Sequence record: JN673056
Source: Escherichia phage PhaxI
Length of the DNA: 64,000 nucleotides
Direction: 5' to 3' (one strand)
Shown: positions 1 through 64,000 of the stretch, one piece after another
Layout of the letters: every line of letters begins with the position of its first letter
Position numbering within the stretch: position 1 is the first letter of the stretch
Program-made: the position numbers and the translations under genes
Notes under the pieces: model-generated
What the model was told of the DNA's origin: nothing
What the model saw: the letters and a program-made list of their open reading frames with translations, nothing else
The model's database searches: none

Positions 1-1154
1 GCATAGAACGCCATGATGAAGTCTGCAACCTTCGGAATACCGATAGCATCTGCCAGGTCGCTAATATCACCATCAGTCGCCGATTGTTTTTCACGGTTAA
101 ATTGCATACCTGTCCATACAGGGCAATCAAATTCAAATCCAAGCGCACGGAATTCACGCGCCACCGACGTATAATACACGTTGGTGTTCTGCATTAAATG
201 GGCAGGAAGGCGAGAAGACGCTGATTCACCCAAGTAGTCTATAATAATGACGTCCGGCGTAATTCCCGTGGATGTCGCATAATCAAGGATATCGCGGCGA
301 TATAGTCCTGTATGCCCAGCGCCTGAAGGATATTCCTTGATAACAATATCACCCTTCATGGAACCGTCTTGACGAGTTCGCAACTTTTGTATCGTGGCGA
401 CATATTCATGTCGTGAGAGCTTCTCTAAGGACTCGAAGTCCCTGCGCATCATACGGGCATCAAGGCGGTGACGCCAGACGTTCTCAGCCACTTCTAGGGT
501 GAATACGAATACGTTCAACCCTTGCTCGGAGTAACCAGCAGCCAAATCAATCAGAGTTGTTGTCTTACCCGCATTAATTGCACCCGTCACGATGTTCAGC
601 GTTTTCTTACCAACACCACCACGAGTCGCTTTGTTGAATATCTCTACAGCGAAAGGAATCTTCGCTTCATTAGAGTTCATGTGGTCGTATTGTTGTTCAG
701 CCATTTCCCAATAGATATGGCCAAGATAAGAATCAAAACTTATCGCCAACGCCTCTTGTAGGAGAGTTGGAATCGTGTTCATCTCATCTTTACGTTTCTC
801 ATCACCATAGATGTTGACGGCGTGTTTGATCGCATTATGAACAGCTTTCTGCCGCGCCCAACTTTCTGTTTCTTTTACAAGCCATTCCTGATGGAATGTG
901 TTGTCATTGATATTCTCAAGAGCAGAAATAGCTTGTTCAAATACGTGTTCGTTGAGCGAAGTCTTTTCCAGCATAATAGACAACGCTTCAACCGAAGGAC
1001 GAGCATTATATTCGCAAGTGTAATGGTCAATGAGACCGAATATAATTTTCTCGCCTTCGTTATCGAAATAATCGGCTTTCAAATACGGCTGGATCTTTCT
1101 TTGATATTCTTCGTTATAGATTAATTGGGAAAGCACGACAGATTCGAGTAACAT
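1..1154 (-). CDS. 41: Replicative DNA helicase gp41 (DnaB-like); partial, gene runs off the window start
   Basis: Manual minus-strand translation from ATG at 1154: MLLESVVLSQLIYNEEY...WLVKETESWARQKA...; Walker A GAINAGKTT at plus 570-596; frame stays open to position 1; resembles T4 gp41; T4-like uvsX-40-41 order. Confidence 0.75.
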   Translation of the reverse strand, partial: MLLESVVLSQLIYNEEYQRKIQPYLKADYFDNEGEKIIFGLIDHYTCEYNARPSVEALSIMLEKTSLNEHVFEQAISALENINDNTFHQEWLVKETESWARQKAVHNAIKHAVNIYGDEKRKDEMNTIPTLLQEALAISFDSYLGHIYWEMAEQQYDHMNSNEAKIPFAVEIFNKATRGGVGKKTLNIVTGAINAGKTTTLIDLAAGYSEQGLNVFVFTLEVAENVWRHRLDARMMRRDFESLEKLSRHEYVATIQKLRTRQDGSMKGDIVIKEYPSGAGHTGLYRRDILDYATSTGITPDVIIIDYLGESASSRLPAHLMQNTNVYYTSVAREFRALGFEFDCPVWTGMQFNREKQSATDGDISDLADAIGIPKVADFIMAFY

Positions 1155-1160
1155 TGGCAA

Positions 1161-1490
1161 CTACCCCACCAAAATTTTGTTGTAATCCTGAGCATTTTGC
1201 TGTATCAGATCAACTAAGATATCCCCAGACACCACAGTGAACAAGTCATTTTCTTTCAAATTAACAAATAACAAACGCCATGGTTTCTTCAATATATCTG
1301 TTGTAAAGGATAACCGAGGCTCTCCATTGTCTAAATGGACACCCACTTTCCCTATACGAAATTGAACGCCGCGGAATTTGCCTTCCGTTATTTCGATTAT
1401 TGCTAACTGATCAGAACCAGGGTCGATGATTTTGTAATTAACGGGGGAGTCTCCTCCCCCTGCAATATTACTCGGTTGTTTTGATGACAT
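1161..1490 (-). CDS. Hypothetical protein (occupies the T4 gene 40 position between uvsX and 41)
   Basis: 109-aa ORF; ATG lies inside the uvsX 3' end (gat AAT Gtc); no recognisable motif. Confidence 0.45.
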   Translation of the reverse strand: MSSKQPSNIAGGGDSPVNYKIIDPGSDQLAIIEITEGKFRGVQFRIGKVGVHLDNGEPRLSFTTDILKKPWRLLFVNLKENDLFTVVSGDILVDLIQQNAQDYNKILVG

Positions 1491-2553
1491 TATCGAGGCG
1501 CTCCAGCATATCTGCAGGCATAACCGAACTCTGAGAGATACCGAACATGTTGTTCACATCGTCAACAAAGTCTGGGTTTTCCAGCAGCGGATACCAGAAG
1601 TCATCCCCCAGCTCTGCCTTACGATATTTCTTTTCTTTTTCTGGATCAAACCCGCCTTTGGCAGTGCGTTGATACCAAGAACCACTCACCAAATCCACAT
1701 ACCCCAGCATGCGCGCAATTTCTAACATACCGGACCAACGGTCAATACCGCCTTCATACAACACAGTGACAGGGAACTTGGCTTTTTCACGGACAAAGCG
1801 GCCTTTCATAATGTTGACTGTAAACTGCCATCCCAAAAGGTCTTTGTCTTCTTTAACTTGAGAACGCGTGATGAACCACAATTGGTTAGAAGACAGGAAC
1901 CCCTGTTTACCGCCTTTGATGTTCGGCTCGGCGTATTGGTTCCCGATTTCATCATAGTACGAGTTGATCCATACCAAAACGAATTTCTTTTCAGTGACCA
2001 ACGGGGTGATAACACGCCAAAAACTATTGAGAGCGCGAGCGCGGGTCATATCTTGCGTGTCTTTGCCCGCGATGGCATCATCAACTTCTTTGGTAGACGG
2101 CAACTGGCTGATTGAGTCAATGAATACGATGATCTTGTCACCTTTCTGTGCATCGTTCAGAAGCTGTGTCAGCTTGATCTTCGTCTTTTCAACGTTTTCA
2201 ATCGGCAGATACAAGACACGGTCCATGTCAATACCCATAGATGTCCAGTAGTTTTCATTCGCACCGCCTTCTGAATCCGCGAAGATACAAATTGCATCAG
2301 GAAACTTATCCATGTAAGCCTTAACATCCACCAGCCCAAACATGGTTTTGAATGTACGAGAATCCCCCACCAACTGTTTGATGCCTGATATCAGACCACC
2401 ATCAATACGACCGGACCAGGCCAAATTCAGAATAGGAATACCCGTACTGCAAATAATGTCAGGCTTCAGCGCATCGGTCTTTGACAGCACTTCGGCATTC
2501 GGGTCCAGTTTCTTTGCTGTCTTGAGCATGCGAGCCATCAATGAATCGGCCAT
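1468..2553 (-). CDS. uvsX: UvsX RecA-like recombinase
   Basis: 361 aa; RecA-fold core with P-loop-like VGDSRTFKT and C-terminal RecA-like region; synteny with 41. Confidence 0.85.
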   Translation of the reverse strand: MADSLMARMLKTAKKLDPNAEVLSKTDALKPDIICSTGIPILNLAWSGRIDGGLISGIKQLVGDSRTFKTMFGLVDVKAYMDKFPDAICIFADSEGGANENYWTSMGIDMDRVLYLPIENVEKTKIKLTQLLNDAQKGDKIIVFIDSISQLPSTKEVDDAIAGKDTQDMTRARALNSFWRVITPLVTEKKFVLVWINSYYDEIGNQYAEPNIKGGKQGFLSSNQLWFITRSQVKEDKDLLGWQFTVNIMKGRFVREKAKFPVTVLYEGGIDRWSGMLEIARMLGYVDLVSGSWYQRTAKGGFDPEKEKKYRKAELGDDFWYPLLENPDFVDDVNNMFGISQSSVMPADMLERLDNVIKTTE

Positions 2554-3068
2554 TTCGTTTCCTCTTGCTTGTTGATCGTAATTAATAAATCGGTGCCCAA
2601 GACTTTCTTGGACAATATATTGATTGCTTCATGAATCGCCATTATTGACGGGAGTTTTTCATCGTTAATTTCGGAACCCCCGCGTTCTGTTAAATACATA
2701 TTACGCAGACGATTGTGCTGTGCCCTGTTGACACAAGAAACATTCAATGCGATATTCAGGATATACATCATTTGTTCAGTTGTAACATCCTTTGGAATAG
2801 CATGAACATAATATATCGCATCTTCAAAATAGATATGCTGTAATGACTCTGGAATTTCTTCCCCGCCAAAAGCAAAATCTTCAATGCGTTTAAAAAGTGT
2901 TTCCGGCTCTGGTGTTGTAATATGTTGCGTTACAGTAGCCGCACCATCTGGTTCTTTGTTGAATTTGGTCGCGATAACGACATGTCTGCCAGGTTTAATA
3001 AACTCAGCAAAGTTCTGTGCCATTTGCGGGGCGTGTTCCGCGTAATATGATACGACGACTGTAAACAT
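2538..3068 (-). CDS. Hypothetical protein
   Basis: 176-aa ORF tightly packed between uvsX and the pyrophosphatase gene; no motif recognised. Confidence 0.45.
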   Translation of the reverse strand: MFTVVVSYYAEHAPQMAQNFAEFIKPGRHVVIATKFNKEPDGAATVTQHITTPEPETLFKRIEDFAFGGEEIPESLQHIYFEDAIYYVHAIPKDVTTEQMMYILNIALNVSCVNRAQHNRLRNMYLTERGGSEINDEKLPSIMAIHEAINILSKKVLGTDLLITINKQEETKWPIH

Positions 3069-3613
3069 TAGAACTCCAGAGTCAAAGGGGTTTCCGCGGA
3101 CTTATCATAGTTCGCACCGCCAGCAGCACGTAGACGATTGCGATCGTTCTTGCGCTTGTGGGCCAGCATGTAGGTCTCAGCATCCAGCCCCAAATATCCG
3201 CAAGCCGCTGCCAAGAAGGTAGCCAAAACATTCCGAAGAGGGTGTGACATGAAATACGTGAACAGTTCAGTCACTTTCCTGAGGTCGTGAGGGGTTTGAA
3301 TTGGCTGCGCCTGAACGAATCTCACCATTTCGGGAATATCGTGTGGTTTGTCTTCCTCCTGCAGGACAGCACAGAGCATGAAGTGAACAACGTCCACCAA
3401 CTCGTATATGGCATCCACTTGTCGCCAATGCTTACCACCCCCATAGATCTTCCAGTCTATGGTTGTTTCGTCTAGAAACTCTGCCCACTCACGATAGATG
3501 GAGTTTGCTATCGCCACTTCGGTCCAGCGCTTCTTCCACTCTTCCCCAAAATAGGCCACGTTGGTGGCCTTTTGAAGTTCGAGCAGACTTTTAATATGCT
3601 CTGCTGTGATCAT
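3068..3613 (-). CDS. All-alpha NTP pyrophosphatase (dimeric dUTPase/dCTPase-like; possible T4 gp56 analogue)
   Basis: 181 aa; LLELQKATN...EEW...REWAEFLDE...VDVVHFML pattern typical of dimeric dUTPase/dCTPase/MazG-like enzymes; abuts the dNMP kinase gene. Confidence 0.5.
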   Translation of the reverse strand: MITAEHIKSLLELQKATNVAYFGEEWKKRWTEVAIANSIYREWAEFLDETTIDWKIYGGGKHWRQVDAIYELVDVVHFMLCAVLQEEDKPHDIPEMVRFVQAQPIQTPHDLRKVTELFTYFMSHPLRNVLATFLAAACGYLGLDAETYMLAHKRKNDRNRLRAAGGANYDKSAETPLTLEF

Positions 3614-4194
3614 TTCCGATCCCTATAAAATTTGACGAACGGTTGCCAACCTTCAAACGGATTGACAAATTCATAATCAACTTCCATCTTATCAATGAAA
3701 GCCTCAATGTCATCCTCTATGATACCACCGCGATCCGCCTTTGAAATGCGGGTGATGGGACATTTAGTGCTCAGCGCCCATTCATATTCCTGAGGGGTGC
3801 GCAAATCACTCACGATATAATGAACGTGTGGGTTCTGTTCCACCAAAGGAAGTTGATATCGTTTAAAGAATGACAGAAACAGGTCTGGTTGTACGTAACG
3901 CAAGCCCGTATCGCTGCCGAGATGAAGCCAGATCTGCCTTGGGGTTAATCCCTTGGGGTTATCTGGGTGAACATATGGCAAGTCCTTGATGTCGTCCTCC
4001 ACCTCCGCTGGTAGCCATGGGTAGATGAAATTGGCGACACGTCGCAGTTCATCTGAGAAAGACAGACGACGAATATCCTTATCACCCTGAATATGATGAA
4101 ACCTGATCAGGGACTCCAAACAGAAGTCCTTGCCGGAGCGCTTGCGCCCCGTGAAGAATTCAAGGTTCTGGTACATCATTCGCCATACCCCCAC
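3610..4194 (-). CDS. Deoxynucleoside monophosphate kinase (T4 gp1-like)
   Basis: P-loop TGRKRSGKDF near the N-terminus, as in T4 dNMP kinase (VKRSGKD); 194 aa. Confidence 0.6.
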   Translation of the reverse strand: MGVWRMMYQNLEFFTGRKRSGKDFCLESLIRFHHIQGDKDIRRLSFSDELRRVANFIYPWLPAEVEDDIKDLPYVHPDNPKGLTPRQIWLHLGSDTGLRYVQPDLFLSFFKRYQLPLVEQNPHVHYIVSDLRTPQEYEWALSTKCPITRISKADRGGIIEDDIEAFIDKMEVDYEFVNPFEGWQPFVKFYRDRK

Positions 4195-5219
4195 ATAAAT
4201 TTCTGATCAACAGGGGAATGTAGTAATGCAGTACGAAGACCGTCATCAGCGATACGGCGTTTGTCAATTTTGGTATCATTGAGTCGACACCACAGGCAAT
4301 ATGACATATCCATCATCAATCCCGTGTCTGCTTGATATCCTTTCAGATGTTCTCTGATTTTACCAAAATCACTGCCGATGTCACAGTGATGTAACACGCC
4401 GAGGAATAGATTACAAATATCTTTTTGGGACTTCACTTTTTCTGAAGAGAATTCCAGCAAAGAATTATACATCCCAGAAGAAGTTTTGGTCTTCTTAGTG
4501 ATACCCCCGAGTTGTTTCCGACTAACTTCATTGTTGTAATAATGAAGATTGTTAGAAAACAGTTTGTAATACCCAACTTCGACATTCAGCACTTTCGCCA
4601 GAACTTCTTGCAGGATAGAGAATTCAATGAAATTGATTGAACTCATGCCCCACAAGACATCTTGGCTGCGGTTAATGACAGTGATATTCAATCGCCCTTC
4701 TGTTATACTGAACAATAGAGCAAGATTACAGATCATGTCCTTGGTCTTGGCTTCTCCAGTTTCACTATGGGTGGCCAAACCTTCATCTGAGTCCAGCGCC
4801 GGATCATAGATGGTGAGATACGCCTGACGGGTGTTGGGATTATTACGCAGACGGCTGATGACACTATCCAACTGGCCATTATTGTACAGACGTGGGCCAT
4901 ACGCGCCTCGCCAGGTTACACCGTCATCAGAGAAGTTGGCGGCGCGGGGTAAGACTTTCGAAAGGAAACGGATATCATTACGTCCGGACAACACCCAGAA
5001 TGTCTCACCGATGGCAGCAATTGCCGACGAGTTGCGGCCTTCAACGGAAAGCCAACGGTCACGTGGATCTGATACTGTAATTGTTACACCATCAATGAAA
5101 CGAGTGCCGTCAGTGTTAATCTCTGCGTTGCCAGGATCTGACTCAATGCCGTGTTCACGGATGGCCAACACAGCCTTCTTCAGCATATCATTATTGTTTA
5201 AAGCAAAAATTTCCATCAA
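4176..5219 (-). CDS. Thymidylate synthase-family enzyme (deoxypyrimidylate hydroxymethylase/methylase-like) with a C-terminal extension
   Basis: 347 aa; TS-like blocks ETFWVLSGRND, TRQAYLTIYDP, candidate nucleophile Cys in DMICNLALLF followed by RSQDV...SSINF (aligns by eye with TS PPCH...RSCDV...PFN); about 100 extra C-terminal residues. Confidence 0.6.
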   Translation of the reverse strand: MMEIFALNNNDMLKKAVLAIREHGIESDPGNAEINTDGTRFIDGVTITVSDPRDRWLSVEGRNSSAIAAIGETFWVLSGRNDIRFLSKVLPRAANFSDDGVTWRGAYGPRLYNNGQLDSVISRLRNNPNTRQAYLTIYDPALDSDEGLATHSETGEAKTKDMICNLALLFSITEGRLNITVINRSQDVLWGMSSINFIEFSILQEVLAKVLNVEVGYYKLFSNNLHYYNNEVSRKQLGGITKKTKTSSGMYNSLLEFSSEKVKSQKDICNLFLGVLHHCDIGSDFGKIREHLKGYQADTGLMMDMSYCLWCRLNDTKIDKRRIADDGLRTALLHSPVDQKFMWGYGE

Positions 5220-5890
5220 TCAATACTCCCAAAATCACGATTGAGAAACGCAAAAACAGCCTGCTCTATAGTCAGGCCATTGGACTTCATCATACCTGCG
5301 GGAACGGTAGGGAACAAGCCTTTATGCCGTTGGCGGTGGTCATGAACTCTCTCCCACTTCTCGACCACCAGGCTTTCATTGAAGTCTGCGCCGCCGTTGC
5401 GTGATTTCACACGGGAAACACAGGTTTCAAGCGGGGTGTCCATGAAGAGCACGACTAATTCGCGCGGTGGGCGCGTCAGGCGGGGAATCCATGAGCTGAG
5501 CAAAGTTGAAGGGATGATTCCTTCAAACAACACGTCATATTTCAGATATTCCGGCTGATCAGCAATGGACAAGGCGAACAACATCTGCTCGGTATCTTTC
5601 AGGGAATCAACACCTTTAGACTTAGACTTGTCATATTTACCAATACAGATAATGTTATAGGAAGGGCAAACTGTGAGCATGATCTTGCCATTGTAGGTCA
5701 CGACATACGCCTGAGGATCATTCTCCGCCAGATAGGAAGGGACAGTGGACTTGCCGCTACCGTTGGAGCCTTTAACGTAATACAACTCTCCTCGTGCCGG
5801 ATATTCCCCTTCGACAGCAGGTGGTTTTACAAACAGATGTACGGGGCGCTTCAACAACCCTTTGAGCGAATACGACATGGTGTGCTCCAA
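5216..5890 (-). CDS. P-loop kinase (nucleotide or polynucleotide kinase-like)
   Basis: Walker A GSNGSGKST at residues ~42-50; 224 aa; ATGA-type overlap with the TS-family gene. Confidence 0.5.
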   Translation of the reverse strand: MEHTMSYSLKGLLKRPVHLFVKPPAVEGEYPARGELYYVKGSNGSGKSTVPSYLAENDPQAYVVTYNGKIMLTVCPSYNIICIGKYDKSKSKGVDSLKDTEQMLFALSIADQPEYLKYDVLFEGIIPSTLLSSWIPRLTRPPRELVVLFMDTPLETCVSRVKSRNGGADFNESLVVEKWERVHDHRQRHKGLFPTVPAGMMKSNGLTIEQAVFAFLNRDFGSID

Positions 5891-5950
5891 TAAACAAAAG
5901 GAGCTGCTATTATAGCAGCCCCTTCATCTATTGAATGCTTCTGAGTTAAA

Positions 5951-6910
5951 TTACGCAGCAGCTTTCGCTTCGGCCAACGCCTGAGGTAGCCATTCGTTGA
6001 TAGCCTTTACCAGAGATTCAGCGTCAGTTTCTTTGATTTTCTGACGCTTGGTGAATGACTTACCATTCACATACAGACTGAAACCCCAGCCGCCGGAAAC
6101 GATAGGCGCCAGATCAACATAGGTGTTAGTGCGGGCATGCGGATTGGCTTCGTCTGCCAATTCAGTGACAGGGAACTGGAACCAGCGCATATCAGGGTTC
6201 ACATAACTCAAATATACTTCAGGAGTAACCCCTGCTTCAACCGCCGCCAGGATTGGACCATAGTTAGAAGCACGAGCCGCTTCAACCATTTCTTCACGCT
6301 TGTTATGACGACGCTTGCGTTCTTCGGTAGAAGATGCAGGGCGCATTTCAGAAGATTTCTTGGCCAGAACCGCCTTCGCGTTCGCTAAAGCCTGATCATC
6401 CTTCGGATTTTCAACGTCGGCGATTGCTTCAGCAACGGTTGTGCCCAGCATGCGACGGCGAACTTCTTCAGCACGGGCTTGCGCTTCTTCGTCAAGAACT
6501 TCTTCGCCTTCAACTACCAGGGAAATGGAACCGTCTTTGTTGACTTCAAGAGAACCGTCTTCGACGGTCTGGGAATTTTGATCACCGACAGGTTGCCCAA
6601 CCGTTTCTTCGGCGTCAATCACCGGATTTGATTCACCGTCGCCCTGTTTAACCCCCGCATCTTCGGTCGGTTTAACTTTTTCGGCTTCAGCGCGGTCAAG
6701 AGCTTCGAGAGTTTCTTCTTTCTCTTCCTGGCTCAGACCTTCAATGAGTTCAAAGCCGTTGGCTGACTGGAGGACGCCTTCCATCATACGGCGTAATGTT
6801 ACATTGCCAATGATAAGGTCTGCACCTTTGATTTCTGCTTGAAGATCAGCAGCGGTTTTACCATCAATTTCAAATTTCAGGCCGGACTCGATATGAAGAA
6901 TATAGGACAT
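5951..6910 (-). CDS. Hypothetical protein with a strongly acidic central region
   Basis: 319-aa ORF with an E/D-rich low-complexity middle; AAAGGG RBS upstream. Confidence 0.5.
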   Translation of the reverse strand: MSYILHIESGLKFEIDGKTAADLQAEIKGADLIIGNVTLRRMMEGVLQSANGFELIEGLSQEEKEETLEALDRAEAEKVKPTEDAGVKQGDGESNPVIDAEETVGQPVGDQNSQTVEDGSLEVNKDGSISLVVEGEEVLDEEAQARAEEVRRRMLGTTVAEAIADVENPKDDQALANAKAVLAKKSSEMRPASSTEERKRRHNKREEMVEAARASNYGPILAAVEAGVTPEVYLSYVNPDMRWFQFPVTELADEANPHARTNTYVDLAPIVSGGWGFSLYVNGKSFTKRQKIKETDAESLVKAINEWLPQALAEAKAAA

Positions 6911-7083
6911 AATAAAAACCCTTTTGTGTAGTAACCTTCTTTGGCAGTCTAATGTTCAACTGTGCGTCTGGAACATTAATATACTGCCTTTTTAGAAGAT
7001 GTAAACCACTTTTTATTGAAAAGTTGGTTAACACTTCTGTGTTAGACAACGGAACGCTGTATCAGCGCGGACTGGCGTGAATA

Positions 7084-7371
7084 TTAACTTTGTATATCAA
7101 TATTGAAAACTGTTTCAGGTGGCCACATGGCAGACAACTCGATCTGTGTGAACTTTGGTTGAACATACTGATCTAACACTTCATCCCAGAGAGCATGTTC
7201 TATGTTAGCAATCAACAATTCGTCGTCCACTATTTCGACGGAATGAACCACTATCCGGTGGTCATAAGTCAAAGCATCGCTCACATGATCATTTTCTGCT
7301 CTCAGGTGCTGCATTATGAAATATTCGATTACAGATTCCAGTACCGTGTTCAGGCGAACATATTTCTTCAT
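7084..7371 (-). CDS. Hypothetical protein
   Basis: 95-aa ORF in the minus-strand gene series. Confidence 0.4.
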   Translation of the reverse strand: MKKYVRLNTVLESVIEYFIMQHLRAENDHVSDALTYDHRIVVHSVEIVDDELLIANIEHALWDEVLDQYVQPKFTQIELSAMWPPETVFNIDIQS

Positions 7372-7388
7372 ACAGCCCCCTGCTTGTG

Positions 7389-8135
7389 CTACAGATAGAA
7401 ATTAGGAATTTCGCCGGATTCACAACCAAACCCGTTAAAATTCTGCTCAACATGTAAGCGAATTTTGTTCACCACTACCTGACGATGCTCTTCTTCCATA
7501 CAACGTTCAATCAAAGAATACGCTGTATATGACAGACTGTTGAACAATCTGGAAATAACAAGGCAATTCTCTTCATTGTAAACGACTTCAGTATGGATTG
7601 CGAAAGCGTGGTCTTCGTCGGTAAGAATTTTACAGCCTTTGACCACAAATGGTTTTTCAAAGAAATCACGAGCTGAATCAGTGCCAGATTCTGGCATTAA
7701 ACGGAAATCGCCTTCTTCGCCGAAAACCGCTTTCAGATTTTCTTTACTGAATTCCGCTTCCATCTGTATACGTTTGTCGGCAAGATATTTCGCCGCAAAG
7801 TAGAATTTACCCACTGCATCATTAGCAGCGCGGCGGTTCGTAGCGGCCTGGGTATAACCAGAAACGAAGTCTTCAATGAATTCCAATGCTTCTGGTTTGC
7901 CAAAACGAATTTCGTCGCCCAGATCCAAGCTGGCTTCGGAATCAAGTTCAATACCCATAACCTTAAGAAGATCCGTTTCATTCAGCCTGTGCTGATTAAA
8001 CAATTGTTCCTTGGAATATCCCAACTGGCTACCGAGTTCATATCCGGTTTTACCACCCGAATCTTTATGGGTGCGATCATAGCGAACGCAATTAGAACTG
8101 AATTCAATACCAAAAATACGATGTAGCTGTGACAT
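7389..8135 (-). CDS. Hypothetical protein
   Basis: 248-aa ORF; no motif recognised. Confidence 0.5.
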   Translation of the reverse strand: MSQLHRIFGIEFSSNCVRYDRTHKDSGGKTGYELGSQLGYSKEQLFNQHRLNETDLLKVMGIELDSEASLDLGDEIRFGKPEALEFIEDFVSGYTQAATNRRAANDAVGKFYFAAKYLADKRIQMEAEFSKENLKAVFGEEGDFRLMPESGTDSARDFFEKPFVVKGCKILTDEDHAFAIHTEVVYNEENCLVISRLFNSLSYTAYSLIERCMEEEHRQVVVNKIRLHVEQNFNGFGCESGEIPNFYL

Positions 8136-8196
8136 ATCATAACCTCATGTTTATAGAAAGCCGTTCGCGAATTATCACGTAGAACGGCTTTTAGAA

Positions 8197-8901
8197 CTAA
8201 CCATTTTTGTGTTTACGACGTGCGTCCTTCCAAACAGACATCTGACTCTGTTTCTGGAATCGAGCAGTACGCATAAACAAAACGACCTCCCAATATTGCG
8301 GTTCAATTTCATAAAGTTGTGAACGAAATTGATCTGCGCGGTATAATTTGACACAATGATTGTACAAAGGGTGATTCGCAAACCGCTTTAGCGCATCCCA
8401 GGTAAGTCTCAAACGTGTTTTAGAACGATACGCCCGTTCATTTCTCAATTTAATGAGATCTTCAAATACCAACAATCTGAGTTTAGGCGGTAAATAATGG
8501 AGGTTTAGGCCATAAAGATAGGTTACACCACGTTCACCGAATTTCACCCCATCCCCCTTCACAAAATTGAAGAAGAACACCAGAGGATACATATCCCAAT
8601 ACGGGAGTTCATCTTTAGTCAGCGCATCATATTTGAAATAATACATGCGACCAACAATATAACGCACACCCTGAACAGGACGTTTATTTTCAGCGAATGC
8701 TTTCATCATGTGATTCGGAGATAAGTTAGCATCTTTCGACACGCGCTCCATAAACCACACATGAGAACGACGGATATTACGCTTCGCTTCCGGCCCAAAA
8801 TGTTGACGATATTTGCGGATGTAACGCTTGACCAGTTCTGGGGCGTCCATCTCGGCGGGAAGCAACAACGGGTCTTCTTCACCCATAGCGTTCTTAGCCA
8901 T
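8197..8901 (-). CDS. Hypothetical basic protein (possibly a gp2/gp4-like head-completion or DNA-end protein; not verified)
   Basis: 234 aa, K/R/W-rich; transcribed divergently from a late structural gene as T4 genes 4/2 are from 53. Confidence 0.45.
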   Translation of the reverse strand: MAKNAMGEEDPLLLPAEMDAPELVKRYIRKYRQHFGPEAKRNIRRSHVWFMERVSKDANLSPNHMMKAFAENKRPVQGVRYIVGRMYYFKYDALTKDELPYWDMYPLVFFFNFVKGDGVKFGERGVTYLYGLNLHYLPPKLRLLVFEDLIKLRNERAYRSKTRLRLTWDALKRFANHPLYNHCVKLYRADQFRSQLYEIEPQYWEVVLFMRTARFQKQSQMSVWKDARRKHKNG

Positions 8902-8913
8902 TTGTCAACTCCT

Positions 8914-8921
8914 TATAAATA
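8914..8921 (+). promoter_or_regulatory. T4-type late promoter motif TATAAATA
   Basis: Exact TATAAATA about 35 nt upstream of the GTG start at 8956, in a divergent intergenic region. Confidence 0.5.
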
Positions 8922-8955
8922 TCAACAGATATATTATTTAAATGGAGTCCTCATC

Positions 8956-9900
8956 GTGGAAGACTATCGCAATTTTCTAACGCAACTGCTTCAACGGGGT
9001 ATTTCCCGCAAGAACAGATTTCGTGTTACAATTCCGTTGCCGCCTGGGATATTTGATTCCAATGCAACACTAGCAAATGATGGGAACGCGTATCCTTCAT
9101 CTTCATCATTTGGGGATCTGTTCAAACAAAGCGCCCGTATTGTAAACGCATTCTTTGGAGGGACAAACCAAACATCTCGTTCCCTGCAAATGATGTGTAT
9201 GGTCGCATCTTTACCTGGTACAGGGATTGACACTACTCCCATGACCAACAACGGCAACCACATTAAAATGCCGAACAACAAGACGAACATTGATCTGGAG
9301 TTGTCGTTCCTCCTCGCCAACGATTATTATGAAAAGTCGGTCATGGACAAATGGAAGAATCTGATATTCGACCCATACACAACCAAGATGGGTTATTATG
9401 AAGATTTCGTGACCGATATTTGTATAGAACAAATGGATACAGAAGATCAGGTTGTTCATCGCGTTTATGTGACTGAGGCTCACCCCATCAACTTCAGTTC
9501 TATAGACCTGGATAAAAGCGCCGCCGATCAATTTAATCAGTACAACATTTCCTTTTCTTATAACAAAGTATTATCGGAGACTGAATATGAAACGCGCAGC
9601 CTCGCCAGCGATTTTCTTCCTTTGGGTATTACTGATGCTCTTGCTTCCGGAGACTGGGAAACCGCTGCGTCAAAAGCCGGACAGCTGTATAAAAAGATCA
9701 AAGAAGGAAACTTCACAGGTGAAGCCCTGCTGGCTTATAAGCAACTCGATCAGCTTGTAAACAATCTGGCTGGTATCAGCTTGGCTGATTTCGAAAGGAT
9801 CTCTATCGGCATCCAGAGGGATATATTAGGCAATGATAACCTGACGGCGTCTGAGAAGAGTAGTCTGTTGGGATTGTTACAGGATGTTGTCAAAAACTAA
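8956..9900 (+). CDS. Putative virion structural protein (late gene; baseplate/tail-associated?)
   Basis: ORF is open from 8761, but GTG at 8956 is preceded by GGAG (8944-8947) and the late promoter; 314 aa from the GTG; followed by a terminator hairpin. Confidence 0.5.
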   Translation: MEDYRNFLTQLLQRGISRKNRFRVTIPLPPGIFDSNATLANDGNAYPSSSSFGDLFKQSARIVNAFFGGTNQTSRSLQMMCMVASLPGTGIDTTPMTNNGNHIKMPNNKTNIDLELSFLLANDYYEKSVMDKWKNLIFDPYTTKMGYYEDFVTDICIEQMDTEDQVVHRVYVTEAHPINFSSIDLDKSAADQFNQYNISFSYNKVLSETEYETRSLASDFLPLGITDALASGDWETAASKAGQLYKKIKEGNFTGEALLAYKQLDQLVNNLAGISLADFERISIGIQRDILGNDNLTASEKSSLLGLLQDVVKN

Positions 9901-9920
9901 AAAGCCCCCGAAGGGGCTTT
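9901..9920. terminator. Bidirectional rho-independent terminator hairpin
   Basis: aaaGCCCCcgaaGGGGCttt between convergent genes (8956..9900 plus, gp32 minus); T-run on the minus strand. Confidence 0.6.
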
Positions 9921-9927
9921 AGTGAAA

Positions 9928-10959
9928 TTAGTCTTGCTTCAGGAACTGCTCGAACTCATCAATGGAAGCCGTCTGTTTCGCATCGGCACCACCATTATTG
10001 GCTGGAACAGATTGCTGTGCATTAGAAGGCTGAGATTGTTGTTGGTTCAGACTTTCCTGCGCTGTTGGGCGCTGGGGTTCCTGAGACTGGGTAGGCGCAT
10101 GTGCCATAGTAGAAGCACCACCTTCAACCAGAGGCTGATTATCAGGGATGGCCAGAACTTTGCGCAAACGTTTTTCCAGATCTTCATACGATTTGAAGTT
10201 GGCCGGATTAAAGAACTCAAACAAGCTGTGCTCTTTTTCCCAGATCTCTTCAATGTATTCGTCGGTTCCCAGCGGTGCTGGATTATCCCACTTCACGTTG
10301 GTGAAGTTGGCAACCAGGCCTTTCCAGTTTCCGAACTCTTTCTCTTCGCCGTACAGATTCAGAATCAGATTCGCGCCTTCCCACATATCGAACGGGTCGA
10401 ATTTCGGGTCGGTTGAGAACTTAGGATTCTGAGCCGAATCCAGGATTTTCTTGACGGCATTACCGAACTCAAGCAAGAAGACCTTGCCGTTGTTTTCCGG
10501 ATTGTTGCCATCTTTGATCACCAGGATGTTGGCGTAGTATTTGGTGTCCGGCAGACGTTTTTTGAGAACTGTTTTCAGCTTTTCATCATTCGTTTCTTTC
10601 TGTTGTGCCCACAGAGGACGGTCATGGTCACGAACAGGATCATCGTTACCGAAAGTCTGCGGAGAGTTTTCGATATACCAACCACCAGCGCCCTGGAATG
10701 CGTGTTTCATGATCATGGCACACGGAGTTAACACAGCATCTTCAGGGATGGTGCCTTCTTCTTTAGCCTTCATGTCCACCAAAGGGATCGACAGGAAACG
10801 AATGATGTTTTCAGAAGTACCCTTGTCATTCCAGGTCCACTTCCAGATGCGTGGGTCACGACCGCCACCAACACGCTGGCCTTGCTGAGCGAGTCGCTGT
10901 TGCATAGCTTCGGCTTGTTGGCCACGAGATTGTTTAAGACGATCAAATAAATTACCCAT
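9928..10959 (-). CDS. 32: Single-stranded DNA-binding protein gp32
   Basis: YANILVIKDGNNPENNGKVFLLEFG closely resembles the T4 gp32 core ([20 protein letters not shown]); Q/S-rich acidic C-terminus; strong GAGGAA RBS. Confidence 0.9.
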   Translation of the reverse strand: MGNLFDRLKQSRGQQAEAMQQRLAQQGQRVGGGRDPRIWKWTWNDKGTSENIIRFLSIPLVDMKAKEEGTIPEDAVLTPCAMIMKHAFQGAGGWYIENSPQTFGNDDPVRDHDRPLWAQQKETNDEKLKTVLKKRLPDTKYYANILVIKDGNNPENNGKVFLLEFGNAVKKILDSAQNPKFSTDPKFDPFDMWEGANLILNLYGEEKEFGNWKGLVANFTNVKWDNPAPLGTDEYIEEIWEKEHSLFEFFNPANFKSYEDLEKRLRKVLAIPDNQPLVEGGASTMAHAPTQSQEPQRPTAQESLNQQQSQPSNAQQSVPANNGGADAKQTASIDEFEQFLKQD

Positions 10960-11055
10960 TTTAATATTCCTCTATAATCCGCCCCTTCGGGCTATTCTGT
11001 AAATGTATTTGTCAATTATTCCGACGGTGTAATTATACTGCGTTTTGCTATTGAG

Positions 11056-11295
11056 TTAACCCGCAATCATTTGTTTTGCTGGGTCTATTTCAATAATGTC
11101 GTACACATCCGAGAAGGTTTTGTGTCCTTCCAAGAATGTATGGTATTCGATGACATAGGATTTACCTTCCGGCGTCGTGTAACGTACACGATCCATATCA
11201 TCAGCATGTTCATTGAGGCTACCGTGACGCCAGCGGATAGAACCTGGCAGATACTCTTGCGCCTTCAACATTTTATAGATTTGCTCTTTGCTCAT
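11056..11295 (-). CDS. Hypothetical protein
   Basis: 79-aa ORF upstream of gene 32. Confidence 0.45.
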   Translation of the reverse strand: MSKEQIYKMLKAQEYLPGSIRWRHGSLNEHADDMDRVRYTTPEGKSYVIEYHTFLEGHKTFSDVYDIIEIDPAKQMIAG

Positions 11296-11304
11296 GTTAC
11301 AACC

Positions 11305-11548
11305 TTAAATGAGTTTTTTAGATTTCAATTCACCCTTCAACAACCGAGCATCAGAACATTCAGCTGTTAGCCTTGACAGAAGAGGAGGCGTGATCAATTT
11401 TTTGACCTTTGCTTCTTCGATGTCATACTCTTCACAAACACTGGCCATCGTTTCAAGGATTGATTCCTTGCGTTGGCTTGCTCTCATCAACACCAATTCG
11501 GAAAAAGAATCTGGTGTGAGCACTTGTGCTATTTGTTGATCAGACATC
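11305..11548 (-). CDS. Hypothetical protein
   Basis: Start set at MSDQQIAQV (ATG overlaps the stop of the upstream zinc-ribbon gene: GATGTCTGA); the track ORF extends to 11634. Confidence 0.4.
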
Positions 11549-11785
11549 GATTGTATTCCCCTTCCCTGATTGCTTCTTAATATGACGCAAAACGTCTTTG
11601 AAGCCATCAGGCGCGGACTGAGGACCACGAACACCAGATACGATCTTTGGTGCTCCGATAATCATTTTTATTTCGCCGCCACATTCAGAACATGGCTCTA
11701 ATTCAGGCGTGTGACGTTCAGCACAAGATTTTCGAGCACTAAACGAATTTCCACAACCTGTACAGGCATAATCATAAAACGGCAT
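11540..11785 (-). CDS. Zinc-ribbon protein (FmdB-like)
   Basis: MPFYDYACTGCG...CSECGG: two CxxC pairs; start taken at the internal Met to avoid overlap. Confidence 0.5.
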   Translation of the reverse strand: MPFYDYACTGCGNSFSARKSCAERHTPELEPCSECGGEIKMIIGAPKIVSGVRGPQSAPDGFKDVLRHIKKQSGKGNTIDV

Positions 11786-12068
11786 GAATCGCCTCCAATA
11801 CGTGTCGTAGAAATATAATAACTGCTCCCACCAGCGTAGAAAACAGGACAATCCTGCTTGCTTTATCACGCAGCAAAACATATTCGGCCAACATATCAGA
11901 TTGATTTGCAGCTCTTACATTGACGTCACTATGTGGTGAAACCGCATAGAAAGATACCATGGCACTTAATGAATGAAGGAATGTCAAGAATCCCTTAATC
12001 CAAACAAACGCCGTCATCAACAGCAAGGCGAAAAGCAGTATATCTGCCAGCAGCCAGTAGTTAATCAT
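11772..12068 (-). CDS. Small membrane protein
   Basis: 98 aa with hydrophobic helices (LLADILLFALLLMTAFVWI, IVLFSTLVGAVIIFL). Confidence 0.45.
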   Translation of the reverse strand: MINYWLLADILLFALLLMTAFVWIKGFLTFLHSLSAMVSFYAVSPHSDVNVRAANQSDMLAEYVLLRDKASRIVLFSTLVGAVIIFLRHVLEAIHAVL

Positions 12069-12672
12069 TTCTTACACCTCTATTGAAATCAGGATAATTT
12101 TCTATGAAGTAAGGACCAGAAACCATATTTGCAAACGAATCCACGAGGTCATCGATTGGCTTTGGATCCTTCACATCCAACATGTCCATTATACCGCGCA
12201 TCTTAACGTTGAACAGCTTCTCAAAGTGATCTATCATGACCAATTTGTCGGCATTTCCTTTACCACAAAAATGTTTCTTAACAAAAGACGGGGTAACAAT
12301 CTGAAATTCCATATTGTTACGGCGCATCGCTTGTTTCAATAGAGATGTGTTCTCGGCGGTTTGGCATATGTTGTTGGAGTTTTTTGAATTCCCCATAGCA
12401 TAGCCTTCTAGGGTGATGAAATCCGGCTTCTCTGTAAGAAGTACGGCTTCAGCCCATTTGGAAATGTTATAAAACCGTTCTTCGGGGGATTCATATTTGG
12501 GTTGACGTAAAATAAGAATATTGTGTCGCACTTGACGACAGTGCTTCTCAACGGTATGATGTGCATAGAAATGAAGATGATCAAAATCCAGAGGATCTTT
12601 GTCGTCCCAGAAGCACATGGCTGGACAGCCGTAAGAATAGTCGATTCCGCAAAATTTCATAAAAATACCCAT
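12061..12672 (-). CDS. Hypothetical protein (possible RNase H-fold/RuvC-like nuclease; weak)
   Basis: 203 aa; N-terminal FCGIDYSYG and later ITLEGYA recall RuvC-like resolvase motifs; not verified. Confidence 0.4.
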   Translation of the reverse strand: MGIFMKFCGIDYSYGCPAMCFWDDKDPLDFDHLHFYAHHTVEKHCRQVRHNILILRQPKYESPEERFYNISKWAEAVLLTEKPDFITLEGYAMGNSKNSNNICQTAENTSLLKQAMRRNNMEFQIVTPSFVKKHFCGKGNADKLVMIDHFEKLFNVKMRGIMDMLDVKDPKPIDDLVDSFANMVSGPYFIENYPDFNRGVRND

Positions 12673-12709
12673 AACGAAGTTTCATTGTGTTATGGGTATT
12701 TAGACCGGA

Positions 12710-13195
12710 TTATCTGGTGACGATTTTGCTTTCCGGTAAAATCAGGCGAGGTTTGGAGTCCATTTCTTCTTGCATCTGACGTATCTGTTGCAGTAATGCA
12801 GAAGTGTCCACATGACGTTTGATCCCCCGCGCTTCATCACCATATGACACATGGCCGTTGGCGTCCACATAATGCGCGGTGCAAACCATCAAAACATAAC
12901 CCAACTCACCAACGGCAACCGTTAAATCAACCACTTCGGAAGCCAAAGATTCTCCGTCAACACTGAGATTGGGCGAATAATGGATTTTACCATCAGCCAT
13001 AAATTCGCTATTCAGCATAATCATGCCAGCGATCGTTTGTACAACGGGGTTCCCCTGATCATCAGCAACGAAACCGTCGAATGCGCCTTCAAACCCTGGC
13101 GCAATTTCTCCCTTTTCATTTGTGATCACAGCGCGAAGGCGTTGAAGGATGACGTCTTGTACCTGCTGAATATCAGCGCGTTCTACGTTTGGCAT
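12710..13195 (-). CDS. Hypothetical protein
   Basis: Start set at MPNVERADIQ (GGAG 7 nt upstream); the track ORF extends to 13264. Confidence 0.45.
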   Translation of the reverse strand: MPNVERADIQQVQDVILQRLRAVITNEKGEIAPGFEGAFDGFVADDQGNPVVQTIAGMIMLNSEFMADGKIHYSPNLSVDGESLASEVVDLTVAVGELGYVLMVCTAHYVDANGHVSYGDEARGIKRHVDTSALLQQIRQMQEEMDSKPRLILPESKIVTR

Positions 13196-13697
13196 TATTG
13201 TTCTCCAGTTCATAATCCCGTTCTTTAACATATTCATAAAGACGAGAAGTAATTCGGTCGGCATTGCCTGTGGTATTCTTCACAACCCAACCGCTCGTAA
13301 GGACATCCATTTTATATCCACAATCATTATCTTGAAAATAACTTTTAATTGTTTCAAGGCGACGACGTTTATGAAAATACGGTATTAATTCGCCAATGAT
13401 GACACAATCGGGATAATGCTTATCCAGAGTGTTTATGTCTCGTTGAACCCAAACTGGAATAACATCTTCCTCGTCAATTGGGCTGTACGTTGGATCAACG
13501 ATAATCACATTGAATCCATAATTCAATAAATCTTTAACTCCCAGCCACCCGAATTTCATATCGGACACGGTCATGGCGACATTCTTTATCCCCAATTTAT
13601 TTGCAAAATCTGTGAGTAATACAAAAAAGTCCGTGTTTGCATCCGGATAATTAATTGCGAGTTGCTCCCCCACTTTACTGAAACAGAACGCGTGCAT
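13173..13697 (-). CDS. Hypothetical protein
   Basis: 174-aa ORF; no motif recognised. Confidence 0.45.
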   Translation of the reverse strand: MHAFCFSKVGEQLAINYPDANTDFFVLLTDFANKLGIKNVAMTVSDMKFGWLGVKDLLNYGFNVIIVDPTYSPIDEEDVIPVWVQRDINTLDKHYPDCVIIGELIPYFHKRRRLETIKSYFQDNDCGYKMDVLTSGWVVKNTTGNADRITSRLYEYVKERDYELENNNAKRRTR

Positions 13698-13710
13698 TTT
13701 CAGTCCTCGT

Positions 13711-13718
13711 TATAAATA
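13711..13718 (+). promoter_or_regulatory. T4-type late promoter motif TATAAATA
   Basis: Exact TATAAATA 29 nt upstream of ATG 13747; GGAGA RBS at 13736-13740. Confidence 0.5.
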
Positions 13719-13746
13719 CAATTACAATATACCGTGGAGATACATT

Positions 13747-14553
13747 ATGAATTTACCATCATTGCCCAAAACTGAGAGAACACATAAAAGTGATTTCTGG
13801 CCGACTGTGATCAAATACCGCGCCTTTACAGCAGGGCAACAGACCATGTTACTTCAGGTTGCTGATCCGAACACTCCTATGAGTGAGCGCGTGGCAACAT
13901 TGGAGCAACTATTTGACAGTTGTGTTGATGCTGGCGTTCCCTTTAGTAAACTGCCAATCGGTGTTACTGAAGAAGTATTTTTAAAGATGCGCTGTATATC
14001 TATCGGCGAGGTCATGAAGATACGTTACAAATGTAATAACAAAGTTCAAGCCGAAACCAATGAAGGTGGTGAAGAACCAGTTTCTGGCCTTAAAGATTGT
14101 GGTCAAGAGCTTGTGTTACCGATCCCGCTCAATCAAGTAAAATGCGTGTCCCCAGAAGGCTTCAGGGAGACGTTTGATCTACCAGGTGGTTATCATATAA
14201 AGATGCGCCAGCCGTCCTTCTCGGATGCCTCAGTGCTTAATGAAGCATCCTCTGTTGAACAAATGATTGCCACCTTTATCGATTGTCTGTATGACGACGA
14301 TGGTCAGGTTTGGAAGGTGGAAAATCCGGCTGAACCTGGTATCGATCCAGAAGTTGCTAAAGAACGCCAACGCATTAAGGATGAATTTGTCAAATGGGTC
14401 GGGGACAATATTGAATCTGAGATTGTTCAGGACATTTCGAATGATTTCTTTAAAAAGATTCCGCGTATTCGTTACGCGACAAAAATTAAATGCCCTTCGT
14501 GTGGGAAAGAACACGAAGTCAAATTTAACAGTGTCACCGAGATTTTCATTTAA
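13747..14553 (+). CDS. Putative baseplate/hub-associated structural protein (late gene)
   Basis: 268 aa behind a late promoter and upstream of the gp5/gp25 genes; C-terminal CPSCG motif; followed by a terminator. Confidence 0.45.
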   Translation: MNLPSLPKTERTHKSDFWPTVIKYRAFTAGQQTMLLQVADPNTPMSERVATLEQLFDSCVDAGVPFSKLPIGVTEEVFLKMRCISIGEVMKIRYKCNNKVQAETNEGGEEPVSGLKDCGQELVLPIPLNQVKCVSPEGFRETFDLPGGYHIKMRQPSFSDASVLNEASSVEQMIATFIDCLYDDDGQVWKVENPAEPGIDPEVAKERQRIKDEFVKWVGDNIESEIVQDISNDFFKKIPRIRYATKIKCPSCGKEHEVKFNSVTEIFI

Positions 14554-14702
14554 TTTTTGAAATTGATTTACTCTCCTATTTTGTGATGTGTGACGAATTA
14601 AAGGCACACGGCTATAGCATATTTGAAATCAGTGAATCGATGCCGTGGCATCTTGATTTGCTTACCGAGACACTGAAAATTAGATTGTCTAAGAAATCTT
14701 CC

Positions 14703-14730
14703 AACCCCACGTAATGTGGGGTTTTCTTTG
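14703..14730 (+). terminator. Rho-independent terminator
   Basis: AACCCCACgtaatGTGGGGTT followed by TTCTTT, downstream of the 13747..14553 gene. Confidence 0.6.
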
Positions 14731-15059
14731 CTTACATGTTTTATAGGTTAAGACAGGAACGTTTAACCTTAAATTGCTATAACACCGTTGTTGCTGAAGT
14801 AAGTGTTGTGTAATTGGGGTTTGAATTTGTTTTGAAGCAAAAATAATCCTTTTCTACGCATGTTCTGAGGTGTACAGTATTTTCCTCGCCTTTATGCCTC
14901 CATGGCATTGGAATGGGACTGCCTGTCAAGGCGGTGTTACGAGCTTCAGCGAGTAGGAACGAAAAGAATAAAGGTTGAACGGAAGCAGAGCTTCCTATAA
15001 TATATTATTCGACAGATTTCAAATCCCCGCCATAAATATCACATGATTCTAATTGACTA

Positions 15060-16685
15060 ATGGGTTTCAATATGTTAGACAACTTGCGTTGGTTTTACGG
15101 GCGCGTTGAAGACGTGAATGATCCCGATCAAAACGGGCGCGTCGCAGTACGCATCTATGGGGTACAACACGAGGATACCACTCTCCTGCCTACAGAATTA
15201 TTGCCTTGGGGTAAAATGCTTATGCCAGCATCTAACGCCTCCTCGGCAGGTTTAGGCTGGTCTCCGACGGGTATCACTGTCGGCTCTGACGTCATGGGGT
15301 TTGCTTTGGATGAAGCATATCAGAACATCCGTATTGCATGGGTATGGCCAGCAGCAACACCAACAGATGGGTCAGATACAAACCCATTGGCGCTGGGTCA
15401 GGTCGTTCAATCTATAGAAAGGCAGAAGTATAATGCCGTCGAGAATGTTCCTGTTAAGATTGAGGATGAACCGCAACCGGATCCACAACCACCAGTAGAC
15501 GGATATGATCCTGAGAAGTGGATGACCGTGGCTCGTGGGGAATTGGGTGTCAAAGAATATTCTGGTAAGTTCAATAACAACCCAAGGATATTGGAATATC
15601 ATAAGACAACTTCCCTGGGGGCTTCAGAAGATGAAGTTAGTTGGTGTGCGTCGTTTGTTGGATGGGTTCTGATACAGGCCGGATATACATCAACACGTTC
15701 TGCTTTGGCTCGTTCATATTTACAATGGGGGTCTCCTCTGTCAGAACCACGTTACGGCGCTGTTGTAGTGTTCCGGCGCGGGAACAACCCGACATTCGGT
15801 CACGTTGCATTCGTTCAGAAATTTGACGCCAACTACGTTTGGTGTATCGGGGGAAACCAATCCGATTCTGTGAAGGTGAGCCGTTTTAGCCGCTCATCCG
15901 TGTTGGGTTATCGTTGGCCAGGTCCAGCAACTACAGCTTCAGCAGCTCCGGCACAACAAAACGGTAAATGGTCTGAACCTATTCCAGATCGTACCCCGAA
16001 AGTCCAAGAAACACCGCCTCCTTCTGGTCGTGTTCAGGATATTGACAATACAGGAGAGGTATCGGTTCCTTCGGCTGGGGGGTCTCGTTATCCATACAAC
16101 AATGTTATGGCTTCTCGCGCTGGGCATATTATGGAGGTCGATGACACTCCAGGCGGGGAACGTTTGCATTGGATGCACTCTTCTGGGTCTTACAAGCAAA
16201 TGCTTCCTGACGGTGATGTTGTTAATAAATCAGTCAAAGATCATTATGACCTGACGATGTTCGACAAACGTTATTATGTGGGGGGTGATCATAACCTGAC
16301 AATTGGTGGGACTGAAGTACAGCGTAAGAAAGGAGAAGTTTACCACTTACACTCTTCTAACTATTCCAATGTGGTCGCTGGAACAGCGTTGATGAAATTT
16401 TCCCAATTGGCTGAGATACAGGCACAGAACGTGTTGCGTCTCATCTGTGAAATGTTTGAAGTGTCTAACACTTTGAAGGTTCCTAAGATACTGGCAACTG
16501 AAATAATTTGTGATAAATTATCGGTCGCACAGACTATTGAAGGCAACATCAAATATGCTGAAGGCGCTGGTCGCGCCGCCTCACGTGCGGGGGCAACTCC
16601 TGTAACAACTACAGGCCCAGGTCCAATTGATATAAAACCGGAGTTAGAGGATAACGGTGGCAATTTTGGTGGTAAAGGCGCATGA
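15060..16685 (+). CDS. 5: Baseplate central spike / tail-associated lysin (gp5-like) with NlpC/P60- or CHAP-like peptidase domain
   Basis: N-terminus LRWFYGRVEDVNDPDQNGRVAVRIYGV (gp5 OB-fold-like); middle domain with Cys...His pair (SWCASFVGWV...GHVAFV); C-terminal region that may correspond to the gp5 spike. Confidence 0.75.
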   Translation: MGFNMLDNLRWFYGRVEDVNDPDQNGRVAVRIYGVQHEDTTLLPTELLPWGKMLMPASNASSAGLGWSPTGITVGSDVMGFALDEAYQNIRIAWVWPAATPTDGSDTNPLALGQVVQSIERQKYNAVENVPVKIEDEPQPDPQPPVDGYDPEKWMTVARGELGVKEYSGKFNNNPRILEYHKTTSLGASEDEVSWCASFVGWVLIQAGYTSTRSALARSYLQWGSPLSEPRYGAVVVFRRGNNPTFGHVAFVQKFDANYVWCIGGNQSDSVKVSRFSRSSVLGYRWPGPATTASAAPAQQNGKWSEPIPDRTPKVQETPPPSGRVQDIDNTGEVSVPSAGGSRYPYNNVMASRAGHIMEVDDTPGGERLHWMHSSGSYKQMLPDGDVVNKSVKDHYDLTMFDKRYYVGGDHNLTIGGTEVQRKKGEVYHLHSSNYSNVVAGTALMKFSQLAEIQAQNVLRLICEMFEVSNTLKVPKILATEIICDKLSVAQTIEGNIKYAEGAGRAASRAGATPVTTTGPGPIDIKPELEDNGGNFGGKGA

Positions 16686-16746
16686 TTACACTGGTGAGGG
16701 CAGATAATGCCCTCTCGTGCTGGAGAGGCAATATCCAAAGGGGTTT

Positions 16747-17124
16747 AACATGAAAGAGTACAAAGACATTGACCTGAAGTTTGGCATGCATCCGGTCACC
16801 AAAGATGTCACTAAGAAAACAGGCATTTATGCTGTACTACAATCTGTGCGAAATATCGTGATGTCTACAGTAGTGATTGGGCCGACGTATCCGAGTATTG
16901 GGGCGGGGTTGTATACCATGCTGGGAGAAAATACAAATCCCACGATTACAGTCGACGTGAGACAAAGTGAAGATGCCATGCTCTTTGAGCCAAGAGCTGA
17001 ATTGCAATCTGTTGATGTATCATTGTCTGACGATTATCATTCTCTGGGCGTAACCATCACGTTCTATGTGGTCAACAACCCAGAGCCGATAACAGACACC
17101 ATATGGTTAAAACGCACAAACTGA
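16747..17124 (+). CDS. 25: Baseplate wedge protein gp25-like (GPW/gp25 family)
   Basis: Pattern Y.DID...G..S...I..T..G...P..G..L...ENT...TV...DYHSLGVTITFYVVNNPEPI resembles T4 gp25; start set at MKEYKD (AAAGGGG RBS); the track ORF starts at 16717. Confidence 0.65.
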   Translation, partial: NMKEYKDIDLKFGMHPVTKDVTKKTGIYAVLQSVRNIVMSTVVIGPTYPSIGAGLYTMLGENTNPTITVDVRQSEDAMLFEPRAELQSVDVSLSDDYHSLGVTITFYVVNNPEPITDTIWLKRTN

Positions 17125-17463
17125 TTAAGGTGCGTTGGTATTGGAGCGGTTGGTAATTATTTCAAAATGCGTCAGTAAACGGTACAGTAATTTCCCACCT
17201 ATTCTATGGACTATGGTGGTTGGCTTTAGGTTAACCACCACCCCATCTAGTCTCCCCGTCAACACAAATGTTAAACGAATGCGAAGGATATCACTGCCTT
17301 CAGAACGCATTATTTGACAGTCATGGCTGTACCCTATTTCTTTCCCTTTGAGGACAAGAGGAACATGTGCGCTTTCCTTTAACAGGGTATCTAAATTTTC
17401 AAATAAAGGTTCTTCTTTGTTATTGACGGAATACACCGTCTCTAATATCGGGAATTTATACAT
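17125..17463 (-). CDS. Hypothetical protein
   Basis: 112-aa ORF. Confidence 0.4.
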   Translation of the reverse strand: MYKFPILETVYSVNNKEEPLFENLDTLLKESAHVPLVLKGKEIGYSHDCQIMRSEGSDILRIRLTFVLTGRLDGVVVNLKPTTIVHRIGGKLLYRLLTHFEIITNRSNTNAP

Positions 17464-17464
17464 A

Positions 17465-17926
17465 TCATGGCACCAACGTAATCACAATCATGTTGAGTAC
17501 CGTATCAACCGCGACACCAGAATCCTCTTCATGTATGGTTGAGGCGCGCAAGTGGATATCTGAAATATAATTGTCTATATGCATCGACGTCAAATAAGGA
17601 CGGTGTTGATACACAGGACGGTTGACCTGAACATATTCACGCAGAATGCTGAATGAAAAGTCTTCACATTGAGTGGTGTCAATGCGCAAAAATCTTTGAG
17701 CATGGCAGGTCTTTAACTCGGTCACTTTCCCCAAATAATGGAGGTCTCCGGATGAACCGATACGGAACATTACGTCTACTTCAGATTTGAAAATTTCGCG
17801 TTCAATAAGGGTCGCTGGTGCCCAACAAACTTCTTCCTTGTCTTCAGCAAACAACGTATCGATCACTTCTGGTAATTGGATATAACCAAAGTTGTGGCGG
17901 GGGTTGGTGAGTAATTTGTTGGACAT
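17465..17926 (-). CDS. Hypothetical protein
   Basis: 153-aa ORF. Confidence 0.45.
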   Translation of the reverse strand: MSNKLLTNPRHNFGYIQLPEVIDTLFAEDKEEVCWAPATLIEREIFKSEVDVMFRIGSSGDLHYLGKVTELKTCHAQRFLRIDTTQCEDFSFSILREYVQVNRPVYQHRPYLTSMHIDNYISDIHLRASTIHEEDSGVAVDTVLNMIVITLVP

Positions 17927-17927
17927 G

Positions 17928-18161
17928 TTATGCTCCTATTACGTGCTGTTTGGCTTGTTCATAGGCTGTGCGGAGTTCAAGATAAGAATCTGCCAACAAC
18001 GGTGATTTGTCGTTTTTCCGATTCATGATTATTTGGTGGTTAACGACAGCACGGCGTAATCTGAGTTCTGCCACCCAGAATGCTTTTTGTTTTGCGTGTC
18101 CTGGACGGGCGCGTAGGTCGTGATAATGCATAGAAGCATGATATATTTCAGAGTTGGTCAT
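17928..18161 (-). CDS. Hypothetical protein
   Basis: Start set at MTNSE, which carries the conserved CAGGAACTATATCATG initiation region; the track ORF begins at an upstream TTG. Confidence 0.4.
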   Translation of the reverse strand: MTNSEIYHASMHYHDLRARPGHAKQKAFWVAELRLRRAVVNHQIIMNRKNDKSPLLADSYLELRTAYEQAKQHVIGA

Positions 18162-18237
18162 GATATAGTTCCTGCTATTCAATTTGTGGCGTTGGCCAAT
18201 GAATTACTGGGAAGTATAGGTGGGAAGGTTTCAAAAG

Positions 18238-18262
18238 TAAAGCCCCTCATTGAGGGGCTTTG
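18238..18262 (-). terminator. Terminator-like hairpin downstream of the glutaredoxin gene
   Basis: aaAGCCCCTCattgAGGGGCTtt. Confidence 0.5.
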
Positions 18263-18267
18263 AAAGA

Positions 18268-18492
18268 TCAGCGTTTCAAACTTGCGGCGAGTCCAGTAAC
18301 GTCGGTCACGGTTTGGTCAGCCAGAACAATCACGGGCATAGACATGCGTTGCTTACCAGTGATTTTCTGTAATTCTTCCAGCTTGTAGTCTTTGTCTAGC
18401 TTCAGAATTTGGTGTTCAATACCGCGAATGCGACAGATGTTTTCAGCTTGTAAACATTGCGCACAACCTTGTTTGGAATAAATCGTAATCAT
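18268..18492 (-). CDS. nrdC: Glutaredoxin/thioredoxin (NrdC/NrdH-like)
   Basis: 74 aa with CAQC active-site motif near the N-terminus; immediately downstream of nrdB. Confidence 0.75.
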   Translation of the reverse strand: MITIYSKQGCAQCLQAENICRIRGIEHQILKLDKDYKLEELQKITGKQRMSMPVIVLADQTVTDVTGLAASLKR

Positions 18493-18501
18493 TTCTCACC
18501 T

Positions 18502-19605
18502 TTAGGCAAATTTCAGACCGTCGGAGACTGATCCAGTAAGGACACCAGTCAGATAATCAGGGGCTTCCGCTTCCTGTAATGCATATTGCATTGTTTTATT
18601 ATCTAGCCACTCATTTATCCATGGCACTGGATTGTCTTTACGGGCTTGTCCTGGATATGGGTGGCCAATAGCTCCCATACGGTGTGTTGCCAACCAGTCC
18701 ACCATTTGATGAAGGATATTGGCATTCAGTCCCAGCATTGAGCCGTCTTTGAACAGATAATTTGCCCATTCTTTTTCTTGGTTGACAACGTCGACATACA
18801 CCTGGGTCATTTCGCCGCGCAGTTCTTCTCTAATAATGGCAAAATCAGGGTCCATTAGTGGCAGACGGTTCAGGAAAGTCTGGGTCAGGATGAGGTGATC
18901 TTGCTCATCACAAGCAATCTGGCGGATGATTTTAGCGTTCCCTTCCATTTTGTTAAGGAATTGCATGAATGCCCAAGAACACGCAAATGAAACATAGAAA
19001 CGGACGCCTTCGAGGGAGTTAGCAGCAAATAGAGCACGCCAGAATGCACGCTTGGCGTTCATGATGTCTTCACGGGTGAACGCGCGTCCAGCCATACGCA
19101 TCCCGCTGTAACGCACCATGTCGTCGTAGTATACACTGATCTGTCCGGCGCAATCGACGATCTCCTGAACGTCCAGAACATGGTCAAAAACGATACCAGG
19201 ATCATTCACTGTGTTACGAAGGATATGCGTATAAGATAGTGAGTGGATGGCTTCTTGGCGCGTCCACTCCAGAATAGCAAATTGCGCTTCTGGTGTTGAT
19301 GCCCATGGGCCAAACGCTTCGAACGGAGCAGCGCCCTGAATAGAATCCAGCATGGTCTGTCGTTTCAAATTGCTGAAGTAAATGTGTTGTTCTGCTGCGG
19401 AGAGCGTGGCGAAGTCGGCTTTGTCTTTGGTCACGTCTACTTCTTCCGGACGCCAGAATTGACTAAGACCTTTTTCATACCATTTCTGTACAAAAGGCCA
19501 TGCGACTTTGTCATAGCGTTGAATGCTCACAGGGTCGCCAAAGAACGGCAAACCTGTATTATCTGAAGATGGGTCAAATACTGAAAATTGCTTTTGTTCG
19601 TTCAT
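18502..19605 (-). CDS. nrdB: Ribonucleotide reductase small subunit (class Ia)
   Basis: 367 aa; ferritin-like di-iron motifs (e.g. QEAIHS); adjacent to nrdA. Confidence 0.95.
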   Translation of the reverse strand: MNEQKQFSVFDPSSDNTGLPFFGDPVSIQRYDKVAWPFVQKWYEKGLSQFWRPEEVDVTKDKADFATLSAAEQHIYFSNLKRQTMLDSIQGAAPFEAFGPWASTPEAQFAILEWTRQEAIHSLSYTHILRNTVNDPGIVFDHVLDVQEIVDCAGQISVYYDDMVRYSGMRMAGRAFTREDIMNAKRAFWRALFAANSLEGVRFYVSFACSWAFMQFLNKMEGNAKIIRQIACDEQDHLILTQTFLNRLPLMDPDFAIIREELRGEMTQVYVDVVNQEKEWANYLFKDGSMLGLNANILHQMVDWLATHRMGAIGHPYPGQARKDNPVPWINEWLDNKTMQYALQEAEAPDYLTGVLTGSVSDGLKFA

Positions 19606-19675
19606 GTTTCTTTCCTGATGAATAAGGGGTGACGAATCACCCCTGATATTAAACGTTTGTGTTGTATAGACCTAA

Positions 19676-21952
19676 TCAAACAACACAGGTGTCACAAATT
19701 TCTTCAACTTGTTTCAGCTCCTCGTCTTCCTTGGAGTCTTTGTTGGTGTTGTAATACAGAGTTTTACCACCCCACATGTAGAAAGACAGAATATCCTGCA
19801 TCATAAGAGAGCGCGGGATCTTGCCTTCTGGATATTTCTCTGGGTCATACCATGTGTTGGTGCTGATGGATTGATCTACCCAACGTTGTATGACCGCCGC
19901 CGTCTTCAGGTATTCAATACAATCCAGATTCCATTTCAGGTCATATAGAGGACCAAGGGTTTCTACATCCGGAACGATCTGTTTATAGACGCCGTCCTTG
20001 CTGCCTTTGATGCTGATGAGACCTTTTGGTGGCTCTATACCGTTCGTTGCGTTCAGCACCTGAGAGGAGCTTTCAGTTGGTGCTACGGCTAACAACGTGG
20101 CGTTACGGATCCCATACTCGGATAGGTTCTGCTTCAGACCTTCCCAGTCAAGACCATAGGCTTGCCCAACAGGCTTTTTGCCATTGGGTAGGATGTCCAG
20201 CGGGAGAGGCTGAAGGTCGGCTGTCACAAATCCAGAATCATGGATAGTTGACTTCTTACAAGATCCGAAACGCATGGCCAGACGGTTGGACGCTTTGACC
20301 AAGTAGAAATGAAGATGCGCCATCCACTTGTCTAGAAGTTCTAATCCGATAGGCGATCCATAACCCGTGAAATTCTTGGCCAGGAAATGTGCGACGTTGA
20401 CGATACCGATACCCAGAGGACGATATTCTTCTACGGCCAAACGGGCTTGGCGAGCTGGGTAGTCCTGATATTCCAACAACATATCCAAAGCTGAAACCAG
20501 AACGAAAGCAACATCTTCCATTTCTGTTGGATCTTCAAACGCCGTCAGGTTAAATGATGCGAGTGTACATAGGGCAATGCGACCATCTTCATCATCATAC
20601 TGTTGGAACTCACGAGTCGGAAGCGCGATTTCTAAACACAGATTAGAGCTATAAATCGTGTCCAAATTGAACGGACTATACTCGTTCATGTGATCAACGA
20701 ATGCGATGTAGATCCGTCCAGTGTCAGAACGCTGGTCTAGTAGCATTTGGAACACTTCTTCAGCTTGCAGCTTTTTGGAACGACATAACCCGGCGTCGGC
20801 AGCCTTGATCATATTGTCGTACATTTCGCGGAATTTATTGACGTCTGCGAAAAATGCTTCATACATTTCGCGGTTGTCTTTTGGATCAAACAGGTATAGA
20901 GGCTGTTTGTTCACCAGGCGCTCGAACATGACGCGGTTAATCTGAATCCCATAGTCGATACGGCGTTCACGGTTCTCTTCCAATCCACGGTTGTTTTTGA
21001 GAACAACGACATCATCAAATTGATAATGCCAGATGGGAACATAGCATGTTGCCGATCCACCACGGATACCGCCTTGAGAGCAAGACTTCAGGGCACCAGT
21101 CAAATACTTGATGAATGGAACCAGACCTGTATGGACCATTTCCCCTTTACGGATAGGGCTACCGATGCCACGAATTGCCCCAACATCGAATCCAATGCCA
21201 GCACGTTTGGAAACATAATCCACGATGCTTTTCGCAGTGGCATTAATTGAGTCCAATGTATCACCAGTTTTGATCAATACACAAGAGCTGAACTGTCGGG
21301 TCGGGGTGCGGACGCCGGACATAATAGGTGTTGGAAGACTGAATTTGCCTGTACTGGCGTATTCATAGAACTTCTTCACCATTGTCAGTCTGCTTTCTTT
21401 ATCCCACGCTGAGAATAATGCCATAGCGATTGCCATGTACATGACTTGAGGGGTTTCATAATACACTTTGCTGTCAGAAGAACGATCACGCAAAAGATAT
21501 TTTTGAGTCAGCTGGCCCATTGCTGCCCAAGTGAAATTCTTGTCGCGTTTGTGGTTGATGACTGTGTTAAGTTCTTCGAATTCTTCTTTAGAGTAAAGTT
21601 CGAGGAATTCACGATCATAAACGCCCTGCTTGATGTTTTTAGCGAAGATATCAAGCAAATGAGGTGGTTTGTACCGCCCATAGACGACTTTGCGCAGGTC
21701 ATACGATTTCAGGCGGGCAGCAACATATTGGTAGTTGGGTTTTTCTACGGAAATCAATGTAGCCGCCGCTTGGATGATAATATCCTGAATGCGTTCGGTT
21801 TTCATATTGTCTGTGAACTGAATCTTCGATGCTGCTTCTACCTCAGACACTGAAACTCCTTCTAAACCTTCACATGCACGTTCAAGAACAGTGTGGAGTT
21901 TTTCAATGTCAAAGGGGACAGAAGATCCGTCCCGCTTTATGATGTTAATCAT
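19676..21952 (-). CDS. nrdA: Ribonucleotide reductase large subunit (class Ia)
   Basis: 758 aa; N-terminal ATP-cone-like region; active-site SSNLCLEI; C-terminal Cys pair CDTC. Confidence 0.95.
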   Translation of the reverse strand: MINIIKRDGSSVPFDIEKLHTVLERACEGLEGVSVSEVEAASKIQFTDNMKTERIQDIIIQAAATLISVEKPNYQYVAARLKSYDLRKVVYGRYKPPHLLDIFAKNIKQGVYDREFLELYSKEEFEELNTVINHKRDKNFTWAAMGQLTQKYLLRDRSSDSKVYYETPQVMYMAIAMALFSAWDKESRLTMVKKFYEYASTGKFSLPTPIMSGVRTPTRQFSSCVLIKTGDTLDSINATAKSIVDYVSKRAGIGFDVGAIRGIGSPIRKGEMVHTGLVPFIKYLTGALKSCSQGGIRGGSATCYVPIWHYQFDDVVVLKNNRGLEENRERRIDYGIQINRVMFERLVNKQPLYLFDPKDNREMYEAFFADVNKFREMYDNMIKAADAGLCRSKKLQAEEVFQMLLDQRSDTGRIYIAFVDHMNEYSPFNLDTIYSSNLCLEIALPTREFQQYDDEDGRIALCTLASFNLTAFEDPTEMEDVAFVLVSALDMLLEYQDYPARQARLAVEEYRPLGIGIVNVAHFLAKNFTGYGSPIGLELLDKWMAHLHFYLVKASNRLAMRFGSCKKSTIHDSGFVTADLQPLPLDILPNGKKPVGQAYGLDWEGLKQNLSEYGIRNATLLAVAPTESSSQVLNATNGIEPPKGLISIKGSKDGVYKQIVPDVETLGPLYDLKWNLDCIEYLKTAAVIQRWVDQSISTNTWYDPEKYPEGKIPRSLMMQDILSFYMWGGKTLYYNTNKDSKEDEELKQVEEICDTCVV

Positions 21953-22036
21953 AGCGATCCTCGGTTTGTGTTAATGCAGGCTGTTATTATACGTCGCCTC
22001 CATGGATTGAAGGCGACGGGGAAGTTCGTGTGGTAT

Positions 22037-22912
22037 TTAAATGTTGTACAGGTCGTTAATTTCTAACATCAGGCGGGTGAAGTTGCCGCGACCATTACGA
22101 TCAGACTTATCGAATTCGATGATGCTGAATGGTTGAACCCACTCTGGATATTCATCTCCGATTTCTACACCGTCAATTTGCAAGGAACCTGTTTCCAGCT
22201 TGTTGTTGAAGTCTTTAAAGGAATCCACATACGTCTGTAACGCACTATCACGCAGTCGCTTGTTGGACTGTTTGATATCTCCATTCACGAAGATGTACGA
22301 AGAATCTGAAGCGCGAGTCAACAAGTTTTTCAGCTGCTCCATATCGCATTCCTGCGCTTCTTCGATAATCAGGAAACACTCATCGAAAGTCATCCCCTTT
22401 ACAGTTTCAAGGTCTTGAATTTCTATGATGCGTTTCTCCCACAGATAGTTGAAGAAACCGTCGGAACCCGTATCTGTTTTGAGAACCTTTTTGAATGTCT
22501 GTATGAGCGGCATCAAATAAGGCATCAGCTTTTCATATGTGTCACCAGGCCGGAACCCTGCTGTGGTGCCAGTTGGAAGGGGAGAACGCGTGATGATAAT
22601 CTTGTTGATGGTTTTGTCAATCAGATGTTTTGCTGCAGCAGATGCACCACAATAGGATTTGCCTGTACCTGCCGGACCGATAGCGATAGTGAGATGTTCA
22701 TTGAGTGCGGATTGATATGCGAGGTTCTGATTTTCTGAGAGGCCATTGAACGGAGCAATTTTGAAATCGCCTTTGGAAAACTTCATCCAGTCTTCTTCCT
22801 TCTGGATGGTGTCTTTCTTACGAGCAGATTTTGTCTTCGCTGGCTTCATGGATACAACTTTAGACGCAGATTGCATGTTGAACCTTCCTATATCTACAGG
22901 GGTTGTCGACAC
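22037..22912 (-). CDS. phoH: PhoH-like ATPase
   Basis: Walker A GPAGTGKS and overall PhoH-family pattern; 291 aa. Confidence 0.9.
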   Translation of the reverse strand: MSTTPVDIGRFNMQSASKVVSMKPAKTKSARKKDTIQKEEDWMKFSKGDFKIAPFNGLSENQNLAYQSALNEHLTIAIGPAGTGKSYCGASAAAKHLIDKTINKIIITRSPLPTGTTAGFRPGDTYEKLMPYLMPLIQTFKKVLKTDTGSDGFFNYLWEKRIIEIQDLETVKGMTFDECFLIIEEAQECDMEQLKNLLTRASDSSYIFVNGDIKQSNKRLRDSALQTYVDSFKDFNNKLETGSLQIDGVEIGDEYPEWVQPFSIIEFDKSDRNGRGNFTRLMLEINDLYNI

Positions 22913-22960
22913 CTTTAATTAAGCGACACGCCCAGCATACCTGTATATCAGATAAAGAAA

Positions 22961-22978
22961 AAGGCCGTTTCCGGCCTT
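22961..22978 (-). terminator. Rho-independent terminator downstream of the endolysin gene
   Basis: AAGGCCGtttcCGGCCTT, followed on the minus strand by a T-rich tract. Confidence 0.6.
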
Positions 22979-22983
22979 GAGAA

Positions 22984-23778
22984 TTAGCAGAAACTCTTGT
23001 ATGCTGCCGCCAGTTTAGTATCATACTGGTTTTTCGCATATGCCGGACCATTGTACCGACGAGCAAACTCGGCCCAATTCTTATTCTTCAGGGCTTTCCA
23101 CATATTGGCGTCAGCTTTGATGAATTTCACAAATGCCAGAAGATGAGCGCGTTCACCAGTCAGGAAATCAGTGAACATCTCTTTGGCATTTGAATAGCCA
23201 CAGATTTGGCAGTTGAACCCCATGATCTGGAATAGGCCGTAGGAAGCACTCTCGTAAGCGCAGTCCTCGTCAAGGGCGATTGCACCCTGAAGGCGTTCCA
23301 ACTCCGCGTCTCCGCCGATATACCCGCCAGAATTGGGGTTAACCAATGTTGGGTAGAGTTGGTACAGAGCATTGGCTCTTGCTTGCCCGAATTTGGCCGT
23401 CACCTTTTTGTACATGATGTGGCGCTCAAACAGAGTTTTGATCTTGCCAGTTTTGGTAAAACCCGTGCCACGGGATTCTACCTGATTCACAGCTTTCATA
23501 CTGGCCAGTTCAACACCAAGTTCACGTGCTGCGTCAACCAAGTCCGCTTCGGTCAGATGTTCCTGATGAGCGTCTCCAGCGTTGCGGATAGCATAGAAGG
23601 TCTTTGGCCCAGCAATACCATCAATAACCAATCCAGCACCTGCCTGAACGGATTTGACAGCATTCTCTGTTGCCTTACCAAATATGCCATCGGCTGTAAG
23701 GGAGAAACCGATTTTGTTGAGGCTTTGTTGAAGCGCTTTGACTTCAGAACCTCGGTTTCCAAGTTTTAGAATGGCCAT
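22984..23778 (-). CDS. Endolysin: peptidoglycan-binding domain plus lytic transglycosylase/muramidase-like catalytic domain
   Basis: N-terminal PG_binding_1-like repeat (LKLGNRGSEVKALQQSLNKIGF...DGIFGKAT); C-terminal VESRG...YGLFQIMG; start set at MAILKLGN (GGAGG RBS); the track ORF extends to 23796. Confidence 0.8.
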   Translation of the reverse strand: MAILKLGNRGSEVKALQQSLNKIGFSLTADGIFGKATENAVKSVQAGAGLVIDGIAGPKTFYAIRNAGDAHQEHLTEADLVDAARELGVELASMKAVNQVESRGTGFTKTGKIKTLFERHIMYKKVTAKFGQARANALYQLYPTLVNPNSGGYIGGDAELERLQGAIALDEDCAYESASYGLFQIMGFNCQICGYSNAKEMFTDFLTGERAHLLAFVKFIKADANMWKALKNKNWAEFARRYNGPAYAKNQYDTKLAAAYKSFC

Positions 23779-23847
23779 AAGAAAATACCTCCGCAATGTA
23801 TGCGAAGGTATTTAAAGTGAAAGTCGAACTTGAGGATTTAGTGTCGA

Positions 23848-24036
23848 TTATCTGACTACGACGACAGGCATGATTTCTTTGAAGGAAGTCCTAACTTCGG
23901 AATCATACCCATATTTTTCAAATATTTTCAACATCGCTTGTTCCAGTTCCTCTTGGAACTGAGGAAAGTGCGCGTTGGGAATTCGGTCGGCAACCCATAG
24001 AGCGCCAGGAGAGGCTTGGATAATTGCTCTACTCAT
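23848..24036 (-). CDS. Hypothetical small protein
   Basis: 62-aa ORF with AGGAGAA RBS right after a hairpin. Confidence 0.4.
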   Translation of the reverse strand: MSRAIIQASPGALWVADRIPNAHFPQFQEELEQAMLKIFEKYGYDSEVRTSFKEIMPVVVVR

Positions 24037-24064
24037 GTCTCATTCTCCTACCAAAACTTTGAAA

Positions 24065-24080
24065 GGGGGAGGTTTCCCCC
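24065..24080 (-). terminator. Terminator-like hairpin
   Basis: GGGGGAggttTCCCCC just downstream of the 24087..24575 gene. Confidence 0.5.
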
Positions 24081-24086
24081 TTGCGG

Positions 24087-24575
24087 TTAAGCCAATTTGT
24101 TCACCAGAGTTTCTACTGCCTCGGCGCTCAGTTTACCCATTTTGACATACTGGGATTTCGCTTCACCGCCAGCGGCTTTCACGATATCGCTGTTGTCATA
24201 ACCCTTTTTCGGGAATACCATCACGGAGAAGGTTCCGTTGTTCAGCGGGTTCAGCTGAATGCGACCTTTACCGACTACGATGGTGCCGTAAGTTTCGGTG
24301 TTCGCTTCGACAACGTGGATGTCATGGCCCAGGTCTTTCAGCATGCCAACCTTGTCAGCAGTCTTGGCAACCACGGCTTTGTCTACGACAACCTGCTCTA
24401 CCAGGGTGAAGCCGTTGGTCGCTTTCACTTTGCCGTTCAGCAGATTCATGAAGGAAGTTTTGCCACCAGTGAAGCCAGCTGCCTGAGCGATGCGGAACAT
24501 TTCAACTTTTGCAACTTCGGTGTTCAGTTCAAAAGAGATGGTGCCGTTGGTGATCAGAGTTTTGGTAGTAGCCAT
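24087..24575 (-). CDS. Hypothetical protein (likely well expressed)
   Basis: Start set at MATTKT with the conserved GAGGAATTACATCATG initiation region; hairpins on both sides; the track ORF starts at an upstream GTG. Confidence 0.5.
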   Translation of the reverse strand: MATTKTLITNGTISFELNTEVAKVEMFRIAQAAGFTGGKTSFMNLLNGKVKATNGFTLVEQVVVDKAVVAKTADKVGMLKDLGHDIHVVEANTETYGTIVVGKGRIQLNPLNNGTFSVMVFPKKGYDNSDIVKAAGGEAKSQYVKMGKLSAEAVETLVNKLA

Positions 24576-24724
24576 GATGTAATTCCTCATAATGTAGTTG
24601 GGTCGTTTCACTTTTCATTCGGCGGGGTGTTGTGTACCGCCCTATGTGAACTATAATAGTGCATGATTATTGAAGAGTAAAGTCTTTTTCAATAAATTTT
24701 TAAATTATTTTTGAAGTATTTTAA

Positions 24725-24745
24725 AAGGCCTCGTAGAATGAGGCC
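24725..24745 (-). terminator. Terminator-like hairpin
   Basis: AGGCCTCgtagaatGAGGCCT with a T-rich tract on the minus strand. Confidence 0.5.
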
Positions 24746-24774
24746 TAGAGAGAAGGTTTTTGAGTTAAAAAGTT

Positions 24775-24984
24775 TTAGGTCGGCTTCTTTTTCAAATACT
24801 GGCGAGCCAAATCCATTTGTTCTTCAGTGATAGGACAACCGCCGAAGTCCACCATTCCATTCCTCCAACCATGGATGAAACTCTTAGATTCTAAGCCAGA
24901 TAGGACATATCCTTCACGGGCTTGCATATACCCGCGAAGAATCTCTTCATCGTCCATACTATTCAGTTCTTTCAAATCCATCAT
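24775..24984 (-). CDS. Hypothetical protein
   Basis: 69-aa ORF; start overlaps the primase stop. Confidence 0.4.
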   Translation of the reverse strand: MMDLKELNSMDDEEILRGYMQAREGYVLSGLESKSFIHGWRNGMVDFGGCPITEEQMDLARQYLKKKPT

Positions 24985-26045
24985 ATCTTCCTCAAGTCAG
25001 AAAATCGTAAGGACGCCGACAGTCCCTGATATACGTTCTTGGCTATGATCTGAAGCAGATCACGTATCGGGATATTTCCCTTATCGGGGTGAACCATATC
25101 ATTGATATCCTTCCACGGTATTTCCGGTGGAAACAGAACGACTTTGACTCCGCTGTCTATCATCTTCTGTATACCGTCACAAACTTGTTTGTTCCTGTAT
25201 TGGTAATCGGGGATATAGATGTCTCCCTTAGCACTTAATAAGTCGGCATCGGCAGTCGCAAGACAATTGGGTAGAAACAAGCTATCAATTGGACCTTCTA
25301 CTACCAACTTTGTTTTGTTCCAAATGATGCGCTCTTCCCCGTAGATCTTAGTATCTTCGTTCTTAGGCTTGACAGTGGCATACCGTAATACCCCATCAGG
25401 AAGGTTATCGCCGAATGCGCGCCCCTGAACTATCTTCATGCGCCCGTCTTGGGTCCAGAATGGGATTACCAGCCGCTCATCTTCGGGTATCTTCTTCTGC
25501 TTCTCAACATCCGTTTCGAAACTCAGAAGATCTTGACGAAAATTCCTGCTGTAATACAACAAAGATAACGTGCTCTCCGGCATACCCCTGCCTTCAACAT
25601 AACGACGGGCGATATGATCACGGTCAAGAAGATCAAGGCGTATCATATTCCCAAGGTGCTCTTCATCCCGTTTGGCGACCTGAGAACCGATACGTGCTGT
25701 CTGGGTCAGGCGCTGTAGTGGTTTGAGTTTTTGTAACGGGCGGGAACTGGTATCCCCCATGATCCTGAATTTTTCAAGGTTGTATTCATTATACAGACGC
25801 TCGTCAAACTTCTTCAACCAGAATTCAAACGCCCAACCGCTCATTTCATTACAGTTGTGGCACTTGAAACGAAACACATCGTCATCACGATCATAAAAGA
25901 AGTGACCACGACGCTTGTTGGCACTCTTCTTAGAATCCCCACATAATGGGCAACGAAATTTGGCGACAGCGCCAACACGTTCCCAACTGAATTTATCAAG
26001 TCGGGGGGCGAGAAAATTGATGTATTGTTCGTCCAAGAATTTCAT
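24981..26045 (-). CDS. 61: DNA primase gp61
   Basis: N-terminal zinc ribbon FRCPLCGDS...FKCHNCN; TOPRIM-like VVEGPIDSLFLP; 354 aa. Confidence 0.85.
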   Translation of the reverse strand: MKFLDEQYINFLAPRLDKFSWERVGAVAKFRCPLCGDSKKSANKRRGHFFYDRDDDVFRFKCHNCNEMSGWAFEFWLKKFDERLYNEYNLEKFRIMGDTSSRPLQKLKPLQRLTQTARIGSQVAKRDEEHLGNMIRLDLLDRDHIARRYVEGRGMPESTLSLLYYSRNFRQDLLSFETDVEKQKKIPEDERLVIPFWTQDGRMKIVQGRAFGDNLPDGVLRYATVKPKNEDTKIYGEERIIWNKTKLVVEGPIDSLFLPNCLATADADLLSAKGDIYIPDYQYRNKQVCDGIQKMIDSGVKVVLFPPEIPWKDINDMVHPDKGNIPIRDLLQIIAKNVYQGLSASLRFSDLRKI

Positions 26046-26662
26046 TAGATATTTGGCCTCTGGAACACTTCTGTCACATTATAATCCACCCCGCGACTTT
26101 GAGCTATGCAAAGCTGTCGCCAAGCCCCATACAGAATATTTTGTTCCGCAACCTGATTGCGTTCAAAGTTGGCAAATTCTTCCAGCATCTGTTTGTACCC
26201 TAATAGATAAGGAGGGATATCTGTAGGACTCTTGCCAAAGATGGCCAAAGACAAATATGATGCATAATGTTCCGGTGAAGACAAAGAGGAAATATGCATA
26301 TTCGGAACGTGAACGGGCTTCAAAGATTTTCTAGGGGTGAAGTACAACAAACCCCCATTTGGAGGGAGGTCTTCAATTTTAATAACATCTGCTGGGCAAA
26401 CATAGAAACGATATGCTCCCATGCCTATGGAAGGATTCATGCGATGAGGTTTCTTTTTGTCTGTCAGGAAGTCGGCGCGGGAGACTTTAACTTCCATTAA
26501 TATAGAACAACCCCCAGGTCTGAACCCGATGGCGTCAGGGGATTCACGATTATCGAATGAATTTGGTTCTACGAACACAGCACCACAATTCATTTGTTTG
26601 TGTAGAAATTTTGCAGCGATTTGACAACCTTCTGAGTGAGAAGGTATAAAGATTTTGCCCAT
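26045..26662 (-). CDS. PD-(D/E)xK nuclease-family protein (Hjc-like?)
   Basis: PDAIGF...ILMEVKVSRADF matches the PD...(D/E)xK pattern; 205 aa; stop overlaps the primase start. Confidence 0.4.
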   Translation of the reverse strand: MGKIFIPSHSEGCQIAAKFLHKQMNCGAVFVEPNSFDNRESPDAIGFRPGGCSILMEVKVSRADFLTDKKKPHRMNPSIGMGAYRFYVCPADVIKIEDLPPNGGLLYFTPRKSLKPVHVPNMHISSLSSPEHYASYLSLAIFGKSPTDIPPYLLGYKQMLEEFANFERNQVAEQNILYGAWRQLCIAQSRGVDYNVTEVFQRPNI

Positions 26663-26725
26663 TGTTATCTGTATCCTATTGATGACGAATGGGCAAAATT
26701 ATAACCTGACGATGATCCTATTGAG

Positions 26726-27079
26726 TTAGGACAATTGCTTCAGTTTGTAAATCGTTTGATAGCACAAAGTTTTGATTTCATCAAGCGTATTTTGAAGATG
26801 GCTGTCGCATTGACCATAAATTCCGTTTACGTCGATAACAACACTGTTGACATACGATATAGGATCTGGGTTGTACAGTTTAATATTCTCAAACCCTGGG
26901 ACATATACACCACCCGCGCCGATATATGCCTCTGTGAAGGTATCCAGCAAGTCCTCCAGTTCCCCGTAGAACTCCCCGAGTGCCTTGTGCTTGGCATAGG
27001 ACGTTGTAACGAAGTGGAGGGCATGGGAGTGGGCTATAGCAAGCAGTCCACGGTTGATGAATATACTCGCATTGACCAT
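26726..27079 (-). CDS. Hypothetical protein (possible ferritin/Dps-like helical bundle; weak)
   Basis: Start set at MVNASIF; LLAIAHSHALHFVTTSYAKHKALGEFYGELEDLLD; the track ORF extends to 27139. Confidence 0.4.
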   Translation of the reverse strand: MVNASIFINRGLLAIAHSHALHFVTTSYAKHKALGEFYGELEDLLDTFTEAYIGAGGVYVPGFENIKLYNPDPISYVNSVVIDVNGIYGQCDSHLQNTLDEIKTLCYQTIYKLKQLS

Positions 27080-27135
27080 GATATTTACCCCTAAAAAGAA
27101 AATCCCCCTGTATTTAGGGGGATTGTATTTTATAA

Positions 27136-27681
27136 TCACTTTTTACCAAAAAACGATTTTAATAAATTATCAGGAATTTTTGGAAGACCTAATTTTGCCG
27201 CCAGTTCTTCTGGGGAATTACCCAAAATTTTTCTACCGTTGATGAGACCACCAACAAATTTGGTTCGATCTGTTGGACTGCGAAGGATAGTGGAGGCACC
27301 GCCAACTTTTGCGTCATACATCAGAATATGAGCGCCACGGTCACCGACGAAACGCCAGCCTTCCGCTTCAGTAACCTGACCTTTGTCAGCTGACTTGCCG
27401 AAGAAAAATTCAAAACCATCATGGACGGCAACAACTTCTTGGCCTTGGGTAATGCCGTGGGTCTGGTCTGGAGTTAGCTTCACTTTGATGGTGTTGCCAT
27501 TAGTCAATTCCAGATTATAGATGTCGGCCTGATTATCTGGAGTGATCTGGGTCACGGTGGCACCAGTACACCATTGGGTTCCGTCGGCCTGTTTGGTGAT
27601 GGTTACACTTTTGCCTTGTATGCCGCCATGAGTTTGCGGTTGTTGAGCTTGTTCTTTAAAATATTCGATAAACGGTTTCAT
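27136..27681 (-). CDS. Hypothetical protein sharing a C-terminal motif with the adjacent 795-aa protein
   Basis: C-terminus SPEELAAKLGLPKIPDNLLKSFF resembles SPDAIVRQLGLPQIPVNILNDF in 27733..30120. Confidence 0.45.
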   Translation of the reverse strand: MKPFIEYFKEQAQQPQTHGGIQGKSVTITKQADGTQWCTGATVTQITPDNQADIYNLELTNGNTIKVKLTPDQTHGITQGQEVVAVHDGFEFFFGKSADKGQVTEAEGWRFVGDRGAHILMYDAKVGGASTILRSPTDRTKFVGGLINGRKILGNSPEELAAKLGLPKIPDNLLKSFFGKK

Positions 27682-27732
27682 CGTGGATCTCCTAAGGATT
27701 TTGATGTATTTAGCCCCCGAAGGGGCTATGAC

Positions 27733-30120
27733 TTATTTCAGACTAATCTGAAGATTACCACCCAGCGATTGTTCATATTCACTGTATGCACTATCACCAT
27801 TACTCATAGCCCATTCGTCGGATTGGCGAGCGCGTTCAAGAGTCATGAGATTTGGCTCGGTAGGATTATAGCCTTTAGATTTCGCGTCGTTGTATACCGT
27901 TTGCAGGTATTGGTTGGCACGGTTGATCTGATCCTTGAATTCACGATATGCTCCTTCGGTCGTATTGCGACGGAAAGTGATATCCCAGGCAACATTCAGA
28001 ACTGTACCATTACTGGCTGTGTATACCTGCCAATCCAGATCTCGTCCATTAGGAGCGCTATCACGAATGGATCCGGCATAGGTGGCCAGATCGCCTGCAT
28101 TCTTACCACCAGCGACCTGATCTTTCGCCCGAGCCAAAGCATCAATGACTGCCGTGCGGTTTTTGGACTGTGCCAGATCTTTGTCTTGGAACATAATTGC
28201 ACCAAACTTACTGACGGTGATATCATTCAGGAACAGCTTGTTCGGGTTATAGTTTGATGAACCAAGATGGCTCAATTGAGCCGCAGCGTCTTTCAGGCGT
28301 TGTGAAGTCTCATTCAATGCATCTTGCACAGACTTGACAGATAACTGAATGTCATATCCGCTGCTATTGACTACATTTCGGCCATTTTCTGTCAGCATGG
28401 TCGTGATGTTGGCCTTATTACGATCGAAGTCGTAAGTCACGTTCGTAACGAACCGTGCGGCTTGCAGCTGGCTACCCGCAGGGAACTGGAAGTCCCAAGC
28501 CACAGAGAACCCATGAACGGTTTCACCAAATATCTTCGCATTGCTTGGGGCTTTCAGGTTCGCAGTGATGACAGCGTTATCACTGGAATTTGTGTTGATT
28601 TCGCCGAAGATAGTCTTCCCATCAGAAGACTGGACCATCAGAGTATCTTTGCTGCGCCAGTCATAACGAACAATAAACGTCGTTCGAGGGAACTCTTTTA
28701 TCAGATCGAGTTTGACTGCCTTACCCAGAGTAAATCGATTTAACAATGCATCGGCGATCTTCAAAGTAAACGAAATACAATCGACATAAGAATAACCCTG
28801 AGAACGGGAAACCTTTTGAATCGGGTATGGGGCACCGTTGATCGGAACAACACGACATTCCACTTCACCGTTGAACTGAGAATCAGCAGCACGGGATATC
28901 GCACTGACGATTTCAAAAGCAGCGTTTTTCACGTCGCCTTCCAGCATCAGCTGTTCATTGCCAGATAAATCAGAAACCACTTCTACAGAAAGTTTTCCGT
29001 TGACAATTCCCCAGAAATAAACCTGAATGTCCAGACCACCCGAAGTACGATATTTGCCCGCGCCGATTCGTGTTAGTTTCTCACCTGCATACATACCGAC
29101 CTGTTGTGGAGCATATGTGTCTACAATCCCCAGAAGGCGAGCAATATAACCCTGATTTCGTAAGTCATCCACAGATCCTGTTTTTGGCAAAGTCTGCATG
29201 TCTATTTTTCCAGAATCCCCCGTCATCTCTTTCCAGAAGATGGACGACTGCTTGGTGAAATCATTCAGAATATTCACAGGGATCTGCGGTAATCCCAGTT
29301 GGCGTACAATAGCGTCTGGGGATTGAGCGCGGATCCGTTTCTCGTTCATGATACTACCAGCATACACACCAGGTTCATTCGCGTGAGGTGCGATATTGGC
29401 GGTAATAGTCCGCCCACGTTCTTTACCAGACCAGACCAGCATAGGCTGAGTATGATCAGCTTTGGTCAGAATCCAGCGAGAATCGGCATTTATGGATTGG
29501 CTCAAATCATCCATGTCACCTTGTAGTGCGGCGTCACGAGCAGCCTGGTCAGGAACGTCACCGACTTTGTCTGGGTCGTCCCAAGTCACGCCTTTCATTT
29601 TCGGACCATCGAATACCTGAGCAGGATCCTTACCTTTACGCACAACCCATACGAATGCACGATCAGGGATAGGGGTATACGTCAGGTCCATGACATTGAG
29701 CTTCTGCTTCAGGCCGGACTGACGGATGATCTTCGGCAGGAGGGTAACACCACGTTCCAATGCTTTCTTGGAGAAGTTAATTGCAAAGCCGTCAATGGTT
29801 TTCCCCAAAGGCGTCGCCATGAATTGCTTTGTTGCTTCGATCATGGATGCGATGACACGCATTGGGTTTTTGAAACGACCGATTGCGTCTGGATAGGTCG
29901 AACCACGTTTCTGGCCTATGAAGACCTGACGAACGTTCTTGCCCAGCCCCTGCGGGGTATAAAATTGGATGCGGAATTCTTTTTCGTCTTCATCAACAAA
30001 TGTGAAGAAAATGTCACCAGCGTTCTTCTTACCGAATGTCAATTCATACGGGGATGAGTTAAACGCTTCGTCTAATTGTTTAGACTCTTCAAGAAAGTTC
30101 AAGAAAGATGGGATGGCCAT
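27733..30120 (-). CDS. Large hypothetical protein (795 aa)
   Basis: Long uninterrupted ORF; no catalytic motif recognised; shares a ~20-aa motif with the upstream 181-aa protein. Confidence 0.55.
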   Translation of the reverse strand: MAIPSFLNFLEESKQLDEAFNSSPYELTFGKKNAGDIFFTFVDEDEKEFRIQFYTPQGLGKNVRQVFIGQKRGSTYPDAIGRFKNPMRVIASMIEATKQFMATPLGKTIDGFAINFSKKALERGVTLLPKIIRQSGLKQKLNVMDLTYTPIPDRAFVWVVRKGKDPAQVFDGPKMKGVTWDDPDKVGDVPDQAARDAALQGDMDDLSQSINADSRWILTKADHTQPMLVWSGKERGRTITANIAPHANEPGVYAGSIMNEKRIRAQSPDAIVRQLGLPQIPVNILNDFTKQSSIFWKEMTGDSGKIDMQTLPKTGSVDDLRNQGYIARLLGIVDTYAPQQVGMYAGEKLTRIGAGKYRTSGGLDIQVYFWGIVNGKLSVEVVSDLSGNEQLMLEGDVKNAAFEIVSAISRAADSQFNGEVECRVVPINGAPYPIQKVSRSQGYSYVDCISFTLKIADALLNRFTLGKAVKLDLIKEFPRTTFIVRYDWRSKDTLMVQSSDGKTIFGEINTNSSDNAVITANLKAPSNAKIFGETVHGFSVAWDFQFPAGSQLQAARFVTNVTYDFDRNKANITTMLTENGRNVVNSSGYDIQLSVKSVQDALNETSQRLKDAAAQLSHLGSSNYNPNKLFLNDITVSKFGAIMFQDKDLAQSKNRTAVIDALARAKDQVAGGKNAGDLATYAGSIRDSAPNGRDLDWQVYTASNGTVLNVAWDITFRRNTTEGAYREFKDQINRANQYLQTVYNDAKSKGYNPTEPNLMTLERARQSDEWAMSNGDSAYSEYEQSLGGNLQISLK

Positions 30121-30198
30121 TGTAATTCTCCTGATTATAAAATCGGTGCGGTTTCCCTTAATTAGCGAAAAGAAAGGGATGCTAACACCCCTTTATTC

Positions 30199-30474
30199 TT
30201 AACGACGGAACGGGCGAGACGCGTTTTGGCGATTGTTGTAATTCTTATCAAATTGTGCCAACGCCGCCGGACTCCATTCGCGTTCCCATTCTTTGTCAAC
30301 TTCGGTTTGGTTGGCAGGTTCAATCATTTCAGCAGTAGGAAAATCGCGTTTCATAATTTCACGCAATTGTTCAGAAGGGGCGGTTTGGGCGTGGACTAAT
30401 TCTTCACCGTCGTAAACTTTGGCCATCAACCATTTGCTGCCGTAACGGATATATGCGTCGAGGATGATTTTCAT
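30199..30474 (-). CDS. Hypothetical protein
   Basis: Start set at MKIILD with the conserved CAGGAACTACATTATG initiation region. Confidence 0.4.
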   Translation of the reverse strand: MKIILDAYIRYGSKWLMAKVYDGEELVHAQTAPSEQLREIMKRDFPTAEMIEPANQTEVDKEWEREWSPAALAQFDKNYNNRQNASRPFRR

Positions 30475-30547
30475 AATGTAGTTCCTGCTTTTCAAGTTGG
30501 TGTCGTACTGCTTATGTTTAGAATTATACGTGGGTTATTGAAGAAGT

Positions 30548-30568
30548 AAAGGGGCTTTTGCCCCTTTT
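30548..30568 (-). terminator. Terminator hairpin followed by a TATAAT-like element
   Basis: aaaGGGGCttttGCCCCttt; on the minus strand it is followed by TATAATTCT and the RBS of the next gene. Confidence 0.5.
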
Positions 30569-30578
30569 ATTGAATATT

Positions 30579-31217
30579 TTAAGGTGTTGGATTGACAACG
30601 GGAATATGGAACCTGATTCCAGAGACAATGTCCTTCAGCTGAGGCTTCCAGCCGTCCACCAGGCGGGACAACGCGTTAGAACCAGGATAGACAATAATGA
30701 TGTCGCTTCCGGTTACATTATGTTGAGGGAATTGTGACATGTATTGCTCCATCGTCACCCCTGGGTCTATCAACACAGGACCGACATCCGAAGATGCATA
30801 TGTTGCCCCCAAACCGTCGACGCCCCATGCTAGTATTCCATAATCAGGAATATTGGCTTCAGAAGTTATGGTGAATCCGAAGATACGATTCAGCGCAGAA
30901 AAATCATACACGCCGTGAGCACTGTCATATGTCAGATAACCCTTTGACAGCATATCAGCGAATATCGCGTCTGTGTCACCAGTTGCCGGAGTCGGTATGG
31001 TAAACAATAACTCACCAGCAGGAGGGGATGGATACGTGCCGAGCGCATAAAGGCACCAAGCGTCAATGCATTTCTTGATGAATGCTTCAGGCGCGACATA
31101 ATCCGCAAGGCGCATTGTACCGGAATATTCTGAAGTAATGATCCCTTCCTTCGCGCCCTGAATGGCCAGAAATACCATTATGTGTTCATATCCGGTCTGA
31201 GATGGAGTGATATTCAT
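30579..31217 (-). CDS. Hypothetical protein
   Basis: 212-aa ORF. Confidence 0.45.
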   Translation of the reverse strand: MNITPSQTGYEHIMVFLAIQGAKEGIITSEYSGTMRLADYVAPEAFIKKCIDAWCLYALGTYPSPPAGELLFTIPTPATGDTDAIFADMLSKGYLTYDSAHGVYDFSALNRIFGFTITSEANIPDYGILAWGVDGLGATYASSDVGPVLIDPGVTMEQYMSQFPQHNVTGSDIIIVYPGSNALSRLVDGWKPQLKDIVSGIRFHIPVVNPTP

Positions 31218-31834
31218 TATCTGGTCCTCTTGAGTTTCTCAATCGTGCGCTTATTCATGGCGATCACTCCTGGGTCGACCTTTGGGTTTATTGCCATGCC
31301 TTTGAAAGACACACATCGTTGAAGATATTTAGCCTTCTTCACGACGTCGGCTGCATAAGAATTGGATTTCTGGTTACGATTGAACCCAGCATTGTAAGAG
31401 GAAAGGGATTTGCGGATGTTTTGGTTGTGATATTCTAGCCAGAAATTCATTTCATCAAGGGCAGCATTGGCAGCATATTCTTGATTGACCAGTAATTTGA
31501 TCGCGACATTGGCGTAACACTTCTGTGTTTTGCATCCCTCCCGTTTCCCGACGGTTTGGACGCGATTTTGAAATGCCCCCATATTAGCCGATTTGAGGTT
31601 ATTCCGCATGGATACAACATCTTCTCCGGCGCGGCTTTCCCTCCATGATATTGCGGCGAGGGTGAAACCAAGGTCTTGTTGTTTTCCCACGTGATAGGCT
31701 GTGGCCATGGTTGAAAGTTGTTGATCAGAAAACCCATAATCACATTGGGTGGTACTTTGGGAAGCGTGCACACTCCCGCTGGCAATGGTAAAGGTCACGG
31801 ACAAGGCCATGGCCTTCAACGTTGTCATCGTCAT
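31217..31834 (-). CDS. Secreted lytic transglycosylase-like protein (SLT domain)
   Basis: N-terminal signal peptide MTMTTLKAMALSVTFTIASGSVHA; SWRESRAGED...NMGAFQ...SSYNAGFN fits the SLT ES...Q...AYNAG pattern. Confidence 0.55.
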   Translation of the reverse strand: MTMTTLKAMALSVTFTIASGSVHASQSTTQCDYGFSDQQLSTMATAYHVGKQQDLGFTLAAISWRESRAGEDVVSMRNNLKSANMGAFQNRVQTVGKREGCKTQKCYANVAIKLLVNQEYAANAALDEMNFWLEYHNQNIRKSLSSYNAGFNRNQKSNSYAADVVKKAKYLQRCVSFKGMAINPKVDPGVIAMNKRTIEKLKRTR

Positions 31835-31930
31835 GATGGCGTTCCTTATGTGTTTGTCGACTTGCAGCTCGCTGGAGCCTCCTGACAGGGTTAAAAGATA
31901 AAGGGCACGTGATATTTAGTGCCCTTCACC

Positions 31931-32215
31931 TTATTCGTAGATCAGATGGTATGATTCCTCGATGCATTCCAACCAACCGTAGACAAATTCCATAGGATCA
32001 TCCCAAGCTGTATTGGAAGCAATAGTGAAATTCCCGTCCAAGATTTGCATGTCAGTATATTTGTTGAAACCTAACACGGCATCAACGACTATTAAGCCAC
32101 CTTGCTCTAGATAACGCTTTGGGGTCAACGTCACCTGATAATGTTTGTTTCGCTGATTCCATAACTCGACAGCGATATCACAAGCAATCTGAATTTCATC
32201 TTTCTCTTCTGACAT
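31931..32215 (-). CDS. Hypothetical protein
   Basis: 94-aa ORF followed by a terminator hairpin (31902-31925). Confidence 0.4.
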   Translation of the reverse strand: MSEEKDEIQIACDIAVELWNQRNKHYQVTLTPKRYLEQGGLIVVDAVLGFNKYTDMQILDGNFTIASNTAWDDPMEFVYGWLECIEESYHLIYE

Positions 32216-32334
32216 ATGTTTGTCTCAAATATTCAGTAAAAGATTTACCCAACTTACGGAATAGTTTAATACGACCGATCACTTTGACGTAAACATCCCC
32301 GTGGCAGGGGCGTGGTTTACACCAGCACTAACCA

Positions 32335-32649
32335 TCATGTCATGTCCTCATAATTAGATAGATTGATCAGGAAGGACAGATTCCGGTCTTCGACAAGGTC
32401 AATTGCCTTGCGACTGCCCACAGCCTCACATGTCCAATACTTGTAATTCCCTGCGATCTTCATCGCCAAACGGATAACGCGCAGCTTCATCTGGTACTGG
32501 GCGACTTGGTAGCGGACACGCGTCTTCTTGCGCCAGCATTGATTCTCCGCTTTGTACTTGTAGAGGATCATCAGGCGAACGGCTTTGTACAGGCGCTTTT
32601 CAGCGCCCTTGGATTTCTTTGATACACGAATCAGGCTACCCATGATCAA
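32335..32649 (-). CDS. Hypothetical basic protein
   Basis: 104 aa, K/R-rich; ATGA overlap with the gp46 stop. Confidence 0.4.
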   Translation of the reverse strand: MIMGSLIRVSKKSKGAEKRLYKAVRLMILYKYKAENQCWRKKTRVRYQVAQYQMKLRVIRLAMKIAGNYKYWTCEAVGSRKAIDLVEDRNLSFLINLSNYEDMT

Positions 32650-34979
32650 TCCTTCTTAATCACTTCGGTCATGCCATTACGCAGACCATAACGAATGTTA
32701 TGTTGGAAATATTCTTGGAACTCCTGCTCACGCTGACTGATGACAAACAGATTGTTCCCACCAAATTTATGTTTCAGCATCTCGATGGATTCTTGAACCC
32801 CTCGCTCACTCATGTTTTCGAGTATCTCATCCAACACGAAGAGGTTACATTGTACAGACGCCTTCAGGTTAGCGACGTCCCGTAGGGCTAATGTCACAGC
32901 CAGATTGAGTCGGCTGCGTTGTCCTGTAGACAGGGAGAATATGCTTTGCCCTTTACGACCAGCAGCGCTCATGGTGATTTCAAATGTATCATCAACAGCA
33001 ATATCCAAGAACATATTGAGTGCTTCAAGATACTCGTTTATTTTACTATTGAGGAAAGGCAAATACAGACTGATAATTCGAGCCTTGGTCTGATCATCTT
33101 TTAGGAAGAACAGAAGATGGTTCAGTCTTGCAATTTCCTCATCCAACTCTACGCGCCGCGCATTCAGATCTTCCATTAATGCCGTGATGCGAGCGATCTC
33201 TTCTTCCAGGGCGTCAGTTGGTGTCGGCTTAACCGCCAATTTACGCTCTAAATCAGCAATGGATGCCTCCAGAGGGGCACGGCGTGATTTCAGGCTGGTG
33301 AGTTTATCAGCCGTGTCGTTGATACTCTTAGAGAGCTGCTCACGCGCTTGACGGATTGACGTCGTGATATCTTCGTAACGGGTGTCTACGGCCTTGAGGA
33401 CGTCGTTAATTTTGGACTGTTGTTCCCGCTGTAAAGATGTTTTCTCAACAGCAGCGACATCATAGAATCCTTGGATGTCGCGTTTTAATGTAGCGATCGC
33501 CGATTCCGCTTCTCGAATTTCATTGCGCAAAGCATCCAGTTCTTTGTCAACAACCGAAATCTGAGAAGATAATTCTGAATCTCTGACATTGTAATTCTCA
33601 ATCAGGGAATTCACTTCTTCTAGGGCTGTATCAACCTGAAGAATCTTGTCAGTCAGTTCACTGATTTGTGGATAATATTGACTTTCAATGCGTGATTTGG
33701 TATCGTCCGACACTAATTGCGTACACGTAGGGCAAGTGCCCATATCGTGGAAACGTTTGATGGCAGATTCATGGCCTTCCATTTCTGTGACGAATTTGAA
33801 ACGGAAGTTCTCTCCCTGTTGACGCCGCGCCAACGCTTTATTCAGTTCGTCGAGATTAGCATTCCTCTGACCGACTAGTTCGTTTTTGCGTTCTGCGACC
33901 ACCGCCATTCTTTCGCGGATTTCTTGTAACGACCTTTCGCCGTCGGATACTTCTATGTGTTCATAATCTTCAGCCTTGGTATCGGCTTCATCCTGAACTG
34001 CTTGGATTTTGGCCGCATACTCTTCATTGATGGCATCGATATCCCCTTTCATTTCGGCATTCAGGCGATTACGGACTTCTGATAATTCTGATTCCAATTT
34101 AGAGTCTTGAGCACGGGACTCTGTCAGTTGTTCCTGCACTGCGCCGATATCTGAATTCAGGCTATTCAGACGTTCCTTCTCTTGGACAAGGATATCCGCA
34201 GATTGTTGCTGGATCATCGCATTGGAATTATTGATCTGTTCCAACTGCGCTTGCTGGCCTTTTAAATTTACATCATGAAAGGCGTAATCATTGGTGACCG
34301 TCGTGAGTTCATTCGTTACTGTCTTGATAGATGCTTTTACATCTTCATTCATCAGACTGAAGAACCCCAAATCCCAGATTGTCTCTACCATAGCGCGACG
34401 GTCGGCAGTGTACATTTCCGTGAATGGGATGAACTTCTCTTTGCCTAGAACCAGGGAGTTCTCAAACATCTTCTGGTCTACGCCAATCAGGTTCACAATA
34501 TATTTGTTCATGTCGGCTTTGGCCGCATCATTCACGACCTGCTTCCACTCACCGTCTACCATCTGATAGACTTCTACGAAATCAGGTTTGATATCACGAC
34601 GGACTTTCCATTCACTTCCTCGAGTGGAGAACTCAACTTCACCCACGCATTCCTTTTTGTTTTGGGAATTGACTAATCCGGCTTTCTTTTCTTTCTTGCT
34701 ATATGTGTCATTATACAGAACGAAGAACAGCAGCCAGACAAGCATGGTGGATTTACCAGCGCCATTGTCATCGGATGTAACCAAGGTTGCCGAATTGCGT
34801 TGGTAATCAATTTCCATGAATTCATTACCGATGGAACGGAAGTTTTTAGCGCGACCGCGATGGAATGTCAGTTTGTGGGTAATTTCCCCACGGATTTCAA
34901 ATGGTGCTTCAACAGAAACAGGAGTGTCCGCTTCTTTCAGAAGGGAACCGAATTTAGACAGTAGATCTACATTGCTCAT
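32646..34979 (-). CDS. 46: Recombination endonuclease subunit gp46 (Rad50/SbcC-like ATPase)
   Basis: Walker A GAGKST, zinc hook CPTC, ABC signature LSTGQRSRLNLAV, Walker B LFVLDE, long coiled-coil middle. Confidence 0.9.
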   Translation of the reverse strand: MSNVDLLSKFGSLLKEADTPVSVEAPFEIRGEITHKLTFHRGRAKNFRSIGNEFMEIDYQRNSATLVTSDDNGAGKSTMLVWLLFFVLYNDTYSKKEKKAGLVNSQNKKECVGEVEFSTRGSEWKVRRDIKPDFVEVYQMVDGEWKQVVNDAAKADMNKYIVNLIGVDQKMFENSLVLGKEKFIPFTEMYTADRRAMVETIWDLGFFSLMNEDVKASIKTVTNELTTVTNDYAFHDVNLKGQQAQLEQINNSNAMIQQQSADILVQEKERLNSLNSDIGAVQEQLTESRAQDSKLESELSEVRNRLNAEMKGDIDAINEEYAAKIQAVQDEADTKAEDYEHIEVSDGERSLQEIRERMAVVAERKNELVGQRNANLDELNKALARRQQGENFRFKFVTEMEGHESAIKRFHDMGTCPTCTQLVSDDTKSRIESQYYPQISELTDKILQVDTALEEVNSLIENYNVRDSELSSQISVVDKELDALRNEIREAESAIATLKRDIQGFYDVAAVEKTSLQREQQSKINDVLKAVDTRYEDITTSIRQAREQLSKSINDTADKLTSLKSRRAPLEASIADLERKLAVKPTPTDALEEEIARITALMEDLNARRVELDEEIARLNHLLFFLKDDQTKARIISLYLPFLNSKINEYLEALNMFLDIAVDDTFEITMSAAGRKGQSIFSLSTGQRSRLNLAVTLALRDVANLKASVQCNLFVLDEILENMSERGVQESIEMLKHKFGGNNLFVISQREQEFQEYFQHNIRYGLRNGMTEVIKKD

Positions 34980-34981
34980 TA

Positions 34982-36097
34982 TTATGCATCCAATGTGTTC
35001 AGGCGTTGTTGGGCAGCATTATAGAATTGTTCTGCTAATTTGCAAACATTTTCAGGGCGCTGGATATTATTGGCGGCGCGGATATCTTTCTTCAAGACTT
35101 CCACCGCATCAGTAGCCACCATCTCTTCAGTGACTTCTACCTTCTCGGAAGCAACAGTAATCGTCCGATCGATGAAGTTGTAATCGATGCATTTACAGCG
35201 CTTCAATGCGTCACAGAACTTTTCATAATGCTTGGCATTGTCACGGTTCTGTACAATCACCTTAACGATTTGCCCTTCAATACCCAAAACATTGTTTAAC
35301 CAATCGGGGTCGATCCAATTACCTTCAGTATCAGAAGACATTTGGGTGTAGTCGTATTCCACGAACCGGAACAACGTTTGTTGTTCGTTGTTGGGGATAA
35401 ACAATTCCCCGCCATTCATGTCGTCTACATAGAATCCTCGGTTCGTCCCGTCTTTGTGGTCTTCCCAGGTAAGGTGATAAGGAGTCCCAATATACTGAAT
35501 GTTACCTTCCATCGAACGGGTATGGAAATGTCCGGTATCCACGCGCTCGAATTTCGAAAGGAGCGCCAAGTCGATCTGACCTTTATCACATACAGAGGAC
35601 TGGTACATTTTGAACCCTGCCAACTCCAGATGCGCAAAACAGTACTTGGCGTCTGTATCTTGTATCGCTTTAATGGACGCATCATAGTTCTCTTTGTTAA
35701 TCCACGGCAGTAGGAGGGTCTTGACACCTTCAATCATTACTTCAGTTGGTTCGCTGTAATAATGATAAACCTCCGGTGCCAATTCATTAAGATAAGAAGG
35801 CCAGTTAATACGATTGGACTCTTCTAACGTGATATCATGGTTGCCGACGATGCCATTCCATTTAATACCTGCTTTGCGCAGCGCTGGCGTCAATTCATCT
35901 TTCAACCAATCTTTATCGCGACCATACATGAATTTGCGAACATCAAACGTATCACCAAATTGCCACACTTCTTTAATATCGGCGTCAACCAATTCTGGAA
36001 TAAAATAATTGATGAGATAATTCTTTATGAATTCTCGAACGTAACGGGAACCATTACGGCTCCCGATATGTAAATCGCCAATTTTAGCAATCGCCAT
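34982..36097 (-). CDS. 47: Recombination endonuclease subunit gp47 (Mre11/SbcD-like phosphoesterase)
   Basis: Phosphoesterase motifs IGDLHIG, GNHD, GHFH; immediately upstream of gp46. Confidence 0.9.
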   Translation of the reverse strand: MAIAKIGDLHIGSRNGSRYVREFIKNYLINYFIPELVDADIKEVWQFGDTFDVRKFMYGRDKDWLKDELTPALRKAGIKWNGIVGNHDITLEESNRINWPSYLNELAPEVYHYYSEPTEVMIEGVKTLLLPWINKENYDASIKAIQDTDAKYCFAHLELAGFKMYQSSVCDKGQIDLALLSKFERVDTGHFHTRSMEGNIQYIGTPYHLTWEDHKDGTNRGFYVDDMNGGELFIPNNEQQTLFRFVEYDYTQMSSDTEGNWIDPDWLNNVLGIEGQIVKVIVQNRDNAKHYEKFCDALKRCKCIDYNFIDRTITVASEKVEVTEEMVATDAVEVLKKDIRAANNIQRPENVCKLAEQFYNAAQQRLNTLDA

Positions 36098-36890
36098 TAT
36101 TTTGTTGCTCCCGTTCTAATGCTCGTTTCTTTGCTTCTTCCCAATCTGGTTCCATAGAACATATTTCGTCTTCCAGATTGAATTGAGTAGAGCCGAAGTC
36201 ATAGTCTGAATTATCTTCGGCGTCGGCGGTAATGGTATTTTCACTCTTTGTGAGACATTGAAGTATACCGCGAGGAATTTTCTTATTCTTTTCCTCTTCT
36301 TTGATGGCGATTTGCTTTTGGCGTTCCTTTTCGCGCTGGGCTTCTTTCTTAGTTTCAAAATTTCCGATACGCTCACGAAAGTCCATTGTTATACCAGTGC
36401 TGTCTACGAATGTCTGTTGCTGGAAGTCTGGGTCATCTGATAATGCAGCGAAACCACCTGCTTCTTCAAATGAACGCAACTTGATATAATTGTGTTCTTC
36501 TTCACTGGTGAGTTTCTTGGCGAATGAACGATCGGCGCACATCGTTACCCAAGAGAAGAAATTGATTTTTCCTTTCTTGCCGATATGACTGACGTCAAAT
36601 GTATGGAGGTAACGAAGGATGTTGACAACGGCCTCACTGACCATGTCTTCGCGGTATGGATAATCACGATAGTTGTAGCGCATACTCATGTTCTTAATAA
36701 TCATCTGAACATTCATGGCCACATAATTGGGGATTCTTGGTAGGGGTGTTCCTTCGGCCAAAGCCTTTTTGCGAGCCGGAATCCAATCTCTCAATATTCC
36801 AACAACACGGTCATTATCTTCGTCTGTGAAATATTTGGTGACGTTATCACCCCTGTCTACAAAATTCATACCCATCGTGATAATCCTCAA
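36084..36890 (-). CDS. 55: Late-transcription sigma factor gp55-like, with C-terminal extension
   Basis: Region NVQMIIKNMSMRYNYRDYPYREDMVSEAVVNILRYLHTFD resembles the T4 gp55 core (..LSKRFNFSGY...EMIADGIEASIKGLHNFD); 268 aa with a Lys/Glu-rich tail. Confidence 0.55.
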   Translation of the reverse strand: MRIITMGMNFVDRGDNVTKYFTDEDNDRVVGILRDWIPARKKALAEGTPLPRIPNYVAMNVQMIIKNMSMRYNYRDYPYREDMVSEAVVNILRYLHTFDVSHIGKKGKINFFSWVTMCADRSFAKKLTSEEEHNYIKLRSFEEAGGFAALSDDPDFQQQTFVDSTGITMDFRERIGNFETKKEAQREKERQKQIAIKEEEKNKKIPRGILQCLTKSENTITADAEDNSDYDFGSTQFNLEDEICSMEPDWEEAKKRALEREQQNNGDC

Positions 36891-37429
36891 ATACCAATGA
36901 ATTCATTGAAAGAACCAACGACTTTCTTGACCGAGAAACGGTTATTTTCAAGAACCATTGAACTATCTTCTTTGGCTCTAACGCTCCACTGATCCGCAAT
37001 TTCGTTGCCCATCGTTCCTGCATGACCTTTCACCCATTTTAATTCAAGTTCACAAATTGAACAAACTTTGTCATAATAATCGAACAACTCGAGCAGAAGT
37101 TCTGTGTTCTTAGGCGGCATTCCTTCATATTCCCATTTACGACGCCACTCCAAAACGCTATTGATAACATATTGGCTGTCGGATATAATGCGGGCTGGGG
37201 GAATGCAGCGTTCACCGCAATTAGAGAATTTCCATAGGATCTTCATCGCGTTTATAACCCCGAGTAACTCAGCTATATTGTTCGTTGACGGCGGGGGTAA
37301 ATACCCATAAAACACTTTCCATTGCTCTCCAGTGATTGGACTGATGGCAAATGCCCAACCAGCGGCTCGTGTCTTCTGAGGGGATGATGCCCCGTCAGTG
37401 TATATTTCAATCATGTATAAGTATCCCAA
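36887..37429 (-). CDS. Ribonuclease HI
   Basis: MIEIYTDGAS...NIAELLGVINAM...ISDSQYVI: canonical RNase HI motifs. Confidence 0.8.
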   Translation of the reverse strand: MGYLYMIEIYTDGASSPQKTRAAGWAFAISPITGEQWKVFYGYLPPPSTNNIAELLGVINAMKILWKFSNCGERCIPPARIISDSQYVINSVLEWRRKWEYEGMPPKNTELLLELFDYYDKVCSICELELKWVKGHAGTMGNEIADQWSVRAKEDSSMVLENNRFSVKKVVGSFNEFIGI

Positions 37430-37456
37430 ACTGGTTTTATCGATGAGGAACGAATC

Positions 37457-38224
37457 ATGTCAGAACGCGCATATCGTTTCAGTCTGACCGCCCCAGAAAT
37501 TGAGCGTTTGCTCTTGTCTATAAATGATTCCATACAAAAGCTGGACATCATTTATGACTACACGGCGGGTGGGACTGAAGGTCAAGTCGCAGCTGCGTCA
37601 GCTGTCAAAAACATGTGGCTAAAACTTAATGAGATGGTCACAGGTGAAGGTCTTAAAGACGCAATCAATGCAGCTAACGACAGCAACGTATTCACCGATT
37701 ATTATAAGTCTATTTTAGATCGCGAAACTTGGAAATTTATTGGTTCTCCGGCAGATTTATTAGCAAGGGACGATATAGACACTTCCAATTTTGAAGGCGG
37801 TGAAGTAATCCTCCTACAAAAGAACGCTTCGGGCAACCCAGAATTCCAATACTGGAAAAGAACTCCTGTGGCAGGAGGTGATCCAATATTTGGTTGGGAA
37901 TCTGTTTATGAAGGAAACTCCAACGACTCTTCTATTGATATTCCGGTTGTTGGGACCAGCATACTGAAGACAATCCCAAAAGCATTGTTTCATATGGTCG
38001 AATTCCGAGTACACGCTCGAGAGTCTACCCTCGGTCATTGGCAGGACACTGATGGCAAAATCGGTTATCGTGGTGAAGATCTGATTTATAGCCTGTATAA
38101 TCATGTTCAAACCAAACCGATCGCAAATATATCTTTCAGCCAAGATGTGGACAATATGATTATCACGATAACGACACTTGAACCAAATATCAAGTGCCAT
38201 TTATCGTTTATTGCGGGTTATTAA
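37457..38224 (+). CDS. Hypothetical protein (plus strand; possibly late)
   Basis: 255-aa ORF filling the gap between the RNase H start and DinG end; TATAAGTA (one mismatch to the late motif) upstream. Confidence 0.45.
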   Translation: MSERAYRFSLTAPEIERLLLSINDSIQKLDIIYDYTAGGTEGQVAAASAVKNMWLKLNEMVTGEGLKDAINAANDSNVFTDYYKSILDRETWKFIGSPADLLARDDIDTSNFEGGEVILLQKNASGNPEFQYWKRTPVAGGDPIFGWESVYEGNSNDSSIDIPVVGTSILKTIPKALFHMVEFRVHARESTLGHWQDTDGKIGYRGEDLIYSLYNHVQTKPIANISFSQDVDNMIITITTLEPNIKCHLSFIAGY

Positions 38225-39927
38225 ACCTCAAACACTGCATCGGTGAACCAGGTTGGGAAGAATTCTGGGTTGCGCATCATAAGAGATTCAAAGGATGAAT
38301 CAATGATGTATGTCGCAGCCCAGTCATCAACACCCCTGACCGAACGCCCACACATTTGAACAATGCGCAGTACTGCATTGCGGAAATATGCCGACGGATC
38401 CACTGAATTGATATGTGCTATCAGTGGATCGCCCAGATAATCATAAGGGACTTTGATCAGTATTTGGAAACGGCTGTAATCCCCTTTGAAATCATAACCT
38501 TCTTCCATAGCCGGACTGGCAATGACGCATGGGGACTTTGTTCTAAAAGCATTTTCCATAATATCCATCAACGCCTTTCGGGTACGCGGAACATGGATAA
38601 AATTCTGATATTTGCTGAATTTTTGTATTGCCAAGGCGCGATCATAACTCACTGTATGGATAATGCCGGACTGACCTGGGTGGAACGCGATTATTTCATC
38701 AATATATTCCGTCAACCTTTTCATTTCATAGTCACCCATATTGTTAGTCATCTTCACTATGGGCATATAGTTGACTTTTCTGTTTTCAATCGGGATAGGG
38801 TTGCCGATCTGAATGGAATGATAATCCCCCTGTCGAATACCCAATGAACGAGCATACAGATCGTGCTGACATATGAACGTGGATATCGCTTTTCGGAATA
38901 ACCCGAATTCGCTTACATCAGAAGGCATTACAGGTTTAAACCGGATAAAATCCTCCCCCTTTTCTTGCACAATAAATGTACTTGCTTGGGTTTGTGACAT
39001 AATACCGCAATAATCACTCAAGTTATGCAAGACATCTATAATGTCGGCGAGTTTCATCACTTGGCTTTCACTCAAGCGATCATCTTCGACCAATTCTTCA
39101 AGAACTTCCAACAAATTTTCTACTTTGAGATGGAGGGCTTCAAACATTGAATGCAGTTCACCAGACAAAGAATATAACTTGCCCAGGACATAGTCCTTGG
39201 TGCGTTCTACGATATCACCAATGGTAGAGACGATCTCCTTGCCCTCAGGGATAGAACGCAGCCCCTCCACGGCCTTTGTATTGTATTCCATGATCGTGTG
39301 CTCTAGGAGCGTAGAGGGCATTTTATGGCACTCGTCAAGGATCAGCATATCGGAACGGTTTTCGGGCTTCATGCAGATGGTTGTACACATTTCGATCATC
39401 ATGGCAGCATTAGTACAACGCAATGATGAAATATCCGTCCACAAATTACGCGCCTGTACATAAGGACAGCGGCGTTTGCTACAATGCCCGTCACGGCATG
39501 CTATACGGCATTGGACAGCATTGTAATACACATCTGGATGTACGTGGCAACGATAGTTCTTCTTGCCTTTTAGGATGTCTATCGCCACCGCCTTTTCAGC
39601 AGCATACTGATCTTGCAGACCTTTGGTCGGGGTGCTGATAGAAGTGCGAAATTGCCCATAAGGATCAGCCTGTAAAACTAGATGGCGAATCACTTTATGA
39701 ATGGTAGTGCCAATCAAAGATTTACCGACACCTGTCGGAGCTTCAATGATGACATGTTTAACCTTTTTGTTGATAAGCGCATCTATGGCTTCGACGATGC
39801 ATTCCATCTGGCCTGGGTTCGCTTTGTCATATGGGAATTCATCTTTGGTAAGGCGTTGTATTTCTTCCACAGGAACCTTACGGCCTATGGCGTCAATCGC
39901 CTTTCGGTGTTGATTAAATGCTGTCAC
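38221..39927 (-). CDS. DinG/XPD-family ATP-dependent DNA helicase (Fe-S type)
   Basis: Walker A EAPTGVGKS, DEAH-like LILDECH, four-Cys cluster in CHVHPDVYYNAVQCRIACRDGHCSKRRC. Confidence 0.8.
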   Translation of the reverse strand: MTAFNQHRKAIDAIGRKVPVEEIQRLTKDEFPYDKANPGQMECIVEAIDALINKKVKHVIIEAPTGVGKSLIGTTIHKVIRHLVLQADPYGQFRTSISTPTKGLQDQYAAEKAVAIDILKGKKNYRCHVHPDVYYNAVQCRIACRDGHCSKRRCPYVQARNLWTDISSLRCTNAAMMIEMCTTICMKPENRSDMLILDECHKMPSTLLEHTIMEYNTKAVEGLRSIPEGKEIVSTIGDIVERTKDYVLGKLYSLSGELHSMFEALHLKVENLLEVLEELVEDDRLSESQVMKLADIIDVLHNLSDYCGIMSQTQASTFIVQEKGEDFIRFKPVMPSDVSEFGLFRKAISTFICQHDLYARSLGIRQGDYHSIQIGNPIPIENRKVNYMPIVKMTNNMGDYEMKRLTEYIDEIIAFHPGQSGIIHTVSYDRALAIQKFSKYQNFIHVPRTRKALMDIMENAFRTKSPCVIASPAMEEGYDFKGDYSRFQILIKVPYDYLGDPLIAHINSVDPSAYFRNAVLRIVQMCGRSVRGVDDWAATYIIDSSFESLMMRNPEFFPTWFTDAVFEV

Positions 39928-39976
39928 GTTGTTCCTCCTTTGGATTCTGTTATAGTTTACCCGAATCCCAACAACG

Positions 39977-40005
39977 AAAAAGCCGAGGCATTAACCTCGG
40001 CTTCT
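39977..40005 (-). terminator. Rho-independent terminator downstream of the HU gene
   Basis: AGCCGAGGcattaaCCTCGGCT with a T-run on the minus strand. Confidence 0.6.
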
Positions 40006-40062
40006 CCTTTTAGCCTTGCGCCGCTGCACTGCAGACATGCGCTGGGCCGACGCCTGGTGTGA

Positions 40063-40341
40063 TTACTGGCCGTTGGCAGCAGCTTTCAGACCTTCACCGA
40101 CTTTGAATTTAACTACATTTTTCGCTTCGATCTGGATCTGTTGTCCGTTCAGCGGGTTGCGGCCAGTGCGCGCTTCCTGATGTTTAACTTCGAACGCGCC
40201 GAAGCCTACGAATTGGACAGATTGGCCAGCCGCGACTGCAGTTTTCACGCCATTGATAAAAGATGCAACGATTTTCTCAGCTTCGCCTTTGGTCATACCC
40301 TGGGTTTGAGCGATGTGAGCGATAAAATCAGTACGGTTCAT
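40063..40341 (-). CDS. HU/IHF-family DNA-binding protein
   Basis: MNRTDFIAHIAQ...VGFGAFEVKHQEARTGRNPLNGQQI: HU signature; start set at MNRTDF (the track ORF extends to 40377). Confidence 0.85.
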   Translation of the reverse strand: MNRTDFIAHIAQTQGMTKGEAEKIVASFINGVKTAVAAGQSVQFVGFGAFEVKHQEARTGRNPLNGQQIQIEAKNVVKFKVGEGLKAAANGQ

Positions 40342-40428
40342 TCGGATTACTCCAGTTGGTTGTTTACGATGTTTCACTACAAGAGGACTACAGCTTACCT
40401 AACAAATATTATTGAATAAAGCGTTTAT

Positions 40429-41220
40429 TTACCGGGCATTTAGCATGTTACTTGAGCCTGAACCATCAACAGTCAGAGTACATTTCCCGGTGTTTGGGCA
40501 AGATTGCAACACCATGTTATATTCGTGGTGTAAATATTCAGGTGTCAGAGATGTCGTCAGTTTCTGATTCGCCCTGGCTTCTTGATCTGGAATTTCAACG
40601 TTCTTTCTTGCTGTATCCAAACGTTTGTCGGCCAGGACATTATCGCGGATAGATTGCTCAATCGAAGGATCTGTCAGCGCCTTTTTCACCAACACACGTG
40701 TGATTGTGAACATGCCAGGCGCAGCAGTTTCCAATTGCTGCTGGGTGCGTTCCTTGATCATCTTTTCTAACTCAGCCCGTTGGGTGTGAATTGTCATAGA
40801 ATCCAAAGAGGAAACGGCGTCCATCGTTGAGGATGCTGCGGCGGTTTTAACCAGGTTGAATCCCACCGCTATCGTGCCGTCACCGAGTTCAGCGCTCTGA
40901 CCTGCAAATTTGGTATGGAACCAAGGAACCTTCGCGACGTTCGGTGTGTAATAAACGTCCACATCCAGATCTTCCAAGGTCAGGTTGTCTTTGGCCTTTG
41001 GCGTCATTTTGGTCAGACTCACAACGGCTTCTTTGGTCGTGTAAACATCCACGCTTGAAACAAAGCTGGTGTAGATCCCCGCTGTTACAGGGTTCATGTC
41101 TACTTCACCCCATTGGGTGTGAACGCCGACATTACCTTCATCGATAACGCCACCACAACCAGAAAGTAGACTTGCAGCCAGAACCATAATTGCACCAAAC
41201 ACCAATTTCTTGAACATCAA
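40429..41220 (-). CDS. Lipoprotein with SPFH/band-7-like domain
   Basis: Signal peptide plus lipobox LLSGC; downstream region resembles SPFH-domain proteins (by eye). Confidence 0.5.
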   Translation of the reverse strand: MMFKKLVFGAIMVLAASLLSGCGGVIDEGNVGVHTQWGEVDMNPVTAGIYTSFVSSVDVYTTKEAVVSLTKMTPKAKDNLTLEDLDVDVYYTPNVAKVPWFHTKFAGQSAELGDGTIAVGFNLVKTAAASSTMDAVSSLDSMTIHTQRAELEKMIKERTQQQLETAAPGMFTITRVLVKKALTDPSIEQSIRDNVLADKRLDTARKNVEIPDQEARANQKLTTSLTPEYLHHEYNMVLQSCPNTGKCTLTVDGSGSSNMLNAR

Positions 41221-41435
41221 TGTACCCCTTCAAAAATGTAGATATATGCACCCAATGTGAGTGCGGTTATTGTAACCGAAGAAATCAGCAGCAGGAAAGT
41301 TACCCTCACCCGTTTACGCCAACGTTTACTTCGGTAGATTTTAGTCTCTTTCAAGTATTTGAAAAAGAAAAATAAAATGAATGTTGAAATTACGAATATG
41401 AACAGATAACGGATTAACCCGATCATATTTCCCAC
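41217..41435 (-). CDS. Small membrane protein
   Basis: 72 aa; two hydrophobic segments (LIRYLFIFVISTFILFFFF; FLLLISSVTITALTLGAYIYIF). Confidence 0.4.
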   Translation of the reverse strand: MGNMIGLIRYLFIFVISTFILFFFFKYLKETKIYRSKRWRKRVRVTFLLLISSVTITALTLGAYIYIFEGVH

Positions 41436-41743
41436 CCTGTGCTACGCAGATGATCAAAATAATCGTTGAGTTCGTCAATATCTTCGATATCAACCCAACG
41501 ATCATCCAGACCCATATCATTTAGATCTTCTTCAGTCAGATCATGTTGGTATATTTGAACGCCGGAAGCATTACAATAATCCGGCTTGATGTTATTGTTA
41601 TACTGAAACAGGTCGTAATCAGCCAGAGTATTCTTCAGGCGCTGCGCTTCTTCAAATGTTGGAACCTCAACATGAAAAGCGATCCCAGGAACCTGGGGAA
41701 TATGCCAAACGCGAAATTTAAGTTCAAACGGTTTATTCGACAT
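41423..41743 (-). CDS. Hypothetical acidic protein
   Basis: 106-aa ORF. Confidence 0.4.
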   Translation of the reverse strand: MSNKPFELKFRVWHIPQVPGIAFHVEVPTFEEAQRLKNTLADYDLFQYNNNIKPDYCNASGVQIYQHDLTEEDLNDMGLDDRWVDIEDIDELNDYFDHLRSTGWEI

Positions 41744-42062
41744 GGGGTTCTCCCTGAGACAGTATGGTTTTCATCTGTTCACGCGTGATAATTGTTTCAA
41801 CAAGATTCTCGTCAATCATCATTTCGTTTAACAGTTCACAACCCAGCACGTGTGGTCGCGCCATATACGGCATCGTGTTGAGTTTTTCTTCTATGTCAAG
41901 AACGCGCTTGACAGTCAGACCCATAGAAGAAAAGGGAACAGGATAAAAGAATGAAATGATCTGATTATCCATCCCGTTTGAAAATCTTACCAACAATACA
42001 TCACACCATACGCCGGACATATTACACCTCCAGACGGTTACAATGAGAAAGCGCGTTATCAA
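41733..42062 (-). CDS. Hypothetical protein
   Basis: 109-aa ORF; overlaps neighbours at both ends. Confidence 0.35.
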   Translation of the reverse strand: MITRFLIVTVWRCNMSGVWCDVLLVRFSNGMDNQIISFFYPVPFSSMGLTVKRVLDIEEKLNTMPYMARPHVLGCELLNEMMIDENLVETIITREQMKTILSQGEPHVE

Positions 42063-42690
42063 TCTGTTCCCGAGACAGATATTCCCAACGGGTTGCGAGA
42101 AATACGCGTCTAACAGCAGCAGTTGAGCACAGCGCGATTACGAGTTTCCTCTCCATCATGATACCGTTCATATGTGGTGAACGGGCTGTCCATACAACAT
42201 ACTGACCTAAATCGTCGTTGGCAGTCAGGCTAATGCGAAACTGATTACACAATTTGTCGATTAACGCATAATCATATGTGAACGTCCCTTCAGTTTTCCA
42301 GCTTGATTTCTTCACCTGAAGAGCTTCACCACGAGTTCTGAATTCTAACGTCACTCCATGAGTTTCATTGTCGAAATGAACAACTCTCTGAGTTTCATTT
42401 TTCAGAGTCCGGTTCATATTATGTACGAAGAAACGGGCGTCGATCTCCCTATTGCTCATGGAATTAAAATCGATCGGCCAAAAACGAGCGCGCATAATCG
42501 CGCCTTCTGGCAATACAATTAGTCCATTTTCACGGGAGACATAGCAAAGACGTTTAACTACAGGGTCAGGATGTTCCACACAATAAACGGAAATTCCAGT
42601 GGGAAGGATAGCGTGGGCGACAACACCAGATCTTTCAAAATATAAATTACCCTGGTCAGCCCCGATGATAATACGGCTCTTGTTGTTCAT
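42022..42690 (-). CDS. Hypothetical protein
   Basis: 222-aa ORF. Confidence 0.45.
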   Translation of the reverse strand: MNNKSRIIIGADQGNLYFERSGVVAHAILPTGISVYCVEHPDPVVKRLCYVSRENGLIVLPEGAIMRARFWPIDFNSMSNREIDARFFVHNMNRTLKNETQRVVHFDNETHGVTLEFRTRGEALQVKKSSWKTEGTFTYDYALIDKLCNQFRISLTANDDLGQYVVWTARSPHMNGIMMERKLVIALCSTAAVRRVFLATRWEYLSREQIDNALSHCNRLEV

Positions 42691-42747
42691 AATATAGATC
42701 TCTCAAATAAAAGGCGGTTTAATAATAACCGCCCTAATGTTATTGAA

Positions 42748-43542
42748 TTATTTTATATCACCGACATACATGTTCAAACTTTCATCCCATTCTAAACGAA
42801 CACGAATAGTGCCAGAATCGTTTGGGAAAGACAATTTGTCGCACATATGACGATTTGCATATGTTCCGCTCTTATTAACAGGATAATCTTTACCTTCACC
42901 GATTGCGAATCGTTTGAAGTTCCGACTCACCATCATATTGATGTTAGGCCACTGCAATTGTTCCCGTAGGGTTTTGCACAATATAATCTTCCCATTAGAC
43001 CGGAAAGACACGAATAAATCATTTGGTGAAGAAAATCGCCTTTCTTGCGGGCATAATTGCCTGATTGAAATAAACTCAGATTCTTCTTTATTCTCAACTG
43101 GAGACTTCACGGGTTCTTCTTTTCGTTTTTCTGCATATTGCTCAACAGCCTTTTGGCTGATAGGCGGCAGATCAATAGAAGGGGAGATGACTGCGGGCTT
43201 AACGACTGGTGAAGTACGAGCAGCAACAAGTTTTTCCTGAGCTTCCAGAATTCTCTCTTGGCGAGATTTTGGTCGAGTATCAACCTTGGAGCTGAAATCA
43301 CAAACCGTAACCCAATCACCCTGATCATTGCGCTTGGCAACCAGAGTCAGTTTATAGATGATGCCCTGCAGCTTGCTTTCGCGCATAGTGTCTGCGAACC
43401 AGAAAGCACAACCCTGCTCGAACTTTTCAGCGAAGATGACGCGTCCGTCTTCGTGAATCAGAATGACCTTTGCTTTGTTGGGCGCGAACATCTTATTCTT
43501 TTCAATGATCGATTCGGCGATCTTTTTGGTAATAATCATCAC
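42748..43542 (-). CDS. Hypothetical protein
   Basis: 264-aa ORF. Confidence 0.45.
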   Translation of the reverse strand: MMIITKKIAESIIEKNKMFAPNKAKVILIHEDGRVIFAEKFEQGCAFWFADTMRESKLQGIIYKLTLVAKRNDQGDWVTVCDFSSKVDTRPKSRQERILEAQEKLVAARTSPVVKPAVISPSIDLPPISQKAVEQYAEKRKEEPVKSPVENKEESEFISIRQLCPQERRFSSPNDLFVSFRSNGKIILCKTLREQLQWPNINMMVSRNFKRFAIGEGKDYPVNKSGTYANRHMCDKLSFPNDSGTIRVRLEWDESLNMYVGDIK

Positions 43543-43589
43543 GAAGTATTTCCTTTCAGTTCAATGGAAGTTAAATTTTAACCTGAAAA

Positions 43590-43910
43590 TTATCTTTGAT
43601 TTCCAACGAAATTAGTCGCTATTTCCCGACACATAGTCAGATCTTTGATCGTCTGTTTGCTATTGTCGGCAGCGGACTCCATCATTGACAAATCCAAAGC
43701 ATTCTCTATTTGATCCACGCTGTAGAGATCAAGGCGTTTCAACTCACCTTCATAATCTGATAAAAGGATGGATGTATCTTTATCATCAGGGTGAAATTGT
43801 TGATAAGTAGACAACCAGGCCGCACACATATTCAATTTGCTAGCCGGAGTTGCCACAACTTGGAATGATGCCAACATAGAAAAGAATAACAAGAATATTA
43901 TGTTTCTCAT
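43590..43910 (-). CDS. Small secreted protein
   Basis: N-terminal signal peptide MRNIIFLLFFSMLASFQVVA. Confidence 0.4.
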   Translation of the reverse strand: MRNIIFLLFFSMLASFQVVATPASKLNMCAAWLSTYQQFHPDDKDTSILLSDYEGELKRLDLYSVDQIENALDLSMMESAADNSKQTIKDLTMCREIATNFVGNQR

Positions 43911-44596
43911 CTTTCGTTCTCCTTCATCATATTATCACAGTCAATTCTTGTTTGCTTGAGTTCACGGGCAAGCCTGGGATCATCAAGATTGACAGACAAA
44001 TTAGTGGAAAGATCTTTCAAACCATTCTGAACACGGTCTTCATAATAATGATCATTTTCCACCAGCCATGCTCTCAGGCCAAGGGCGCGAGTCCGCCATT
44101 CCTTTTTCAAACGTCGATCTGATTCTTGATCAGCACTGTATTCAAATACTCGGATACATTGGTTGCCATCATTGATGAGATCCAGCTGACGTCGGCCAAC
44201 CTGCACACCTTTTTGTAATGCTGGAGAAGGAAGAGAACGGCACTGTCTTACGGTCATTCGTCCTTGTGTGCCCATACGACCAGTCATGATGAGATCGCCA
44301 GCCTCCATGCCTCCTCGATTAAATTCTTTGTCGTTCATATATCCTTTCAGGTTGAACGCGCCTTGCTTATATCGATTAAACTCAATACCAGCATTTACAA
44401 CGGCATCTGTGACATTACCTGTGGCCCAGAGTTCAGCAAAGTTCTCTATGGAACCAGTTTTGTCTATAGCGACGGCTTGGGAGAACCCAGCACAGTAGGA
44501 AAGATCAGACCACAGTTTTTCACCTGTGGAGTTCAGCTTGGCGGTGGCAGGAAGTGCCAGACCAGCCAGCACAACCCCGATGATTAAACGTTTCAT
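43907..44596 (-). CDS. Secreted protein
   Basis: Start set at MKRLIIGVVLAGLALPATA (signal peptide) with TAAGGAG RBS; the track ORF extends to 44761. Confidence 0.45.
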   Translation of the reverse strand: MKRLIIGVVLAGLALPATAKLNSTGEKLWSDLSYCAGFSQAVAIDKTGSIENFAELWATGNVTDAVVNAGIEFNRYKQGAFNLKGYMNDKEFNRGGMEAGDLIMTGRMGTQGRMTVRQCRSLPSPALQKGVQVGRRQLDLINDGNQCIRVFEYSADQESDRRLKKEWRTRALGLRAWLVENDHYYEDRVQNGLKDLSTNLSVNLDDPRLARELKQTRIDCDNMMKENER

Positions 44597-44675
44597 GGTG
44601 ATTCTCCTTATTTCATTGGATAAAATGATAGGGCTGTCACCATGTTGAGTAAAGGGTTTCAATAAACTATCGTAT

Positions 44676-45125
44676 TCAGAAACGGGTATCGCTGACCGTT
44701 CTGTATCGCACACCCTGAAACTGTTTAGCGAGTTTAACAAATTCCATCGCTGGCAAATCAACTTTGTAGACCTTCATGCGCTGTTTGCCGTCCATGTTCA
44801 ACGCAGCGACAAATCGGTGAGACCCGTCAACAACGTAATTGTCAGAAGACACCCAAACTCGACCCATGGGCTTCTTATTTCTGATCTGCTTCATAATCTT
44901 CCAGACCTTCATTTTATTGATTTCGTTCTGGGTAAGACGAAGCATTTTGATGGGCACTTGCGCAGCATCTATGGACACGCCGTTGTCTTCAAGATATTTG
45001 TGAAAATCTTCTTGTTTGTCGGCATCGATTTGCGGCATAGAAGAACGAGAAAGCCCGAGGTTCCCAACAGGAATCCTCAGGCCATTTATGATATTCATCC
45101 AGTCAATAAAGGATGTAAGGAACAT
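44676..45125 (-). CDS. ParB-like nuclease domain protein
   Basis: YVVDGSHRFVAA matches the ParB/Srx-fold GxHR motif; 149 aa. Confidence 0.5.
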   Translation of the reverse strand: MFLTSFIDWMNIINGLRIPVGNLGLSRSSMPQIDADKQEDFHKYLEDNGVSIDAAQVPIKMLRLTQNEINKMKVWKIMKQIRNKKPMGRVWVSSDNYVVDGSHRFVAALNMDGKQRMKVYKVDLPAMEFVKLAKQFQGVRYRTVSDTRF

Positions 45126-45162
45126 GACACACCTCGGGATATAGGGTTATCCCTTAGTTAGT

Positions 45163-45441
45163 TCATTCGGACTTAAACAGCAATTCGCGAACAGAAGTCC
45201 CAACGATATTTTGGGCGTTCAACAAACGAGTTAAATCATCCATGTCGTATGCTGAATTGGTGACATGGCCCAAGATAATCGCCAACATTCCCTCCAGCGC
45301 TCTCCGATTGTTATTCTCTTCAATGTCAAACTTAATTTCAACAAATCGAGATAGCATTCTGGATTGAGCATGAGTTTCGTTGGTTTTGCTCTGTATAATA
45401 TCTTTGATTTCCGAACGAGCAATACTTCTTTGATCTGTCAT
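45163..45441 (-). CDS. Hypothetical protein
   Basis: 92 aa; preceded by a promoter/stem-loop/RBS cassette (AAGGAACTATATCATG). Confidence 0.4.
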   Translation of the reverse strand: MTDQRSIARSEIKDIIQSKTNETHAQSRMLSRFVEIKFDIEENNNRRALEGMLAIILGHVTNSAYDMDDLTRLLNAQNIVGTSVRELLFKSE

Positions 45442-45464
45442 GATATAGTTCCTTCATTTCAAAT

Positions 45465-45487
45465 GGGCGGGGCAAAGATACCCCGCC
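45465..45487 (-). promoter_or_regulatory. Intergenic stem-loop cassette (PeSL-like), copy 1
   Basis: GGGCGGGGcaaagataCCCCGCC flanked by TATAAAC and CATTTGAAATGAAGGAA-ATG. Confidence 0.5.
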
Positions 45488-45493
45488 GTGGGT

Positions 45494-46000
45494 TTATAGG
45501 GTAACAAGTGATACGGTAAAAACCATCGTCCCATCTGTTGTCATTTTTCTTGAAACTGGGAAGACGCGAGGCTGACAGAATATCCATTCTTTCTCCATGG
45601 ACGCCAAGTCCAGCATATCCATTTCTGATTCATCGCCTTTGTTCACAAATTTTTCTAGAGAACCAAAGACATTAAGCCCCTCTGGGAGTCCGTTTCGATG
45701 TTTATAACAAATGCGGGCAACAGCTTTGGTTCCATACGATTTAGAAAATTGTTTGGCCACATGCTTCAGTTCGCTGAAACTAAGACAAGAATCCCATGTC
45801 TGAAACATGTCTCCTCGTTCAAACATCATCTCCAAACGCGCAACGTCCTCTTTAGGCAACCCGCGATAAAGTGTGGTCATCTGCGGTTCGCGTAATTCTT
45901 GCACCAGACCACGGATGGCAGGGGAAACAGTGCCAGGGCGCATGATGTGGGACTTATCATGGACGAGGTAAAATAAATCTTGAATTTGTTGATCGGTCAT
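45494..46000 (-). CDS. Hypothetical protein
   Basis: 168 aa; preceded by a second copy of the same cassette. Confidence 0.45.
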   Translation of the reverse strand: MTDQQIQDLFYLVHDKSHIMRPGTVSPAIRGLVQELREPQMTTLYRGLPKEDVARLEMMFERGDMFQTWDSCLSFSELKHVAKQFSKSYGTKAVARICYKHRNGLPEGLNVFGSLEKFVNKGDESEMDMLDLASMEKEWIFCQPRVFPVSRKMTTDGTMVFTVSLVTL

Positions 46001-46024
46001 GATGTATTTCCTTCATTTCAAATA

Positions 46025-46047
46025 GGCGGGGTAATCATACCCCACCC
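46025..46047 (-). promoter_or_regulatory. Intergenic stem-loop cassette (PeSL-like), copy 2
   Basis: GGCGGGGtaatcataCCCCACC flanked by TATAAC and TATTTGAAATGAAGGAA-ATG; near-identical to copy 1. Confidence 0.5.
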
Positions 46048-46059
46048 TAAGTTATAGAA

Positions 46060-46293
46060 TTAACTGATGTGCTTCAGAAGAGCGAAGAGGATCGCGGCCT
46101 TGGCTTTCACCTTTCCGACGACGCCTGTTTCGACATCGACTTCTTCGGCAACCCAATCTTTTCCCTTCTTGCTGATGATAACATCGCGGCGCTGGGCATA
46201 TACTTCTTTGGTCGCATACACACGACGGAACCCTTTAGCGCGGAGCAAGCCCCAATTACGATCATCTCCACTGAGTTCTACCATTTGTCTCAT
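46060..46293 (-). CDS. Hypothetical basic protein
   Basis: Start set at MRQMVELSG (AAAGGTAGATATATCATG); the track ORF extends to 46350. Confidence 0.4.
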   Translation of the reverse strand: MRQMVELSGDDRNWGLLRAKGFRRVYATKEVYAQRRDVIISKKGKDWVAEEVDVETGVVGKVKAKAAILFALLKHIS

Positions 46294-46412
46294 GATATAT
46301 CTACCTTTCACCTGTGAACCCATCGTTCGCCAGTTATTGAATATACGCATTTGCCTTATAGAAGTAAACCCCTAAAAGTAAAAATCCCCCAACGTTTGTT
46401 GGGGATCTTCAG

Positions 46413-46745
46413 TTACTTGCGCAGGGCAACCACGTATTCGGCAAGTTCACCCATGGTCGGGTCGTCGCCTTTACCGCCCAGCCAGCCATCAGAGATCTCG
46501 ACATTGAACTCTTCTTCTAGTTCCATGACGATTTCGATGGCATCAAGATCGTCGCCGCCGAGGTCTTTCTTGGTGCGGAGGCCAGCCAGTTTATCCAGGG
46601 CGTCATTCATAATCACTTCCGCGTCGACGATGCCTTTGATGCTGCTCTTGTCTTCGTCACTGACTTCCAGGTTCAGATTGTCAGTGGCGTACTGAGCCAG
46701 GTGACGCATTACTTCAACATAAGTTGGTTTGTTTGACATAAGCAT
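46413..46745 (-). CDS. Acyl-carrier-protein-like acidic protein with Asp in place of the phosphopantetheine-attachment Ser
   Basis: DLGGDDLDAIEIVMELEEEFNVEISD versus canonical ACP [26 protein letters not shown]. Confidence 0.5.
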   Translation of the reverse strand: MLMSNKPTYVEVMRHLAQYATDNLNLEVSDEDKSSIKGIVDAEVIMNDALDKLAGLRTKKDLGGDDLDAIEIVMELEEEFNVEISDGWLGGKGDDPTMGELAEYVVALRK

Positions 46746-46758
46746 ATCTCAAAATGAA

Positions 46759-46774
46759 GGCGGGTTTCCCCGCC
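46759..46774 (-). terminator. Stem-loop between the vWA gene and the ACP-like gene
   Basis: GGCGGGtttcCCCGCC. Confidence 0.45.
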
Positions 46775-46782
46775 AGTTGAAT

Positions 46783-48999
46783 TTAGATTTTGACTTCTTT
46801 TTCAGCCAGTTCGGCAGTGACGGTGTATTTCACCCCATCAACGTCCACATCCATAGTGGATTCTTCCAAATCCAGGTCGGTAAACCAACCATGGCCTGCA
46901 ACAATCCCATAAACTACCTTGGACAGCGTTTTGTTCAGAGATCGAACTTCGTTGATAGCTGCTTTTGCTGCATCACCAATCCAACTTTCGATCAGCTTTT
47001 TCTGAGTCTCTTCCGGTACGCTGGTGATCATCGGCGATTTAACAAACGCATTGTATTCGGCCAGGGCATTAGCGATCAGCTGATCAGCGACATTCAGTTT
47101 TTTACCGTCCGTCTGTTTTTTGATAACAGACGCGATGCTCGGCAGTGAAGATGCGCCTTTGATTTTCACATTCAATTCACGACTCATATAGACATCGGTT
47201 GATTCTACAGAAGAAGTCTTCGGTGAAAATCCATAGTCGCGAATGCCGTTTGCTGACAGGAAATCAGCCGCTTCTTTGCCATATTTTGAAGCCAGACCCG
47301 TAGCGTTGCCTTTTCCAACCAGTTCATCACGGTAGAATTTCAGAACTTTCTGTTTTGCCTTCAATGCTTCACGGCGCACATTGTCTGCAAAGAATTCAGC
47401 AGCACTGATATTCTTTGTCATGGCGCGGTTAACCATTGGGACACTTTCCAGATTTACAATGAAGACTTCCGGCCCACCAAACACATGAACACCCATGGCA
47501 GTCAAATCCTGTGCCACCTTAGCCCGAACAATCGGAGAATCTGCAGTGATAGGCATTGTTTTCAGGTTGATGATACCATCCTTGACAATGGTGTAATTGC
47601 GATAACGCCATGTATCCAGCTCTTCAGGAAGTTCATATTTCTTCTGTACAAACTCGGGCACAACAACCGTCCCGTGTTGAACTGTCTGCACACTGATGTT
47701 AGGACGTTCTGAATTATAGACCAAATTGCTGATCGGGACAATCCCTTTATCATCTGCTGGATTGAATTCCGGCGTCCAATCTTCGTGCTCGGCCAGTTTG
47801 AGCGCCAGGGCTTTACGCTCTTCTTTAGAAGTCGCATTCGCAATCTCTTCGGCCAACTTGTCTTCGGTGTCGTCAACTTTTTGTATAGTACCGCGCCCAA
47901 TGCTCTTGTAAGAGAATAGCGGATGCTTGGTGACGATAGAGACATCTGCTTCAGCCAAATACGTCAGAACATCAACAATGGTGGTGGCGTCTTCAGCCGG
48001 AACCATATTATAATCGATGCCATCAACTCCTCGCAGAGATTCGTCTACGATAGCCTGAGTCAGATCGACTTTGATGTTGGAGTAATCCTGCTTGGTGAAA
48101 CAGTTGCTGTATTGTTTGATGAAGCGGACGTCACCCGTTTTCTTCAGCGCAGCCCAAACCAAATCTGCGTCCATGGTATACACGCCGTAAAATGCCAGCA
48201 CGTATGCCGCTTGGATGTCTGCCAGATTATCCAGCTGGTCGATCATGTTGGGGTTTACAACCCACAGCTGAGAAACGCTTTCAGGGATGCTGACGTGGCC
48301 AATAGGGTGCTCTTCATCAGGATGCACAGCTAAAACAGTCGCCACGCCATTTTCAACATAAATGGCATGGGTGTAAACCAGGGGAACATCGACCACCACT
48401 TTCGGTGAAGAAGTTTTTAGCACGTTTTCCAATTCGGTCTGATATTCATTCTGGCCTTCGGCGAATACGTGGGTCGCACCAGAACGTTCTGCCATTAGCG
48501 CCAGCAGTTCGCGATTACAATACCAACCGTATTCGATGAAGGTAATGTTATCAAACGCTTTGGGCAGTACTTCAGCGGCATCCAGGATTTCATTAGAGCG
48601 CCAGCAGTTGTCATATCCGTCGGTCATGAACGCCAGGTTATTGACATAACCAGGTTTGTTCAGGCTCATCGCGGTTTCAGCAGCCAACTTCAGAGGTTCT
48701 ACAAATCCCGTACAACCTGACGGTTGCAGGAAGCGGTCAATCAGTTTATTGATTTCACTGAGATCGGTCGCGCTATTGATCTGACGGCCAGCGAATACCG
48801 TACCGAAATCACCACGGGATGAAAAGTAAAGAATGCTGACGGTATCTTCTGGTTTAACCAGAGACGGGAGATTTTCCTTCAGATGCTTACGGACTTCTGG
48901 AAGTGAAAGATACATGGACCGGGAGATATCCACAACGATTACATGGTTAGACGGTGCGACGGTCGCAACCGCATTCTTAAATGTTAATGATTCAATCAT
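46783..48999 (-). CDS. von Willebrand factor A (vWA) domain protein, ~740 aa
   Basis: N-terminal MIDAS-like HVIVVDISRSMY (DxSxS) plus downstream T and D positions; rest unassigned; start set at MIESLTF (GAAGGT RBS; the track ORF starts at 49035). Confidence 0.6.
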   Translation of the reverse strand: MIESLTFKNAVATVAPSNHVIVVDISRSMYLSLPEVRKHLKENLPSLVKPEDTVSILYFSSRGDFGTVFAGRQINSATDLSEINKLIDRFLQPSGCTGFVEPLKLAAETAMSLNKPGYVNNLAFMTDGYDNCWRSNEILDAAEVLPKAFDNITFIEYGWYCNRELLALMAERSGATHVFAEGQNEYQTELENVLKTSSPKVVVDVPLVYTHAIYVENGVATVLAVHPDEEHPIGHVSIPESVSQLWVVNPNMIDQLDNLADIQAAYVLAFYGVYTMDADLVWAALKKTGDVRFIKQYSNCFTKQDYSNIKVDLTQAIVDESLRGVDGIDYNMVPAEDATTIVDVLTYLAEADVSIVTKHPLFSYKSIGRGTIQKVDDTEDKLAEEIANATSKEERKALALKLAEHEDWTPEFNPADDKGIVPISNLVYNSERPNISVQTVQHGTVVVPEFVQKKYELPEELDTWRYRNYTIVKDGIINLKTMPITADSPIVRAKVAQDLTAMGVHVFGGPEVFIVNLESVPMVNRAMTKNISAAEFFADNVRREALKAKQKVLKFYRDELVGKGNATGLASKYGKEAADFLSANGIRDYGFSPKTSSVESTDVYMSRELNVKIKGASSLPSIASVIKKQTDGKKLNVADQLIANALAEYNAFVKSPMITSVPEETQKKLIESWIGDAAKAAINEVRSLNKTLSKVVYGIVAGHGWFTDLDLEESTMDVDVDGVKYTVTAELAEKEVKI

Positions 49000-49266
49000 C
49001 GTTATTACCTTCTTTGGTGGTTTGAGCGGCTTCACCTTCCGGCTTTGCCAGCATGTGTTCTATGAATTCGCGATTAGTTTCAATCTGTTGGATTAAAACT
49101 TCGCTGGGTTTAAACTGTGAGTCAAGAGAGTCAACTCTTGAACGCAAAAATGGTTTGGGCAAAGTAATTTCCCTCGCTTTACAATTGGGCCATTATACCT
49201 TGGCTTGTTAATTGAAACGCCCAGCAATTTGCCGGACGTTATTGATTTTGAAAGACTTTTGAAGAA

Positions 49267-49992
49267 TTACAAGTATGACACCACGATGGCTCTATACAGC
49301 GCCCCCACGGAATCACCAGGTTGGGCTTTCGGATCTAACAAGAATTTCTTAACACGATCACAAGCTGCTTGGCGTTTGTCTTCTGACAGGTCACACCACG
49401 GATAATCCCCTGAAGCAGCATTACACGTTTTCGCCAAACGCAGGACAAGTTCAGAATTTAGATCTTCAGAAGTCATAAACGAGCGAAGATACGCTTCCAC
49501 CAAAGATCTTGCTTCACCATTACGCCGTTCGTTATAACGTTCATTATCGGTGCGAACAAATTCAACTCGACATCCCCGACTTGGATCCTTGGGATGACGA
49601 AACACGACGGATTGTCCTTTACCCTCAAGGAATTCAGAACCACCCATCTCATGTATCGCTTCCCTTTCTGACACATATTCATCAATGTTGATCTTAGCAT
49701 CTTTGGCGGACACATCGATGATCTGCTTTTCTACTATCGCGCGATATGCTTCCAGTTCCCATAGTTGAGAAAGGGTCTTTTCATAGGCCAGCTGCTTGCC
49801 TATTTCTTCATCGAAGTGGCAGGGGTCTACCGATGTGGAACTATTCTTACCCCACACAATGAACCCATTGTCCATCTTGAAATGGCATGTAATGACGCGG
49901 TGACCACCAACTTCACGGTCTTCATAAATCACTTCGGCGATGTGGGACTTTAGAAGTTCTGGAGTGAGTTTAATCCCTTCACGATTACCCAT
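49267..49992 (-). CDS. Hypothetical protein
   Basis: 241-aa ORF. Confidence 0.45.
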   Translation of the reverse strand: MGNREGIKLTPELLKSHIAEVIYEDREVGGHRVITCHFKMDNGFIVWGKNSSTSVDPCHFDEEIGKQLAYEKTLSQLWELEAYRAIVEKQIIDVSAKDAKINIDEYVSEREAIHEMGGSEFLEGKGQSVVFRHPKDPSRGCRVEFVRTDNERYNERRNGEARSLVEAYLRSFMTSEDLNSELVLRLAKTCNAASGDYPWCDLSEDKRQAACDRVKKFLLDPKAQPGDSVGALYRAIVVSYL

Positions 49993-50236
49993 TATCCACC
50001 CCCACTTTCACTAAACGGTCTAGTAATTGGCGGATATTACGGGGGCAATGTTCTAGATCTTCATCAGACAAATACAGCACGTTGGTCTGAATATCTTTAA
50101 AAGTTGAAAGGTTATTCAACTCAGATTCGACGACGGTTTTCAATTGCGTATACGCTTCATCGCAATAATTTCGGCGGTTGCAGTCGGTCATTACCTGAGA
50201 TAACTTTTCAAAAGATTCTTGTATTTCCTTTGACAT
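49985..50236 (-). CDS. Hypothetical protein
   Basis: 83-aa ORF. Confidence 0.4.
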   Translation of the reverse strand: MSKEIQESFEKLSQVMTDCNRRNYCDEAYTQLKTVVESELNNLSTFKDIQTNVLYLSDEDLEHCPRNIRQLLDRLVKVGVDNG

Positions 50237-50246
50237 CGTTTGACAC

Positions 50247-50618
50247 CTATAGTTGGTTACACACAGATATTACTTTACGGCACGTGTCGATATCGAACAA
50301 GCCGATATGGCAATCGCGCTTCTTGATCCCCAGATTATGAGCCAGCCAGTTGTAAGCATCACTCCTGCTCCTCTGCCCACTTTTCCAGATAGGGTCAAAC
50401 GACCTATGAGCTTCCTGCTTAGCAGCACGGAGAGCGGCATTCGCCATCCTTCCCATAGGGGTCTTTCCATCACCATGTTTATGGCAACCGACTCGGGCGT
50501 CACATGGAGTGCACACCCAGAACTTCAGATTGCGGAGTTCAGGGCGGTGGGGGTATACAGCATCACCACTGACGTATTTGGCAGGAAGGCCGCAATAATC
50601 ACAGATGACAGGTTTCAT
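50247..50618 (-). CDS. Zinc-finger protein
   Basis: CDYCG...CTPCDARVGCH; start set at MKPVICDYCG because the upstream in-frame ATG lies inside a terminator hairpin. Confidence 0.45.
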   Translation of the reverse strand: MKPVICDYCGLPAKYVSGDAVYPHRPELRNLKFWVCTPCDARVGCHKHGDGKTPMGRMANAALRAAKQEAHRSFDPIWKSGQRSRSDAYNWLAHNLGIKKRDCHIGLFDIDTCRKVISVCNQL

Positions 50619-50635
50619 ATTCTTTGTCCAAAAGA

Positions 50636-50656
50636 AACCCCGCACACGGCGGGGTT
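50636..50656 (-). terminator. Rho-independent terminator
   Basis: aaCCCCGCacacgGCGGGGtt with a T-run on the minus strand. Confidence 0.5.
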
Positions 50657-50677
50657 GCTTAGGCCGAGGCCGACAGA

Positions 50678-51049
50678 TTATTTCAGGAGTTTTTCCAGTT
50701 CTTCAACAGAGAGACCTTCCAGTTCCTGCTGTTTCTTACGCTGGATCAGTTCCATGATCGCCTGGTTATTCGCTTTGCGTTCGGCGGCGGTTGCGCTTTC
50801 GTCACGTTCTTTCAATTTGACACCGATGATCGCTTTCACGATATCGAAACGCAGTTGTAACTGAGAGTCGACTGCGCTTTTCACGCCGATGAAATCTTCT
50901 TCATCGCTGGCGGCTTCCTTCACCTGACGGCTGAGGTCTTTCGCCAGTTCGTTTAGGGCATTCAGGTTCAGATCCCAAACCTGCTCAACAGATAGCAGAC
51001 CTTTGTTAGAGTTGAAACGCAGTTTTAAACGGGTTGCTTGATCAAACAT
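50678..51049 (-). CDS. Hypothetical protein
   Basis: 123-aa ORF, predicted helical. Confidence 0.45.
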   Translation of the reverse strand: MFDQATRLKLRFNSNKGLLSVEQVWDLNLNALNELAKDLSRQVKEAASDEEDFIGVKSAVDSQLQLRFDIVKAIIGVKLKERDESATAAERKANNQAIMELIQRKKQQELEGLSVEELEKLLK

Positions 51050-51086
51050 TTCATTGTTCCTTATTACGAATTTGTGGTCAAATCAA

Positions 51087-53105
51087 TTAGAAAATGACTT
51101 TTACAGTACGGTTAAACGCGCCGGACACTTTGACGAACACGTGGTTGCGTTGCGTCGTCGAGAATCCCAGACCGGACAGTTGGTTTTCATTCGGCTGGAC
51201 TTTCATTTTACTACCCAACATTTCAAAAACCTTACGATGTTTATCCAGTTCCGGCTTCAGATATTCGTTGTAGAAACCACGAGTACCTTCAGGATTAGCA
51301 CAGCCTTCCAGGATGAAGAACACGTGCTTGTTGCCTGTCTGCTCGCCATCCCAATGGTTTGGTGAGTTCAGGACCAGCTGTACTTTCTGGAAGGTCGCAG
51401 TCTTGATACCCCAAACTTCTTTAGACTTATCAACATTAGCCAGTTCGGACTTAATGCCAACAACTTGTTTGTCTTTAACAGTCAAGATGACTGCGGTGAT
51501 ACGTCCCTGATCTTTCAGGCCAGGATGGCTGAAACGATGCGTTGCGCCTTTGTATTCTACTTCGACTTCAAACCCTTCGTCGATTTTTTCACGTTGATTG
51601 TAGTTGTGGATTTCGAAACGGTATTCACCATCGCGCAGCTTGCTTTCATCTGTAAAGATGATATTTTCCACCGGAGCGCGGTTTGGATCAATACCATCCA
51701 TACCGTTCATATCGATATCCAGATGGGCACCTGTCATAGAGCGGCGATCGCGGAAGTAAACGTGCTCCATGTTGTTGAACATATGCAGATCGAGGTCGTC
51801 GTTATTGTGCCACGCCAAGGAAACGCGCAGATACCCGTCAACTTTACCGCCAGCAGCCTTTACACGTTCTTTAATGGAATCGGTCACTTCACCGTTGTAA
51901 GACCAGGAGAACCCGTTGTTCCACTTGAACAGGTTAGGCGCATCTGGGTTCGCCGGAGCAACCAGGGACATCAGGTTGCTAGTATGAGAATTCTCTACAA
52001 GCACTTCCATTGAATGCGCTTTTGGCAGAACATTGCTCAGGAAATCATCAACGCTGATCTCTTCAACTTTTTCCAGGGACTTGGTCGGAGTTTTCACTTC
52101 GGCGGCCAGCTGTGCAAACGGATCCATCGCTTTCTGAGCAGCCAGATCTGCGAACAGAACGTTGTTGATTGTCAGATCATCGTAAACCGCATAACGACGC
52201 GCCAGTGAGTCTTCCAAACCCAGAGCAATAACTTCTTTCTGAGCGTTTTCGATCATGGATTTTGAAACCAGCGCTGTCGGACGTTTGTAGTTCGCCGGAG
52301 CAACTTTGGATTCAAACGATTTAACAGCCTTTTCCAGTTCCACGCCTTCACTGATATCTGTCAGCAGAGTGCCGATAACTGTGTTGCGGATGCCGTGTGG
52401 AACATGATTGTTTGAACGGTATCCAGTATGCCATGCCCAAAGAGAACGGGCTGATTCGGGGACTTGTTCATATGCCTTTTTGGTTTCAACAAATCCCTTC
52501 ACTGCTGCTTTGTGTTCTGCGCCGCGATACAGAGAATTCTGGTCAATCAGTTCCAGAACGATTTCAGCTGATTCCAGAGTAATTTCACGCAGACCGCGTT
52601 CAAACAATTCAATAGCCTGGCGGATTTCACCTTTTTTCGAAGCGATTGCGTCCGGACGCAGAACATAGCTACCAAGTAATTGGGTATGGAAATGATTGTA
52701 AGTACGGATTTTGCCATCTTCACCAGATTCGTGATTGTGAGACAGGCCGACTTTGGCAGAATCGTTAAAATAAACATCGACGATTGCGTGTTGTTTGACA
52801 TACGCGGAAAGAGCCGCAGCCACCACGTCATATTCATTACCCAGATCAATGTTGTCCCAGATAGAAATTACGTTCAGTTCTGAATCGATGGTGACAACAC
52901 CGCCGATGTTACGGATGAATTGTTTACAGCAGGTGCAATCGTGTTCAGTACGTTCGCGGTACAGCGGGTTAGTACCAGCAGGGAAAGATGCCAGATACAG
53001 ATCCCAAAGAGCATCTTTATCGATATTGGTCATGAACAGACCAGTTGCGGACATCGCCAGCACGTTGTTATTAACTGCCGTTGCGAAGGGTTTGAATTCT
53101 GCCAT
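51087..53105 (-). CDS. Large hypothetical protein (672 aa)
   Basis: Long ORF; N-terminal HDCTCC; a KVDGYLR tract noted but not assignable to a family. Confidence 0.55.
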   Translation of the reverse strand: MAEFKPFATAVNNNVLAMSATGLFMTNIDKDALWDLYLASFPAGTNPLYRERTEHDCTCCKQFIRNIGGVVTIDSELNVISIWDNIDLGNEYDVVAAALSAYVKQHAIVDVYFNDSAKVGLSHNHESGEDGKIRTYNHFHTQLLGSYVLRPDAIASKKGEIRQAIELFERGLREITLESAEIVLELIDQNSLYRGAEHKAAVKGFVETKKAYEQVPESARSLWAWHTGYRSNNHVPHGIRNTVIGTLLTDISEGVELEKAVKSFESKVAPANYKRPTALVSKSMIENAQKEVIALGLEDSLARRYAVYDDLTINNVLFADLAAQKAMDPFAQLAAEVKTPTKSLEKVEEISVDDFLSNVLPKAHSMEVLVENSHTSNLMSLVAPANPDAPNLFKWNNGFSWSYNGEVTDSIKERVKAAGGKVDGYLRVSLAWHNNDDLDLHMFNNMEHVYFRDRRSMTGAHLDIDMNGMDGIDPNRAPVENIIFTDESKLRDGEYRFEIHNYNQREKIDEGFEVEVEYKGATHRFSHPGLKDQGRITAVILTVKDKQVVGIKSELANVDKSKEVWGIKTATFQKVQLVLNSPNHWDGEQTGNKHVFFILEGCANPEGTRGFYNEYLKPELDKHRKVFEMLGSKMKVQPNENQLSGLGFSTTQRNHVFVKVSGAFNRTVKVIF

Positions 53106-53201
53106 GGTATAGTCTTCCTGTTTCAGTTCAAAGTGAGCGCCCTTATCGGGGCGCGTCGTTAAAGTGAGGTCAATATACGCTGAAAAGATTTATTGAAAAG
53201 T

Positions 53202-53609
53202 TTAAACGGGAATCATGTTTACTCGAATACTTCTGAACTGTTTCCCGTCATAACTGGTGTAACCAACAACCGTAACTGATCTTGTTCCCTTTGGATAACC
53301 CTTTGGAGTACTCACAACGCGCACAGGGCGCTTGCTTTCTTTATCGTATTTCGAAATCAATTTCAAAAGATGTTTATCGATCTGGCTTAAACTATCACCA
53401 TACACGGTATATTGATATTGCTCGCAATTACCCAACAAAATGATAAATTTATAAATTTTGTCGACCAAAGATCGACATTTTGGATCATCATAATGATGCC
53501 GACAGACTTGACATTCATATTTCCCAGTATTCATGTTGAACAATTTTGTCGCCCGACTTGAACACGCTGGGCATACTTTCCATGAACGATGATGTTTTAC
53601 GGGTTTCAT
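53202..53609 (-). CDS. Zinc-ribbon protein
   Basis: CPACSS...CQVCRH (two CxxC pairs); 135 aa. Confidence 0.45.
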   Translation of the reverse strand: MKPVKHHRSWKVCPACSSRATKLFNMNTGKYECQVCRHHYDDPKCRSLVDKIYKFIILLGNCEQYQYTVYGDSLSQIDKHLLKLISKYDKESKRPVRVVSTPKGYPKGTRSVTVVGYTSYDGKQFRSIRVNMIPV

Positions 53610-54832
53610 TTTTTCATCTTCTCTAACAGATTAATAGAACGAACGGGAGTCTTCTGTAATGGCTGATTAACTTCACCACCATTATACCCCACCTTTCCTC
53701 GAGGTTTCTCCCCGCGCATCACCGCCTCAACGCAGCGGGTATATTTCTGAAGTTCACAGAACATGTTCTCCAACTGCATAACATTCATGCAACGGTCTTC
53801 CGGTTCTTCTGCCGACCAAAATTCATTACGTTTATACCCGTACTGAGCGAACAATTGATCTTGATGATCACGAACCCAGAATATGCATTCTTCATGCGTC
53901 ATGCCGTCCTTGTCCAAAAATAACAGATCGATACCAGCACGGCAACCTGGACCAGCGATAGTGAAGTGGTTTTCACTGAATGGATATTCATCGATGTATG
54001 TAAAATCAACCCAAATCTGGTATGCCAAGAATGGTCCAAGCCCCTCAATGTCGTCATACATCGCCTGGTAAACAGAGTCGGGACGGCTAAATTCCCTGAG
54101 GCGATCAAAGTAATGAGGGTGTTTGTTGACGAATGCCTTCAAAGAGCGGATGACTCGCATCGGCATGTATGGTTCCCAGCCTTCTATTTTGTATTCACCA
54201 GGATTATCTTCGGCCAGCTTCTTGGCAACCTTGTAATCCATTTCATCTATAACACCGCCAACCCGATGGACTTTTACCTTCATGCCGCCAAAGCGTTGCT
54301 CCTTGTGGTTGACAACTAGTTCAGGGAAAGCCAGGCATTGTTTCAGACCGCCTGTATTAAACGCATTGGTGAAAACTTTGCCACCTTTAGATTCGAATTC
54401 CTGAAGAACATCTCGACACCATTCAAGATTTATGTTTCCGAATTCTTCGATCGTCCATGGACCACCCAAAGCCTGTATAGGTTCCCACATGTTGTACATG
54501 CGGAACAATACACAGTTGAACATTTTGTCAGATAGCGTGAGATCCTGATCGAGGATGATATTATTGATCAAATTTCGAGACTGCCTATCGTGCTCTCTCC
54601 GGACGTTACAGAACTTGACCTGCCGTAGTATGGGATTATCCGTCCAAGGAGCAGGAAGACGCTGGACGTCCTTTCTCACGTGGATCTTATAACGCTCGCT
54701 CATCCATTCGTATGCGAGTTGTTTATGGAATGGGCTTAACATGGGATGTGCAGATTTAATTTTAACTTCCCGAACACCGCAATAAGGAATGTCACACGGT
54801 TTATCTTTCATGGTATCCTCTCTAGAATACAA
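53606..54832 (-). CDS. Hypothetical protein (408 aa)
   Basis: Long ORF with no recognised motif. Confidence 0.5.
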   Translation of the reverse strand: MYSREDTMKDKPCDIPYCGVREVKIKSAHPMLSPFHKQLAYEWMSERYKIHVRKDVQRLPAPWTDNPILRQVKFCNVRREHDRQSRNLINNIILDQDLTLSDKMFNCVLFRMYNMWEPIQALGGPWTIEEFGNINLEWCRDVLQEFESKGGKVFTNAFNTGGLKQCLAFPELVVNHKEQRFGGMKVKVHRVGGVIDEMDYKVAKKLAEDNPGEYKIEGWEPYMPMRVIRSLKAFVNKHPHYFDRLREFSRPDSVYQAMYDDIEGLGPFLAYQIWVDFTYIDEYPFSENHFTIAGPGCRAGIDLLFLDKDGMTHEECIFWVRDHQDQLFAQYGYKRNEFWSAEEPEDRCMNVMQLENMFCELQKYTRCVEAVMRGEKPRGKVGYNGGEVNQPLQKTPVRSINLLEKMKK

Positions 54833-54881
54833 AAAACAGAGGCCATTATAGCCTCTGTTGTTTAGTGAATAACGGATTATA

Positions 54882-55754
54882 TTAATCGAAGCGAGAGAGG
54901 TGTGTCACAGTGTTTTGAACAGGTGCGCACGCGTATACACGAACATTAGCACCCCACACCCCACACAGCTTAGGCATATTGGTATCGTTAATGATATACG
55001 CTGGCACATAACTTTCAATTTGGCCGTTAACATCTACGGGTCGAGAAGATTTTTCAACTGCCATAGAAAGAATTATTTCCAACGTTTTTGGAGATACCAA
55101 ACGCCACGCCGTCAAATCATCAACAAATACCTGACCTTCTTCAATTGCCATGCTGGCAACGATGTCATTGATCTGACGGGAAGGGGTATTCGTCAGCATA
55201 TCAGAGAAATCAGGCTCTTTGAACACAGCCATGTTTTTCAGGAATTTTCCTTTCGGATATTCTTTGCCATTCCACATCACAGTCTCATTCACTTTGATGC
55301 ATGCCTGAGGGAATTCACCTTCAACGCGTAACTGGCCAACTGGGAAACCGCGTGAATAATAATATTCCAGTGCCGGACCGACTTCATCTTCTGAGCGAAT
55401 AAATTTGCTCATGTTGGAGGCATAAACACGCTGCAAGCACTCATCGCCGTTGAAACCAGCAATGTGTGCCACGCCGTCATTGACTGTTGTGATGTCGCCC
55501 TGAGCGTCCAAAATCTGGCGCATAATGTCTTTGATGTCGACAACAGCAGGTTCTTTCAGGACTCGCGGAGATGCAGTGAACTCAATTTTCACCTCGTGGT
55601 CGAAATAAGCCGCTTCCAGTAATTCGCGGGTCTCTTCCAGAACCAGTTTGGCCTGATTGCGAATTTTACCGAAGTCAGGGGCTGTAATATCTCCAGCCGC
55701 ATTACCAAAAGCCAAATTCAGTCTCACGTTTTTATTAAATGTAGTTGTCATAAT
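54882..55754 (-). CDS. Hypothetical protein (N-terminal MazG-like helical motif; weak)
   Basis: Start set at MTTTFNK; KLVLEETRELLEAAYF; the track ORF extends to 55838, overlapping regA. Confidence 0.45.
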   Translation of the reverse strand: MMTTTFNKNVRLNLAFGNAAGDITAPDFGKIRNQAKLVLEETRELLEAAYFDHEVKIEFTASPRVLKEPAVVDIKDIMRQILDAQGDITTVNDGVAHIAGFNGDECLQRVYASNMSKFIRSEDEVGPALEYYYSRGFPVGQLRVEGEFPQACIKVNETVMWNGKEYPKGKFLKNMAVFKEPDFSDMLTNTPSRQINDIVASMAIEEGQVFVDDLTAWRLVSPKTLEIILSMAVEKSSRPVDVNGQIESYVPAYIINDTNMPKLCGVWGANVRVYACAPVQNTVTHLSRFD

Positions 55755-55767
55755 ATAGCGACTCCAG

Positions 55768-56163
55768 TTATTCAATTTTTGCCCGACTTGGGCGAATGGT
55801 GTATTTTGGAACCAGTTTCCACTCTGAAACTTGGTCATGTTTTACAACTTTGATCCGAGACATGTCAGCCACTTCGGTTATTTGTTCCGGATGCAAGATC
55901 TTAACCATATTCCATTGCTCCAGAAGCCGTATAATCCGATTCATACGCAGGACATCTTCACGCGTAAAGCCGTTATAGTGCCCATCTAGCATGAACAAAT
56001 GCTTGAAATGCACGATGTGATATCTGCCAAATTTATGCAGGATATGGCACGTTTGATACAAGGTGTTAGGCTCTTGACGAGTGTTAACCCCTATCCGACT
56101 CAGCGTTTCCTTGATACCCAGGAAAATCCCTGGTTTGTCTTGGTTCAATTGAACTTCAACCAT
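55768..56163 (-). CDS. regA: Translational repressor RegA
   Basis: IKETLSRIGVN...LYQTCHILHKFGRYHIVHFKHLFMLDG...EWKLVPKYTI resembles T4 RegA; start set at MVEVQLNQ (the track ORF extends to 56232). Confidence 0.85.
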   Translation of the reverse strand: MVEVQLNQDKPGIFLGIKETLSRIGVNTRQEPNTLYQTCHILHKFGRYHIVHFKHLFMLDGHYNGFTREDVLRMNRIIRLLEQWNMVKILHPEQITEVADMSRIKVVKHDQVSEWKLVPKYTIRPSRAKIE

Positions 56164-56261
56164 ACAGTCAACAATGCTGGCCTCATCGTTGACAGCTGAA
56201 AGTTTTAAGATGTCCAGCGTATTACGCGCCATGACTCATACCCCTTTAACAATTATTTGAA

Positions 56262-56684
56262 TTACTTAGCCTTGCGCGGTTTGGCTTTTTCGTTGCTGTT
56301 GGAACGTTCGACCTTCGCCTTGATTTCAGCCAGGACTTCTTTCGGCAGGAATCGAACATATTCTGAAGCCTTTTCAGGACTGATGTAATAATACTCAGAA
56401 ATCAATTTCACATCAGGATCCATAGCTCCCTTCTTAGACCACTTGCCATAGCGACGTTTTGCCGGAATGCTATGAAACGCCAGGTTCCATTGCATCCAAG
56501 GAGTAATGGCATGAAAGCGGTTCATTTGTTCAGCAACCACAAGCGTGTCTTTACTCTGGGCAAGGCCGCGCCGAGTCATGAAAGGATCAAAAGCCTTTCT
56601 GATTTCGGGGTCTTCGGTCATCAACAGATTCTCTTTGGTGCTATTCAACGCACCGAGGTAATCGAACAGTGACGGAGCGGCCAT
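56262..56684 (-). CDS. 62: Clamp-loader small subunit gp62
   Basis: PAKRRYGKWSKK resembles T4 gp62 PRGKRYGKWAK; sits between gp44 and regA. Confidence 0.65.
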   Translation of the reverse strand: MAAPSLFDYLGALNSTKENLLMTEDPEIRKAFDPFMTRRGLAQSKDTLVVAEQMNRFHAITPWMQWNLAFHSIPAKRRYGKWSKKGAMDPDVKLISEYYYISPEKASEYVRFLPKEVLAEIKAKVERSNSNEKAKPRKAK

Positions 56685-56688
56685 AATA

Positions 56689-57678
56689 TTACTTCCATTT
56701 GATGTTGAGCATGACGTTAGTCAAGAAGTAAACGCCGTGTAACCAGACGTCGCCGACGGAACGATGTTCAATCTGAGACTGACCACAGACGCATACCAGA
56801 TCAGGGATTGACTCGTTTTGAATCAAAGGAGTCTTTTCCTTGTTCTGGGGAACGCAGAAATGGAAGAAACGGGAATAAAAATCTTCAGTGATGTAGTTTT
56901 GGTTGTCGGTCACCCACTGCTTCATCCCAGCCCAATCATTGGTTTTTAGGAAATCCACCAACGCTTGGAATTCCCCTGCTTTAACCTGTGCCAGAGCGCG
57001 TTCATCGATTTTACCAAACGTGGTGGCATTATCCTGAAGAGTTCCCATAATTTTGCGATTATCTGGGAAATATGATTTCACAATGGAAGCAATTACACCA
57101 GCTTCATACGGAATGCCTTCCTCTGTCAGGATAGTTGCGCAACGACGCATGAATTGAAGTTTAACTTCATCTGCTTCCTTTTCAGACCAGATAAAATCAA
57201 TTTCACGACAGCGGGAACGCAGAGGTTCGTTAACGCGCTGTTTCGCATTAGTCGTCAGGATGAAGGAGCAGTTTTTGGAGACTTTCTCTACGATGCCTTT
57301 CAGGGATTCCTGCGCCGCCATGGAAAGTCGCTCAACTTCATCGAGGATAACGACTTTGCGGCCACCGAAAACACTGACGCCAGTTGCGTATTGAATAACA
57401 CGGTCACGGATGACATCAATGCTGTTATCCAGTGACGCATTGATCATCAACGGTTTGATACAACCGATTTCGTTGCAAACAGCCAGAGCAGAAGTAGTCT
57501 TGCCCGTACCAGGCTGAGGGGAATAGAACAGCATTGAGGGGATGTTTCCATTGCCTGATGTAACATAGCCATGGATTTTTGCACGGACGTCTGAAGGGAG
57601 GACGATCTCATCCAGATTGTCAGGGCGATATTTGTTTTCCCACGCGTATTGATCTGTGACGATAGTGATGTTAGACAT
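56689..57678 (-). CDS. 44: Clamp-loader large subunit gp44 (RFC-like AAA+ ATPase)
   Basis: Walker A PQPGTGKTT, Walker B ILDEVE, sensor SRC; 329 aa. Confidence 0.9.
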   Translation of the reverse strand: MSNITIVTDQYAWENKYRPDNLDEIVLPSDVRAKIHGYVTSGNGNIPSMLFYSPQPGTGKTTSALAVCNEIGCIKPLMINASLDNSIDVIRDRVIQYATGVSVFGGRKVVILDEVERLSMAAQESLKGIVEKVSKNCSFILTTNAKQRVNEPLRSRCREIDFIWSEKEADEVKLQFMRRCATILTEEGIPYEAGVIASIVKSYFPDNRKIMGTLQDNATTFGKIDERALAQVKAGEFQALVDFLKTNDWAGMKQWVTDNQNYITEDFYSRFFHFCVPQNKEKTPLIQNESIPDLVCVCGQSQIEHRSVGDVWLHGVYFLTNVMLNIKWK

Positions 57679-57707
57679 TGCAGCCTCTTTAGATAAAACG
57701 TTTCAAA

Positions 57708-57725
57708 GGGCGGGGAAACCCCGCC
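57708..57725 (-). promoter_or_regulatory. Intergenic stem-loop cassette (PeSL-like), copy 3
   Basis: GGGCGGGGaaaCCCCGCC followed by CTTTGAAA and the gp44 RBS; same core as copies 1 and 2. Confidence 0.5.
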
Positions 57726-57755
57726 ACCGATAATAAAGCGCTGAATCGTTATTGA

Positions 57756-58424
57756 TTAATCCAGCTGCATGCCGACGTAATAGTTGATGGTGCCGTCTGC
57801 GGATTGGAAGTTAACCAGTTGCATTTCGGCACAGGCGCGGATCACGTAGTTTCCTTCGATCATTTTCAGGTTGACCACATCAACAGGCATAGCAAAATCG
57901 CCCAGAGTTGTTTCGCCCAATTCAACAGTGTAATCGTTGGAATTATCGATAGTAGTGGTCGTGCCTACCAGACGAGTTTTACCGCCGCTGGCAACCAGAC
58001 GTACAGTTTTGTGGCCCAGAGTAGAACAGGCGCGGGTCAGCTCTTTCATTTTTTCAGGAGTGACCGTTGCTTCGAATTCTACAGACGGGAGATCGATGCT
58101 GTCTGCTGGAACGACCGTCAATTCTTTAGCGGAACGCCAGAATTGCAGTTGGGAGTTTTCACCTTTCAGCAAAATGTGGTCTTCTGACATTTCAATTTTA
58201 CCGCCTTTGAAACTCGGAAGACGCTGGATTGCCAGCAGTTTGGTGAGATCTAGAATCGGGAATTCGAACGGGAAGTCTTCGTCGATATCAGCGATAGCGA
58301 TAACTGTACTGGAATCGTTAACGGTGCGCAGCTTTTTACCAGGTGCCAGAACGATAGAGGGGCAGATGGTTTCAAAGTTAGCCAGCAGTTGTAAAGTGCG
58401 TTCGGAGAGAGTGATCTCTTGCAT
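57756..58424 (-). CDS. 45: Sliding clamp gp45
   Basis: 222 aa directly upstream of 44/62/regA (T4 synteny); size and composition fit gp45. Confidence 0.75.
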   Translation of the reverse strand: MQEITLSERTLQLLANFETICPSIVLAPGKKLRTVNDSSTVIAIADIDEDFPFEFPILDLTKLLAIQRLPSFKGGKIEMSEDHILLKGENSQLQFWRSAKELTVVPADSIDLPSVEFEATVTPEKMKELTRACSTLGHKTVRLVASGGKTRLVGTTTTIDNSNDYTVELGETTLGDFAMPVDVVNLKMIEGNYVIRACAEMQLVNFQSADGTINYYVGMQLD

Positions 58425-58761
58425 TGTTTATATCCTCAAAATATAGTGGGGTTCAAGTCATGTTTGACGCAAATTAGTATCGCGTGTTTGCAGTTATAGA
58501 ACAAGTGTTAAAATGCCCTACGCGCGATAAATAAATGCCTGACGGCATTTATAGTATTCTGTTTTAATAAAAACCTTTCTTTATCAGTCTACTCGCTTCG
58601 CTCGTGATAATACTCGTTGCTCGCAAAGCTCACAACTCGTATATTACGCACGGATTGTTCAACAAGAAAGCGATTTTTATTCAACTAGCAAAATAATTTA
58701 TTTGGTCTAAACACAGCATGAGATTATTATGTAGTTATGTTTACTAACAAGAGAGTGATAT

Positions 58762-59139
58762 ATGAAACAATTCGTGGGTTTATATGCAGTGGGGGAAGTT
58801 CAAGAATCCAACCTTTCAATGTCTTCAATGTTGGCAGAAGCACAACCGACATTGAAAGGTGTTTACTTACACAGCCTCTATCGCACTTCTAAGTTTGTTG
58901 TGACACCAATGATGGTGATTCCGTTACTGCCAGACACCAAAGGTCTGTATATCGGCATTATCCAACAAGGACAGGCGCGGGAAGTGAAAGTCATCCCGCT
59001 GATGGAATCTAATGAAGAACTGATGAGTCAGATTCTTGAGCCGGAAGTTCTACAACAATGCGTCAACACGATGGGTTGTTTGTTCGGTTCTAACAAAGAC
59101 GGCGAGGCAACCCCCGCCTATGTGAATCAAGATAAATGA
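58762..59139 (+). CDS. Hypothetical protein (plus strand)
   Basis: 125-aa ORF filling the gap between gp45 and uvsW; GAGAG RBS. Confidence 0.4.
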   Translation: MKQFVGLYAVGEVQESNLSMSSMLAEAQPTLKGVYLHSLYRTSKFVVTPMMVIPLLPDTKGLYIGIIQQGQAREVKVIPLMESNEELMSQILEPEVLQQCVNTMGCLFGSNKDGEATPAYVNQDK

Positions 59140-59141
59140 AT

Positions 59142-60647
59142 TTATTGGAGCGATACTTTCTTCATTTGTACAGGGTGTCGCTCCATAAGATAAAATTTAT
59201 ATCTCTCATGTGAATGTCTAAGGGCATGGTTGTACGAAAATCCTTTGTAACGCAAGTTGTCTACTAAATCCCAGATCTTGGCAACATCCTTTGAAGAGTG
59301 CTGGCGCATGAGACGCCCTAAAGTCTGTATGACACGGATATAGGATTTACTCGGGTGTGCCAATATCAGATGATGAAGTTTTTTGATCGACACGCCTTGC
59401 TGCATGGTTCCATATGACGCCAACAGTGTTATATCTTCACCCTCTTCCATCGCTGCCTGAATTTGTTTACGAACTTCTGTCTTAACTTCGCCGTTGATGA
59501 CAAATACGTTTTTCTTAACGGCTGAAAGCATTTCATAAACAATCATCATATGGGCGTCAATGCGTTCGAACATGACGGCCACGTTACCTTTCAAAGACAA
59601 TGCCATTCTGGCTATTAACTCGTTTCGACGTTCATTCGCTATGAGGAATTCTATTTCCTTTTGATACTCAGCACCATGCATTTCTATACAATCCGCCATG
59701 GGATGTATGACTTCAATCATGTTGACATGGATATCTGTGGCATAACCAAGATTGATCAAATCACGCGCTGTAATAATTTTATGATATGCACCAAAGTGAG
59801 CAACGACTTGTAACCCTGCGACCTTTGTATTCGCCAGAGTTCCAGTTACACCCAAACGTTGGTCAGCGTTAATACAGTTGTTCAGGATATAAGATAGCTT
59901 TTCAGATTTAGATGTGTGTACTTCGTCGACAACAATATCCCCAAATTGATGGAACCATTCTTTGGGCTGATTCTGAATTCCCTGCCAAGTGGAAATGACT
60001 ATGGGCTTGAATATATCCTTTGTTGCACCTTCACATATCATCTGGACATTCATCATCGGATTCCAATCTGTCCCGTGGCTGTATTCCTCAAAGTTGTCAT
60101 ACAACTGAGTCACCAAGTGAATGGAAGGTACAACGATCAACGTCTTGAGATTGCTTTCCAGTGCCTCTCTGCGTTGCCTGTAGTAACGCGCCATGATGTA
60201 CAAAATAAACGATTTACCCGCGCTCGTAGCCGCTTCTAGCACGCATCTGGATTGGCGTATTGCTGTGGCCACTGAGTCGAATTGATAGTCACGCACTGTT
60301 GCGATTTGGTATTGCTTGTTTTCATCACGGTAAACAGCGTCAGGAATGATAAATGTATGTATCTCTTCGTCTGGTATATCTTGGATATATTTTAAGGCGG
60401 GATCTAATTTGATGGTGTAACCATTCATCTTACAGAACTTAAACACCTCAAACAACAGACCGATGTCTATAAGGCCAGAACTCTTTGTGAACAAGCGTAC
60501 CACGCCGTCCCATTTACTGAATGGATTTGGTTGGAAATTAGGATCTTCAAATTTGAAGTAATCGTTGAGTTCTTCACGGATATAGTCCTCGGCAAGGATC
60601 CGCATTCTAACTTCGTTCACTTTGACTATTTGGATCTCAGACATCAC
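59142..60647 (-). CDS. uvsW: UvsW SF2 DNA helicase
   Basis: Walker A AATSAGKS, Walker B VVDEVH, helicase C-terminal motifs; 501 aa. Confidence 0.85.
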   Translation of the reverse strand: MMSEIQIVKVNEVRMRILAEDYIREELNDYFKFEDPNFQPNPFSKWDGVVRLFTKSSGLIDIGLLFEVFKFCKMNGYTIKLDPALKYIQDIPDEEIHTFIIPDAVYRDENKQYQIATVRDYQFDSVATAIRQSRCVLEAATSAGKSFILYIMARYYRQRREALESNLKTLIVVPSIHLVTQLYDNFEEYSHGTDWNPMMNVQMICEGATKDIFKPIVISTWQGIQNQPKEWFHQFGDIVVDEVHTSKSEKLSYILNNCINADQRLGVTGTLANTKVAGLQVVAHFGAYHKIITARDLINLGYATDIHVNMIEVIHPMADCIEMHGAEYQKEIEFLIANERRNELIARMALSLKGNVAVMFERIDAHMMIVYEMLSAVKKNVFVINGEVKTEVRKQIQAAMEEGEDITLLASYGTMQQGVSIKKLHHLILAHPSKSYIRVIQTLGRLMRQHSSKDVAKIWDLVDNLRYKGFSYNHALRHSHERYKFYLMERHPVQMKKVSLQ

Positions 60648-60673
60648 TAATTTCCCCCAATATTATGGAGTAT

Positions 60674-61447
60674 TTAGCGATCCGCCCAGATTCCTTTCTG
60701 TTCTTTATCCATTTTGTGATACAGGCGAACACGATCAAACATTTTAGAAATAACGTCTTTGCGATCGAATTCGATTATGGTGGGAACAAGGGCATTTTCG
60801 TTGGATATAATATTGATTAAACGCTCTATCTTAACATTAAACATCTGTTGAAACATGACTGAGTATAGGCACAATTGAATACTATAATCTTCTATCATGC
60901 TTCGAGTTTTCAGGGTGTTGGATGTTTTGAAATCGATTATGCTAGGGATTCCCTCGTAAACGCCGATGAGGTCAACACGACCAGCAAGACCCAGGACTTC
61001 GCTATATAACGGAATCTCCTGTGCGTATATCTTGCTCATTTTGTTCAGGTAGGGGAAGACCTGTTTAAACATAAACACGTATTCCCCTGCGGCTTCTAAC
61101 ACTTCCTTCATCGGCCTGTTTTTGAGATACAACTCACAAGCCAAATGAAGTTTTTCCCCACGGTCTGCGCAACGATGTGTTTCTATATCAGCAGCTTCAT
61201 GTCCCAACTTGTCCCGCCAGGCTTCTAACCATGTGTGGTCACCAGTACGCCCTAACATGGTCGTCACTGAAGTCAGTTTGACTCCAGTGGGAGAAACATA
61301 GTGACGACCATTTTCGGTAGTTACGCAAGTCAGTTCCTTAAACGGCAAGGAATATTGCTGAAATGTATGATGACGATTTTCAAAGTCATTAAGTTTGCGC
61401 AAAGCCTGTAGAGAAACCATTACATCCCATCCAAATATTTTCGCCAA
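60674..61447 (-). CDS. Hypothetical protein (possible PD-(D/E)xK nuclease)
   Basis: RVDLIG...IIDFKTS tract; start uncertain (track start overlaps the upstream gene by 28 nt; internal Met at 61420). Confidence 0.4.
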   Translation of the reverse strand: MAKIFGWDVMVSLQALRKLNDFENRHHTFQQYSLPFKELTCVTTENGRHYVSPTGVKLTSVTTMLGRTGDHTWLEAWRDKLGHEAADIETHRCADRGEKLHLACELYLKNRPMKEVLEAAGEYVFMFKQVFPYLNKMSKIYAQEIPLYSEVLGLAGRVDLIGVYEGIPSIIDFKTSNTLKTRSMIEDYSIQLCLYSVMFQQMFNVKIERLINIISNENALVPTIIEFDRKDVISKMFDRVRLYHKMDKEQKGIWADR

Positions 61448-61875
61448 TCAATAGCATTCTTCACTTCATATCCGAGTTTGTTCAAACGATCTAAGCAACT
61501 TTCGATAAACTTGACTTTGGCTTTCTGCTCCTGAAGCATGCTAGACAATTCGATATAATCATTATCTGCCTTTACCCATACGTCTATATCAGATTTCAGG
61601 GGTTTAACTTTTAATGGGCGTTCAACATAAACATTGGGCGGCAATTCCCCTGCATAAAATCGGCGTAAATAAAGATCTATTCGGCGGAATTTGCCAGTTA
61701 GATACTCAAGATATCTTCCTTCCCGAATATAATGGCGTTGCACAGTCATCCACGAACGACCAATTTTCAATGACATTTGGTCTAAGTTCATGTCTTCAGG
61801 ATTTACCGAAATAAGAGGATCCAATTCTGCCATTATATCTTCGGTTTTCATCGTTTCAAGTTTTGTTTCGCTCAT
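61420..61875 (-). CDS. uvsY: UvsY-like recombination mediator (tentative)
   Basis: Small helical protein directly upstream of uvsW-adjacent genes; call rests on synteny and weak pattern similarity. Confidence 0.4.
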   Translation of the reverse strand: MSETKLETMKTEDIMAELDPLISVNPEDMNLDQMSLKIGRSWMTVQRHYIREGRYLEYLTGKFRRIDLYLRRFYAGELPPNVYVERPLKVKPLKSDIDVWVKADNDYIELSSMLQEQKAKVKFIESCLDRLNKLGYEVKNAIDWRKYLDGM

Positions 61876-61913
61876 GATTTATTCCCTGCTGTTTCAACTC
61901 TCTGTATTATAAC

Positions 61914-62411
61914 TTATTGTTTATCAATTTCGCGGGTGACGCGAGTCGGAGTCAGTTTCAAATATTTGAACGTAACAGTCGTGACCAGTTGGGGAACCGC
62001 AGCATCCACATCCACCAATACGTTGTCCAAAGCTGTGGGACGGGCTTCTTCCAACAACAATTGTAGACCAATAGGTCGATTCATGTTATCAAGAAGGTCG
62101 ATGGTGATGTCGCGGCTGACAGCTAAATCAGATCCAGCATTGGACGCAATCCAATTGTAAATCTGTTCCCAGTTGTACCAACTCTCATCGATAACGAACG
62201 TAAATACGATGGGGTCATACGTGAGACGTTCTGAAGGTATAGAGTTTAGGACATCGCCAGGGGATGGGCCTTCGATACCTTCAGAATACACGCCAGGGAT
62301 ACTGAAGTCATGTATCGAACGGGTTAACAGCACCAGGTCTCCGATAGTTAAGCGCCATTTATCGGAAGCCGCGAAATTAGGATTTTCGTTTTTGAATTGT
62401 ACACCTGTCAT
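61914..62411 (-). CDS. Hypothetical protein
   Basis: 165-aa ORF. Confidence 0.4.
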   Translation of the reverse strand: MTGVQFKNENPNFAASDKWRLTIGDLVLLTRSIHDFSIPGVYSEGIEGPSPGDVLNSIPSERLTYDPIVFTFVIDESWYNWEQIYNWIASNAGSDLAVSRDITIDLLDNMNRPIGLQLLLEEARPTALDNVLVDVDAAVPQLVTTVTFKYLKLTPTRVTREIDKQ

Positions 62412-62471
62412 GTTAGCACCTTTGCTGTGGAGAACGTTTTAGTGTTCCTGATACGTGGATTCAGAAAATGG

Positions 62472-63095
62472 ATCATGACGATGATAATGGTTCTTGTACT
62501 TACAAGCTGCCGTATCTTTGTCACGTCCGTCATTTCTGTCACCGATCTTTGGGATCCTGAAATCAGAACTATACCAGTCAATATTTCTGCTGATGTCGAC
62601 AAATGTAATAAAAAGTTACTGAATCAAGTTGTGGCAGACTTCCAGAATTTCCAAACCATACAAGTCGTCGGTTGTTTTTATGATAACAACCAGGCGTTGA
62701 GACCGTACTGGAAAACCACGATCCCTCTATTGAGGAAAGGTGATGAGGGAAAAATCCCTTATCTGTCTGCCAGTATTTACTACTCACAAAACAACAGCAT
62801 CATAGCCACATTCAATCCATCTTTCTTTGAAAAATTGAGGAGATATACAACAGCAAGAAATGTGGAATTGACAATGGATATCACGATATCTTTTCAGATA
62901 ATTAACAACACAAAAACGCCTATTCGGATTGCTACTCAAGGCGTTTTTGTGAATGGGTCTGCTGTTGGAAACGAGATGAACATCTATGAGATAAGGCCAG
63001 GGGGTAAGGTTTGGATTCGCCTGAGCGATGTTGGAGTGGACTCCCTGATGATCGAAGGCATCGAACCAGTGGGAGTCCTCCCTGCTCGTCATTGA
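62472..63095 (+). CDS. Putative lipoprotein (plus strand)
   Basis: Internal start giving MTMIMVLVLTSC with lipobox-like LTSC; the track ORF starts at 62397; start uncertain. Confidence 0.35.
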   Translation: MMTMIMVLVLTSCRIFVTSVISVTDLWDPEIRTIPVNISADVDKCNKKLLNQVVADFQNFQTIQVVGCFYDNNQALRPYWKTTIPLLRKGDEGKIPYLSASIYYSQNNSIIATFNPSFFEKLRRYTTARNVELTMDITISFQIINNTKTPIRIATQGVFVNGSAVGNEMNIYEIRPGGKVWIRLSDVGVDSLMIEGIEPVGVLPARH

Positions 63096-63096
63096 T

Positions 63097-63825
63097 TTAT
63101 TTCAGGGATTCTTTTAATGCTGGAGTCCCTATTTTGTCAATAACACCTCCGGCGCACAGATCTTTAGCCCATTCCGCGAGCACGTTAGCAAAAGAGAAAT
63201 TCAAGCACTCTTTGATCATACTTTCAATATGAGCAAGTTCTGCAGCTATCCCATCGGTGATATCGTTTATAACTCCATTGACGGCGGTTATTGCCTCATT
63301 GATATGTCCTGTTACTTCAGCAGCCAATTGCTGTAGTTTTGCCATCCCTTCTGAGGCACCTTCCATAATCATGTCATACAATTCCGATATCTTGTTAGTC
63401 ACAGTCTGGAGAGCGCCTTCCATAGCATTCAGCCATTGGCGTCCTAAATCCTGAACAACACCAAAAGCCTTGTTGATCAGATCACAATTGTTTGGTTCCC
63501 GTGATATACTTTTCAAACCTGATTTATATGAAACGGAAGTCCCAATTCTTGAATACGCTTCATTTACACTCTGGTCGCCATATGTGTTCAGTGTCGTTAT
63601 CCCCGTGTTGGCAGAGCTATACATGTTTGTGGCTGCTGTAAGTTTATCTGGTGTTAATCCACCTGCTGACATAGCCACCTGCATCTCCGGAGTCGCGTTG
63701 GCAGTTATCAATGGTATATTGGTACTACCACTGGTGATTAAATCCTGTGAGGGACCGGAGAGGGACGGAAGCGGGTTGCTAAATGCATTACCAGAGGAAA
63801 GGACATCGTAGATTTGTGCGTTCAT
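63097..63825 (-). CDS. Hypothetical protein
   Basis: 242-aa ORF, Ser/Thr/Ala-rich N-terminal half. Confidence 0.45.
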   Translation of the reverse strand: MNAQIYDVLSSGNAFSNPLPSLSGPSQDLITSGSTNIPLITANATPEMQVAMSAGGLTPDKLTAATNMYSSANTGITTLNTYGDQSVNEAYSRIGTSVSYKSGLKSISREPNNCDLINKAFGVVQDLGRQWLNAMEGALQTVTNKISELYDMIMEGASEGMAKLQQLAAEVTGHINEAITAVNGVINDITDGIAAELAHIESMIKECLNFSFANVLAEWAKDLCAGGVIDKIGTPALKESLK

Positions 63826-63831
63826 AAAAAT

Positions 63832-63849
63832 ACCCCCAATTTTGGGGGT
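63832..63849 (-). terminator. Terminator-like hairpin immediately upstream of the 63097..63825 start
   Basis: ACCCCCaattttGGGGGT followed by TTTTT-ATG on the minus strand. Confidence 0.5.
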
Positions 63850-63855
63850 ATTTAA

Positions 63856-64000
63856 TCATGGTAGATGATAAATAAAGTTTTCCGAGAACTTTTTGGCAAA
63901 CTTCTTCAGAAAGATGAATTTGGGGTCACGTGGGATACCCTTCATGTCATCTAAAGTAATAAAACAGATGCGCGCCATGAAGTACATGGTAAATGCGACA
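63856..64000 (-). CDS. Hypothetical protein, 3' end only (gene begins beyond the window end)
   Basis: Open minus-strand frame ...MARICFITLDDMKGIPRDPKFIFLKKFAKKFSENFIYHLP ending at TGA 63856-63858. Confidence 0.4.
   Translation of the reverse strand, partial: VAFTMYFMARICFITLDDMKGIPRDPKFIFLKKFAKKFSENFIYHLP

Follow-up and report, generated by a model that had tools for sequence, protein, structure and literature searches.

The 9 kb of DNA past regA in this phage is an ordinary block, common to CBA120- and ViI-like phages and made up of several unrelated gene modules. On balance we favour, as one explanation, a mosaic of independent modules that is neither an island nor a single system. The first module would pair a MazG-like NTP pyrophosphatase candidate with an ortholog of ViI gp160 (HMUDK_hel), and the second a DUF8224 protein with a 123-aa helical partner. 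The third would be a variable slot hosting DUF3268, an 83-aa gene and a gp49/66-family gene, and the fourth would consist of a MIDAS-competent vWA protein and an ACP-fold protein that is not phosphopantetheinylatable.

The window, i.e. the whole stretch of 64,000 nucleotides that was analysed, comes from a Kuttervirus (Ackermannviridae) with approximately 97% nucleotide identity to the E. coli phage CBA120. Between 46413 and 55754 its minus strand carries eleven co-oriented ORFs; with gene starts corrected to those annotated in CBA120, the junctions range from -8 to +104 nt (Table 1). This agrees with the initial annotation, which described co-oriented genes with short or overlapping junctions, and all of the ORFs that it listed are present on this strand between regA and the ACP-like gene. 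Because each ORF has a PHROG family match (E <= 5e-39) and 95.6% of the block is coding, we take these to be real genes and not chance ORFs. They are indeed not T4 genes, and most are without a known function. However, the proposed 'island' does not stand. The block shares 95-97% identity with many Kuttervirus genomes, with 278 phage records matched, and is syntenic in Kuttervirus and in the Dickeya and Klebsiella Ackermannviridae (ortholog tables were built for CBA120, ViI, Dickeya phiDP23.1 and Klebsiella Magnus). Its GC content shows no anomaly (0.460, the window as a whole being at 0.448 +/- 0.023). In a Vibrio Ackermannviridae phage the block is absent from the corresponding locus.

Table 1. 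Features of the block and its surroundings, in window coordinates.
Feature	Position	Strand	Remarks
regA	55768-56232		adjoins the block
MazG-like NTP pyrophosphatase candidate, 289 aa	54882-55751	minus	phrog_2144, phrog_671
Terminator-like hairpin	54835..54859	minus	between MazG-like and HMUDK_hel genes; 11-bp stem, then TTTTTTG
HMUDK_hel protein, 401 aa, ATG start	53606-54811	minus	PF18723; ViI gp160 ortholog
Codons for C-terminal tail RSINLLEKMKK of HMUDK_hel protein	53609..53641	minus	putative gp45 sliding-clamp-binding peptide
Zn-ribbon protein, 135 aa	53202-53609	minus	variable accessory gene; phrog_16119, E = 9e-92
DUF8224 protein, 672 aa	51087-53105	minus	central TerD-like beta-sandwich, residues ~420-560
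Helical partner of DUF8224, 123 aa	50678-51049	minus	phrog_2018
Terminator-like hairpin	50636..50656	minus	past the DUF8224 pair; 8-bp stem with 6 G-C pairs, then T run
DUF3268 zinc-finger protein, 123 aa	50247-50618	minus	PF11672, E = 2.7e-38; phrog_1934
83-aa protein	49985-50236	minus	phrog_9847, E = 5e-56
241-aa protein	49267-49992	minus	N-terminal N4 gp49/Sf6 gp66 family domain; PF13876, E = 1.3e-11; phrog_4435, E = 2e-115
Largest intergenic gap of the block	49163..49266		insertion point of NAD-salvage genes in relatives
56-aa conserved ORF	48992-49162	minus	absent from the initial list; phrog_8656, E = 5e-39; CBA120 orf145
vWA protein, 738 aa	46783-48999	minus	N-terminal vWA, beta-sandwich, then ~480 residues of unmatched fold
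Terminator-like G+C hairpin	46759..46774	minus	between vWA and ACP-like genes; GGCGGGGAAACCCGCC, then T-rich tail
ACP-fold protein, 110 aa	46413-46745	minus	PF00550, phrog_4154
Terminator-like hairpin	46386..46405	minus	closes the block; 8-bp stem, then ATTTTT
gp45 sliding clamp, outside the block	57756..58424	minus	matches annotated gp45 of CBA120 and ViI

Two of the supposed unknowns, of 290 and 408 aa, can be given a family. The shorter (289 aa with the corrected start) matches the 'MazG-like pyrophosphatase' family phrog_2144 (E = 5e-133) as well as phrog_671 (E = 2.5e-19), and is kept in ViI and in the phages of Dickeya and Klebsiella, with identities of 59-83%. Residues E39, E40 and E43 are invariant, and the EETRE helix alone aligns to the EETYE of E. 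coli MazG (E = 0.11), while a second acidic motif, DAQGD, has a non-canonical spacing. No Pfam or NCBIfam match was found at E <= 0.1, the PDB sequence search was empty, also with a 4-sequence profile, and an hhalign comparison with the dUTPase_2 protein of the window was negative. We call this protein a MazG-like pyrophosphatase candidate at the PHROG level only.

The longer protein, whose 408-aa form starts at an upstream TTG, covers positions 5-278 of the 281 in the PF18723 profile (E = 6e-85, 285.4 bits against a cutoff of 25), a profile that ViI gp160 itself matches with E = 4e-83. It is 80% identical over 405 columns to Vi01_130c/orf00160, i.e. ViI gp160, the correspondence of gpN with orf000N having been verified through gp67 (YP_004327432, orf00067). 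The two lie at the same locus, with the MazG-like gene on one side and DUF8224 on the other, belong to the same Pfam family and have the same type of C-terminal tail, without a substantive difference between them. By homology, then, this 'unknown' is the ortholog of gp160, a member of Pfam HMUDK_hel (formerly aGPT-Pplase1, and 'aG/PT-PPlase1' in Lee et al. 2018).

ViI gp160 is a published candidate for thymidine hypermodification, and was among the five lysates that reconstitute 5-NeOmdU synthesis (PMC5889632). The published chemistry of the pathway involves the kinases gp67 and gp243, the transferase gp247 and the decarboxylase gp226; the transfer step is assigned to clade 2 (gp247), and gp160 has no assigned step (PMC8989533). 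The activity predicted for clade 1 is that of a pyrophosphorylase or transferase on 5-phosphomethyl-dU DNA. Because gp160 is absent from the assigned 5-NeOmdU enzymes, and because the kinase domain of SP10 is active in vitro by itself (PMC8989533), its role may be minor or different. The window also holds a 5-hmdU DNA kinase (PF18748, E = 1.7e-116, 5216-5890) and a TS-like gene of the dUMP hydroxymethylase type (PF00303, 4176-5219). A good comparison is the Bacillus phage SBSphiC, where a 636-aa fusion of the SP10 gp186 type joins a 5-hmdU DNA kinase to a C-terminal PF18723 domain (E = 1e-45) that is 24% identical to the protein of the window. Here, unlike in the fusion, the kinase and the helical-domain protein are separate genes roughly 48 kb apart, and the SBSphiC protein ends in ...NPRISNLVK, without the Ackermannviridae tail. 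The HMUDK_hel protein would be a non-catalytic helper of 5-hmdU phosphorylation, acting in DNA binding or targeting. We rejected its assignment as an ADDT (clade 2): the Pfam search gave no PF18724 match, and a profile of 18 sequences aligned to gp247 (hhalign) only across the 13-residue C-terminal tail, with a probability of 0.5%.

This tail is shared with other proteins. In ViI it closes the polymerase (...VNLLSMMGKKG), gp243 (HMUD2, ...VSLLGLMRKA), gp247 (ADDT, ...VNLMSLLKR) and gp160 (...VNLLDRLKKPE), and gp33 carries a similar one. Just 4 of 156 ViI ORFs have the motif against about 0.1 expected, a count whose significance is overstated because the tails were already known when the motif was defined. 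In Vibrio phage 1.244.A the C-terminal fragment of the polymerase, HMUDK_hel, ADDT and HMUD2 all end in [KR][KR]LW, and gp33 in RKLF; such a tail is found on 7 of its 424 ORFs. In a third lineage, contig L025, the tails are ...NVFDIFGA (HMUD2), ...SLNDFFG (ADDT) and ...SVLDLF (HMUDK_hel), and the three genes are a short way upstream of gp45-gp44-gp62-regA, with two small ORFs between. The tail sequence thus differs among the three lineages while the same set of proteins bears it in each. The clamp of the window is 37% identical to that of the Vibrio phage and 32% to that of L025.

The likely partner is the gp45 clamp. In T4 the C-terminus of gp43, EKASLDFLFG, binds gp45, and related motifs are found in gp33 and in the ligase loop (LDFLF; PMC6212786). 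As in T4, each tail is a short hydrophobic peptide that follows a flexible basic linker at the very end of the protein, and is borne by the polymerase in ViI and by both the polymerase and the gp33 homolog in 1.244.A. The L025 variants resemble the end of gp43 and are near-identical to the T4 motif in pattern; the Kuttervirus dialect, [S]-[VI]-N-L-L-x-x-[LM]-K-K, is unlike T4 in sequence. The candidate clients here, unlike the T4 set, include DNA-base-modifying enzymes, and we did not find such enzymes described as clamp clients in the literature. Based on the covariation and on the analogy with T4, the tail of the gp160 ortholog probably binds gp45, and the peptide would tether the protein to the clamp. 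Could it instead be a generic basic DNA-binding tail, or have a different common docking partner, for instance the SSB gp32, the helicase or its loader? In favour of this, Lys and Arg are abundant in the tails, and those of Kuttervirus have their hydrophobic residues ahead of the basic ones, unlike T4 LDFLF. We nevertheless think this rather unlikely. The classic gp45 clients, DNA polymerase and gp33, both bear the lineage-specific tail in the Vibrio phage, and in ViI the polymerase has the tail and gp33 a similar one. Furthermore, SVLDLF, SLNDFFG and NVFDIFGA of L025 closely match the clamp-binding SLDFLFG, and electrostatics alone would not require a conserved terminal L-W, L-F or L-L-x-x-L.

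Past the gp160 ortholog lies a Zn-ribbon gene that is present in CBA120 and the Dickeya phages and absent from ViI and Klebsiella Magnus; its product has only weak Zn-ribbon matches in Pfam. The DUF8224 protein and its helical partner, which come next, are conserved together, as a two-gene cassette, across many large phages that are unrelated to each other. In 12 of the 12 genomes checked, which include phiCbK, Bcp1, Iguana, Arash, MD18, phiA8-29 and a jumbo-phage contig, a homolog of the partner follows DUF8224 immediately or with one small gene between; outside the enteric Ackermannviridae the partner homologs have BLASTP E-values of 5e-19 to 3e-31. The central domain of the DUF8224 protein has the TerD beta-sandwich fold and conserved acidic clusters, and its identity to TerD (Klebsiella, 2kxt; Streptomyces SCO6318, 2qz7) is only 10-13%. 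The domain differs from TerD in being part of a 672-aa protein and in having no ter operon context. There was no Pfam TerD match in the local library, the homologs carry only PF26675 (DUF8224), that of Bcp1 is annotated as YfaP/COG4676, and the remaining ~500 residues gave no match. The two proteins would act together on a target that is common to very different hosts.

Relatives carry NAD-salvage genes at the variable slot. For example, Kuttervirus Se-G has genes for ribose-phosphate pyrophosphokinase and nicotinamide phosphoribosyltransferase exactly in the gap at 49163..49266, and the same two NAD-salvage genes come after the DUF8224 partner in Klebsiella Magnus and Aeromonas phiA8-29. For the 83-aa protein, tblastn found nothing in either the Dickeya or the Klebsiella loci; near its C-terminus the sequence RQLLDRLVK weakly resembles the clamp-tail motif. 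The 56-aa ORF overlaps the start of the vWA gene by 8 nt.

The 738-aa protein has a vWA fold with an intact MIDAS (D24-I-S26-R-S28, T97 and D127, following DxSxS...T...D). Among 58 sequences T97 and D127 are invariant and the other positions at least 90% conserved; judged by these residues, the protein is MIDAS-competent. It is similar to vWA-MIDAS plus beta-sandwich proteins such as PDB 4fx5, the archaeal ArnAB complex (entry 8s05_B) and ITIH1, but differs from these by ~480 further unmatched residues and by a family that is mostly of large phages. Most of the protein gave no structural or functional match, and no AAA+/MoxR partner gene was found nearby. The neighbouring protein resembles carrier proteins (PF00550, 31 bits against a cutoff of 20.8; PDB ACPs, E = 7e-07). 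As in E. coli AcpP and bacterial ACPs, it is acidic and the similarity runs across helix II and its flanks (DLGxDxLDxxExVMxLEEEF); unlike AcpP, it has an N-terminal extension of ~30 residues and a conserved GDDPT(L/M)GE motif. Its DLGGDDLD aligns with the DLGADSLD of real ACPs, which puts Asp66 at the position of Ser36. The carrier serine position holds D or E in 10 of 10 sequenced members of the phage family, and S in three true ACPs. Because Asp66 replaces the serine to which phosphopantetheine is attached, the protein is predicted to be unable to act as a carrier, and is not to be classed as a functional carrier protein. No fatty-acid or polyketide genes were found nearby. The protein would act either as a decoy, bound by a host protein that normally binds ACP, or as an acidic ligand of some other protein.

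The initial annotation had proposed as plausible that the vWA protein, the carrier-like protein and the large unknowns are one co-expressed and undescribed accessory system, for host takeover, anti-defence or metabolism. All of the genes are indeed co-oriented with short junctions, their order is kept in Kuttervirus as well as in the Ackermannviridae of Dickeya and Klebsiella, and every locus compared from these groups has the vWA gene next to the ACP-like one. We consider the proposal improbable, as the parts differ in distribution and neighbourhood. The vWA family occurs among unrelated neighbours in Pseudotevenvirus, Rhizobium and jumbo phages, without ACP or DUF8224 genes adjoining, DUF8224 co-occurs only with its small partner, and the ACP-like matches are almost confined to Ackermannviridae. 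The absence from the Vibrio locus and the lost carrier site also count against it. The PADLOC models of anti-phage defence gave no match to the block proteins, save a weak one to the ACP-like protein (E = 0.004). Furthermore, the parts are separated by terminator-like hairpins, of which four lie in intergenic gaps on the minus strand. One, between the MazG-like and HMUDK_hel genes, is at a junction where Klebsiella Magnus also has an annotated terminator, and that at 46759..46774 was scored on both strands. The case for co-expression is weakened by the hairpins.

That the DUF8224 protein, its partner and the vWA protein are virion components, structural or ejected, we find very doubtful. The Arash homologs gp141c and gp140c are annotated as 'structural protein' from virion mass spectrometry, and some GenBank records name the vWA homolog 'minor tail protein'. 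That said, 116 proteins were recovered from the Arash preparation, among them ribonucleotide reductases and subunits of RNA polymerase, and the authors themselves acknowledge that abundant proteins were carried over. In the part of the CsCl-purified Kuttervirus Sajous1 virion proteome available to us, the ACP is the only block protein listed, with 1 spectrum. In addition, these genes are surrounded by replication genes and distant from the structural modules, and their PHROG families are of 'unknown function'. Finally, the location directly past regA, where T4 has gene 43, might suggest that T4 core proteins, such as a DNA polymerase or topoisomerase subunits, are present here in a diverged or split form, a reading with practically no probability left and refuted by our searches: Pfam, NCBIfam, PHROG and PDB show no similarity to polymerase or topoisomerase families, structure searches return only vWA and TerD folds, the B-type polymerase of this phage family is annotated elsewhere (in ViI at 145-148 kb, adjoining gp243 and gp247), and none of the ORFs is a split T4 core protein.

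In the mosaic that we favour there may still be some functional coupling between the modules, synteny being tight within the enteric Ackermannviridae. As part of that explanation, and with the same qualified confidence, we take the block to be a conserved part of the arm for replication and nucleotide metabolism in Kuttervirus and the other enteric Ackermannviridae. Because the gp160 ortholog would be tethered to the clamp together with the proteins that share its tail (the polymerase, the HMUD2 kinase and the ADDT transferase), thymidine hypermodification would be put on freshly replicated DNA.

The stretch downstream of regA (55768-56232) is a real and conserved block of genes that is already present in public annotation. 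Between 46413 and 55838 its nucleotide identity is 97% to Escherichia phage CBA120 and 95-97% to numerous Salmonella Kuttervirus genomes, and it matches 278 phage records from Salmonella, Klebsiella, Escherichia, Dickeya, Shigella, Serratia and Erwinia hosts. Because of the matches to CBA120 and Kuttervirus, we place the window among the CBA120/ViI-like Ackermannviridae, a family that has its replication core in common with T4 and little besides. The minus-strand reading frames that the initial annotation described here are all present, with start codons slightly corrected and one small gene added (see the table). The block has a coding fraction of 95.6%, with gene junctions of -8 to +104 nt, and each of the 11 ORFs matches a PHROG family at E ≤ 5e-39. 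An NCBIfam search matched the ACP-like protein as the sole member of the block, a PADLOC search of the block proteins found nothing, and PDB sequence searches with single sequences of the 672-, 750-, 408- (401 aa in the table) and 289-aa proteins, and with three profiles, gave no usable match.

Features of the block, in order downstream from regA with start codons as annotated in CBA120, and of the distant 5-hmdU DNA cluster (3068-5890)
Feature	Coordinates	Strand	Remarks
289-aa MazG-like	54882-55751	minus	
Stem-loop with T run	54859-54835	minus	gap MazG-like/401-aa
401-aa HMUDK_hel	53606-54811	minus	
135-aa Zn-ribbon	53202-53609	minus	
672-aa DUF8224	51087-53105	minus	
123-aa helical partner	50678-51049	minus	
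Stem-loop with T run	50656-50636	minus	gap 123-aa/DUF3268
123-aa DUF3268	50247-50618	minus	PF11672, E = 2.7e-38
83-aa protein	49985-50236	minus	
241-aa N4 gp49/Sf6 gp66 family	49267-49992	minus	PF13876
56-aa protein	48992-49162	minus	
738-aa vWA	46783-48999	minus	
Stem-loop with T run	46774-46759	minus	gap vWA/ACP-like
110-aa ACP-like	46413-46745	minus	
Stem-loop with T run	46405-46386	minus	after ACP-like
HMUDK_HMUD1 5-hmdU DNA kinase	5216-5890	minus	5-hmdU DNA cluster, E = 1.7e-116
Thymidylate-synthase-like gene	4176-5219	minus	5-hmdU DNA cluster
dNMP-kinase-like gene	3610-4194	minus	5-hmdU DNA cluster
dUTPase_2	3068-3613	minus	5-hmdU DNA cluster

The block had been read as an island of non-T4 genes, possibly a single hidden system built on the vWA and carrier-like proteins. 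Neither part of this reading is supported. There is no GC anomaly (0.460 in the block versus 0.448 ± 0.023 in 1-kb windows across the whole window), and the gene order after gp45-gp44-gp62-regA is kept in CBA120, ViI, Dickeya phage phiDP23.1 (Aglimvirinae) and Klebsiella phage Magnus (Taipeivirus). Compared with phiDP23.1 and Magnus, identities are 59-64% for the MazG-like protein, 68-76% for the 401-aa protein, 71-75% for the 672-aa protein, 72-74% for the 123-aa helical protein, 76-83% for the vWA protein and 58-77% for the ACP-like protein. The shared order and identities in four other phages indicate that the backbone of the block is old within the enteric Ackermannviridae. The locus after regA is occupied by other genes in a Vibrio phage of this family. 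All four minus-strand stem-loops with T runs sit exactly in intergenic gaps, and in Magnus terminators are annotated after the MazG-like gene and after a nicotinamide phosphoribosyltransferase (NAMPT) gene. The phyletic distributions of the components also differ. With terminator-like hairpins and differing distributions, the block is neither one operon nor one system, and a conserved vWA, DUF8224 and ACP operon is ruled out by the gene neighbourhoods in jumbo-phage contigs, a Pseudotevenvirus and a Rhizobium phage. A literature search for Kuttervirus transcript timing found none. As posed, the finding adds little: annotations of the block exist in hundreds of genomes of Kuttervirus and of Dickeya and Klebsiella phages, and one gene of the block was cloned earlier, in a published study of thymidine hypermodification. 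What remains of interest is the hypothesis that the gp160 family has a clamp-binding tail, together with the DUF8224 cassette and a serine-less ACP family.

Between the DUF8224 cassette and the vWA gene is a slot, here holding the DUF3268, 83-aa, 241-aa and 56-aa genes, whose content differs among relatives. Kuttervirus Se-G (L021 2838-5350) carries a ribose-phosphate pyrophosphokinase (PRS) and a NAMPT gene at the position of the 104-nt gap 49163-49266 of the window. The same NAD-salvage pair lies right after the DUF8224 partner in Magnus (L010 6473-8976) and in Aeromonas phage phiA8-29 (L016 7505-9998), and is absent from the window block, CBA120 and ViI. The gene annotated as a putative NAMPT in phiDP23.1 looks like a remnant, because it encodes only about 110 aa. 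Variation is also seen around the 135-aa Zn-ribbon gene, which is present in CBA120 and the Dickeya phages and absent from ViI and Magnus. In phiDP23.1 the HMUDK_hel and Zn-ribbon genes are separated by an inserted gene with a NUMOD3 motif, a motif type characteristic of homing endonucleases (L009 4949-5872), and an HNH homing endonuclease is annotated at the same junction in Salmonella phage Maynard.

Members of the vWA family occur in Ackermannviridae, in Pseudotevenvirus and related T4-like phages, in Rhizobium phages and in jumbo phages; in Pseudotevenvirus, Rhizobium and jumbo phages its neighbours are unrelated to the block. The neighbour of the vWA protein here, the ACP-like protein, scores above the Pfam PP-binding threshold, and its DLGGDDLD segment aligns with DLGADSLD of the E. 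coli and B. subtilis ACPs. However, the phosphopantetheine serine is replaced by Asp66 in the window, CBA120 and ViI, so that, on its sequence, the protein cannot act as a carrier. A search through all of 1.84 billion representative proteins gave 73 matches at E ≤ 0.001, of which only 8 reach E ≤ 1e-10. Among 13 sequences retrieved, 10 are ACP-like proteins (about 95-109 aa) with Asp or Glu at the site, whereas three are ordinary ACPs with Ser, which argues that the substitution is a selected trait of the family. The 'acyl carrier protein' labels in databases are therefore misleading for this phage family, since the carrier serine is missing throughout. A literature search for phage ACPs without the serine found nothing. 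We speculate that the protein could be a decoy of host ACP, one that would mimic ACP, perhaps down to the negatively charged phosphodiester, and so occupy a host ACP-binding protein such as SpoT, MukB, LpxA/LpxD, IscS or a Fab enzyme; just as speculatively, it could be an acidic ligand, possibly of the MIDAS of the neighbouring vWA protein. The gene itself is 100% identical to those of PhiSH19 and CBA6, 64% to CBA120 and 61% to ViI, and its nucleotide match to CBA120 does not begin before query base 253. For the flanking genes identity is 97-100%, and the vWA gene is 95-99% identical to CBA120 and ViI. Judged by these comparisons, the ACP-like gene is a mosaic and a recombination hot spot.

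Further downstream, the gene at 44676-45125 (minus, 149 aa), initially described as ParB-like, has no Pfam match at E ≤ 0.01 and matches phrog_2859 only (positions 316-467 of a 740-position profile). For the gene at 45494-46000 (minus, 168 aa) the match is to phrog_832, 'RNA polymerase ADP-ribosylase' (E = 9e-16), at the C-terminal end of that family. CBA120 orf140 is likewise annotated as an RNA polymerase ADP-ribosylase, and ViI has an endonuclease V gene at that position instead.

Database matches to the 672-aa protein number more than 7,500, and homologs carry Pfam PF26675 (DUF8224); among the best 120 of these matches many come from diverse contigs at only 49-55% identity. With tblastn the family turns up in 557 phage records, among them Caulobacter phiCbK, Bacillus Bcp1, TsarBomba and SP-15, Microcystis LMM01, Phaeobacter MD18, Aeromonas phiA8-29 and Salmonella Arash. 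Homologs of enterobacterial phages are about 50% identical to those of Caulobacter phages and about 42-44% to those of Bacillus phages, and the N-terminal ~400 residues stand alone in some Xanthomonas, Stenotrophomonas and Pseudomonas phages. In all genomes inspected (the window, CBA120, ViI, phiDP23.1, Magnus, phiCbK, Bcp1, Iguana, Arash, MD18, phiA8-29 and a jumbo-phage contig, L007) a homolog of the 123-aa helical protein lies directly downstream, except that one small gene intervenes in Klebsiella phage Iguana. Outside the enteric Ackermannviridae these homologs match the 123-aa protein with BLASTP E-values of 5e-19 to 3e-31. DUF8224 and its partner are a conserved two-gene cassette, one of the more widely distributed pairs of uncharacterised genes in large phages, and may form an undescribed two-component module across many phage families. 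Since the pair is so well conserved in phages whose hosts differ greatly, its activity is more likely to be directed at something universal than at a host-specific protein.

We considered whether DUF8224 is linked to NAD salvage. The PRS and NAMPT genes directly after the pair in Magnus and phiA8-29 are in favour, as are the NMNAT and PnuC genes near it in Iguana, but most DUF8224 contexts are without NAD-salvage genes. In Bcp1 (L012 8552-11109) a 359-aa AAA ATPase and a 361-aa hypothetical protein lie downstream of the pair. Both Arash homologs have been detected by mass spectrometry and are therefore expressed. The label 'structural protein' from that study was rejected: the 'structural proteome' of 116 proteins includes metabolic enzymes, ribonucleotide reductases and RNA polymerase subunits, and thus does not demonstrate virion membership. 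The label 'DNA-directed RNA polymerase' in some Salmonella phage GenBank records has no support in any search, and a literature search for DUF8224/PF26675 found nothing. The ViI homolog is annotated as two CDS (Vi01_128c and Vi01_129c, both orf00158; L002 15301-17320), probably as a result of a frameshift or sequencing error.

Two of the proteins first listed as unknowns belong to, or adjoin, known ViI-like functions in thymidine hypermodification and the nucleotide pool. The 289-aa protein matches the MazG-like pyrophosphatases of phrog_2144 (E = 5e-133) and phrog_671, 'nucleotide pyrophosphohydrolase' (E = 2.5e-19), and is also named MazG-like in RefSeq. Pfam and NCBIfam searches gave no match, nor did PDB searches with the single sequence and a profile, and an hhalign comparison of the MazG-like profile with the dUTPase_2 protein of the window was not significant. 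With E. coli MazG the hhalign alignment is confined to the invariant EETRE helix, which pairs with EETYE at a non-significant E = 0.11. Removal of dTTP or dUTP has been described for hmU phages (introduction of PMC8989533), and from its context the putative pyrophosphatase may plausibly shape the dNTP pool in such a way.

The other is the 401-aa protein, a member of Pfam family PF18723 (HMUDK_hel, '5-hmdU DNA kinase, helical domain'; E = 6e-85) that is 80% identical to ViI Vi01_130c (orf00160). This is gp160, as the protein numbers of Lee et al. are ViI orf numbers (verified for gp67 = YP_004327432 = Vi01_061c = orf00067). One of five recombinant lysates that jointly produced 5-NeOmdU on 5-hmdU DNA contained gp160 (PMC5889632), and the name 'aGPT-Pplase1 domain-containing protein' persists in some GenBank records. 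The chemistry was later given to the kinases gp67 and gp243, the serine:DNA transferase gp247 (clade 2, Pfam ADDT) and the PLP decarboxylase gp226, with no step given to gp160, and the SP10 kinase domain is active without its C-terminal part (PMC8989533). In Bacillus phage SBSphiC one 636-aa ORF, adjoining a thymidylate-synthase-like gene, consists of HMUDK_HMUD1 (residues 35-193) followed by HMUDK_hel (residues 312-597). The window has pre-replicative and kinase genes of its own, 48 kb from the HMUDK_hel gene. This fusion and these genes tie the HMUDK_hel protein to the kinase. The RefSeq name of the ViI kinase ortholog, 'terminase small subunit', looks like a mis-annotation. An ADDT-type transferase is rejected for the HMUDK_hel protein, as an hhalign comparison of an 18-protein profile with ViI gp247 showed no fold-level signal, the last 13 residues alone being similar.

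Because of this residual 13-residue alignment we searched for shared tails. In ViI the DNA polymerase ends ...RRVNLLSMMGKKG, gp243 (HMUD2 kinase) ...SSVSLLGLMRKA, gp247 (ADDT) ...TSVNLMSLLKR and gp160 ...GSVNLLDRLKKPE, while the HMUDK_hel protein of the window ends ...RSINLLEKMKK. Among the 156 ORFs of 100 aa or more in 119 kb of ViI, the pattern occurred within the C-terminal 14 residues of these four only, compared with about 0.1 expected by chance, a generous figure since the pattern was drawn post hoc from the same tails.

Covariation between lineages is a stronger test than this count. In Vibrio phage 1.244.A (L023, Ackermannviridae) a quite different tail is carried by the same proteins, as identified by Pfam: the DNA polymerase C-terminal fragment (...KARKLW), HMUDK_hel (...VTKRLW), ADDT (...KTRKLW) and HMUD2 (...KTKRLW). 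It is also found on the gp33 late-transcription coactivator (...KTRKLF) and two small proteins without assigned function, in total seven of 424 ORFs (at least 50 aa, 150 kb). In this phage the annotation splits the polymerase into several CDS interspersed with other ORFs (33401-38842), among them a 156-aa ORF (36459-36929) ending in ...TRRLF, the clamp-tail type of 1.244.A. A third tail lineage is a 106-kb metagenomic Ackermannviridae-like contig (L025), with HMUD2 (...NNVFDIFGA), ADDT (...HSLNDFFG) and HMUDK_hel (...KSVLDLF). These tails closely resemble the T4 DNA polymerase C-terminus EKASLDFLFG, which mediates binding to the gp45 clamp, and the LDFLF motif is thought to be common to T4 polymerase and gp33 (PMC6212786). 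The three genes of the contig lie, with small ORFs interspersed, shortly upstream of gp45-gp44-gp62-regA (7050-14817), two small ORFs separating HMUDK_hel from gp45. This is a second case of modification genes associated with the clamp cluster, and a tighter one.

We infer that the tails are gp45-binding peptides and that the hypermodification proteins, including the HMUDK_hel protein of the window, ride on the gp45 clamp (encoded at 57756-58424). Whether post-replicative hypermodification in Ackermannviridae is tethered to the clamp via gp45 is in our judgement evenly balanced. The HMUDK_hel protein, the HMUD2 kinase and ADDT would be clamp clients through the same lineage-specific C-terminal peptide as the polymerase and gp33; a peptide common to all of these would physically couple base hypermodification to the clamps left on new DNA. 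In the literature searched, the one paper that mentions sliding clamp, hypermodification and 5-hmdU together gives no pointer to this idea in its title or abstract. The gp33 homolog of the window (11305-11607, minus) ends ...ARLLKGELKSKKLI, and a 181-aa protein (27136-27681, minus; phrog_4048) ends ...IPDNLLKSFFGKK, very like VNLLSMMGKKG of the ViI polymerase; both may be further clamp clients. The 83-aa protein of the block has RQLLDRLVK near its C-terminus, resembling VNLLDRLKK of ViI gp160, a weak hint that falls outside the strict motif.

The gp160 ortholog, in turn, would be a clamp-tethered partner that delivers the tail-less HMUDK_HMUD1 kinase to DNA. For M6 gp54 alone, phosphorylation is reported at roughly 23%. 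The covarying tail offers a concrete and cheap way to test how hypermodification is directed to DNA that has been replicated. It might also help to explain the modification of only part of the thymidines, and it offers the gp160 family a proposed role.

Follow-up and report, generated by a model that had tools for sequence, protein, structure and literature searches.

Ackermannviridae phages carry an acyl carrier protein homologue with an acidic residue in place of the carrier serine, a candidate binding-only pseudo-ACP

The minus-strand gene analysed here, located in a stretch of 64,000 nucleotides of Escherichia phage PhaxI (sequence record JN673056; the whole stretch is hereafter called the window), encodes a small protein that resembles an acyl carrier protein (ACP) with Asp at the position of the serine that carries 4'-phosphopantetheine (4'-PP), and it raises the question of what such a protein does for a phage if it cannot carry acyl groups. 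The gene family is already known, but it is annotated as a carrier: the RefSeq label of its homologue in Escherichia phage CBA120 is "acyl carrier protein", and the same label is found on many of the approximately 270 Ackermannviridae genomes with the gene. The label implies an auxiliary role in lipid metabolism that the protein cannot perform, and the gene is carried by phages that are candidates for the therapy and biocontrol of Salmonella, E. coli O157, Klebsiella, and Dickeya. In the literature the phage protein was found in annotation tables only, and no publication on its missing serine or its function was found. One preprint predicts a contact between a phage ACP and FabZ, for a phage not named in the text consulted.

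The coordinates of the relevant features are compiled in Table 1. The translation of the coding sequence (MLMSNKPTYVEV...DLGGDDLDAIEIVMELEEEFNVEISD...VVALRK) matched the phrog_4154 profile ('acyl carrier protein') over its full length with an E-value of 2.6e-57, with profile positions 1-108 of 108 aligned to residues 3-110 of the protein. Since this match begins at residue 3 and the homologues open with MS.KPTY, Met3 is the probable true start. Over the region from 45000 to 50000 the window shares 98% identity with Salmonella phages SS3 and SS9 and 97% with Escherichia phage CBA120, a Kuttervirus of the Ackermannviridae. The gene occurs throughout the Ackermannviridae: using tblastn it was found in 272 phage records, essentially all of which belong to this family. 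A homologue search of a set of 5.8 billion proteins yielded 29 clusters, and eight more distant full-length relatives were added by searching 1.84 billion representatives. An antisense ORF on the plus strand (46351-46695) was dismissed as a by-product of the coding strand.

Table 1. Features of the ACP-like gene and its surroundings in the window.
Feature	Position	Strand	Remarks
Ser-less ACP-like CDS	46413..46745	minus	110 aa from first ATG; homologue of CBA120 orf142; phrog_4154
Stop codon TAA of ACP-like CDS	46413-46415	minus	
Probable start (Met3) of ACP-like CDS	46737-46739	minus	gives 108 aa
Asp66 codon GAT	46548-46550	minus	4'-PP Ser position of true ACPs; Glu or Asp in every relative examined
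Helix II ('recognition helix') and next loop, residues 61-86	46488..46565	minus	DLGGDDLDAIEIVMELEEEFNVEISD
Family-specific motif replacing the ACP helix II-III loop, residues 86-97	46455..46490	minus	DGWLGGKGDDPT
Hypervariable insertion relative to canonical ACP, residues 26-50	46596..46670	minus	
Divergence island between Kuttervirus genomes	46281..46737	.	nucleotide comparison with SFP10
VWA gene, upstream neighbour	46783..48999	minus	738 aa; CBA120 orf143; phrog_2426
GC-rich hairpin in the 37-nt spacer between VWA and ACP-like genes	46759..46774	minus	GGCGGG-GAAA-CCCGCC
Intrinsic terminator directly 3' of ACP-like gene	46386..46405	minus	TCCCCAAC-AAAC-GTTGGGGG then ATTTTTACTTTT

The sequence-only reading had recognised the helix II signature of ACPs with Asp for the carrier Ser, and this was confirmed by the PF00550 score, an ungapped alignment, and the predicted fold. 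The Pfam model PF00550 (PP-binding) scored 31.0 bits against a gathering cut-off of 20.8 (E-value 3e-7), and the best of the NCBIfam ACP models scored 30-36 bits (the others lower) against cut-offs of 66-106 and covered only residues ~56-86. A phmmer search of the PDB matched 100 ACP chains, with the alignments to B. subtilis ACP as the best ones, and in these the segment from kkdlggDDld to nveisd paired with helix II of B. subtilis ACP without gaps. The AF2 model of the protein, which was built on 21 homologues and has a pLDDT of 74.6, contains helices at residues 9-23, 30-41, 47-54, 66-80, 86-91, and 98-108. When this model was compared with the PDB using Foldseek, the best 50 matches were ACPs or ACP-containing complexes (probability ~1.0, target-normalised TM ~0.7). 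As modelled, the protein has the four-helix-bundle fold of ACPs, and Asp66 opens helix II as Ser36 does in ACP.

Because the alignment of helix II with bacterial ACPs is ungapped, Asp66 sits on the 4'-PP serine, Ser36. There is no serine closer than residues 35 and 85; a shift of register therefore cannot supply one, and the realignment that might have revealed one at the attachment site was run and placed Asp66 there. Phosphopantetheinyl transferases (PPTases) form a phosphodiester to the Ser hydroxyl, and with an acidic residue in place of this Ser the protein is excluded as a phosphopantetheinylated acyl carrier; judged from the alignment, 4'-PP cannot be received at its canonical site. The proposal that the protein is a carrier homologue beyond the reach of phosphopantetheinylation was hereby upheld. 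The annotation of the 157-kb CBA120 genome lists no PPTase, FAS, PKS/NRPS, or acyltransferase gene. This suggests that a carrier would have no phage pathway in which to work, although with approximately half of the genes labelled 'hypothetical' the result is an absence of annotation only. The protein has a pI of 4.2 and a net charge of -14 (E. coli ACP: pI 4.05, net charge -15) and no obvious signal peptide in its sequence, and it is best explained as a cytoplasmic, very acidic 'pseudo-ACP'.

The acidic residue at the Ser site extends across the family. Among the 35 cluster representatives Glu occupied this site in 27 and Asp in eight, and Ser was found in none; Glu was also found in Erwinia phage Bue1 and Serratia phage 3M, which are deep-branching Ackermannviridae. 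The Asp in the window is thus no sequencing or lineage accident. The ACP-like gene of Bue1 is left uncalled in the deposited annotation. GAT, GAA, and GAG were the codons observed at the Ser site, and the further residues that a single step would reach (Asn, Lys, Gly, Ala, Val, His, Gln, Tyr) were all absent among the family codons compared. Since only Asp and Glu occur even though synonymous sites are saturated between deeper family pairs, selection acts on the negative charge of this position itself. Where dS was unsaturated or estimable, the pairwise dN/dS of the gene ranged from 0.04 to 0.40, which argues for a selected and maintained non-carrier protein and against a decayed gene. We therefore consider it very probable that the phage protein is a selected, non-carrier protein with an ACP fold that functions by binding only.

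The conserved parts of the protein include the surface with which ACPs dock on their client enzymes. In the helix II region residues D65, L67, I70, E71, E77, and D86 were invariant and D68, M74, and I84 near-invariant, and E78 and E79 were invariant or near-invariant in the family alignment. The acidic residues of E. coli ACP that dock on basic patches of enzymes are D35, D38, E41, E47, E48, and D56, and their equivalents in the phage protein are D65, D68, E71, E77, E78, and D86. These equivalents are invariant or nearly so, in a protein which as a whole is only 36-41% identical in metagenomic loci. In the family-specific motif that follows helix II, residues W88, G90, D94, D95, P96, and T97 (the W...GDDPT motif) were invariant or nearly so, and T97-x-x-E100 looks like the capping box of the last helix. 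T97 is the only conserved hydroxyl and was considered as a PPTase site, but was ruled out as it lies in this capping box. By column entropy the insertion between residues 26 and 50 is the most variable part of the family; two short helices are predicted in it, at low pLDDT.

We propose that the pseudo-ACP acts by protein-protein binding alone and would offer its helix II to a basic ACP-docking surface, most likely on host proteins. As it can never be loaded, it would be a dead end for one or more host ACP-client proteins during infection, acting as a competitor or a modulator; candidate clients are SpoT, enzymes for fatty acids, phospholipids, or lipid A, and others. The carboxylate of the Glu or Asp possibly replaces the phosphodiester of holo-ACP, and the W...GDDPT motif together with the hypervariable insertion would add target specificity. 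For a non-acylatable ACP mimic of this kind, with the host-client target and the whole mechanism included, we estimate a probability of roughly 0.4. The invariant acidic docking residues of helix II favour a decoy for ACP-binding host enzymes, and there are two precedents. Apo-ACP inhibits the growth of E. coli and its glycerol-3-phosphate acyltransferase (Keating/Cronan work, PMC3896788), which is a precedent for an inhibitory unmodified ACP and favours the host-client reading. The mitochondrial ACP (mACP) of apicomplexans has Phe in place of the Ser, and in Plasmodium this non-acylatable protein has an essential, binding-only role (bioRxiv 10.1101/2021.04.13.439690, PMC8547962), which is a precedent for an essential Ser-less ACP and favours the mimic reading.

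Other observations count against the simplest forms of this mechanism. Host ACP accounts for ~0.25% of soluble protein (PMC3896788), and because of this abundance a simple competitor would need high expression or a higher affinity. The ribosome-binding site of the phage gene looks weak, which counts against a simple competitor. Helix II of the phage protein was no nearer to enterobacterial AcpP than to other ACPs, with B. subtilis ACP scoring best, and this lack of host-specific similarity counts against a simple decoy. Targets as conserved as FAS enzymes would not on their own explain the allelic hypervariability of the gene, which also counts against a decoy. Moreover, the conservation of helix II alone does not prove contact with cytoplasmic ACP clients, since exported lipoproteins with Asp or Glu at the Ser site keep helix II too. 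The constant VWA neighbour instead hints at a phage-internal partner.

An extension of the host-client mechanism, which we regard as unlikely, is that the protein is a phosphomimetic copy of unloaded holo-ACP that locks host proteins which read the ACP state, with its alleles reflecting an arms race. SpoT binds holo- but not apo-ACP, and SpoT, say, or enzymes of lipid synthesis would accept such a copy and would then be locked by it during infection.

The allelic divergence of the gene was located by comparing the window with the SFP10 genome in 60-nt sliding windows. The last ~2 kb of the VWA gene were mostly 90-100% identical at the nucleotide level, with 98% in the final windows, and the first window of the ACP-like gene was 88% identical. 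From position 46677, through the rest of the ACP-like gene and its terminator and into the start of the next gene, identity was 35-77%, and it then returned to ~80%. At the amino acid level the VWA protein was 98.5% identical to its SFP10 homologue as compared to 62.5% for the ACP-like protein. The metagenomic relatives showed a comparable difference: at 36-41% identity to the protein of the window their ACP-like proteins were set apart from most of their syntenic neighbours, which were 50-85% identical, and in locus L003 the VWA protein was 76% identical versus 36% for the ACP-like protein. The allele in the window is 92% identical to that of Agtrevirus AG3 and 61% identical to that of Kuttervirus Vi01, so that ACP-like alleles are exchanged across genera. 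Two genes downstream of the ACP-like gene, the Alt-like gene (45494-46000) is swapped in SFP10 for a DenV-like endonuclease V gene. On the basis of these genome comparisons the ACP-like gene lies in an accessory plasticity zone in which ancient alleles are maintained, and the combination of non-structural surroundings, a plasticity zone, and deep allelic divergence is typical of host-interaction loci.

The main rival reading makes the protein a dedicated partner of another phage protein, as its subunit or adaptor, with the adjacent VWA/MIDAS protein as the most obvious candidate; we consider this somewhat unlikely, and its evidence comes from the genomic context and from the make-up of both proteins. 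The VWA protein (the listed ORF reaches a GTG at 49035) carries a VWA domain at its N-terminus, together with a beta-sandwich, and the MIDAS motif (DxSxS...T...TDG) of this domain is intact and conserved across 35 diverse homologues. In integrin I-domains and in the Rea1 MIDAS a ligand Asp or Glu completes the metal coordination, and here an exposed carboxylate of the ACP-like protein, possibly the Asp or Glu at the Ser site, would play this part. Mitochondrial ACP is a structural module in complex I and in the Isd11 complex, and by analogy the ACP fold of the phage protein may be such a module as well. A dedicated interface is also indicated by the invariant W88...D94-D95-P96-T97, and the Plasmodium mACP shows that an ACP can be a pure binding subunit. 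The AF2 model of the VWA protein (pLDDT 86.9) was considered as a functional lead, but it resembled only proteins with a VWA domain and a beta-sandwich, e.g., 4fx5 and ArnB (Sec23/24-like), and no lead was gained; residues 300-738 (approximately 440 C-terminal residues) had no recognisable match.

In CBA120, Ag3, Sajous1, Dickeya, Maynard, Vi01, Magnus, and SFP10, in Erwinia phage Bue1, and in the metagenomic loci L002 and L003, the VWA gene lies immediately 5' of the ACP-like gene, with a spacer of 37-48 nt. The slot of phrog_4154 downstream of the VWA gene was kept in 10 genomes or loci inspected. Of the Ackermannviridae genomes or loci examined, only Serratia phage 3M departs from this arrangement, with three small genes between the two. 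Adjacency within a single syntenic virus family is nevertheless weak evidence for a joint function. Homologues of the VWA protein with 23-49% identity occur in Straboviridae (Matisse), PBS1, and a Rhizobium phage, and a further one occurs in Shewanella phage Thanatos-1; an HMM scan of six-frame ORFs found no ACP-like ORF within 2.5 kb of the VWA homologues of these four phages. The VWA protein hence needs no ACP-like partner, and an obligate pair of the two was rejected. A role as VWA subunit is further opposed by the split of the pair in Serratia phage 3M, by the unequal rates at which the two proteins evolve (98.5% versus 62.5% identity with SFP10, 76% versus 36% with L003), and by the conserved hairpin between the two genes. 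This hairpin is annotated as 'terminator' in phage Maynard, and in L002 and L003 other sequences form the same structure. An equivalent of the terminator hairpin 3' of the ACP-like gene is present in CBA120, L002, and L003. A promoter-like site was found 5' of the next gene, with the sigma-70-like scan at chance level, and no T4-type late promoter (TATAAATA) was found near the ACP-like gene.

Less probable still, and in our view improbable, is an anti-defence or escape protein, i.e., an acidic decoy that either mimics nucleic acid or baits a variable host immunity protein, and whose alleles turn over in an arms race. The sharp divergence island, the exchange of alleles across genera (92% identity to AG3, 61% to Vi01), the swap of the Alt-like for the DenV-like gene in the neighbouring slot, and the net charge of -14 are consistent with this reading. 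However, the charge is no greater than that of an ordinary ACP, the conserved part of the protein is the ACP docking helix and not an array of charges, and all PHROG matches were to ACP families or families of unknown function and none to a characterised anti-defence family. The DNA mimics Ocr and ArdA are elongated dimers with phosphate-like rows of charge, and mimics of this type differ in form from the four-helix bundle of ACPs. The sequence-only reading had named a DNA-mimicking protein as an alternative; acidity was the whole of the argument, and with pI and net charge not above those of E. coli ACP the idea is not supported. That the protein is a genuine carrier after all, modified at a non-canonical residue or with another prosthetic group, is very unlikely, as the PF00550 score above the Pfam threshold, the 'acyl carrier protein' annotation in many records, and the nearly invariant T97 are countered by the absence of a Ser at or near the N-terminus of helix II in any member, the location of T97 in the T-x-x-E capping box of the last helix and far from the PPTase site, NCBIfam ACP scores of 30-36 bits against cut-offs of 66-106, and the absence of a PPTase or acyl-transfer enzyme among the annotated genes of the CBA120 genome.

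ACP is involved in fatty-acid, phospholipid, lipid A, biotin, and lipoate synthesis and in contact with SpoT. If the phage protein is a true ACP mimic, it would represent a new route of host takeover in which a virus interferes with the ACP interaction hub, and it would serve as a naturally non-acylatable probe for the surfaces on which ACP docks. If the phosphomimetic reading of holo-ACP holds, it would be the first viral ACP mimic for host takeover. The strict occurrence of Glu or Asp at the cofactor site makes phosphate mimicry a directly testable hypothesis. Exported bacterial ACP-like lipoproteins have the same replacement, which points to a broader and so far unstudied group of ACP-fold proteins without a carrier function.

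Compared with known systems, the phage protein is closest in build to the bacterial type II AcpP (PF00550, TIGR00517), with which it shares the four-helix ACP fold, the small size, the high acidity, and a helix II that agrees near residue for residue (DLGxDxLDxxExVMxLEEEF), including the acidic docking residues. It differs from AcpP by Asp or Glu for the 4'-PP Ser in all members of the family, by a hypervariable insertion of approximately 30 aa between helix I and helix II, by the W...GDDPT motif in place of the helix II-III loop, and by scores far below the NCBIfam equivalog cut-offs. With the Plasmodium mACP it has in common an ACP fold without the carrier Ser that is kept under selection (dN/dS 0.04-0.40 for the phage gene). 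In mACP the replacement Phe contributes to the interface with the co-evolved LYR protein Isd11 (bioRxiv 10.1101/2021.04.13.439690, PMC8547962), whereas the phage replacement is always acidic and its context is viral and not an organelle. Apo-ACP in E. coli, an ACP without its prosthetic group that docks on ACP clients, corresponds to the mode proposed for the phage protein, but is a protein of the host itself, present in an abnormal state, whereas the phage homologue is diverged, permanently unmodifiable, and equipped with extra motifs.

Other phage ACP homologues (phrog_5934; Xanthomonas phage phiXF1, phiCbK, PhiW-14, and others) are likewise small proteins with an ACP fold and are annotated as auxiliary or host-takeover genes. 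Unlike the phage protein described here, the ACPs of phiXF1 and of a human-gut phage keep the canonical Ser of DSLD; Vibrio phage 277E43-1 has Asn at this site and the metagenomic locus L004 has Glu, while the Ackermannviridae clade is uniformly Asp or Glu and has its own PHROG. Exported ACP-like lipoproteins from metagenomes (P0110, P0139, P0172, and others) share the Ser-to-acidic replacement in an ACP-like helix II, but in contrast to the phage protein they have lipoprotein signal peptides and bacterial chromosomal contexts. With the Ser column masked, the members of the phage clade were nearest to each other and many of the other Asp/Glu proteins were nearest to Ser-containing ACPs, in a comparison set that is biased towards Asp and Glu by the query profile. 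A single Asp/Glu superfamily that includes the exported lipoproteins was rejected by these nearest neighbours, and since the phage clade and the lipoproteins are not nearest relatives the Ser-to-acidic replacement arose more than once. Among these systems the phage protein stands out by a replacement that is strictly acidic, by its extra motifs, by its viral context, and by its hypervariable alleles.

Replacement of the carrier Ser by Asp or Glu, which distinguishes the ACP-like protein of PhaxI (Asp66), was also found in many bacterial ACP-like proteins recovered by the metagenomic searches (P0095, P0098, P0110, P0117, P0139, P0155, P0170, and P0172), and this replacement has several independent origins. 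These bacterial proteins come from outside the window (loci L012-L015), and they have lipoprotein-type signal peptides (…L-x-G-C…) at their N-termini. They are therefore predicted to be exported, which would place them beyond the reach of PPTases and CoA, and they may constitute an undescribed class of periplasmic non-carrier proteins with an ACP fold. Regarding genomic context, the gene encoding P0095 (L012/L013) is directly followed by an MR_MLE (enolase-superfamily) gene, and that encoding P0172 (L014/L015) overlaps the 3' end of a PF06439 (3-keto-disaccharide-hydrolase-like) gene.

Further ACP-like genes without the carrier Ser were identified in phages. In Erwinia phage vB_EamM-Bue1 (MG973030.1) a 99-aa ACP-like ORF with Glu at the Ser site (FAMDELDYIE) immediately follows the VWA gene (L023:4816-5115); since it is missing from the gene calls of MG973030.1, it represents an unannotated gene. 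A different type of Ser-less phage protein is the 177-aa "hypothetical protein" of Vibrio phage 277E43-1 (L009:2980-3513), in which an N-terminal ACP-like domain with Asn at the carrier position (NLGFDNLDFVE) is joined to approximately 95 aa of C-terminal extension.

The orthologue in phage Sajous1, gp186 ("putative acyl carrier protein"), was recovered once by mass spectrometry of purified virions (PMC10892097, virion proteomics table). This weakly suggests that the protein is made, and carry-over is a more likely reason for its presence in virions than a structural role. A PhoH-like protein and several MazG-like or NTP-pyrophosphohydrolase genes (orf013, orf070, and orf157) are encoded in the CBA120 genome, within and beyond the part covered by the window. 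Should one or more of their products act on (p)ppGpp, a tie to an ACP mimic directed at SpoT would be possible, which we put forward purely as a lead.

Features of the window surrounding the ACP-like gene
Feature	Window coordinates	Strand	Match or remark
168-aa gene	45494-46000	-	C-terminal region of Alt-like "RNA polymerase ADP-ribosylase" PHROG, phrog_832
114-aa Ser/Pro/Leu-rich ORF	46351-46695	+	Antisense to the ACP-like gene
GC hairpin, VWA/ACP-like intergenic spacer	46759-46774	-	GGCGGG/CCCGCC
738-aa VWA/MIDAS protein	46783-48999	-	Family match, phrog_2426

The antisense ORF was judged not to be a gene, being a by-product of the opposite GA-rich, acidic coding strand; conservation across this region tracks the minus-strand frame.

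The stem of the spacer hairpin is retained with other sequences in distant relatives represented by metagenomic loci (GGCCGGGG/CCCCGGCC in L002 and GGGGGC/GCCCCC in L003), and a T-tract is located 3' of it in some, not all, of the hairpins compared. The hairpin could serve as a leaky terminator or as an RNA-stability or processing element, fixing the ratio of VWA to ACP-like expression.

At the position of the phrog_832-type gene, two genes further downstream than the ACP-like gene, the Kuttervirus SFP10 carries a DenV-like "endonuclease V N-glycosylase" gene (L022:3749-4204), and the exchange of one for the other is an accessory-gene swap. The upstream VWA/MIDAS neighbour is widespread among large phages: its large family occurs in 502 phage records, which include PBS1 and Rhizobium phages as well as Ackermannviridae and Straboviridae (among them Slopekvirus and Karamvirus). 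The protein was modeled with confidence (pLDDT 86.9), and structural relatives (ArnB, Sec23/24-like) were identified solely for its N-terminal VWA domain and beta-sandwich.

Follow-up and report, generated by a model that had tools for sequence, protein, structure and literature searches.

Escherichia phage PhaxI encodes a real, conserved phage protein of ~82 kDa that consists of a von Willebrand A (vWA) head and a C-terminal tail. By profile match and structural model, the protein belongs to the vWA superfamily and carries a complete predicted MIDAS. The vWA observation itself is not new: the domain was already noted in the LIMEstone1 annotation of 2012 and is named in numerous GenBank entries, and homologues in public records are already labelled VWFA domain-containing protein. 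The present analysis adds the assignment of the head to an ArnB/Sec23-24-type core, the recognition of 418 C-terminal residues without known relatives, the size and architecture of the family, and the genome-wide absence of a partner ATPase.

The gene lies on the minus strand of the window, the whole 64-kb stretch of DNA that was analysed. The features of the locus and its product are as follows.

48992..49162, minus strand: small upstream ORF of 56 aa, equivalent to CBA120 orf145 (ORF list, annotation)
49008..49012, minus strand: ribosome-binding site GAAGG, 8 nt 5' of the vWA ATG (direct sequence reading)
46783..48999, minus strand: complete vWA-family coding sequence, 738 codons plus stop (ORF list, nucleotide identity, annotation tables, PHROG 2426)
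48412..48960, minus strand: vWA domain, predicted Rossmann-like alpha/beta fold, residues ~14–196
48916..48930, minus strand: predicted MIDAS motif DxSxS, D24-I-S26-R-S28 (D24, S26 and S28 in at least 90% of 44 homologues)
48709..48711, minus strand: predicted MIDAS threonine T97 (invariant alignment column)
48619..48621, minus strand: predicted MIDAS aspartate D127 in the motif F-x-TDGYDN (invariant alignment column)
48250..48411, minus strand: predicted beta-sandwich subdomain, residues 197–250
48040..48249, minus strand: predicted helical bundle, residues 251–320, resembling the post-sandwich helical domain of ArnB and 4fx5
46786..48039, minus strand: family-specific C-terminal module, predicted alpha/beta, residues 321–738 (418 residues)
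46759..46774, minus strand: G+C-rich hairpin GGCGGGGAAACCCGCC (pattern scan, consensus match only)

Annotation tables identify the gene as the orthologue of CBA120 orf143/gp113 and ViI Vi01_123c, and its 2217-bp stretch shares 97–98% nucleotide identity with ~100 Kuttervirus genomes (Ackermannviridae), including those of Salmonella phage Mutine, E. coli phage CBA120 and SJ3. The 738-residue product (81.6 kDa, pI 5.0, net charge −26) matches PHROG 2426 end to end with 1260 bits, and the median pI across the family is 5.3. No signal-like or membrane-spanning segment is present in the sequence; together with the acidic pI and charge, this speaks against both secretion as an adhesin and general DNA binding. 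The ATG at 48999 overlaps the stop codon of the 56-aa upstream ORF (ATGATTGA), and this overlap suggests translational coupling; the small ORF shows no conservation beyond Ackermannviridae. At the other end, the hairpin between the vWA stop codon and the acyl carrier protein gene is terminator- or attenuator-like as a consensus match only.

The vWA gene sits within a long leftward-transcribed block of replication and recombination genes, with gp46/47, gp55, RNase H and a helicase on one side and regA, the clamp loader, the sliding clamp and UvsW on the other. The 64-kb window holds just two perfect matches to the T4 late-promoter octamer TATAAATA, both of them directly 5' of plus-strand genes for the tail tube and the baseplate hub, and no copy with up to one mismatch occurs on the strand of the vWA gene for ~4.4 kb upstream. 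A TATAAT hexamer is found 30 nt upstream of the 56-aa ORF, without a good −35 element. Pre-late expression of the vWA gene fits this arrangement, and the placement of the gene among early genes by a previous sequence-only reading of this DNA is plausible given the co-oriented block and the ~4.4 kb clear of late promoters.

The same reading had recognised a MIDAS-like DxSxS motif in VVDISRSMY, which corresponds to residues 22–30, and had proposed a vWA fold. This observation is confirmed, far beyond chance. In an alignment of 44 homologues with identity down to 26%, all five MIDAS residues are conserved. The Pfam VWA_3 model matches residues 20–174 with 29.4 bits against a cut-off of 27 (E 9.4e-7), and when the 44 diverse homologues are searched, VWA_2 is recovered in 41/44, VWA in 21/44 and VWA_3 in 19/44. 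The score of the single protein is thus just over the cut-off, and the call is much firmer at the level of the family, given VWA_2 in 41 of the 44. In the PDB, the family profile also picks up ITIH1 (E 1.7e-5), calcium-channel alpha2delta and ArnB, in each case through the vWA region. A curated profile match, a predicted Rossmann-like fold of ~180 residues and a complete MIDAS, the three marks by which the superfamily is defined, are all present.

Beyond the vWA domain, the structural model reveals a second and a third element of a known core. The beta-sandwich of residues 197–250 is probably completed by an N-terminal strand (residues 4–6), and the helical bundle follows directly. The best structural matches are the Catenulispora vWA protein 4fx5 (score 23.8, 289 aligned residues), ITIH1 (22.9, 273 residues) and ArnB 8s05 (22.4, 267 residues), and Sec24, Sec24C and Sec23A score 15–16 over 278–309 residues. 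The order of vWA domain, beta-sandwich and helical domain is common to ArnB, 4fx5, ITIH1, Sec23/24 and the phage protein, with 267–309 residues aligned, and the helical bundle also matches those of ArnB and 4fx5. The ArnB/Sec23-24-type core is thus present in the predicted structure. The architecture was described for ArnB in a 2026 study, which compared it to the Sec23/24 core (PMC12852372). Since it is shared with ArnB and Sec23-24, ~125 residues (197–320) previously regarded as unrecognised belong to a known core. The earlier statement that ~550 residues lack a recognisable domain therefore fails for these ~125 and holds for the remaining 418.

The phage protein differs from each of these relatives. 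ArnB of Sulfolobus acidocaldarius (8s05, 5a8j; paralogue ArnE/vWA2) has 380 aa and stops after the helical bundle, whereas the phage protein, at ~17% identity, carries the additional 418-residue module. ArnB and Sec23/24 act as protein-protein adaptors, and the partners of ArnB are the FHA/zinc-finger protein ArnA and kinases (PMC12852372). ArnB is further marked by phosphorylation of its helical bundle. The ArnB_C family is not among the Pfam matches of the protein or its 44 homologues, no FHA protein is annotated in CBA120, and no ArnB-type partner is evident there. A putative Ser/Thr phosphatase, orf033, is annotated in CBA120. Identity to the Sec23/Sec24 COPII core (1m2v, 3eh2, 2nup) is 10–12%; in contrast to Sec23/Sec24, the phage protein has a complete MIDAS and no N-terminal zinc finger, and no gelsolin-like domain, a trait of Sec23/24, was detected in the C-terminal model. 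ITIH proteins (ITIH1, 6fpy) are secreted and eukaryotic and include a VIT domain, whereas the phage protein is intracellular and differs from ITIH1 and 4fx5 in its C-terminal part. Several other vWA proteins were rejected as closer relatives: TFIIH p44 (p44/Ssl1) and Rpn10 match through the vWA domain only, and Ku70/80 and Ro60/TROVE are absent among the 60 matches listed.

The 418-residue module is conserved at least as well as the vWA head in the 44-sequence alignment. Its motifs are NSERPNIS (429–436), YRNYTIVKDGI (466–476), GIRDYGFSPK (585–594) and GHGWF (702–706), and the protein ends in a conserved EKE[IV]KI; invariant polar residues are concentrated in RPN (432–434) and in N468, D474 and G475 of YRNYTIVKDG. 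Modelled separately, residues 251–738 yield a pLDDT of 91.4 and a pTM of 0.84, and the module is thus predicted to be well folded, with a fold that has no known relatives. The best matches of this model are the helical bundles of ArnB and 4fx5 and generic coiled or helical proteins over 50–130 residues. A Foldseek search against viral predicted structures returned four significant matches, of which two are clear family members and two are uncharacterised phage proteins. As judged from the model, neither the PDB nor the set of viral predicted structures yields a detectable relative of the module, and no Pfam, NCBIfam or PADLOC model consistently covers residues 321–738. A profile of this region recovers, apart from fragments, only vWA-fused proteins of 670–800 aa. 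The family thus has a fixed domain architecture, and fusions offer no hint of function.

Strong conservation and invariant polar residues in tight motifs are features that a catalytic domain might display, and the module could be a new enzyme acting on nucleic acid, envelope or a metabolite, targeted or regulated by the vWA head. The Kuttervirus 5-hmdU DNA kinase of thymidine hypermodification, encoded within 5 kb, would be in keeping with such an activity. However, the model shows no similarity to an enzyme fold and the profile searches none to an enzyme family, and the module has no conserved His or Cys. A direct link to hypermodification was considered and is not supported, as the inspected flanks in RB43-type phages, pf16 and PBS1 include no annotated hypermodification gene. 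Overall, an enzymatic role appears quite improbable.

Most bacterial vWA proteins are understood either as surface adhesins or as proteins that work with a MoxR/chelatase ATPase. The earlier remark that the window holds no recognisable MoxR/CobS-like ATPase proved correct, BchI-type proteins included, and extension to the rest of a genome, using the near-identical phage CBA120, led to the same result. No MoxR-type ATPase is annotated in the whole CBA120 genome; a Walker A scan of its ORFs of at least 120 aa turned up nothing beyond helicases, PhoH, one small kinase-like ORF and the like; and Pfam searches of its large hypothetical proteins identified no AAA+ domain. Likewise, no MoxR-type ATPase adjoins the family gene in RB43, pf16, PBS1, a Rhizobium phage or metagenomic contexts. 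The vWA proteins linked to MoxR/CobS/BchI ATPases (ViaA, NorD, CobT, BchD), the point of comparison in the earlier reading, resemble the phage protein in being cytoplasmic prokaryotic vWA proteins, but the phage protein has no cognate AAA+ ATPase in the phage and has another C-terminal architecture, and they are not its nearest relatives by sequence or fold. A MoxR/chelatase-type system is defined by its ATPase, which the phage does not encode, and this is therefore not such a system. The protein might still form the vWA half of such a pair by recruiting a host AAA+ ATPase such as RavA and redirecting it to a substrate of the phage's choosing. This conjecture is very improbable: the closest vWA relatives are of the ITIH, ArnB and alpha2delta types rather than ViaA, NorD or CobT, and the hosts of the family range over Bacillus, Rhizobium, Pseudomonas and Shewanella, a diversity that makes a single host ATPase partner unlikely.

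Gene neighbourhoods provide no other partner. Comparison of RB43, pf16, PBS1, the Rhizobium phage and five metagenomic or genomic contexts reveals no gene in common; the sole shared trait is the solitary position of the family gene, surrounded by replication genes or small ORFs of early type. Three candidates near the PhaxI gene were rejected as universal partners. The 672-aa neighbour (51087..53105) has a different distribution (phiCbK, N4-like, rV5-like, Lu11), the adjacent acyl carrier protein is limited to Ackermannviridae and mosaic within them, and the 56-aa upstream ORF is dissimilar to the small ORF upstream of the RB43 homologue.

The family is large and fixed in architecture, and it is essentially confined to phages, almost all of them large lytic myoviruses. 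An exhaustive profile search recovered 1014 cluster representatives (50% identity clusters) at E ≤1e-30, and the best 150 of the 1014 are all 670–820 aa long and matched end to end. Members occur in Ackermannviridae, RB43/Pseudotevenvirus, Slopekvirus, Karamvirus, pf16 (Pseudomonas), PBS1 (Bacillus) and Rhizobium Kleczkowskaviridae, and amino acid identity to the PhaxI protein is 98–99% for many Kuttervirus proteins and 48% for RB43 ORF119c. In 185,579 bacterial and archaeal species (one genome each), only seven loci were found, with uninformative neighbourhoods. One divergent family member lies on contigs of 0.29–1.36 Mb in which ankyrin-repeat genes are abundant. The statement that no vWA protein is part of the T4 core set was borne out; the protein is nonetheless not unusual for T4-like phages, as the same full-length family is present in RB43, Slopekvirus, Karamvirus, pf16, PBS1 and Rhizobium phages. 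PHROG 2426 assigns the family no function, a literature search located no paper on its function, the pf16 paper does not mention the gene, and PADLOC defence models produce no match at E ≤0.01.

Alternatively, the vWA protein may belong to the virion in low copy. It could travel in the head and enter the cell with the DNA, as happens with T4 Alt and the internal proteins, to act on a host target at the outset of infection, or it could be a tail or baseplate accessory. Nearby genes code for domains typical of packaged proteins, namely an Alt-like ADP-ribosyltransferase and a ParB-like protein of 149 aa, the ViI orthologue of which carries the annotation 'phage associated protein', and the homologue is named 'minor tail protein' in two Klebsiella phage records. 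LIMEstone1 ORF108, the 81.06 kDa 'vWa containing protein' that is 83% identical to the PhaxI protein, appears in the virion table from mass spectrometry with six unique peptides and 11.4% coverage, more than any of the four proteins that the authors considered 'unexpected' in virions (rIIB, ligase, PhoH and gp44, each <5%). Thanatos-1 TH1_124 (47% identical) was found in purified virions and in PEG precipitates, although the preparation also included DNA ligase, polynucleotide kinase and rII proteins, and contamination was reported by its authors. The peptides in these two preparations establish that the vWA protein is certainly made. On the other hand, it is absent from the virion tables, in both main text and supplements, of the CsCl-purified Kuttervirus Sajous1, and in the ViI record Vi01_123c lacks the particle-associated label that neighbouring genes carry. 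The N-terminus is not conserved across the 44 homologues and so offers no obvious capsid-targeting peptide, and the vWA gene has no T4-type late promoter near it, while both perfect matches in the window stand in front of structural genes. The sequence-only reading held that identification as a known virion component would count against its interpretation; the LIMEstone1 listing goes some way towards such an identification, as ambiguous evidence, and the Sajous1 tables and ViI record point the other way. On this mixed evidence, a place in the virion is possible, if rather unlikely.

The reading we favour, tentatively and with confidence somewhat short of even, is that of a stand-alone, metal-dependent protein-binding adaptor that captures a residue of a host or phage protein and uses its C-terminal part as a second surface. 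It draws on the presence of a MIDAS domain, the function of the ArnB/Sec23-24 core, and the lack of both an ATPase and a conserved neighbour. MIDAS-bearing vWA domains, such as integrin I domains, ITIH and ArnB, capture acidic ligand side chains in a Mg2+-dependent manner. A soluble, acidic, cytoplasmic adaptor would be made from the replication-gene (pre-late) transcription block of this ViI-like phage. By analogy with other MIDAS domains, its Mg2+-loaded MIDAS would hold a protein ligand by one of the ligand's acidic or phosphorylated side chains, and the C-terminal module would presumably supply a second binding or effector surface. During infection, the protein may thereby tether or sequester a single specific target, whether of host or phage origin, and it would do so without a phage-encoded MoxR/CobS-type AAA+ ATPase and without a conserved neighbour gene. 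Against an adaptor, the polar C-terminal residues R432, N434, N468 and D474 could equally form an active site, and the orthologues in two virion preparations could act from within the particle.

A bolder version of the adaptor, which we consider distinctly unlikely, is a phage-specific factor for host takeover or counter-defence in which an ArnB/Sec23-24-like MIDAS clamp fused to a C-terminal fold so far peculiar to this family, free of any ATPase and perhaps carried in low copy in the virion and delivered with the DNA, would sequester or remodel a conserved bacterial protein. If true, the family would represent a new class of vWA effectors that act alone and are common among the large T4-like phages. 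For now the surprise is limited, as the protein is a conserved hypothetical already flagged as vWA in public records. The gene is, however, present in many of the Kuttervirus and Slopekvirus phages put forward as therapeutic and biocontrol agents, and one recent comparative paper classed the protein as 'virulence' by domain name alone. The identity of its target would clear this ambiguity of annotation and could expose a new mechanism of host takeover.

The vWA gene is adjoined by a small acyl carrier protein (ACP) gene, and a hairpin separates the vWA stop codon from the ACP start:

46759..46774, both strands: perfect 6-bp G+C hairpin, GGCGGG-GAAA-CCCGCC, terminator-like on scan
46413..46745, minus strand: ACP gene, matching the PP-binding profile in part only (residues 61-105)

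The LIMEstone1 annotation places a terminator at the position equivalent to this hairpin. The ACP protein is 100% identical to the FEC14 and CBA6 versions; it shares only about 60–65% protein identity with many sampled Kuttervirus ACPs, whereas the flanking vWA gene retains 95–99% identity throughout Kuttervirus. This disparity within one genus suggests that the small ACP gene is a site of allelic replacement or mosaicism.

Two short, stand-alone proteins are encoded 1–2 kb downstream of the vWA gene:

45494..46000, minus strand: 168-aa Alt-like ADP-ribosyltransferase domain protein, matched only at positions 1270-1425 of a 1480-position PHROG (phage protein family profile)
44676..45125, minus strand: 149-aa ParB-like domain protein, matched by internal parts of 740- and 3431-position PHROG profiles

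Domains of both types are typical of phage proteins that are packaged or ejected. The ViI orthologue of the ParB-like protein carries the label ‘phage associated protein’.

On the other side, two genes lie between the vWA gene and that of a 672-aa protein, in a small interval whose gene content varies among CBA120, ViI and SM5:

49267..49992, minus strand: N4 gp49 / Sf6 gp66-family protein (45 bits), labelled ‘RyR domain-containing’ in the SM5 record
50247..50645, minus strand: DUF3268 zinc-finger protein (131 bits)
51087..53105, minus strand: 672-aa protein, PHROG 1735

A Pfam search of the 672-aa protein returned zero matches, and its database labels disagree (‘DNA-directed RNA polymerase’, ‘DUF2135 domain-containing’ or hypothetical). 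Its relatives at 40–50% identity occur in phages very unlike one another, namely phiCbK, the N4-like Pokken and Piffle, the rV5-like CR3, Lu11, a cyanophage and Bacillus phages; in ViI, the counterpart is two ORFs, Vi01_128c and 129c.

Exact matches to the T4-type late promoter octamer, TATAAATA, occur twice in the 64 kb:

8914..8921, plus strand: TATAAATA
13711..13718, plus strand: TATAAATA

Although this count is not above chance (2 versus 1.8 expected), the placement of both copies directly upstream of plus-strand tail-tube and baseplate-hub genes is telling.

Several homologues of the vWA protein are unusual in context or length. First, a divergent member with 32% identity (P0100; 10001..12169 of locus L003) is found on metagenomic contigs of 0.29–1.36 Mb, surrounded by genes for ankyrin-repeat proteins, MBOAT, a ClpB-like ATPase, a T2SSE ATPase and RNase II; its genome looks cellular (endosymbiont-like) or like that of a giant virus, not a tailed phage. 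Second, another divergent member, P0111, resides on a 105-kb metagenomic phage contig (L006), with a further gene about 8 kb upstream:

L006 586..2274: 562-aa DUF7788 protein

Since DUF7788 is presumably another vWA-related family, the genome that carries P0111 might encode two vWA-type proteins. Third, several entries in the databases represent shortened versions at 76–100% identity (P0031, 482 aa; P0280, P0289 and P0290, 206–238 aa), and one of these entries bears a different Pfam domain, PF26675. These observations suggest that the gene is split or interrupted in some Kuttervirus-like genomes, or else that the entries are assembly fragments.

Beyond the 672-aa gene lies an ORF equivalent to CBA120 orf156:

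53606..54832, minus strand: 5-hydroxymethyl-dU DNA kinase (Pfam HMUDK_hel, 285 bits)

Another CBA120 gene, orf248, falls beyond the window and encodes an amino acid:DNA transferase (ADDT match, 195 bits). The RefSeq record annotates neither as such, and orf156 is labelled hypothetical. In ViI-like phages, the orf156 kinase and the orf248 ADDT are both part of the pathway for thymidine hypermodification.
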